Source of the DNA: a virus
Lineage: Duplodnaviria > Caudoviricetes
DNA: 28,742 nucleotides
IMG/VR virus record: IMGVR_UViG_3300017716_000508
Coordinates: 1-28,742 of that record
Direction: 5' to 3' (one strand)
The translations under genes were made by a program, and so were the position numbers. Positions 1 to 28,742 of this stretch are shown here, in pieces (the first letter of the stretch is position 1; each line of letters opens with the position of its first letter). The notes below the pieces were generated by a model. It was not told the origin of the DNA and did no database searches. It worked only from the letters and a program-made list of their open reading frames with translations.

Positions 1-681
1 GGTTCTATCGTGTATGGCACATCTAACAACGGAAGCGATGGCGTAGGCGACAACGTGCAAGCCCACCAATTGGATCGTGTTTGCTTGTTGCCGATGGCAA
101 AGCCTGATGCGCGGCGTTGGAATGTATGGGCAACAGCTAATGGTGTTTGCTCTGAGCTTCGTGCGTTCGTTGCGATGAACCCCCGCATTCTGGCTTCGTA
201 TCGTGACGGTGGGCAGGACAACAATGAGTTCATCTTTCACCCAAGCAAGTCAGGCAAGTTTGCGTCACCACGTACTTTGTTCAAGTGCAATCGTGCGGTA
301 ATGAACAGAGACATCATTGGCGCAGCCGATACAGAGGTCGCGTTGATCGGCACTATCGGCTTGGCAGCAGCCAAAGCGTTGTCAGTATTCCTTGACGTTA
401 AGAGTCAGGTCGTACCGACTAAGACTGTCATAGCTGATCCGATGGGCGTGAAAGTACCAGAGGACATTGCTGCGTTGTGCATGATGATGTTCAATGCGGT
501 CGATGACATTACTACGCAAGACGAGTTGTCTGCATTCATGAAGTTCGTCAAGCGTATGAACCAGAGCGAAATGCAATCGATATTCTTTACCATGATGATG
601 GGCAACAAGCGTTCGACAAAGCTGGCGGCGAACAACGACGACATCAAGTCATGGACTAAAGATAATTACAAGTATCTGTGA
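1..681 (+). CDS. MoxR-like AAA+ ATPase, C-terminal part (5' truncated by window edge)
   Basis: Frame is open from base 1 (GSIVYGTSN, sensor-1-like), followed by GDNVQAHQLDRV (Arg-finger-like) and SPRT. It lies directly upstream of a vWA gene, the usual MoxR partner. Walker motifs would be outside the window. Confidence 0.7.
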   Translation, partial: GSIVYGTSNNGSDGVGDNVQAHQLDRVCLLPMAKPDARRWNVWATANGVCSELRAFVAMNPRILASYRDGGQDNNEFIFHPSKSGKFASPRTLFKCNRAVMNRDIIGAADTEVALIGTIGLAAAKALSVFLDVKSQVVPTKTVIADPMGVKVPEDIAALCMMMFNAVDDITTQDELSAFMKFVKRMNQSEMQSIFFTMMMGNKRSTKLAANNDDIKSWTKDNYKYL

Positions 682-696
682 TCTAGGAGACTAAAC

Positions 697-1971
697 ATGG
701 CATACCTTACACCTGAAGAACGGCTGAAAAAGCAGCACATCATTCTGATGCGCCACCCTGAGACTGCGCAGTTCGGTAGCGTGATGATGATGGGCGAGAG
801 TTCAATAGAAGATGGCATCCCTACGGCCTACACCGATGGGCTAAACAAGAAGTACGGCAACCTGTTCATGGCAGGGCTGACCGATGAGGAAGTACGGGCG
901 TTGGTCACGCATGAGAATCTGCATGTGGGGTTGCTGCACATTCCACGTCACAAGGACTTGATGCGGGAAGATGGACTGTTGGCTAATGTAGCAATGGACA
1001 TCGTGGTCAACAACATCATCGATAACTTCAAGGACAAGACTCTGTGCAAGCTGCCAGCTAGTGCAATCCTTGACCATGCGTTCGATGGCTGGAATGTTCG
1101 TGACATATACAACGAACTAAAGAAGCAGAACCCACAGCGTAAGAAGCCGGAGGGTGGTGATAACGGCGGTCAGGGTCAGCCACAGGACGGTCATGGTCTA
1201 CCGCAGGATGGTAACGGTCAGCCACAGGATAGTGATGACGAGATCAACATCAACGGCAAGAAGGTCAAGGTGCAGGATGGTGATCATCATGACGGGTCAG
1301 GCGAGGAAGTATCTGAAGAGGAAGCTAAGAAGTTTGATGAACGAGTCAAACGTGCGTTGCGTGAGGGTGGCATCCTTGCAGGGCGACTGGGCGCTAATGT
1401 TCCCCGTGAGATAACAGCATCTCTGGACAAGCCTATCGACTGGAAGGAAGAGATGCGCGACTTCGTCACATCTGTGGTGCGTGGCAGAGATGAACTCACA
1501 TGGCGTAAGTTCAATCGTAATCTTTTGGCTAATGACATTCTTGCACCAAGCGCAGAGTCAGAGACCGTGACGGAAGTGATCTTTGCTTTCGATACGTCAG
1601 GCTCTATCACGCAGGAGATGATCGGCAAGGCAGCGTTTCAGTTGCAGTTGATCTGTGACATGGTAACGCCCACGACTGTGCGCGTTCTGTGGTGGGATAC
1701 CGAGGTGCATGGTGAGCAGGTGTTCGACGGTGACTCACCCAACATCAAGGACATTCTCAAGCCAATGGGCGGTGGTGGTACGCGTGTCTCATGTGTGTCG
1801 GAGTACATCATCAAGAAGAACTACAAGCCAGACTGCATCGTGGTCTTCACTGATGGCTACGTCGAAGATAAGGTCGCGTGGGTAACTGGCGTCGATACTC
1901 TGTGGCTGGTCACGGAGAACCGCAGCTTTGTTGCACCGAAGGGCAAGATGGTAAGAATCGATAAACTTTAA
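697..1971 (+). CDS. HExxH metallopeptidase + vWA domain protein (DUF2201-like)
   Basis: SD AGGAG at 685-689; TAYTDG, HENLH (HExxH), NVAMDIVVN; acidic/Gly linker; MIDAS DTSGS, GGGT and VFTDG in the C-terminal vWA domain. Confidence 0.88.
   Translation: MAYLTPEERLKKQHIILMRHPETAQFGSVMMMGESSIEDGIPTAYTDGLNKKYGNLFMAGLTDEEVRALVTHENLHVGLLHIPRHKDLMREDGLLANVAMDIVVNNIIDNFKDKTLCKLPASAILDHAFDGWNVRDIYNELKKQNPQRKKPEGGDNGGQGQPQDGHGLPQDGNGQPQDSDDEININGKKVKVQDGDHHDGSGEEVSEEEAKKFDERVKRALREGGILAGRLGANVPREITASLDKPIDWKEEMRDFVTSVVRGRDELTWRKFNRNLLANDILAPSAESETVTEVIFAFDTSGSITQEMIGKAAFQLQLICDMVTPTTVRVLWWDTEVHGEQVFDGDSPNIKDILKPMGGGGTRVSCVSEYIIKKNYKPDCIVVFTDGYVEDKVAWVTGVDTLWLVTENRSFVAPKGKMVRIDKL
1174..1236 (+). repeat. 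3 x 21-bp imperfect tandem repeat encoding G(Q/L)PQD(G/S)x in the interdomain linker
   Basis: ggtcagccacaggacggtcat / ggtctaccgcaggatggtaac / ggtcagccacaggatagtgat. Confidence 0.85.
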
Positions 1972-2002
1972 TTAGTAACCTAGACGACAAAGGGGAGTAT
2001 TT

Positions 2003-2980
2003 ATGAAAAAGTTCGTTCACCCATTCGCAGCAAAGATCACTGACGATGATGTCATGGCAAACAAAGCGTTCCCGCTTGTGCGGGAGTTGGCGCACAAGTA
2101 CAAGCTGCTTGTGCTTGCTAAGAGTACAGCGAGTGATCCAGAGTACAACGAGTTGTATATGGCGCGCGAAGATGGCATTCCTGTGTGCAAAGTATTCTTT
2201 ATGCGAGACAGGGAATCGTATGCGATTCGTAACTGCATGACAGAGAAAGATCGTGGGTCTACACGCGATGACAAGTTGACTTTCTTTGGTAAGAGAATAC
2301 CTTTCGTGATGAAGACTATCGAGAAAGAGAATCTTATTCCAAAGGACACATTGGCGTTTCTTAAGGCCACAACGGAGTACAACATCAAGAGCGCGGTTGA
2401 TAGCCTGTCATCGTCCTATGGTGAGATACGCAAGAGCGCGAGTATGAGCGGCGAGATCATGCACAGCTTGATCGAGATAGCTTTAGGCAATCGACATGTG
2501 TCTACCCTATCAGCAGAATCAATGACCAAAGTACAATCCGTACTTGACAAATGCAGAGCGGCAGATAAAACTAGAGCCGAACGTCAGCGAGAGCTGCACG
2601 AGGTATTTGGCAGTCCGATGTGGGTGATTATCTATGACATGACTGATTCGTTTTGTATTGGCAAGATGAAGTTGTCACCGACATGGGACGGTATAGGCGA
2701 TACAACACCAGCGTCATTGGACATGGAGATCACTGAAGACTTTCGTCGTGTAGCAGACATAACCGAGGTGACTGAATTGATTCCGACTATGGTGATGCTG
2801 AAGACTTCAATAGAACAAGCAAGACCCGACATCAAGTACGACTTCGCTGGTGATAGCAAGTTCTTCCCTAGAAATTGGAATAGCGTATCGACTGAGTTAC
2901 GAGCGATGGCGGTTGATTGCAGTAGTAGCTGGAGCAGCAACGGGTTACTTAAACCACGTTTGCTAATGGTTGCAGCATGA
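2003..2980 (+). CDS. hypothetical phage protein (325 aa)
   Basis: Long ORF, strong SD GGGGAG, ATGA overlap with next gene; no motif recognised. Confidence 0.8.
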   Translation: MKKFVHPFAAKITDDDVMANKAFPLVRELAHKYKLLVLAKSTASDPEYNELYMAREDGIPVCKVFFMRDRESYAIRNCMTEKDRGSTRDDKLTFFGKRIPFVMKTIEKENLIPKDTLAFLKATTEYNIKSAVDSLSSSYGEIRKSASMSGEIMHSLIEIALGNRHVSTLSAESMTKVQSVLDKCRAADKTRAERQRELHEVFGSPMWVIIYDMTDSFCIGKMKLSPTWDGIGDTTPASLDMEITEDFRRVADITEVTELIPTMVMLKTSIEQARPDIKYDFAGDSKFFPRNWNSVSTELRAMAVDCSSSWSSNGLLKPRLLMVAA

Positions 2981-3357
2981 ATGTGGATACAGAAGGCACA
3001 CCGATTGACGCTTATAGATTTATTAATGAGAACAATCTATCGCCGGTAGGGCTTGAGTCAGACAAAGAGATGTACCGTGTACCTGTTCACATAGAAAAAG
3101 AACTACACACGGTATTTGTAGGTGATAACCACAAGCGGATGTTCGATGCGAATTCTTTGCCGGATTTCTTGAAGCACAAACTGGCGATGATTATTGCTCG
3201 AAATGAAAGACCACTTACAAGCGATGATTTGCTTACTGAATTGACCCTTTTTATGACGAGGAGGGGTGATTTTGAATATATCGGTTGGCGGGCGTCACCT
3301 AGCTATTACATTGTAGTCATGACTTATGCTGAACTTAAATCATTGACGGGTAAGTAA
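2977..3357 (+). CDS. hypothetical phage protein (126 aa)
   Basis: Coupled ORF (ATGA overlap) that abuts the VRR-NUC start. Confidence 0.75.
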   Translation: MNVDTEGTPIDAYRFINENNLSPVGLESDKEMYRVPVHIEKELHTVFVGDNHKRMFDANSLPDFLKHKLAMIIARNERPLTSDDLLTELTLFMTRRGDFEYIGWRASPSYYIVVMTYAELKSLTGK

Positions 3358-3657
3358 ATGACACCTGAAGGCAAAGTAAAAAAGATTGGACGCGCCACAA
3401 TGACCAAGATGGGGATGTACCACTTTCCTACGTTCTCTGGTGGTTATGGCCGTTCAGGTGTCCCTGATGACATAGGTTGCTATCAGGGGATTTTTGTTGC
3501 AGTGGAGTACAAAGCGAACGGGGGCAAGCCGACTGCCCTTCAATTAAAAAACATGGACGACATACGCAAGAGTGGCGGCGTGGCATTACTTGTTGATGAA
3601 ACAAACGTTCATCAGTTAGAGGAGTTAATCAATCATGAAATTCAAAGTCGTGGGTAA
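3358..3657 (+). CDS. VRR-NUC domain nuclease (PD-(D/E)XK, Holliday junction resolvase-like)
   Basis: MTPEGKVK...GRSGVPDDIGC...FVAVEYKA...PTALQ...GG motif series typical of stand-alone phage VRR-NUC proteins. Confidence 0.88.
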   Translation: MTPEGKVKKIGRATMTKMGMYHFPTFSGGYGRSGVPDDIGCYQGIFVAVEYKANGGKPTALQLKNMDDIRKSGGVALLVDETNVHQLEELINHEIQSRG

Positions 3658-3829
3658 AGAAAGGCTGGTTGTACCTGACGTAGAACACGATCAACACATG
3701 AGTCCGTTAGATAATTTTCGGTGGACATCTGGAGCAAACGTGCAAGCAGTATGGCGCAAGCATGGATGGCAACCGCCAACCGAGTACCGTACTGATTATC
3801 TTTTTATGAAAAACAGAGAGGCTAAATAA
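3635..3829 (+). CDS. hypothetical protein (64 aa)
   Basis: SD GAGGAG upstream; TAATG overlap with next gene; VQAVWRKHGWQPP segment. Confidence 0.7.
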   Translation: MKFKVVGKERLVVPDVEHDQHMSPLDNFRWTSGANVQAVWRKHGWQPPTEYRTDYLFMKNREAK

Positions 3830-4284
3830 TGAAAAACGGAATGAGTGTACGTAGGTTTCTTTTACAAAATCCAAATGCAACTACTAAAGCAGTAGTTGCT
3901 GCTACTGGAGCACTGACTAAGAGTGTAGCTACCATGCGTAGCGCCCTCCGTAAAGAAGGTATTGAGTGTTCGCCGCCCAAGAGTAGACGTGCTCGCAGAC
4001 TGAGGAAATTTATTGATCTATCCGCAGCGGGTTCACCAATCCGTCCGAAGGCGCGTTTAGCATCGTCTACTGACTTTGTTAAACCTGATCTAATTAACCA
4101 TCCCCCACACTACACAGCCGGTGGTGTCGAGACCATCGACTTCATCGAAGCCAAAAAGCTCAACTATAACTTGGGCAACGCTGTGAAGTACATCACACGA
4201 GCCGACCACAAAGGCAGTCGCATTGAAGACTTACAGAAAGCCAAGTGGTATCTGGAGCGTGAGATTCTTTCCCAACACATTTAA
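3829..4284 (+). CDS. DUF3310 (SaV-like / T7 gp1.7-like) domain protein with basic N-terminal extension
   Basis: DLINHPPHY...ETIDFIE...GNAVKYITRADHKG...EDLQKAKWYL is the DUF3310 signature. Confidence 0.88.
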   Translation: MKNGMSVRRFLLQNPNATTKAVVAATGALTKSVATMRSALRKEGIECSPPKSRRARRLRKFIDLSAAGSPIRPKARLASSTDFVKPDLINHPPHYTAGGVETIDFIEAKKLNYNLGNAVKYITRADHKGSRIEDLQKAKWYLEREILSQHI

Positions 4285-4290
4285 TTGTTT

Positions 4291-4320
4291 AACGGTTCAG
4301 GGCAACCTGAACCGTTGTTC
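4291..4320 (+). terminator. perfect 11-bp hairpin with GCAA loop; possible terminator or RNA-processing element
   Basis: AACGGTTCAGG-GCAA-CCTGAACCGTT in the intergenic gap after DUF3310; only a weak U-tract follows (GTTCT). Confidence 0.55.
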
Positions 4321-4337
4321 TACCAAGGCGTATCAAT

Positions 4338-4628
4338 ATGCAATGCCCTACCTGCAACTCCGGCAGTATCGTATCTACAACAATTCAATTAGATGGAGAA
4401 GTAAAGCGTCACCGCAAGTGCAAGATGTGCAATAAAAGATTCGTTACTCTTGAGGCGTTAATCGAAAGTATGCCCGTGGGCAGACCCGCTAAATTGACGC
4501 CAGTTCCTGATGCTAGGGGTATATACACACCGGAAGCTGCGGTGTCGTTGAAGATGCAAAAGGTTGTGACAAGGCGCAGGAACGAAGACAGAGTATCAAG
4601 CTATTACATAGAGGATGACTACGAATGA
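4338..4628 (+). CDS. Zn-ribbon protein resembling the NrdR N-terminal domain (no ATP cone)
   Basis: MQCPTC...VKRHRKCKMCNKRFVTLE matches the NrdR-type MxCPxC...RRRxCxxCxxRFTTxE pattern. Confidence 0.7.
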   Translation: MQCPTCNSGSIVSTTIQLDGEVKRHRKCKMCNKRFVTLEALIESMPVGRPAKLTPVPDARGIYTPEAAVSLKMQKVVTRRRNEDRVSSYYIEDDYE

Positions 4629-5137
4629 CCAGCAAATATGATGAATCTGCAAAAGAACACGCAGATCGACTTAAAACTACGGGGCACAGAAAACCTTTAC
4701 GTTCATTTAAAGAACTGTGTAAAGAAGTTGGCGTGGGTTCTAAGTCTATGGCGGGATACTTAGGCACACTTAACGGCCCAAAAGCTAAGATAAACAGTAG
4801 AGGCGGTGTAGTTAAAAATATGTGGTATGACCCTGACGAGTTTCGTGCGTGGTGGAAAGAAGTAAAACGCAAGATGGAAACGCCGGAATATAAAAAATAC
4901 GTAAATAAAAAGAAAGCCCCAAAAGAATATAAACCCACTGAGGCGTTTCGACTACAGCAATGGCTACGTGAATGCAACGGGGCAACATGGGCGCAGATTC
5001 GTGAAGCTGGGTTCAAAGGGGTGTATGGCGGCGCAACTAGCCGGATGATTGCTTACGGCGCATTACGCAGGGAAGGCGATTTGTTTATAGCTACTGATGT
5101 GGATTACAAACCAAAGAAAGGGCGCTATGATCATTGA
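4625..5137 (+). CDS. putative DNA-binding protein (HTH/excisionase-like N-terminal region)
   Basis: SD GAGG, ATGA overlap; SFKELCKEVGV...WYDPDEFRAWW looks like a winged HTH; Lys-rich. Confidence 0.6.
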   Translation: MTSKYDESAKEHADRLKTTGHRKPLRSFKELCKEVGVGSKSMAGYLGTLNGPKAKINSRGGVVKNMWYDPDEFRAWWKEVKRKMETPEYKKYVNKKKAPKEYKPTEAFRLQQWLRECNGATWAQIREAGFKGVYGGATSRMIAYGALRREGDLFIATDVDYKPKKGRYDH

Positions 5138-5330
5138 GAGCATTAGTTTCAAACGTGTACTGGATTGGATTAACTATGTATGGGCTAAGTCTCTCATAGC
5201 GTTCGGTATGTTTTTAATTGGCATGAGCGTCGGACAGATTCAAGTTGAAAGCCGCATTACATCCGATTGCAGGTTTGCGGGTTCGTTTCGCGTAGAGATA
5301 CAAGCCTTTAACTGTCAACGGAGGATTTAA
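5127..5330 (+). CDS. small membrane protein (one hydrophobic helix)
   Basis: ATG at 5127 after AAAGGG preferred over the upstream track start; hydrophobic segment LIAFGMFLIGMSVG. Confidence 0.6.
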   Translation: MIIESISFKRVLDWINYVWAKSLIAFGMFLIGMSVGQIQVESRITSDCRFAGSFRVEIQAFNCQRRI

Positions 5331-5518
5331 TGAAAGCATTTCCAAACATGACGAACCAGCAGGGCATGGACTTGCGCGATTACTTTGCGGCGAAGGCCGT
5401 GCATAGTTTTATCATGGGCGCGTTTATGGAAGAAAGGGATATTGACTACAAAGACATGGCTGAAGCAGCGTATGAGTTAGCAGACGCAATGATGAAAGCA
5501 AGAAATGAAACCACCTGA
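5330..5518 (+). CDS. conserved small phage protein (GMxLRDYFAAKA family)
   Basis: AFP...GMDLRDYFAAKA...AYELADAMMKAR motif, familiar from proteobacterial phages; SD GGAGG. Confidence 0.8.
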   Translation: MKAFPNMTNQQGMDLRDYFAAKAVHSFIMGAFMEERDIDYKDMAEAAYELADAMMKARNETT

Positions 5519-5687
5519 GATCGTAGCCGTTGCGTTCTACGTAGCTATCGCTGTGTTCAGCTTGTACTACGGGACGAAGGCAATTATTAATGAGCCGCAG
5601 TTAATGTGTGGTGTGGCAGAGATAAGCCCTGACTTCAGGGAAGCAGATCGTATGCGATGCAGACAACAGAGAGGACATAAGTTATGA
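5505..5687 (+). CDS. small membrane-anchored protein
   Basis: N-terminal hydrophobic helix IVAVAFYVAIAVFSLYYG, then CGVAEISPDF...C. Confidence 0.65.
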   Translation: MKPPEIVAVAFYVAIAVFSLYYGTKAIINEPQLMCGVAEISPDFREADRMRCRQQRGHKL

Positions 5688-5863
5688 AATCTTTAAAGTC
5701 AGTTAAAGAAGCGGATTCTTTACTGGATTTGTTATCTAACCTTCCCAAGGGTAATGAGAACAACACGGCAAAGGCGTTCGACGATAAGCCCAAGAAGAAG
5801 TGGCATGGCACTACCACAACAGTAAAGAACTCTGGGCGCGTTAATAAGACGAAAGGGAAGTGA
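5684..5863 (+). CDS. hypothetical basic protein (59 aa; not in ORF track)
   Basis: Manual translation MKSLKSVKEADSLLDLL...KTKGK*; SD GAGGA; ATGA overlap; fills the operon gap. Confidence 0.6.
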   Translation: MKSLKSVKEADSLLDLLSNLPKGNENNTAKAFDDKPKKKWHGTTTTVKNSGRVNKTKGK

Positions 5864-5864
5864 T

Positions 5865-6038
5865 ATGAAATGCGAACGATGCGGCGAAAATAATCCGGCT
5901 GAGATACATACGTGTACACCGAAGCGCGAATGGCAGGGGCTGACGGATGAGGAAATGCGGGAATTATGGGACAAGAAGGGTTGGTACGTGACCATGTTCA
6001 AAGCGGTTGAAGCCAAACTAAAGGAGAAGAACACATGA
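5865..6038 (+). CDS. small phage protein with CxxC...HxC knuckle and WxGLTDEE...EAKLKEKN motif (57 aa; not in ORF track)
   Basis: Manual translation MKCERCGENNPAEIHTCTPKREWQGLTDEEMRELWDKKGWYVTMFKAVEAKLKEKNT*; SD AAGGG. Confidence 0.75.
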   Translation: MKCERCGENNPAEIHTCTPKREWQGLTDEEMRELWDKKGWYVTMFKAVEAKLKEKNT

Positions 6039-6190
6039 AAGACTATTCAAACTACGAAACACAACGAAGCATTTTGATTGAGTACCTGCAAGTAATGATT
6101 GCTCGATGTGATTGGCACGGGGTAGCTGACGTAGCTATGGACTTGCGCGAGATGGAGGCCGAGCGCCGCACAATAATGGAAAAACAATGA
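6035..6190 (+). CDS. hypothetical protein (51 aa; not in ORF track)
   Basis: Manual translation MKDYSNYETQRSILIEYLQVMIARCDWHGVADVAMDLREMEAERRTIMEKQ*; SD AAGGAG; ATGA overlaps at both ends. Confidence 0.75.
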   Translation: MKDYSNYETQRSILIEYLQVMIARCDWHGVADVAMDLREMEAERRTIMEKQ

Positions 6191-8067
6191 GTCTAGTAAC
6201 GCTTGATTGGGAGACGTACTACGCCACGGGGTTTGGGTTTAAGAACCTGACCACTGAGGAATACATACGTGACAAACAGTTCGAAGAGATTGGTGTCGGC
6301 ATCAAGATCGATGACGCGCCCGCGTATTGGGTTTCAGGTACACATGAAGAGATAAAGAAACATCTGACGGAATTGACAGATTGGTCGGACTCCGCCCTGT
6401 TATGTCACAACACCCTTTTCGACGGGGCGATACTAGGTTGGCGATTTGGTATACACCCCGCTTTTTATTTAGACACACTGTGCATGGCGAGAGCTTTGCA
6501 TGGTGTGGACGCAGGTGGGAGTCTTGGCGCGTTGGCTGAACGCTATGAGATTGGTGAGAAGGGTGATGAGGTAAACAATGCTCTGGGCAAGCGCCGTGCA
6601 GACTTCACACCCGTAGAGTTGGCTAGATACGGTGAGTACTGTAAGAATGACGTAGAACTCACTTACAAGTTGTTCAACATGATGGCCCCGAACTTCCCCG
6701 GCGATGAGATAAAACTCATTGATATGACGCTGCGTATGTTCCTTGAGCCTGTGTTTATGGTGGATGATGCACTGCTTGTGCAACGGCTAGAAGACTTGAA
6801 GAAAGAAAAGAACGACCTATTGGCTACTTTGATGAAGGATTTAAAGTGCGATGACGAAGAATCTGTTAGGAAGAAGTTGGCTAGTAATAAGCAATTCGCT
6901 GCACTCCTTCAGTCACTTGATCCCCCAGTGGTTCCACCAACTAAGATCAGCCCAGTCACGGGAAAAGAGACTTTTGCTTTGGCAAAAAACGACGAAGGCT
7001 TTATCGCACTATCGGAACATGAAGACCCACTTGTCCAACAGCTATGCGCCGTGCGACTTGGAACTAAATCAACTCTGGAAGAGTCTCGCATCACTCGATT
7101 CATCGACACGGGGAAACGCAATAAAGGACTACTGCCCATCCCCCTTAAATATTACGGCGCACATACTGGACGATGGAGCGGTTCAGACAAGGTTAATTTC
7201 CAGAACCTTCCTAGCCGGGATAAGAAAAAGAAGACCCTCAAGAACGCCGTACTCCCTCCCGACGGTTGCGTGGTCATTAACTGTGATTCATCCCAGATCG
7301 AAGCCCGTGTGTTGGCTTGGCTTTCAGGACAAGACGATGTTGTTCGACAGTTCGCCAGCGGTGACGACGTATATTCAATCTTCGCTTCGAAAGTCTACAA
7401 CCGCACCGTAACCAAGGCGAACGCAGAGGAGCGGTTCGTAGGCAAGACCTGCATCTTGGGGCTAGGCTACGGCACTGGCTGGAAAAAATTACAGCACACA
7501 CTAGCAACTGCACAACCAATTAGCGTTGCTTTACCTGACGAGGAATGTCAGTCCATAGTAAATCTTTATCGAAATGTTAACGACAATATTATTTCGCTAT
7601 GGAAAGACAGTGATTCAGCGTTGGCTGAACTAGCCAACTGGGACGCCAAGTCTAAGCCGTTTTATCTGGGGCTGCATGAGTGTTTGCGTGTCACGGGTGA
7701 GGGTATTGAACTACCTAATGGATTAATGATTCGCTATCCGAAGCTGCACTATGACACGAGCGAAGCCAAGTCTCAGTACAAGTACAAGTCCCGCAAGGGC
7801 GAGATCAGTATCTGGGGCGGGGCAGTAGTAGAAAATGTAGTCCAAGCGTTGGCTAGGATTGTGGTAGGTGAACAGATGTTGGCAATCAATGAGCGGTATC
7901 GGGTAGCCCTGACAGTGCATGACGCAGCCGTGATCGTAGTTCCGGAGGCGGAGCGCGAAGAGGCTATGGCTTTCATCGTTGAGAAGATGTCCATCCCACC
8001 GGCTTGGGCTATAGGTTTACCTGTTGCATGTGAGGCGAAATGGGGGCATAGTTATGGTGAGTGTTAA
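6187..8067 (+). CDS. polA: family A DNA polymerase with 3'-5' exonuclease domain
   Basis: ExoI DWET, ExoII HNTLFD, ExoIII YCKND; TGRWS, NFQNLP; motif A DSSQIEARV, motif B RFVGKTCILGLGYG, motif C VHD. Confidence 0.95.
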   Translation: MSLVTLDWETYYATGFGFKNLTTEEYIRDKQFEEIGVGIKIDDAPAYWVSGTHEEIKKHLTELTDWSDSALLCHNTLFDGAILGWRFGIHPAFYLDTLCMARALHGVDAGGSLGALAERYEIGEKGDEVNNALGKRRADFTPVELARYGEYCKNDVELTYKLFNMMAPNFPGDEIKLIDMTLRMFLEPVFMVDDALLVQRLEDLKKEKNDLLATLMKDLKCDDEESVRKKLASNKQFAALLQSLDPPVVPPTKISPVTGKETFALAKNDEGFIALSEHEDPLVQQLCAVRLGTKSTLEESRITRFIDTGKRNKGLLPIPLKYYGAHTGRWSGSDKVNFQNLPSRDKKKKTLKNAVLPPDGCVVINCDSSQIEARVLAWLSGQDDVVRQFASGDDVYSIFASKVYNRTVTKANAEERFVGKTCILGLGYGTGWKKLQHTLATAQPISVALPDEECQSIVNLYRNVNDNIISLWKDSDSALAELANWDAKSKPFYLGLHECLRVTGEGIELPNGLMIRYPKLHYDTSEAKSQYKYKSRKGEISIWGGAVVENVVQALARIVVGEQMLAINERYRVALTVHDAAVIVVPEAEREEAMAFIVEKMSIPPAWAIGLPVACEAKWGHSYGEC

Positions 8068-8083
8068 CAAATAAAGGTCTCCC

Positions 8084-8743
8084 ATGCAACCAATCAAGTG
8101 GTCGTTCTCAGGTCTCAAAACATATATAAATTGTCCAAAGCAGTATCACGAAGTAAAGGTGCTAAAAAACTATGAGGTTAAAGCGACACAACAAATGCTT
8201 TACGGGACTGACGTACATAGCGCGTTGGAGAACTACGCGAAAGACGGCACAGAGTTACCACAGAACTACAAGCGGTTTGCGTCCTTGGTTGACCCACTTC
8301 TGGAGATTGATGGTGAACGGTTTCCTGAACACGAGATGGCGTTAGATATAAATAAAGAGCCGTGCGGGTTTCATTCTAAAGAATATTGGGTAAGAGGTAT
8401 CGTTGACTTGATGATTATCTCCGGTGACACAGCGTTCATCGTTGACTACAAGACAGGCAGTGACCGTTACCCTGATGTAAAACAGTTAAGGCTGATGGCG
8501 TTGATGACTTACGCGCACTTCCCGCAGGTAGAGAAGATCAAGGCGGGGCTAATGTTCGTTATGCACAACAACTTTATTGCTGAAGACTATCACCGTGGAC
8601 AGATTTCGGCGTTGTGGAATAGTTTTAACGGAGACCTTGAGCGGATGAAGATGTCATACGAGAACGATGCGTGGCAGAAGAATCCTACGCCACTGTGCGG
8701 CTGGTGTCCGGTCAATACGTGTGAGCATCACAGGAGTCGGTGA
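8084..8743 (+). CDS. Cas4/RecB-like PD-(D/E)XK exonuclease
   Basis: WSFS...CP, GTDVH, RGIVDL, IVDYKTG, QL, and C-terminal CGWCPVNTC (1+3 Cys Fe-S pattern). Confidence 0.9.
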   Translation: MQPIKWSFSGLKTYINCPKQYHEVKVLKNYEVKATQQMLYGTDVHSALENYAKDGTELPQNYKRFASLVDPLLEIDGERFPEHEMALDINKEPCGFHSKEYWVRGIVDLMIISGDTAFIVDYKTGSDRYPDVKQLRLMALMTYAHFPQVEKIKAGLMFVMHNNFIAEDYHRGQISALWNSFNGDLERMKMSYENDAWQKNPTPLCGWCPVNTCEHHRSR

Positions 8744-8946
8744 TGAAGCTGGTGAAAGACAACTATAGTTATAGGTGGGAAGACCCAAAAACTTCCTTTA
8801 ATTCCCCCGGTCACCCACGGCGTTGGTTTCATTGCAGAGAAGTAATAGTGCCAGAGGGTGCGGGGGGTAGAATTGTGACTGTATATAACGACGAAGTACA
8901 TGGGGTAAAAAATGAAACTAATAACTACGGCATCAATAACACATGA
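8740..8946 (+). CDS. hypothetical protein (68 aa)
   Basis: SD AGGAG, overlaps the nuclease stop; no motif recognised. Confidence 0.5.
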   Translation: MMKLVKDNYSYRWEDPKTSFNSPGHPRRWFHCREVIVPEGAGGRIVTVYNDEVHGVKNETNNYGINNT

Positions 8947-9082
8947 AGCGTTGAAAATACTTAATGACACATATGCAAAACAAAATAGAAAACAAATTGG
9001 TGGAAACGAGTACATCCACAATGTACAAAGGGAAGCGACTGCCAACAGTGCAGGAACTGCGGAGAAAAATTTACTCTTCTAA
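8912..9082 (+). CDS. hypothetical protein (56 aa; not in ORF track)
   Basis: Manual translation MKLITTASITHEALKILNDTYAKQNRKQIGG...KNLLF*; GGGGT upstream; ends before the SD of the HNH gene. Confidence 0.5.
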   Translation: MKLITTASITHEALKILNDTYAKQNRKQIGGNEYIHNVQREATANSAGTAEKNLLF

Positions 9083-9105
9083 CGAACTAATGCACGGAGA
9101 ACCAA

Positions 9106-9417
9106 ATGCCTTACGTGAACAAGCCAAGACCTTACAAGAAAGAGTACGAGCAAGAGAAGGCGAGGGGTGAACACCCTGACCGCATGGAGCGCCAACGTGC
9201 GCGTCGAGCGATGGACAAGAAGGGCACGGATGCTAACGGCAACGGTAAGGCAGACAAGCGTGAGGGTAAAGACATCGCGCATAAGAAAGCCCTATCTAAA
9301 GGTGGCAGTAACAAGGATGGCGTGACGGTTCAGTCAGCGTCAGCTAATCGTTCATTTAAACGTGCCGCATCCGGTGCGCTAGTATCAGAGACAAGCAAGC
9401 GAGAACGTAAGAAGTAA
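9106..9417 (+). CDS. small basic HNH-like protein
   Basis: RPYKKEY...RQRARR...GKDIAHKKALSKGGSN...SASANRSF fits the phage HNH beta-beta-alpha pattern; SD CGGAG. Confidence 0.78.
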   Translation: MPYVNKPRPYKKEYEQEKARGEHPDRMERQRARRAMDKKGTDANGNGKADKREGKDIAHKKALSKGGSNKDGVTVQSASANRSFKRAASGALVSETSKRERKK

Positions 9418-9427
9418 AGTTTTACTT
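9412..9427. promoter_or_regulatory. palindromic putative operator overlapping a -35 element
   Basis: AAGTAAA-GT-TTTACTT, a perfect 7-bp inverted repeat. Confidence 0.5.
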
Positions 9428-9454
9428 GACTTTAAAGATCGACTGCCGTAAGGT
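9426..9454 (+). promoter_or_regulatory. sigma70-like promoter for the helicase-SSB-primase operon
   Basis: TTGACT (9426-9431), 17-bp spacer, TAAGGT (9449-9454); intergenic. Confidence 0.65.
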
Positions 9455-9460
9455 GTGAGT

Positions 9461-9575
9461 AGGCGGGGTTTTTCCGCAAGGCTTTTTCCCCATAAACCGC
9501 ATCAGTTACTTAGTGCCACCCTTTCGCTGTAGTCATGGGCACGGATGTAACCGACTAACCCCCGCAAGGGGTCAC
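9461..9575 (+). ncRNA. putative structured RNA / 5' leader upstream of the SNF2 helicase
   Basis: Stems GCGG/CCGC or GGGG/CCCC capped by CC-GCAA-GG; TCAGTTAC/GTAACCGA enclosing GTGCC/GGCAC; CCCC-GCAA-GGGG. Folded by eye. Confidence 0.5.
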
Positions 9576-9597
9576 GTTAATTTATAGTGAGGCAAAA

Positions 9598-11178
9598 TTG
9601 AGTGATATTAAGTTTAAAGTCGTGGGCGACGCTGCCCTACAATACAAAGTACCAAACCCCGTAGCAGATGTGTTGCTCAACTATATCGACAAGTGCGAGA
9701 TGCTTGAACGAGGCGACACTGAAACCACACTGCTGACCTACTGGGGTCTCAAAGAATCTACCTTCCTTACGCAGACGATGGGCATACCGAACGTGCCTTC
9801 TCCTATGCTGCGTGACTACAAGTACCCCGGCCTGTACACACCGTTTGATCATCAACGTACAACTGCTGAGTTCCTCTCGACTAGACAACGCGCATTCTGT
9901 TTCAACGAGGCAGGTACAGGTAAGACTTCGTCTGTTATCTGGGCGGCTGACTACTTGATGTCGCAGGGCTTGGTCAAACGGGTGCTAGTGATCTGCCCTC
10001 TGACGATTATGTATTCAGCATGGCAAGCCGATGTGTTCAAGACAGCTATGCACCGCAGCGTGGGCGTAGCATATGGTCCTGTCGCTAAGCGTAAGAAGAT
10101 TCTAAATGGTGAGTACGACTTCATCGTCACTAACTATGACGGGGTTGGGATTCTTTTTGACGACATCAAGAACGGCGACTTCGATCTGATTGTTGTGGAC
10201 GAGGCGAACGCCTACAAATCTACAAGTACCGTGCGCTGGAAGGTGTTAGCTAAACTAGTTCAACCCCACACCCGCTTGTGGATGCTGACGGGAACACCTG
10301 CGTCACAGTCACCGCTTGACGCGTTTGGCTTAGCGCGTTTGGTCTCACCAGACAAGATTCCTAAATACGCTACAGCGTGGCGGGATAAAGTCATGAGTCA
10401 AGTCACACGGTTCAAGTGGGTTCCCAAACCTACGTCGAAGACTGACGTGTTTAAAGCACTGCAACCGGCGATTAGATTCTCAAAGGCAGACTGTCTTGAT
10501 CTACCAGAGGTGTTGTATCAGACAAGAGACATACCACTGACGCCACAAGCACAGAAATACTACACCCGTATCCGTGACGATATGTTGGTCGAAGCGGCGG
10601 GGGAACAGATAAGTGCAGTAAATGCAGCGGCGCGGCTTAGTAAGCTCTTGCAGATTTCAGGCGGCGCGGTGTACTCCGATGGTAAAGAAGTTGTTGAGTT
10701 CGATGTATCCCCACGACTCAGAGCGTTGGACGAGGTGCTAGATGAGACCGAGAATAAGGTCATCGTGTTCGTGCCCTTTACCCACACAATTGAGTTAGTG
10801 TCCCGACACTTAACTGAGAATGGCGTCGCCAACGAGATTATTAACGGAGCTGTATCTGCTGCTGGGCGGAGTCAAATCGTTAACAAATTTCAATCGTCAC
10901 CGACTCCACGGGTGCTAGTCATCCAACCTCAAGCTGCGTCACACGGTGTCACGCTGACCGCTGCCGACACAATCGTATTCTGGTCTCCTGTTATGAGTGT
11001 AGAAACATACATACAGTGCGTAGCCCGTATTGACCGCGTGGGTCAGAAGAATCGTATGACAGTGGTTCACTTACAAGGTTCAGATGTAGAGAAGCGGATG
11101 TACAAGATGTTGCAAGGCAAGGTGGATTCACATGAGCAGTTGATTGATCTTTATAAATCAGAATTAGGAATAGGGTAA
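9598..11178 (+). CDS. SNF2-family (SF2) helicase
   Basis: Motif I EAGTGKT, Ia VICPL, II VVDEAN, III LTGTP, V HGVTLT, VI QCVARIDRVGQ; TTG start with SD GAGG. Confidence 0.93.
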   Translation: MSDIKFKVVGDAALQYKVPNPVADVLLNYIDKCEMLERGDTETTLLTYWGLKESTFLTQTMGIPNVPSPMLRDYKYPGLYTPFDHQRTTAEFLSTRQRAFCFNEAGTGKTSSVIWAADYLMSQGLVKRVLVICPLTIMYSAWQADVFKTAMHRSVGVAYGPVAKRKKILNGEYDFIVTNYDGVGILFDDIKNGDFDLIVVDEANAYKSTSTVRWKVLAKLVQPHTRLWMLTGTPASQSPLDAFGLARLVSPDKIPKYATAWRDKVMSQVTRFKWVPKPTSKTDVFKALQPAIRFSKADCLDLPEVLYQTRDIPLTPQAQKYYTRIRDDMLVEAAGEQISAVNAAARLSKLLQISGGAVYSDGKEVVEFDVSPRLRALDEVLDETENKVIVFVPFTHTIELVSRHLTENGVANEIINGAVSAAGRSQIVNKFQSSPTPRVLVIQPQAASHGVTLTAADTIVFWSPVMSVETYIQCVARIDRVGQKNRMTVVHLQGSDVEKRMYKMLQGKVDSHEQLIDLYKSELGIG

Positions 11179-11182
11179 TGCT

Positions 11183-11587
11183 ATGAAAGACATGAATGAA
11201 TTAGTAGAAGCCTACTTGACTATTCGCAATGAGCGTGACAGGATAGAGGCAGAATTTAAAGAACGTGATCTTGCATTGAAGTCTGAGATGGTGGTGCTGG
11301 AACAAGCAATGCTGGCAGGGTGCAATGAAATGAAGGTCGAGAGTCTACGCACCAATAGCGGCACAGTTATTAAGTCATTGAAAGAAAGGTACACCTGTTC
11401 AGACCGCGATAACTTTAATAAGTTTGTGGTTGAACATGGCGCTGTTGAATTGTTTGAAGGTCGTATCCACCAAAGTAATTTTAAAGAATTCATTTCCGAA
11501 CGGCAGGATGAAGGATTGCCGCCCGGTGTGAACGTGATGCGTGAATTCACCATCACAGTTAAGAAGCCCACAGTTAAATTAAGTTAA
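11183..11587 (+). CDS. conserved phage replication-module protein (coiled-coil N-terminus)
   Basis: LVEAYLTIR...SLRTNSGT...LPPGVN; position between helicase and SSB-like gene. Confidence 0.75.
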   Translation: MKDMNELVEAYLTIRNERDRIEAEFKERDLALKSEMVVLEQAMLAGCNEMKVESLRTNSGTVIKSLKERYTCSDRDNFNKFVVEHGAVELFEGRIHQSNFKEFISERQDEGLPPGVNVMREFTITVKKPTVKLS

Positions 11588-11602
11588 TTAAAGGAAATAA
11601 CC

Positions 11603-12436
11603 ATGAGTACAGAACTCGCAACCCTTATTGCAAATAACCCAGCCCTCGTTCAGACCGGTCTCGATGCAGACACAATGGCAGTCGCTGGTGGTAGTGCCAA
11701 TCAAACTAAACGTCTGTCTTTAAAAGGCGGTGTGTTCCGTAAGATTGTTGGTGGCAAAGAAGTCGGTGCTATCGAAGACCGTCATATGAATGTTATCTTT
11801 GTGAAGATGGCACACAGCGCGTCGCGTCAGTGCTACGAGGGTACATATGAAGAAGGAAAAGTTACATCTCCCGTTTGCTGGTCTAACGACTCTAGCAAGC
11901 CTGACGAGGACGTTGAGAATCCTTGCGCTCCCTCGTGCGACATATGTCCGAATTCCGCCAAAGGTTCAAATGATTCTGGAGTTGGCGCGAAATGCAAACT
12001 GTCATGGCGTACCGCTGTCGTCCTCCCACAAGACCCAAGTGGTGACGTACTGGAACTCGTTATCCCCGCAGCATCGACTTTTGGCAAAGAAGAAAACGGT
12101 CGTTGGCCTTTCAAGTCCTACGTAGGAATGCTGGCTAGTAACAATATCGCAGCGTCCCGTGTAATTACCAAGATGCAGTTTGACACCAAGGTGCAGTTTC
12201 CTAAAGTGTTGTTCTCTCCATCAGGTGCAGTTGACCCTAACGACTACGAATCCGTAGCTGGACAAGGCAAGACTTCAGCGGCAGAGGCGGCTATCAAACT
12301 GACTGTGTACAAGAAGAAGGGCGAAGCGTTGCCCGACGTAGCAGCACCGGAGCCAGTAGTAAGAGAGTCTGCTAAGAAATCAACCGCTCAAGCAACCGAT
12401 GCTTCTGATGTAATTAAGAAGTGGACTAAGAAATAA
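11603..12436 (+). CDS. putative ssDNA-binding/annealing protein with Cys cluster
   Basis: SD AAGGA; KRLSLKGGVFR, CWSND, CDICP...C; placement in the replication module. Function is inferred. Confidence 0.6.
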   Translation: MSTELATLIANNPALVQTGLDADTMAVAGGSANQTKRLSLKGGVFRKIVGGKEVGAIEDRHMNVIFVKMAHSASRQCYEGTYEEGKVTSPVCWSNDSSKPDEDVENPCAPSCDICPNSAKGSNDSGVGAKCKLSWRTAVVLPQDPSGDVLELVIPAASTFGKEENGRWPFKSYVGMLASNNIAASRVITKMQFDTKVQFPKVLFSPSGAVDPNDYESVAGQGKTSAAEAAIKLTVYKKKGEALPDVAAPEPVVRESAKKSTAQATDASDVIKKWTKK

Positions 12437-12444
12437 GGAGAGCC

Positions 12445-12759
12445 ATGTCGCGCCCGTATAGTACGAAGTTCTTAAGTAGTCTGGACGATGCAGATGATAC
12501 CTACCGCATCGGCTACAGAGTGGCAAAGCTTTGCGTCAGTGCAAACCTACCTGCTAAGTATGTAGCTGAAGCGTTGGAAGTCTCACGCGCTACCGTTCAC
12601 AACTGGTTTCGCGGCGCGGTGTTGCGTGGTAAGAACGAAGATATAGCTTTGGCGTTCATCAGGCTTATAGAGAAAGACTTGGAGGCAGGAGTATTGCCAG
12701 CCAAGTCCGTGAAGGAAGCCAAAGCCTATATTGAGGACATGATAGGTAGGTCGATTTAA
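12445..12759 (+). CDS. Cro/CI-type HTH DNA-binding protein
   Basis: PAKYVAEALEVSRATVHNWFRG HTH; SD AAGGAG. Confidence 0.82.
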   Translation: MSRPYSTKFLSSLDDADDTYRIGYRVAKLCVSANLPAKYVAEALEVSRATVHNWFRGAVLRGKNEDIALAFIRLIEKDLEAGVLPAKSVKEAKAYIEDMIGRSI

Positions 12760-12760
12760 C

Positions 12761-12841
12761 GGGGAAAAGCGGATGCCGAATGCGCTATTAGGTAATAACC
12801 GAAGAGAAATCGTTCGGGGCTAAGGACGCAGCGAGTACCCC
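12761..12841 (+). ncRNA. putative structured RNA element upstream of the primase-helicase
   Basis: GGGG-AAAA-GC-GGA-TGC ... GCA-GC-GAGTA-CCCC outer helix with a loop-E-like GAA/AGUA internal loop; inner hairpins TATT/AATA and CCGAA-GA-GAAA-TC-G-TTCGG. Confidence 0.58.
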
Positions 12842-12852
12842 ACCCATTAACT

Positions 12853-12879
12853 AGGCAGGAGCAATCCTGCCTTTCTTGT
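12853..12879 (+). terminator. intrinsic terminator/attenuator-like hairpin just before the primase start
   Basis: AGGCAGGA-GCAA-TCCTGCCT (8 bp perfect) followed by TTCTTGT. Confidence 0.65.
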
Positions 12880-12889
12880 CTCTGCGGAT

Positions 12890-15769
12890 ATGATAAAACA
12901 ATTTTACGAGAAAGCATTGCCTTCGCAGGGCATCTACTGTGTGGCAAAGATAGACGGCAAACGCACCATACAGAGATTTGCGGAGTCCATAGATGATGTT
13001 GAAAATCTTGCAAGACAGTTTACGCTGGAAAAAGCTAACGTATACGTCGCACTTGCGTCCTTCGACGGTTATAGCCGCAAGGCAGAAGACGCGCAATTCC
13101 TACGTTCATTCTTCATCGACTTGGATGTTGGAGTATCAAAGGCACAAGCTGAACGTGGCTACGTATCTCAGCCCGAGGCGCATATTGCCTTACAAGCATT
13201 CTTGGCTAGAACAGAATTACCACCGCCGGTTATTCTTGATTCCGGCACAGGAGTACACGCCTATTGGTTATTCGATAGAGACATCCCTGCCAAAGAGTGG
13301 AAGCCCTACGCTGAGAAGTTCAAAGCGTATTGCCTTGAGAATGAATTACATATTGATCCGGTTGTCACAGCAGACGTGGCGCGGATCATGCGCTGTCCTG
13401 AGACGTTTAATTACAAGACTACACCACCTAGTAAGTGCGAAGTAATCAGTGACGAACTCCCTGTCTACTCGTTCGATGAGTTCAAAGAGTTTTTAGGCAT
13501 AGTAGAAGAGACGCCAGCAGAAATCCTCAAGAACCTGCCGAAAGGTTTGGACGAGGATACCAAGGCATTGATGAAGCTAGACAATCAGGAGACTTCCTTT
13601 GAAAAAATCGCTATCAGAAGTATTGAGGGTGATGGATGTGAACAGATCAAATGGGCAATTCAACATTCCACAACTCTACCAGAACCTCTCTGGACAGCAG
13701 CCCTATCCATTGCACAGCATTGTACAGACCGCGATGTCGCTATCCATAGACTATCAGAAGATTATCCCGGCTATGATGCGGCAGAGACGGAACGCAAAGC
13801 AACACTGCGTCAAGGAAAACCCTACTCCTGCACAGTCTTCGACAACGAGAACCCCGGTATCTGTGACACTTGCAAATATAAAGGCAAGTTCACCAATCCT
13901 CTCGCACTCGGACGAATCATCAAAGTTGCACAAGCGCCTAAAAAGGACGCAGTTCGGGAGTACGAGAATCCCCAAGATATTCCAGCAGACGTAATTCCTG
14001 ACCACCCACAGGCATTGTTTCCGTACTTCAGAGGCGAGAAAGGTGGTATCTACTTTCAGCCAGCGCCCAAGGTAGACAAGAAAGGTAAAAAGACAGAGTT
14101 CGACCCACAGCTAATTTACCCGCACGAGTTTTTCCCGATACGCCGAATGTACAGCAGGATAGATGGCGAGATTCTGATGATGCGCCTTCTGTTGCCGAAA
14201 GACCCGCCACGTGATTTTATGATCACTACCAGAAGCCTTAACGCAACTGACGAGTTTAAGAAGGCAATTGGCTTTATGGGGGTGGTGGGTGGCGTAGAAA
14301 AATTACAACACATAATGAGGTACGTAATGAAATGGGGACACTACTTGCAGACTCAGTCCGAAGCAGAACTGATGAACATGCAGATGGGATGGACAGAACC
14401 GGTAAGTGATACAGAGCGATTGGGCCGTTCGTATGTTCTCGGCAATGATTTAATTAAGTCAGACGGCAAGATCATACTAGCGCCTGCATCACCTGCTATT
14501 CAGAAGATTGCAAAGTACTTTAAACCAAAGGGTAGCTTTGAGGTATGGCGTGAGTGCGCTCAGCAATTGAACCGCCCGTCGATGGAGATGCACGCGTTCG
14601 GAACCTTGATAGGGCTTGGCTCACCGCTCATGCCTTTAACATCCACACCGGGCGCTGTCGTTAGTTATACAGGTAAATCAGGCAACGGTAAGACCGGCGC
14701 ACTGTACGCAAACTTGAGTGTGTGGAGTGATCCCGGTGGGGTTTCGGTTTTTGATGCTACAGATAATGGTTTGAATCAGCGGTACGTAACTTTGAAGAAC
14801 GCATCGTTCGGCGTCGATGAAGCACATGAACGTAAGATAGAAGAACTCAGCAAGATGGTTCACGCTATCTCGCAGGGTAAGGCTAAGATCAGGATGCAGG
14901 GGTCGATCAACGCTGAACGAGAGCATGAACTCTTAGCGTCGGCGATTGCCATGATGACGAGTAACGTGCCGCTGCTAGACATGATTATGTCCAAGAACGC
15001 TATGGCTACAGGACAGATGGCACGTATGATTGAGTTTCTTATAATGAAACCACAGCTATTAATAGACGAACCAGACTTTGGCCCCAAGGTCTTTGATCTG
15101 TTCAAGTACAACTACGGTCATGCAGGGCGTAAGATTATCCCTGCCTACTTCACAACGGGTGAGGTGGCGCTAAAGCAGATGGTGGACGAGTGGATTGCCC
15201 GATTTAAACGGGACTTTGGCAACGACGCGATTTACCGCTTTTACGAGAACATCGTCGGTACAACTATGACAAGCGGCATGGTAGCCAACGAGTTTGGCAT
15301 CATCAACTATGACCTAGAGCGCATTTATTCCAAGGTCTGTAGCGAGATGATCAATATCCGAGACAAGGTAGTAAACCTTGGCGAGACGGATTACTCATCG
15401 TTGGTCGGTGACTTTATTAATAAATACTACACAGGCATTCTTGGTATCAACGACGGCAAGGTCACGATGGAGCCGAGATCAAGTCTTGTAGGGCGTATTG
15501 ATATGGCAACGGGGCTTGTGTCTCTATCAACAACCGAGTTCAAGAAGTACTTGATTGAGAAGAGCGTTAGTTCACGGGAGTTCGAGCAGAACATGAGGGA
15601 GAAGAAAATACTGGTTGATGTAAAAAAATCCCGCTTGGACGCTGGTTGGAAGAACTCCCTGAACATACTCGACAAAAATATGAATGTGAACACCTATGTC
15701 TTTGCGACCGAAATCCCAGATACTTTCTTTGCCGCCGATGGACATGGAGCGGTTGACGGAGGAACCTGA
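12890..15769 (+). CDS. primase-helicase: AEP/RepB-like primase + Cys-rich region + DUF927-like/P-loop helicase
   Basis: FFIDLD, SGTGVHAYW, D..RIMR (AEP motifs); PYSC...CDTC; Walker A GKSGNGKT; Walker B FGVDE. Confidence 0.88.
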   Translation: MIKQFYEKALPSQGIYCVAKIDGKRTIQRFAESIDDVENLARQFTLEKANVYVALASFDGYSRKAEDAQFLRSFFIDLDVGVSKAQAERGYVSQPEAHIALQAFLARTELPPPVILDSGTGVHAYWLFDRDIPAKEWKPYAEKFKAYCLENELHIDPVVTADVARIMRCPETFNYKTTPPSKCEVISDELPVYSFDEFKEFLGIVEETPAEILKNLPKGLDEDTKALMKLDNQETSFEKIAIRSIEGDGCEQIKWAIQHSTTLPEPLWTAALSIAQHCTDRDVAIHRLSEDYPGYDAAETERKATLRQGKPYSCTVFDNENPGICDTCKYKGKFTNPLALGRIIKVAQAPKKDAVREYENPQDIPADVIPDHPQALFPYFRGEKGGIYFQPAPKVDKKGKKTEFDPQLIYPHEFFPIRRMYSRIDGEILMMRLLLPKDPPRDFMITTRSLNATDEFKKAIGFMGVVGGVEKLQHIMRYVMKWGHYLQTQSEAELMNMQMGWTEPVSDTERLGRSYVLGNDLIKSDGKIILAPASPAIQKIAKYFKPKGSFEVWRECAQQLNRPSMEMHAFGTLIGLGSPLMPLTSTPGAVVSYTGKSGNGKTGALYANLSVWSDPGGVSVFDATDNGLNQRYVTLKNASFGVDEAHERKIEELSKMVHAISQGKAKIRMQGSINAEREHELLASAIAMMTSNVPLLDMIMSKNAMATGQMARMIEFLIMKPQLLIDEPDFGPKVFDLFKYNYGHAGRKIIPAYFTTGEVALKQMVDEWIARFKRDFGNDAIYRFYENIVGTTMTSGMVANEFGIINYDLERIYSKVCSEMINIRDKVVNLGETDYSSLVGDFINKYYTGILGINDGKVTMEPRSSLVGRIDMATGLVSLSTTEFKKYLIEKSVSSREFEQNMREKKILVDVKKSRLDAGWKNSLNILDKNMNVNTYVFATEIPDTFFAADGHGAVDGGT

Positions 15770-15947
15770 GTGGATTTTCCCATATGACTATATGGCAGTG
15801 GGGGATAGCTTCTTTATCCCTACACTACGCCCTGCCCAGATGAACTACGCGGCGGATATCGCCGCCAAGAAATCCCGCATCAAGGTAAAGATTTATACCT
15901 GTGAGCGGGAGGGGCATCTGGGAATTAGGGTATGGCGTACAGCTTAA
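15738..15947 (+). CDS. small putative DNA-binding protein (FP...MxVGDSFFIP family)
   Basis: WIFPYDYMAVGDSFFIP...GIRVWR motif; start chosen at ATG 15738 (15744 is also possible). Confidence 0.72.
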   Translation: MDMERLTEEPEWIFPYDYMAVGDSFFIPTLRPAQMNYAADIAAKKSRIKVKIYTCEREGHLGIRVWRTA

Positions 15948-18900
15948 AACTCATACCCCATAGCCGTATACATATCGACAAGCTGCATTTTTAACAACGA
16001 TGCCATTAATCTATTATTTTCTAGCATCTCTCGCTTTGTGGCGAAGTCATACTCCGAAGTGCGGCGAATAGCTTTAGCTTCACTACGCAGCTTTTTAAGT
16101 TCGCCGTTGGCATCCTTGTTGTATTGCGCGACCAAGTATTCATCTATTGGATCTTTTTCAAGGTGGGCGTAGTATGCCTCGATATTAGACTCTTCCAACT
16201 CTTTTAACCGGTCTGCCCGTTTATCCAAGTCTTTTTCAATCTTGCCCCACATACGAGCGTCGTAGTCAGAGCGCGTTCCGACAAAGTTGCTCAGTATTAA
16301 ACTGTCTTGTTTAACCCGTTCCATCGTAGAGCGGTTATCTTCGCCGCTGATTGTGAATAAATTCCACCCTGCTACGCCAGCCTCTGCAAAAGCGTCTACG
16401 TAGGCAGAGGCAAAGAAATACATTTCGTTCGGGCCAAACTCAAACCCTGTAATCTCATAAAGAAATGCTGCAGCGTCCGTGAATATCTTAGGTGTATTAG
16501 CGCCGCCCGTATAAACACTGCCGTTCGGGCCTTGGCGGTTGTTATAAATCTCTTGCCCAAGAGAGTTGTAGTTCATGGCAAACTCAACGATGGGCCGCAG
16601 TGGCGCTGGTGCAACTGAGTCAATAATATATTTGCCCGGCTCGTCTATAAGACTGCCCTTGGATACTGGCAGAGGCAGGAATGAGTCCATCAGGATTGGT
16701 ATGGAGTTTGCCAGCACCTCAGTAAACTTGGTGTCAGAGTTACCCAACGAAGCAAACTGAGCGCCGAGGGCGGCAAACGCACCCATGCCGAAGCCCCAAG
16801 GCAGAGTAATAATATCGTTTACCTCATCACCAACAAAGAACCGAGCGTCGCGCATCCAACGGGACATATCATCAGTAGCTACGCGATTGCGCCCGTACTC
16901 GTCCTCACCTGCACCTGCGTATGCAAGGTAATACATAGCCACACCAAACCCGATCATAACGGCTGTAGTATTTCTACCGCGCTTGGCTTGTTCAATAAAC
17001 TTCTTGTCGAATGTTTTTCTATCGCCTTTCTTCCGCAACTCTGGGGACAACTCAGACCATGCACGGTCAGCGGCGGCTTGATACCCCTGAAAAGGCGACT
17101 TTAAAGTAACCCCGGCTTTAATAGACTCAATGGCAGCGGATAGAGCAGGTGCCAGCGGCTCGATAACTCGTACTGCACCCGTAGCAGATGCGTTAAAGAA
17201 CATGAACCACGCGCCCATCTGCTTGCCTTTTAAACCCTTCTCTTCGAAGTTCGCCAGACCTTTGGCAAAGGCAGCGGCGGGTATATTGGCAGCTTTTTCG
17301 GCTTCGGCTTTGCTCATACCTTTCTTCATCAATTCGCCCATTACTTCACTTTTGCGAATCTTGAATGCAGCGGCGCGACTTGTAAATTCAAAGCCAGCCA
17401 TGTACTGATCAAGGAACTTAACAGTTGCTTCCCATTTAGTTATTGCAAATCCTGCCGCGCCGGTTGACCTGTTGGCTTTTTTCAAGAGGTCACGGAATTG
17501 ACCCTTGTCAGTAAAACTACTGACGTACGAGATGTCGCCACCATGTTGTAGATAATCCAGTAAGTCCTTAACGTGCCCTGATTTATCTTTAGCAAGCATA
17601 GCTTTCAGCTTGGGGTTCTTGGCAGGGTCAGCCCCAGCCTCGTAAAACGCTCCGGCTACCTCGTATGATTTATAAAACCCGTTGGCGACTACCTTGTTGG
17701 CAATCGCCCCGATATAGTTGGACGCAGCGCCGGGGGACATATCAATACTGATGTTAAACGCGTTAGCCAGCATGTCACGGACAAAGTTCTTAGGCGCAAA
17801 CGCTACGTTAAAGCGGGTGTGGGTCTGTCCCATAAAGCTTGTTATGGTATTGAGCTTATCTATAAACCCGCTTCCAGTTTGATACGACTTACGAATAGCA
17901 TTACGCAACCGCTCGTTCTTTACCGAGATAACAGCTACTTCACCGTCAGGCATGTAGTGCAAGAACACGTTTTGCTGGTTCATCAACTTGAACAGTTTTT
18001 CGTCTTCTTTTAACTTGTACCGCTCTTCAAACGAGACTATCTTTTCAATCTCGCCGTCTATAAGTTTTTGATTCACAAGGTTGTACAGGACTTTACTAAC
18101 GCCCTTACGTCCAGAGCGCGAAGCGGCAATCGACGCGTCAGCCATCATGGTAAGGATCGGGTTGTCAGGCAGCGTGTAGCGCCCCTCCTGCGTGTATTCC
18201 CTTTGCTGAAGTTCCCTACCCAACTTGTTGTCGCCACCGTAGAACAAGTCAGCGTCTTCCTTCTCTACAGGATTGCCCTTGTATGTGATGTAATTCTTGT
18301 AGCCGTAGAAGTCCACAAGGTTATCAACCTGCGGCGACCAGTAGTTGGCTTGCTTATTGAGCATGATAGTAACGTCAGACAAGGCGCGTAGTTCAGCCAA
18401 GATGTCGTCCATCATTTTCTTTTCAGTTTTGTTCTGATTAAACGTAGCCAAATGCCGCTGTACATCGGAGGTCTCTAACCCACCCAATACGCTGTAGTGA
18501 TAGCTATTTACGTCATGCAAATGAGACTTGCTTGGGTCAAGGTTATTTTTGTCAGCAACGATGTCGTCTAGAAGTTTGCGGTAAGCTTTAGCTAAATCTT
18601 TAGTGGTCATGCCTAGGCTATCGGCGCGTTTGGCAAGTCCGTCTTTTGAGGTAAGTTCGGCAAAGATTTCGGTATGAGCTGTGGCGGGGGTAACTAATTT
18701 TCCAAACCAATTAATATTCTTTGCCATATCGTCCGAGCGTAATGGCACATTTTTCAAATACTTAACAGCGCGGACTTCACTCTCGTGCATAACTTCACCA
18801 TAAGCGGCTAAGCGTTGCAGCACCACATCGACTGATTGGCCTGTCTCTTTTACCATGTTGACCAACATATCGTTGATCTTGTTTATGATTGGGTTGACGT

Positions 18901-21900
18901 AGGTGTTGTCTAAGTTACGGAAGTCGCCCGGTGCAAGCGACATCCTATCGTATAGATTAGTGGCAATACTCTCATCACCAACAACAAGAAGCCCCGCCCT
19001 ATCTAACTGACGTTGCAAGTCTTTGGCTATATAGCTCTCATTTTGATACAGCCTAGTAAATTCTTTAGCTCGATTACCCAAGCCGCCAGAGAACCATGAA
19101 CGGATAGAACCGAAGAAACCTTTTGGTCTCTCAGGCAGCTTCTGCCCTGCAATAAACTCTTCGGTAGACTTGCCCGTGTACTCGCCAGCCTTCTTAGGCT
19201 CCTTGGGCGCTTCCATGAACGACACACCCGTAGCAATACCGGGGGTTTTTGGCGAGAGCGGCGGTCTGACATCGAACGGGCCGGTGATCATCGTCTGGAT
19301 GTTTTCTAGCACTTGGCTAGATACGTTATCGCCCTTGATACCAAGCAGTTGCATCACACGGACAGCAAACTCCCGCAGCGCGTTCGGAACCTTAATGACT
19401 TTGGTGAGCGGCGGTATCTTAGCCATCTCAGCGACAAACTCTGAATTAGAAAACGACTGAGCGAGAAACTCTTTAAGATTGCCGATCTCGTACTTCTTAC
19501 CAAGCGTCTTTGCTACGTGCTGCTGGAGTTTACTGAGGTTTTCCAGCGCAATTTTCTGGATCGGAGTCAGGTTCTGTGGGTTATCCACCGCACGGTCAGT
19601 GATGAAGTGGGCATACTCATGCAGCACGGCAACGTCAAGCATTGTTCCACGTGGAGCATCGGGGTCAACCGTAATCGTTTCATTCGATGGGTCATACTGA
19701 GCGGGGCGATTGCCCTCCACCTTACCGATGACAACGGTCGGCTTGATGCCGAACTGACTAATGACTGCCTCGATACGGGACGCAAACAGCTTGGTAGCCG
19801 GGTCGGTATAGCCCGTTTTTATGGCGCGTAGGATTGTATTGGTATCACCAGAGCGCAGCGCGGCTACAGTCTCTCGCTCAATTATATTTTCGCTATCCTT
19901 CTTCTCTTCGACCTTAACCGTTGTAACCGGCTGCGCCTTGCCTACCTTGGCAGTGGCAACGGATGTACCGGCAGTGGCTTTCTTACGGGCTGCGCGAATA
20001 TCAGAGGCGCTCTTCTTACCTAGCTTGGATACAGCCTTGATCTCTGCCTCAATAGTTTCTTTGCGCTTGGCGTCAACCGCTTTTTTCTGGGACTCGGACA
20101 GCGACTTAACAAACGCATCCCGTGCTTTCTTTTTATTTAGTTGCTCTGGTTTAAGTTTATTTTCGTCAATGACTTTATCAATAGCGGTTTTGCGCTCACT
20201 TTGGGTCATACGACCCAAGATGTCATAAATAGTTACAGTTTCTGGCTTAATAGACGGTATACCAAGTTTTACATTCTCGTTATGTCTGTCAGTATTCGCT
20301 TTATTTTCAGCTTTTATTTGGTCGGCATAAGTCTCTTTGAGGCTGCTCAACGCTGTATCAAACTGATCAAACGCAGTCTCGGCACCGGCGTGGCTGATAG
20401 CCTCGTCCATATTTTTTGGTGGCTCGGCGCGTGTATCTACATCTGCCATAACAAACGGCATGTGTTCTTTTTTAAATACACGTTCAGTCGCAGCGTAGTC
20501 TTTCTTTGCTACCTTGGGTGCAGGTTCTTTCTTCTCTACCTTGGGCGCAGGTTCTTTCTTCTCTACCTTGGGCGCGGGCGTTTCTTCGGCGGCTTGATTA
20601 AGCGCATCAAGTTCCTCTTGCAGAGCGGCTTCCTCTTGCAGAGCAGCTTCTTCATCTACTGCGGGTGCGGCTGCTTTTGCTTGTCCTTCTTCTTTTGTTT
20701 GCTTGGCTTCAGGGGTTTTAATGACATCAGTTTTTCCTAATATGTTGCGGGGGCCTGTTTCAGAAGAATCAAGCTCTGTGTTTAATGTGAAACCTTTTTC
20801 TACAGTTTGACCATACCCATCTGGGTCAAGCGCAGCATTAACTTTTTCTGTTGGATAATCAACATACTGAAGTTCGGCATCTTTACGGTAATTTTTAGCG
20901 TAGTTTCTATCAGTACTAAACCAAGCTTTACCTTCTGTTCTACCCGGCGTAGCACTACCGTGATATAAGCGAGTCATGCCCGGAGGAACAGGCGGTTCCC
21001 CCTCTTCTAATGTAGTACGCTGATTCTCCGCTGAAATAGGAGTTGATTGAGCATTCCCTCCAGTATCATCCAGTCTAGAGTCGATAGGTGTTGTAGATTC
21101 TCCGGAGGCGACTGCCAATTCTCGTGGAGCGCCAGCAGCGCCAGACTGATCTCCTGCGGCGTTAATTCCAGCAGATTGTGCGGCACTGGCTCGGATACGT
21201 TCGACATTTTCGGCTCCCAGTCTTTTTTCAGCTTTACCTAGTGCTTCTGTTTTTCTTTTTACTTCTATCGGTGTAAGTTTTTTACCATCCGAATCCACGC
21301 CAAGCGCAAGTTCAGCGCCGTATCTAATTACTTTTTGCTCATCTGTCTCATTTTTTACTTTTGCAGGAGGCAACTCGGGTTGAGCGCGCGCAGCGTCCAT
21401 CTGTGCGTCTACAGCGGCAAGCGGGTCTGCCTCGGGGGCTGGGGCTGGTGGGTTTATCGCGGCAGCTATCTGCTCGGGTGTAGCGATACCGAAAGGTAGG
21501 GTGGCAGGTGGTTGTGCTTGCGCTTGCGCCTGAATGGCTTGCGCATCTGGGACGATAGCCGCTGCGCTTTGCGCTGCTTGATCTACTGCTTGCTGGGCTT
21601 CTAAGTCTTTCTTTGCCGCGTCGGCTGCAAGTTGATTACGTGTTTCAAGCGCACCAATACCCGCACCCGGTATAAAGCCAAGGGCTGCACCCATTGTGGC
21701 GGCACCCGCTACACCCTTCATCGGGTCAATACGTGGGTCATAAGTCTGAGCGGCAGAGCGCCCAGAGTACTCGGTTACACCTTCTTCAAGAGCTTCTTGA
21801 GCAGCTTCGGACAAGCCAGATTTAATTGCACCGCCCAGAGTTGTGGCAGCGGTTTTACCACCTACGCCAGCTAAGAACCGTTCGACACCGAACGCACCGG

Positions 21901-22648
21901 TTGCGCCACCAATCAAGGAAGGAATGAATGACGCACGGCGGGCCGCAGTAGTTGCGGCTTCTTCTTTTACTTTATCTAGTGATACACCTTTTTCAACTTG
22001 GCTACGGATGTAATCGTTCTTTAAAAGAATCTCGTCAGGCGTATCCATCACCATCTTGTATGCGGAGCCGCCAGCGTCGCCACCTGCCATCATGGCGTTA
22101 GTCACAACACCAGCCCCTAGACCCACTCGGCTTGAGGCTTTCTCAGTAAGTTTTAATAGTTGGGCGGCTTTTACAGACCCCTTAATAGCTAGACCGGGAC
22201 CAAGAAAAGAGCCAGCCGCTTGGGCGGTGGCTTGCAAAGGGTTTTCAGCTATATATCTGGCAACGGCGGCGACTTCTTCTCCACCTGTTTGAGCGGCTTC
22301 CAAATCCTTTTGGAACTTCTCGCGCCCAGCCTTGACCATGTCGCTTTGTAAATTTTCTGTTGTTTTAGTAAATTTATCAATAGCTTTTGAAAACGCATTG
22401 CCCGGCGAGACATAGTCAGCCGCCGCCTCTATACCACCAGCAAACGAGTTAGCCACTGTGATAACCGTATCACTAGCCACCCTTAAAACATTCCTAGACT
22501 CGGGCGCTTTCTTTGGTTCTTCTTTTTGTGGCGCGTTTCTTAGCTCTACTTGGCGTCGTAATTCACGCGCCAGAAGGGTAGCGGCTTCTTTATCCCCAGC
22601 TTTATCCGCGTTCATAAACGCGCGTTCAAGTTCTCTAAAATTAGCCAT
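15944..22648 (-). CDS. giant internal virion/ejection polyvalent protein (ART-like, HExxH zincin, LPD38-like regions)
   Basis: 2234 aa; Gly/Ala-rich hydrophobic N-terminal region; RLYHG...WFSTDRNYAKNY; LHEYAH...KEFLA; C-terminal LPWGFG...LRPIVEFAMNYNSLGQEIY; last gene of the virion arm. Confidence 0.8.
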   Translation of the reverse strand: MANFRELERAFMNADKAGDKEAATLLARELRRQVELRNAPQKEEPKKAPESRNVLRVASDTVITVANSFAGGIEAAADYVSPGNAFSKAIDKFTKTTENLQSDMVKAGREKFQKDLEAAQTGGEEVAAVARYIAENPLQATAQAAGSFLGPGLAIKGSVKAAQLLKLTEKASSRVGLGAGVVTNAMMAGGDAGGSAYKMVMDTPDEILLKNDYIRSQVEKGVSLDKVKEEAATTAARRASFIPSLIGGATGAFGVERFLAGVGGKTAATTLGGAIKSGLSEAAQEALEEGVTEYSGRSAAQTYDPRIDPMKGVAGAATMGAALGFIPGAGIGALETRNQLAADAAKKDLEAQQAVDQAAQSAAAIVPDAQAIQAQAQAQPPATLPFGIATPEQIAAAINPPAPAPEADPLAAVDAQMDAARAQPELPPAKVKNETDEQKVIRYGAELALGVDSDGKKLTPIEVKRKTEALGKAEKRLGAENVERIRASAAQSAGINAAGDQSGAAGAPRELAVASGESTTPIDSRLDDTGGNAQSTPISAENQRTTLEEGEPPVPPGMTRLYHGSATPGRTEGKAWFSTDRNYAKNYRKDAELQYVDYPTEKVNAALDPDGYGQTVEKGFTLNTELDSSETGPRNILGKTDVIKTPEAKQTKEEGQAKAAAPAVDEEAALQEEAALQEELDALNQAAEETPAPKVEKKEPAPKVEKKEPAPKVAKKDYAATERVFKKEHMPFVMADVDTRAEPPKNMDEAISHAGAETAFDQFDTALSSLKETYADQIKAENKANTDRHNENVKLGIPSIKPETVTIYDILGRMTQSERKTAIDKVIDENKLKPEQLNKKKARDAFVKSLSESQKKAVDAKRKETIEAEIKAVSKLGKKSASDIRAARKKATAGTSVATAKVGKAQPVTTVKVEEKKDSENIIERETVAALRSGDTNTILRAIKTGYTDPATKLFASRIEAVISQFGIKPTVVIGKVEGNRPAQYDPSNETITVDPDAPRGTMLDVAVLHEYAHFITDRAVDNPQNLTPIQKIALENLSKLQQHVAKTLGKKYEIGNLKEFLAQSFSNSEFVAEMAKIPPLTKVIKVPNALREFAVRVMQLLGIKGDNVSSQVLENIQTMITGPFDVRPPLSPKTPGIATGVSFMEAPKEPKKAGEYTGKSTEEFIAGQKLPERPKGFFGSIRSWFSGGLGNRAKEFTRLYQNESYIAKDLQRQLDRAGLLVVGDESIATNLYDRMSLAPGDFRNLDNTYVNPIINKINDMLVNMVKETGQSVDVVLQRLAAYGEVMHESEVRAVKYLKNVPLRSDDMAKNINWFGKLVTPATAHTEIFAELTSKDGLAKRADSLGMTTKDLAKAYRKLLDDIVADKNNLDPSKSHLHDVNSYHYSVLGGLETSDVQRHLATFNQNKTEKKMMDDILAELRALSDVTIMLNKQANYWSPQVDNLVDFYGYKNYITYKGNPVEKEDADLFYGGDNKLGRELQQREYTQEGRYTLPDNPILTMMADASIAASRSGRKGVSKVLYNLVNQKLIDGEIEKIVSFEERYKLKEDEKLFKLMNQQNVFLHYMPDGEVAVISVKNERLRNAIRKSYQTGSGFIDKLNTITSFMGQTHTRFNVAFAPKNFVRDMLANAFNISIDMSPGAASNYIGAIANKVVANGFYKSYEVAGAFYEAGADPAKNPKLKAMLAKDKSGHVKDLLDYLQHGGDISYVSSFTDKGQFRDLLKKANRSTGAAGFAITKWEATVKFLDQYMAGFEFTSRAAAFKIRKSEVMGELMKKGMSKAEAEKAANIPAAAFAKGLANFEEKGLKGKQMGAWFMFFNASATGAVRVIEPLAPALSAAIESIKAGVTLKSPFQGYQAAADRAWSELSPELRKKGDRKTFDKKFIEQAKRGRNTTAVMIGFGVAMYYLAYAGAGEDEYGRNRVATDDMSRWMRDARFFVGDEVNDIITLPWGFGMGAFAALGAQFASLGNSDTKFTEVLANSIPILMDSFLPLPVSKGSLIDEPGKYIIDSVAPAPLRPIVEFAMNYNSLGQEIYNNRQGPNGSVYTGGANTPKIFTDAAAFLYEITGFEFGPNEMYFFASAYVDAFAEAGVAGWNLFTISGEDNRSTMERVKQDSLILSNFVGTRSDYDARMWGKIEKDLDKRADRLKELEESNIEAYYAHLEKDPIDEYLVAQYNKDANGELKKLRSEAKAIRRTSEYDFATKREMLENNRLMASLLKMQLVDMYTAMGYEF
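20499..20579 (-). repeat. 3 x 27-bp tandem repeat (PAPKVEKKE)
   Basis: tctttctt(t/c)(g/t)ctaccttggg(t/c)gc(a/g)gg(t/c) units at 20499, 20526 and 20553. Confidence 0.9.
20612..20653 (-). repeat. 2.3 x 18-bp tandem repeat (EEAALQ)
   Basis: ttcctcttgcagagc(g/a)gc twice, plus ttcttc. Confidence 0.85.
20656..20727 (-). CDS. possible nested basic micropeptide (23 aa, +1 frame of giant gene)
   Basis: AGGA-N7-ATG; MSLKPLKPSKQKKKDKQKQPHPQ*. Confidence 0.3.
   Translation of the reverse strand: MSLKPLKPSKQKKKDKQKQPHPQ
21007..21207 (-). CDS. probable overprinted gene (66 aa, +1 frame inside giant gene)
   Basis: GGGAG-N6-ATG; amphipathic helical sequence LTPQEISLALLAL...LSTLDWMILEGMLNQLL, while the host frame is a low-complexity linker. 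Confidence 0.55.
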   Translation of the reverse strand: MSNVSEPVPHNLLELTPQEISLALLALHENWQSPPENLQHLSTLDWMILEGMLNQLLFQRRISVLH

Positions 22649-22656
22649 CGTGTAGA

Positions 22657-25062
22657 TTACTTATATTTGTCAAGTGCTGCTTGAACTTCGGGGCTGTAAG
22701 GGCTAGTACCACTATCAGCATTCGATTCTTGAATGAGATCGTCAATCTTTGCAAGTTCGTAAGACTTAGGCAAGTCTCTTATGTATTTCTGTTCTTCCCG
22801 CTTCATTTCTTCCAGACGCTTTTCCGCAGCTATTCTTATTTTAGTCCCCGGCTTAGCGTTGGTTAAGTCTCTATTAAGTTTTTGCTTTTCCGCTACCCGT
22901 TCTTTATTACTCATATAGGCGTTGTACTCGGCGCGGGCGTTTTTAGTCTGCGTGTCTATACGTTTATCTAATTCTCTTTGATCTTTTTTCTCGTCAGCTT
23001 TTATACGCCTTTCGTTAGCCGCCATAGTTGCACCGGCGTCTATTCTTTTCCCTTCGACGAGGTATTTACCCTGTATATGTTCTCTTCTCTCTCCAGAGAT
23101 GCCTTCAGCTTCTGATTTTGCCAATTGTCCTTTAATTTGAAGCTTATCAACTTCAGCCTTGAACAACGTTGTGCCTAACTCTGTACTAAGTTGAGTTAAT
23201 GTTTTTGCTGCATCGTTATGTGCTTTGAGTGCGTCATTAGCCCTATTTTGTTTTTCAAGTAATTCAGACTTGTTCAAATCACTTAAAACTTTATTAGCTT
23301 CGCGTTGAATATCACTTGCCTTTTTTTGATCTTCAATAAGATCAGGTACGGTATCATTAATTGCCAAAACTACAGCTCTAAGTACGGGGCCGGGGGTTGA
23401 TCCAAATTTAGCAAACATCTGCGCGTAACGCATGTACTCAGCCTTTCTAGCGTCTTCTCTGCTCATCTTCTTTTCTTCTTGGACACGAGCACGTTCTTCA
23501 TTAAACATCTTAACTGGGTCAATACCCAATTTTTTATAAGCGGCGTCTTGGCGACTTAGTTCACCTTCAACACCACCGGCAACTCGGGTTTCAAGAGTCT
23601 TGATCCCCGCACGGGCTTTTTCAAAATCTGCTGGTGGGGTAAACCCTTCCGAAGCCGCGCGGAATTGATCTTGATAAGGCGTAGCAGAAGCCACAGGTGC
23701 AGGAGCAGGAGCAGGAGCAGGTGCTTTAGCCACGGGTGCTTTAGCCACGGGTGCGGGTGCTTTAGCTGGAACGGCGTTCTTGTCTTCTTTGCTAAAATCA
23801 TACGGGTTTGTAATAGCGTCTCTACTGCCTTCTTTAAACGCAACTGCACCACCACCTGCCATCATCTTAGGCGCACCAGCACGTGTTTGGTCACGGCGCT
23901 GCTTCTCAGCTTGAGCAATACCCATAGTCTCAGGGTCGGTGTCACCGCTCAACTTACCTTGAAGCTGGTCGTCTGAGAGTTTCTTCATCATGCTAGGCAG
24001 CTTGTATGGGTCAGCACCTGTGGCAATACCACCGGAGGCCATCTCCTTAATAGCCCCGCCTTCTTTCTTTGGTGGGCTACTGTTATATGCTTGATACAGG
24101 TTTGCTCCTGCACCAGCTAAGCCTATGGCCTGTTGTAATGCAGGAGGTTGAGCCTGATACATCTGAGTAGTAGACGCTTGCATAGGCAAGCCACGCAGCA
24201 TGTTAGAGAGCGTACCCAGTTGAATAAACGGATACTGCTGAGCGGTTGCGTAGTCTTGGATTTTCTGGTTGAGGCGCTGCTGTTCATACGCTTGTTGCTT
24301 GTCACCAATTGCCATCTGCTGGCCCATAAGGCCCATTTCCTGACCGTACTGCTGCTGACCCAACGCACCCATCTGACCCGCCATCCGACCAGCCTCACTA
24401 TAACCTTCAAGGCCGAGCTTGGCACCGAACTGTTGTGCTTGCTGTGCAGACTGAAAAGCGTCTTGCATACCCTTACCGTAGATGTCGGATTGCTGCTGGC
24501 CTAAATTACGTTGACGTTCCGCTTCTACAATAGCCGAACGAGAGCCACCAAACGCGCCCTGTCCTACAGCTTGGGCTTGGTTCTGCTGACCCTGTATAGC
24601 TGACTGTCGTGCCGCTTCACGCATCTGGGGTTCAAGCGCGTTCTGCATGTAAGGCGACATGTACGCTTGTGTGGCGTAAGGGTTAGTTGCCTGTTGCTCG
24701 TATCGCTGACCCACACCCATAGAACCCATACCCGCCGCGCCGGTCATACGAGTAGCCAGATTAGTTTGACCCGGTAGTTGATAGCCACTAATACCCTGCA
24801 TGGCTCGGGCTTGCGTCGGGCTAAAGCCCGCAACTGTTTCGCCCTCAAACGGTTTATACGGTTGGAAGCCAGTTATGTTTCCTTGGTCACCGTAGGTATA
24901 GACTTGTTTCTCAGTTGAACCCATCATCCGCTCAACATACGGACGGGCATATTCAGGGATGTTTGAGGTTTCAGACTTAGTCGTAGTCGGACCACCGCCA
25001 CCGCCGGGGTAGAGTCGATTGTTACCGTTTACGTAGCCGTTGAACTTATTGCGGATAATCAT
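22657..25062 (-). CDS. ejection (DNA pilot-like) protein with N-terminal leader and Gly run
   Basis: RLYP-GGGGG-PTTT, NPYATQAYMSPY, GAFGGSR, Gln/Gly/Ala-rich N-half, coiled-coil C-half; SD GAGG; position in the ejection cluster. Confidence 0.72.
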   Translation of the reverse strand: MIIRNKFNGYVNGNNRLYPGGGGGPTTTKSETSNIPEYARPYVERMMGSTEKQVYTYGDQGNITGFQPYKPFEGETVAGFSPTQARAMQGISGYQLPGQTNLATRMTGAAGMGSMGVGQRYEQQATNPYATQAYMSPYMQNALEPQMREAARQSAIQGQQNQAQAVGQGAFGGSRSAIVEAERQRNLGQQQSDIYGKGMQDAFQSAQQAQQFGAKLGLEGYSEAGRMAGQMGALGQQQYGQEMGLMGQQMAIGDKQQAYEQQRLNQKIQDYATAQQYPFIQLGTLSNMLRGLPMQASTTQMYQAQPPALQQAIGLAGAGANLYQAYNSSPPKKEGGAIKEMASGGIATGADPYKLPSMMKKLSDDQLQGKLSGDTDPETMGIAQAEKQRRDQTRAGAPKMMAGGGAVAFKEGSRDAITNPYDFSKEDKNAVPAKAPAPVAKAPVAKAPAPAPAPAPVASATPYQDQFRAASEGFTPPADFEKARAGIKTLETRVAGGVEGELSRQDAAYKKLGIDPVKMFNEERARVQEEKKMSREDARKAEYMRYAQMFAKFGSTPGPVLRAVVLAINDTVPDLIEDQKKASDIQREANKVLSDLNKSELLEKQNRANDALKAHNDAAKTLTQLSTELGTTLFKAEVDKLQIKGQLAKSEAEGISGERREHIQGKYLVEGKRIDAGATMAANERRIKADEKKDQRELDKRIDTQTKNARAEYNAYMSNKERVAEKQKLNRDLTNAKPGTKIRIAAEKRLEEMKREEQKYIRDLPKSYELAKIDDLIQESNADSGTSPYSPEVQAALDKYK
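23691..23770 (-). repeat. Pro/Ala low-complexity repeat (PVAKA x2, PA x n)
   Basis: ggtgctttagccacg twice and gcagga repeats on the + strand. Confidence 0.75.
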
Positions 25063-25466
25063 AATTTTTCCCTCATCACCTGATGGGTGTTGGTCATGCC
25101 CATTTTTTCGTACATCTGGACTAGAGTACCTTTAGCCCAACATTGTGTGGTTGTAGCGCCCATTAAGCGCATCCAGTTTTTAGCTTCATCAAACACATGT
25201 GTGCGGACGATACTTTTACCGCCCATCAAATTCACATGCGCTACGCGCTCACGCGGGTAATCAATAATGTCTACAGTCACAGCCCCAGTAATGCCTTCGC
25301 CCGGCTCGTCCCAGATCAACAAATAAGTACGACCTGTACGCACTGCAAACTCGACTTGCTCTGCTGTGTTTAATTCAGGGTCAAGATCAATTGCTCTTTG
25401 CAACATCGGCGCAACGATAGGCCATACTTGGGGTAACTGCGCCGGAGTAATCTGATATAAGGGCAT
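25059..25466 (-). CDS. GNAT-fold-like virion assembly protein
   Basis: VWP.V...L; G...YP..R...V..MGG; MGATTTQC...MYEKMG pattern; directly upstream of an ejection protein, like P22 gp14 / T7 gp13. Confidence 0.6.
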   Translation of the reverse strand: MPLYQITPAQLPQVWPIVAPMLQRAIDLDPELNTAEQVEFAVRTGRTYLLIWDEPGEGITGAVTVDIIDYPRERVAHVNLMGGKSIVRTHVFDEAKNWMRLMGATTTQCWAKGTLVQMYEKMGMTNTHQVMREKL

Positions 25467-25468
25467 CT

Positions 25469-27445
25469 TTACGCTGGTAAGTGTTTATCTGATTTGCTGT
25501 TTACCGCTACCTTCTTCTTGCCTATGCTCTTCTTACGCGACGCCTGAACGCGCTCCATCATGGCGTAGAGTTTTCTTGCTCCTGCCTCTGTTGATCCATT
25601 TCCCAACTCTGAGACAATTCGAGCAGGGATAACAAACTCGCCATCAGCAAGACGAGCGGGCTGACGCTTACCAATAACAGCAGGAATAGAATCAGAAACT
25701 CCATCGCCGGGACCCCTCAGTAAACGTCCACCATCAGAATAACCGCCAAGACCGTGCATGATACCGCCCTCTGCAAACCCATAGTTGCCAAGTTGCTGAT
25801 CCATAGAGCTATAGAAGTCACTCATATCAGATTGTTGAGGTTGAGGCTGCGGCTGGGGTTGGGCTTGAAATTGTTGATAAGAAATAGGTGCATAGGCTTG
25901 TTGTACAGGAGCCGTATATTTGGGAGCCGTCATTACTGGCGCAGTTGGCGCAGTTGGTCTCATGCCACCTGCAAGTTGACTACGTGTTTGATTCTCAGGG
26001 TTTACGTGGTTAGGATTAGACTTAACACCGTACTGCGTTTCTCCACCAGAAGCATATCGTTGCGCATCACGCATGATGCCACCATTCGCAGCGTCAATCG
26101 GGATGTCCATGTAGTTATCAATGTCACCTAGATTAGTCTTAGGTAACGGTACTACTGGCACTTTAGATTTCTTGCCCAACCGTGCGTGTTCAGCCATCGC
26201 GGCGGAGAAAGGGCTGCTTAATTCTTGGGTGCGGCTACGAGCAATAGGGCGAGGAGATGGAAGAGAGCTTTCATTAAACAGCTTCATCGCTTCTCTTTGA
26301 CGCGCCTCTTCCATCTCTTCATAAGACGCGGTTAGCCCCCTAGCTGCTCTCTGACCACTACTTTTAAGACCATACTCACGGCGCTGCGCCGCAGAAAGAC
26401 CGCCTTCTGCAAACCGTGCTTCACCAGTATAAGTATTCACTCCAGCGTCTGCGCTTGGCGCAATTACGTTTGTAGCCTCTGGACGTTGCATCTCAGGGTC
26501 GGAATACATAGGCGTTTGCAAGTTTGCCATAGGGTAGCCAGTATTTGTCCCAATAGCATTCTGAGCCGACATCTGCTCAACAGGACCGCCAACAGCATAG
26601 TTTTGATACTCGTACGACCGGGTAAACGACGGCTGTTTGGGTATTGAAGGCTGGAACCCAGACATATCTACAGTACTCTTGTACTTGTCTTTGTCTTCTT
26701 TCTCATACTCCGGCTGGTTCATGTACTGCCCAGCCGCCATCAGCCCAAGCCCGGTTTCCGTAGGGTATTTTTTAACAATTTTCATCCCCTCCATAACGCC
26801 TCTTTCCAGCGCGCTTGGTTCTACTGTGGGGATAGTAGAGTTAGGTGTTATGATAGGCGCGGGTGATGTAAAGGGTGTACCCCCCGCTGGTGGGGCAGAA
26901 GATGTTGCTGCTGCTGGGTCAAACGGCTGAGTTGCCGCGTCACGCATTGCCGCAGTGCCCTTTACTTGATTACCTCTCGCAGCAAATTCTCTTGCAGCAT
27001 TCTCTCTAGCAGCTTGCATTTCAGCGTTACGAGCCGCCATATCAGCGGGAGATACAGGTGGCGCATTACCAGCCGGGGGAAGCGGTGTAGCAGGGCCAGT
27101 AGGAGTAATTGGCGCACCAGCAGTTGGGGGCATACCAGCAGGATTGGCAGAGAAGATACCTTGCTTTGCTGCTTCCGTTCCAACTTGTTGACCAGCTTGG
27201 GCTATACCTTGCTTAGCAACTTCTGTACCGACTTGCTGTTTTACAGCTTCCGCAGTAGCTTGTTTAGCAGTTTCTACCCCAGCTTGCTTCATGCCAGCCG
27301 CGATTGCTTCTTTCTTTGCTAATTCTAAGGCAGCGGTTTGCGCGGCGGCAGTTCCAGTAGCGGCAACGGCGGGAGCAACAGTAGCGGCAACAACAGGGGC
27401 GGCTAAAGCAGCGTTAGCGGTAGCAGCCAAGACAATCTGTGGCAT
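25469..27445 (-). CDS. virion/ejection-type protein with repeated AxGG motifs and C-terminal GPGDGxSDSIPA...GEFV domain
   Basis: 658 aa, Ala/Pro/Gln-rich; SD AAGGAG; terminal domain resembles the FAxGG...GPGTGTSDSIPAxLSxGEFV motif of phage tape-measure proteins. Confidence 0.72.
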   Translation of the reverse strand: MPQIVLAATANAALAAPVVAATVAPAVAATGTAAAQTAALELAKKEAIAAGMKQAGVETAKQATAEAVKQQVGTEVAKQGIAQAGQQVGTEAAKQGIFSANPAGMPPTAGAPITPTGPATPLPPAGNAPPVSPADMAARNAEMQAARENAAREFAARGNQVKGTAAMRDAATQPFDPAAATSSAPPAGGTPFTSPAPIITPNSTIPTVEPSALERGVMEGMKIVKKYPTETGLGLMAAGQYMNQPEYEKEDKDKYKSTVDMSGFQPSIPKQPSFTRSYEYQNYAVGGPVEQMSAQNAIGTNTGYPMANLQTPMYSDPEMQRPEATNVIAPSADAGVNTYTGEARFAEGGLSAAQRREYGLKSSGQRAARGLTASYEEMEEARQREAMKLFNESSLPSPRPIARSRTQELSSPFSAAMAEHARLGKKSKVPVVPLPKTNLGDIDNYMDIPIDAANGGIMRDAQRYASGGETQYGVKSNPNHVNPENQTRSQLAGGMRPTAPTAPVMTAPKYTAPVQQAYAPISYQQFQAQPQPQPQPQQSDMSDFYSSMDQQLGNYGFAEGGIMHGLGGYSDGGRLLRGPGDGVSDSIPAVIGKRQPARLADGEFVIPARIVSELGNGSTEAGARKLYAMMERVQASRKKSIGKKKVAVNSKSDKHLPA

Positions 27446-27446
27446 C

Positions 27447-27746
27447 TCAAATCTCCTTCTTCATTAGTACAAGGCCCATGTTTTGCCCATACTCGTGTAA
27501 TCCGAACATTGCAATAAGTTTACGCGCTTTTATGTCATTTTCAAAAGGGGTTGCATATACTTCATTGTAGCCTTCGGCTTTCAACCCCGGCGCAACCACG
27601 TTAGTAAAAATGCTATAGTACCTTTTGAATTTTGACGGCGACCACGCCCCCGGCGCTATATTTAAGTGCAAAGCTACCTTACTAATGTCCCGTAAGTAGT
27701 CGCATAGAAAAATAACTTCGTCGTCTTTGTATAGCGTCTGCCTCAT
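27447..27746 (-). CDS. small GNAT-like protein (P22 gp14/T7 gp13-like)
   Basis: LKAEGYNEVYATP...KARKLIAMFG resembles the GNAT C-terminal beta-alpha unit; ATGA overlap with the upstream gene. Confidence 0.55.
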   Translation of the reverse strand: MRQTLYKDDEVIFLCDYLRDISKVALHLNIAPGAWSPSKFKRYYSIFTNVVAPGLKAEGYNEVYATPFENDIKARKLIAMFGLHEYGQNMGLVLMKKEI

Positions 27747-28057
27747 GGCACGATCTTCAGTGCAAATGTCGTTGTATCGTAATAAATATCCCCAGTTCGC
27801 AGCTTGCCCGCAGCGTACTCCACACTGGTCGGGCAGCTTATTTCGCGTAGTCCCGTAGTGGGATTTACCTGACTAAAGTTCAAAGCCGCTGTTACCGTAT
27901 TAGCATCAGGTCGGCTTGTAGACGCGGCACTAGATCCGGGGTTATCTAACTGAGCAAAATACTGCCGCAGGACGTTATGAACTGTATCTATATACTCCCG
28001 CTGGTATTCAACAGGCGCAAGTGGTAACGCCGGACTTCTTGTAGTTCCTGTAGACAT
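27743..28057 (-). CDS. small tail-associated protein (plug/needle position)
   Basis: PALPLAPVEY...LRQYFAQLD N-terminus and GDIYYDT C-terminus; follows the tail hub-like gene. Confidence 0.6.
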   Translation of the reverse strand: MSTGTTRSPALPLAPVEYQREYIDTVHNVLRQYFAQLDNPGSSAASTSRPDANTVTAALNFSQVNPTTGLREISCPTSVEYAAGKLRTGDIYYDTTTFALKIVP

Positions 28058-28059
28058 AG

Positions 28060-28742
28060 TTAGTTCCTGCCGTCAGGACGCACATCAATACGGGGTACAC
28101 CCAACTGCCACTGAGTGCCAACGCTGTTTGACTCTACTTTGAACGCCATCTGGCGACCACGCACCCGACTATAAACAATCTCAGTAAACTGCTGCACGTT
28201 GTAAGTAGTCGTACCAGCGTAGCTCTGCGCCGAAGTTACCGTCGGAGACAAGGCCGTACCGTAGTTTGAACCGGGGTTTTGTTTGGGGCGCACTGTAAAT
28301 TGTACAAACGGTTTGTCCGAAGTTTGCCCCGTGGTATCCGACCCGTCAAAGGTAATGTCAGGAATTATTCGCCATACAAATCCGTAGTTGTGCCCGTCCT
28401 CAATATCAAAGTCAGAAGACTGGATATACGATTCAATTGCGCTTGGTGGGTTAGTTGAGCCGTCGTCTACCGCCGCTTCGTGGTACACAATAATCTTGCC
28501 CTCCGTTGCAGCCATTGGGAACGGGCGAAGCGGTGAGTCCAACCAAGCCGTACGATCTAACGTACCGTAATACCAAACCCGGTCAAGGTAATTAAAAATA
28601 ACATAGCGGTCAATTGCACTACTGTTTTTAGAGCAGTAATTCCACCACACCTCAGAGTAACCCTCGTTGGTACCCGAATTAAACTGCGCTTCCTGACCCC
28701 GATTAATATCATTGAAGATAAATTGACGCACTGAGCAAGGTA
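28060..28742 (-). CDS. tail hub/stabilisation protein (P22 gp10 / tubular protein B-like), C-terminal part; 5' end outside window
   Basis: Frame stays open to the window edge (PCSVRQFIFNDIN); EVWWNY...DRYVIFNY...WYYG.L.RTAW; RVRGRQ...W.LG..R.D..PDGR terminus. Confidence 0.75.
   Translation of the reverse strand, partial: PCSVRQFIFNDINRGQEAQFNSGTNEGYSEVWWNYCSKNSSAIDRYVIFNYLDRVWYYGTLDRTAWLDSPLRPFPMAATEGKIIVYHEAAVDDGSTNPPSAIESYIQSSDFDIEDGHNYGFVWRIIPDITFDGSDTTGQTSDKPFVQFTVRPKQNPGSNYGTALSPTVTSAQSYAGTTTYNVQQFTEIVYSRVRGRQMAFKVESNSVGTQWQLGVPRIDVRPDGRN

Follow-up and report, generated by a model that had tools for sequence, protein, structure and literature searches.

A widespread family of predicted genes nested in the +1 frame of giant phage ejection protein genes

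Comparative sequence evidence indicates that family A is a real, widespread and unannotated family of nested genes, one of a pair flanking a swappable cargo slot inside the giant ejection protein genes of uncultured viruses. Its member in the window (the whole 28,742-nt stretch analyzed) encodes, from ATG to TAG at positions 21007..21207 on the minus strand, an acidic two-helix protein of 66 aa in the +1 frame of a giant gene. With its own Shine-Dalgarno (SD) sequence, start and stop, purifying selection on its residues and a host (giant-gene) frame that stays open, gene A bears the marks of an embedded same-strand overlapping gene, and it is almost certainly a real and expressed one.

The giant gene and its nested reading frame

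The giant gene and its nested ORFs come from a linear virus record of 28.7 kb, 45% complete, in which a replication arm (DNA polymerase A, an SNF2 helicase and a DUF927 primase-like gene) converges on a virion arm. By polymerase, the nearest cultured phages are RHph_TM27A and KPP25, at 36-38%. The giant gene (15944..22648, minus strand) encodes a virion or ejection protein of 2234 aa with three recognizable parts: an N-terminal, all-helical, Gly/Ala-rich domain at residues 40-345 (21614..22531, minus strand), delimited by alignment and modeled at pLDDT 74; an HExxH zincin motif, read from the sequence, at residues 1010-1014 (19607..19621, minus strand); and a Pfam LPD38 domain (E 1.8e-10) at residues 1926-2099 (16352..16873, minus strand). 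A fold search with the model of the N-terminal domain gave no match. Among PHROGs, the N-terminal region matches phrog_18222 (E 3e-56) and the protein matches phrog_10089 (DarB-like) weakly; the gene upstream matches phrog_4287, a DNA ejection protein. An LPD domain, a zincin HExxH and a late virion neighborhood identify the giant protein as a large polyvalent protein. It fits that class as passages of Iyer et al. 2017 describe it, with LPD38 or LPD39, a zincin MPTase, sometimes ART-PolyVal, and virion neighbors (PMC5512222).

Gene A starts 1441 nt into the giant gene, which places it in the +1 frame, and spans host residues 481-548; its SD, GGGAG (21214..21218, minus strand), stands 6 nt before the ATG. 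An earlier note, made from the sequence of the window alone, had described this ORF, and its coordinates (21207..21007, minus strand), +1 frame, length of 66 aa and GGGAG-N6-ATG arrangement are as given there. The same note had called the main frame over this stretch a linker of the S/A/G/T type, and the composition across 112 host proteins confirms this: G/A/P/S/T/V/E/Q/D make up 87% of the overlap and large hydrophobic residues 6%, compared with 55% and 27%, respectively, over the last 600 aa of the same proteins. Its placing of the stop about 30 nt before an ART-like segment also holds, the RLYHG motif of that segment beginning at host residue 560, about 35 nt past the stop. A promoter scan found four sites against 2.2 expected, which is nothing special.

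Taken alone, the presence of A in this window is weak evidence, because similar nested ORFs are common by chance. The giant gene of the window holds seven same-strand nested ORFs of at least 40 aa, and in related giant genes the mean count of further nested ORFs of at least 55 aa is 2.9, of which 0.38 are SD-led. Gene A stands far beyond chance because it is conserved across relatives.

Conservation of family A across relatives

A search of IMG/VR with the window A protein gave six loci, four of them 92-97% identical and two 40-44% identical, and all six have A nested, in +1, within a long open frame. Further searches at the protein level contributed small hypothetical proteins (5 of 11 matches in one search, 17 in another); six more matches (P0004-P0009) were left out of the alignments as long, repeated matches, and the two inspected were long repeat proteins. 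A degenerate pattern of the central motif returned 73 IMG/VR stretches, in every one of which A lies in +1 within a host frame of 611-3057 aa; the short frames among these are clipped by contig ends. A looser pattern matched an estimated 620 or so IMG/VR stretches; the 120 among the matches listed were examined together with three genome-bin contigs, and A was nested in 123/123, with 79 host frames of at least 1000 aa and 44 open to the locus end. When the stop was dropped from the pattern, 93 metagenome stretches were found, comprising 91 true members, all 91 nested in +1, and 2 false matches that are not nested. These three sets (73, 123 and 91) overlap, and the first two amount to 161 distinct proteins. 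The conserved nesting that the earlier note had proposed to look for among relatives is borne out in each of them.

The family is divergent, with identities of 27 to 100% among the first 63 unique A genes, and the three genome-bin contigs that carry A bear three different phylum labels. Neither a +1 stop nor conservation confined to the main frame, which the earlier note had named as contrary signs, was seen in any family A member. The stop of A falls at the same codon in 69/73 and 89/91 members. An SD-like 4-mer precedes 56 of the 63 unique A starts, compared with 352 of 5983 (5.9%) background +1 ATG/GTG codons, a comparison in which the first figure is generous because A starts were chosen partly by SD score.

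These signals bear on the possibility that ribosomes shift by +1 into this frame, which would then encode an alternative C-terminus and yield a short form of the giant protein. Two cases resemble such a product: the deposited PBC5 genome, where the N-part ORF runs into an unrelated nested ORF and ends with it, and the locus L378, where the host frame is broken just after A. Both are single records, however, and may be sequence errors. The SD and start codon of A are conserved at the right spacing, a +1 stop stands directly before the ATG in L015, L031, L042 and L050, the upstream bases display no common slippery site, and no fused, longer protein with an A domain was found (this last being weak evidence). 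We regard a frameshift origin as highly improbable.

Selection on the two frames

The earlier note had claimed dual coding with the alternate frame under selection, and frame-specific dN/dS supports the claim. Computed over 24 disjoint close pairs, on the 38 columns not covered by the search pattern, omega comes to 0.20 (bootstrap 0.14-0.26) for A in +1 and to 1.6 (1.09-2.48) for the host frame, which indicates selection on the +1 residues and none on those of the giant protein. All-pair bins of rising distance (uncorrected) give +1 and host values of 0.13 and 1.46, 0.30 and 1.07, and 0.60 and 1.35. At positions that the pattern leaves free, Ala23 (63/63), Leu53 (63/63) and Leu27 (62/63) stay fixed despite variation at the host residue, and beyond A the +1 frame contains 4.4-4.9% stops per codon. 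The host omega above 1 is not to be read as positive selection, because a change that is synonymous in the host frame falls on the second position of an A codon. When synonymous codons for A are chosen at random, the host frame is open in just 8% of trials, and for this reason we consider it to be kept open by selection. Together, the omega values and these trials argue that both frames are maintained and that residues are selected in the small frame only.

A conserved DNA or RNA element that encodes no protein, such as a recombination anchor, would also draw likeness between distant phages onto the A stretch, as is observed, but it would sit badly with where the changes fall. These reach 0.37 per site at +1-synonymous sites against 0.07 at doubly non-synonymous sites, the Leu codons of A alternate between CTN and TTR, and SD, start and stop are all kept. 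This explanation is scarcely credible.

Prevalence, loss and horizontal exchange

To sample prevalence without searching for A itself, loci were fetched through the neighboring primase, taking the 80 best of 327 matches and the 80 best of 596; the primase alignments were built from A carriers, so that the sample represents the carriers' relatives. The 160 loci found in this way include 106 with the giant ORF and 89 with its 5' end. A is present in 84 of these 89, in the +1 frame in 83 and additionally in L378. It is missing from five loci, two of them identical, with clean loss in four distinct lineages. No copy of A was found elsewhere in the five non-carrier records, one of which is at least 90% complete, and no standalone copies occur in the pattern sets. 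In all sets examined, A was never seen outside the giant gene.

The similarity of A tracks that of other parts of the locus weakly, with Mantel rho values of 0.13 for the N-part, 0.28 for the C-part and 0.36 for the primase (104 of 112 hosts). Poor co-variation is in part expected anyway because the giant gene is itself mosaic (N-part against C-part, rho 0.23). A reassorts against the N-, zincin- and C-parts of the giant protein and against the upstream gene. The loci L014 and L082 have an identical A and C-termini that cannot be aligned, and near-identical copies of A occur within unalignable giant proteins in the pairs L121/L128 and L146/L152. Between L121 and L128, A is 90% identical, the N- and C-parts are unalignable and the primase is 21% identical; the sole blastn match between the two loci runs from -12 to +177, that is, from the SD to the stop of A. 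These alignments indicate that A moves between distant phages as an SD-to-stop cassette.

A second nested gene and the cargo slot

Clustering of the remaining SD-led nested ORFs of the giant genes revealed a second nested gene, B. In the window it encodes a very basic peptide of 23 aa (K-P-L-K-P-S-K-Q with a K/R-rich tail) in the +1 frame at 20656..20727 on the minus strand, and its SD, AGGA (20735..20738, minus strand), stands 7 nt before the ATG. Gene B is absent from the finding of the earlier note. Of 117 giant genes, 47 have the B motif in +1 and none has it in either of the other two frames. A start codon (ATG, GTG or TTG) stands two codons ahead of the motif in all 48 copies, 45 of which are also preceded by an SD. 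A pattern scan puts B in an estimated 320 or so IMG/VR stretches; among the 119 matches listed, the host frame is open in 117 and an SD is present in 104. The Ser codons of the motif are divided between AGC (54) and TCN (65), and omega over the six codons outside the pattern (all pairs) is 0.43 in the B frame and 0.93 in the host frame. Among the 75 loci with sufficient flanking sequence, 45 have A upstream of B, and the two are at most 300 codons apart in 42 of the 112 hosts.

A variable cargo slot separates the stop of A from the SD of B; in the window (20739..21006, minus strand) it holds a 91-aa segment called ART-like by motif only. DNA likeness between the window and the locus L056 ends at +201, the stop of A, and resumes at +470, the SD of B, so the segment fills the slot exactly. 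Slots between A and B measure 2-173 aa (42 hosts), and the 23 slots of at least 40 aa fall into 17 unrelated groups. In the four relatives whose A is 92-97% identical, a different sequence follows the stop. A and B may act as recombination anchors around the slot.

The ART-like label of the earlier note is a matter of motif, YHG and F-S-T resembling ADP-ribosyltransferase motifs; Pfam found no ART domain in the 91-aa segment (host residues 548-638). The note had also suggested that A is a cognate inhibitor or immunity protein for the effector domains, the ART-like segment or the zincin. A does adjoin the ART-like segment in the window, HExxH lies downstream of A in 94 of 112 hosts, and ART-PolyVal was found in 5 of the 21 hosts scanned. 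Yet the ART-like segment was found in a single host protein out of 74 and a single locus out of 86, the long slots hold unrelated sequences, and ART-PolyVal, where present, lies at least 300 residues downstream. The single cultured-phage match of the segment is a 78% identical piece of UAM5_00036, a 4387-aa gene of Ralstonia phage UAM5, and no family A match was found in that giant gene. The zincin makes a weak partner as well, since a zincin-profile match is absent from 13 of 112 A carriers and HExxH is present in all five non-carriers. Co-occurrence largely refutes an inhibitor role for the ART-like segment, and the zincin is neither required where A is present nor enough for A to be there; a cognate immunity role of either kind is very unlikely.

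Proposed function of protein A

Protein A is modeled with helices at residues 17-29 and 43-64 (pLDDT 76, pTM 0.53). It is acidic, with a median net charge of -5, and has no membrane segment. It matched nothing in Pfam, PHROGs, NCBIfam (best E 0.033) or PDB sequences, and Foldseek with its model gave best E values of 2.1 (pdb) and 0.99 (viral). The ESM Atlas returned unnamed clusters of 57-67 aa at 0.77, below lead level, and a second search there returned none. TnpV (PF14198) and the other curated families were rejected as identities for A, with no profile match. An RNA holder of A was not found among the matches listed. The tBLASTn comparison that the earlier note had proposed gave no significant match among cultured phages (E of 2 or more only), and conservation is seen in uncultured contigs instead.

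The most constant feature of the protein is its free end. The C-terminal pair [LVIM][HQ] occurs in 74/74 members and in 90/91 metagenome members, found by patterns that do not require it. The last residue is His in 48 of 74, as in the window (V-L-H), and Gln in 26 of 74; the penultimate residue is L/I/V in 73 of 74 and Met in the remaining one; the third-last is L/I in 1 of 161, and mostly Pro or Gln.

The explanation we favor, at a probability of roughly one in three, is that A docks through its C-terminus on a Lon-type protease of the bacterium. A phage inhibitor of Lon is known in PinA of T4. Late in infection, the internal SD on the late mRNA would allow separate translation of A as a small, soluble two-helix protein, while the giant frame would read through the same DNA as a flexible linker. 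Through its fixed S-x-L-H/Q end the protein would then dock on a conserved protein of the bacterium, a Lon-type protease being the likeliest, and by docking there it would protect the very large ejection proteins, rich in linkers, from host proteolysis until they are packaged. The partner would be a bacterial target rather than the neighboring ART-like segment. A bacterial partner would best explain A because the gene is portable between distant phages and its free end is fixed, and a lineage-specific phage domain is a poor candidate because L121 and L128 share A but have unalignable N- and C-parts. We give even odds to the partner being bacterial rather than phage.

As described in parts of PMC11986505, Lon prefers C-terminal degrons of the form x-L/I-L/I/V-H, with examples ending in TLH, TVH and SLH, and the third-last residue varies among Lon degrons of the SulA/Y2853/Smg type. 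Protein A resembles these His degrons in having a fixed free end with a hydrophobic residue and then His, but it differs in two respects: Gln takes the place of the terminal His in about a third of the family, and the usual third-last residue is Pro or Gln. This partial fit (26/74 Gln ends; third-last L/I in 1/161) counts against protease docking. A degron-like end could merely make A short-lived, with some other job, and the fact that A never leaves the giant gene fits a job on the giant protein better than a free, host-directed one.

Such a job would be that of a loading helper or chaperone, translated from the giant gene's own mRNA and shielding the hydrophobic N-terminal domain of the giant ejection protein or escorting the protein into the prohead, and binding loosely enough to accommodate many variants. 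The constant position of A suits this role: it always follows the N-terminal domain, at the same spot (median host residue 508), with a hydrophobic 19-mer upstream in 103 of 112 hosts, and its retention in 84/89 loci, with dispensability in a few, is in keeping with an aid of this kind. The linkers of DarB-like giant genes in cultured phages also contain SD-led +1 ORFs that are helical and differ from A. A possible precedent is P1 Ulx, a head protein listed as aiding DarB localization in the portion of PMC9024508 that deals with it. Like the proposed A, Ulx is a small late protein linked to head localization of a giant injected protein; unlike A it is a separately annotated 17-kDa gene, and nothing points to homology, A being without a PHROG match. 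The chaperone option of the earlier note is therefore kept, in a weakened form, because A reassorts against every part of the giant protein and the upstream gene, near-identical copies serve the unalignable giant proteins of L121/L128 and L146/L152, and the strictly fixed free C-terminus is left unexplained. On balance we hold it possible but doubtful.

A may instead be a late or co-injected accessory protein, acting in counter-defense, superinfection control or lysis timing or as capsid-internal cargo, for which the linker is the sole place that tolerates a second frame. Horizontal exchange and clean loss in four distinct lineages would follow naturally, a second, unrelated basic peptide (B) uses the same linker, and embedded spanins, according to passages of PMC6139136, gave no functional advantage past coding capacity. 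This reading names no target, however, and retention in 84/89 loci is high for an ordinary accessory gene; we consider it rather unlikely. Protease docking, the loading helper and the accessory role are close to one another in probability.

Cultured phages and known overlapping genes

The family A profile gave no match in the fetched stretches of UAM5, KPP25, RHph_TM27A and Rollin, a scan outside which most of the KPP25 giant gene lies, nor against the SD-led nested ORFs of SopranoGao, Skulduggery, CF418P1, POI1126, UAM5 and part of KPP25. The giant genes of five cultured phages, namely SopranoGao, POI1126, UAM5, CF418P1 and Skulduggery, a phage of Pseudomonas fluorescens SBW25, nevertheless each hold an unannotated SD-led +1 ORF of protein-like composition in a linker, with the +1 frame checked individually for POI1126, SopranoGao and PBC5. 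In the giant genes of PTXU04, RHph_TM27A and Rollin, no protein-like SD-led nested ORF was found, PTXU04 giving no SD-led nested ORF. For the nested ORF of POI1126, matches were found in 21 records from 12 phages; at the match in Itty13, the gene annotated there lies on the other strand. The TnpV-like nested ORFs of POI1126, SopranoGao and others resemble A in being SD-led, helical and in the +1 frame of a giant-gene linker, but differ in their length of about 105 aa, the lack of an A-profile match and a weak PF14198 match (E 0.0035, below the cut-off). A phrog_938 match of the second family was traced to the PBC5 record, whose nested ORF is unrelated to A, and does not count as evidence for a natural fusion.

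The closest known layout is that of lambda Rz1 inside Rz, an embedded +1 spanin gene with a disorder-prone partner frame, as treated in sections of PMC6139136. Like Rz1, A is a short gene contained entirely within a longer phage gene of the same strand, reads in +1 and overlies a disorder-prone partner frame. Unlike Rz1, it has no Cys in the window protein and no hydrophobic signal, and it lies outside a lysis cassette; its host gene encodes an ejection protein of 2,000-3,000 aa, and the small frame is selected and the large one passive, unlike in the spanins. An o-spanin of the Rz1 type was rejected on these grounds (no Cys, no hydrophobic segment, an ejection protein as host). Embedded +1 phage genes are already known from the spanins, and families A and B, flanking a cargo slot in a giant ejection gene, are a variant of that arrangement. 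The passages of Iyer et al. on large polyvalent proteins mention no nested genes flanking a cargo slot, and in the main text of that paper the words "overlap", "frameshift" and "TnpV" have 0 occurrences (PMC5512222). The literature within reach of our search, outside which most subscription papers lie, held no report of genes nested in giant ejection or DarB-like genes.

Implications for giant ejection proteins

We tentatively suggest a wider model, itself open to considerable doubt, in which A and B are portable cassettes that are read through as linkers and, being conserved as proteins, form fixed recombination anchors around a hypervariable, in-frame cargo slot. Effectors would be swapped in an integron-like manner, A would disarm host proteolysis of the cargo carrier, and the same design, with other small genes, would recur in the DarB-like genes of cultured phages.

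In a large group of uncultured, podophage-like viruses, gene callers appear to have missed two conserved protein families. A hidden gene can leave a featureless linker in a giant injected protein as its by-product, and hidden genes of this kind would mark the edges of swapped cargo modules. Deleting or tagging linkers in giant ejection proteins may destroy an unseen gene. With the same layout seen in cultured phages, the question is testable now.

Nested reading frames in other giant genes

Giant DarB-like genes of three cultured phages each carry, on the plus strand, an unannotated ORF of about 105 aa that is nested in the +1 frame and preceded by a Shine-Dalgarno (SD) sequence: SopranoGao (L215, 5597-5920), POI1126 (L219, 6087-6401) and UAM5 (L087, 10653-10973). 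All three are weakly TnpV-like, and the POI1126 ORF has matches in 12 cultured phages. Further nested +1 ORFs with an SD lie on the plus strand in the giant genes of Skulduggery (L216, 7658-8044; 129 aa) and CF418P1 (L218, 9563-9766; 68 aa), and these are unrelated to the other nested ORFs. Of 112 giant genes, 4 (L064, L079, L109 and L112) share yet another nested +1 family, the third, whose members are ~70 aa long and also have an SD; it lies deeper within the cargo region, at host residues ~1370-2012.

The giant gene of PBC5 (L220) is split in its record into 4710-11300 and 10727-20506, and owing to this split the nested ORF and orf33 share their end; a single frameshift, whether an error or natural, would account for both the split and the match to phrog_938. 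In the record of Itty13 (L221), three ORFs are annotated on the opposite strand across the apparent giant gene, and these are likely mis-annotations. Family A, to which the 66-aa nested gene A of the window belongs, is also present on three binned contigs (L208, L209 and L210), the bins bearing the labels Polaromonas, Nanopelagicales and Saccharibacteria; these contigs are probably co-binned phage DNA, and therefore no host can be read from the bin labels.

Gene B and the cargo slot

Downstream of gene A, the window holds a second nested +1 gene, gene B (20727..20656, minus strand), which has its own SD and encodes a very basic peptide of 23 aa. A pattern scan gives an estimate of ~320 IMG/VR stretches with a conserved match. 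Past gene B, at ~20500-20580 (minus strand), the giant protein's linker contains short tandem peptide repeats of the KVEKKEPAP type.

The slot between genes A and B is filled by MORN-repeat cargo in L017, L018 and L026, which were put together by slot grouping, the L018 repeat being a match to PF02493. In L253, which does not carry gene A, another segment occupies its place directly before gene B (host residues ~470-530); it may resemble an FtsK gamma winged helix.

One giant gene (L141) contains gene B twice, the copies 113 codons apart, which is what duplication of an anchor, the fixed recombination edge that genes A and B are proposed to form, would give. As for the peptide itself, we might guess that it binds DNA inside the capsid.
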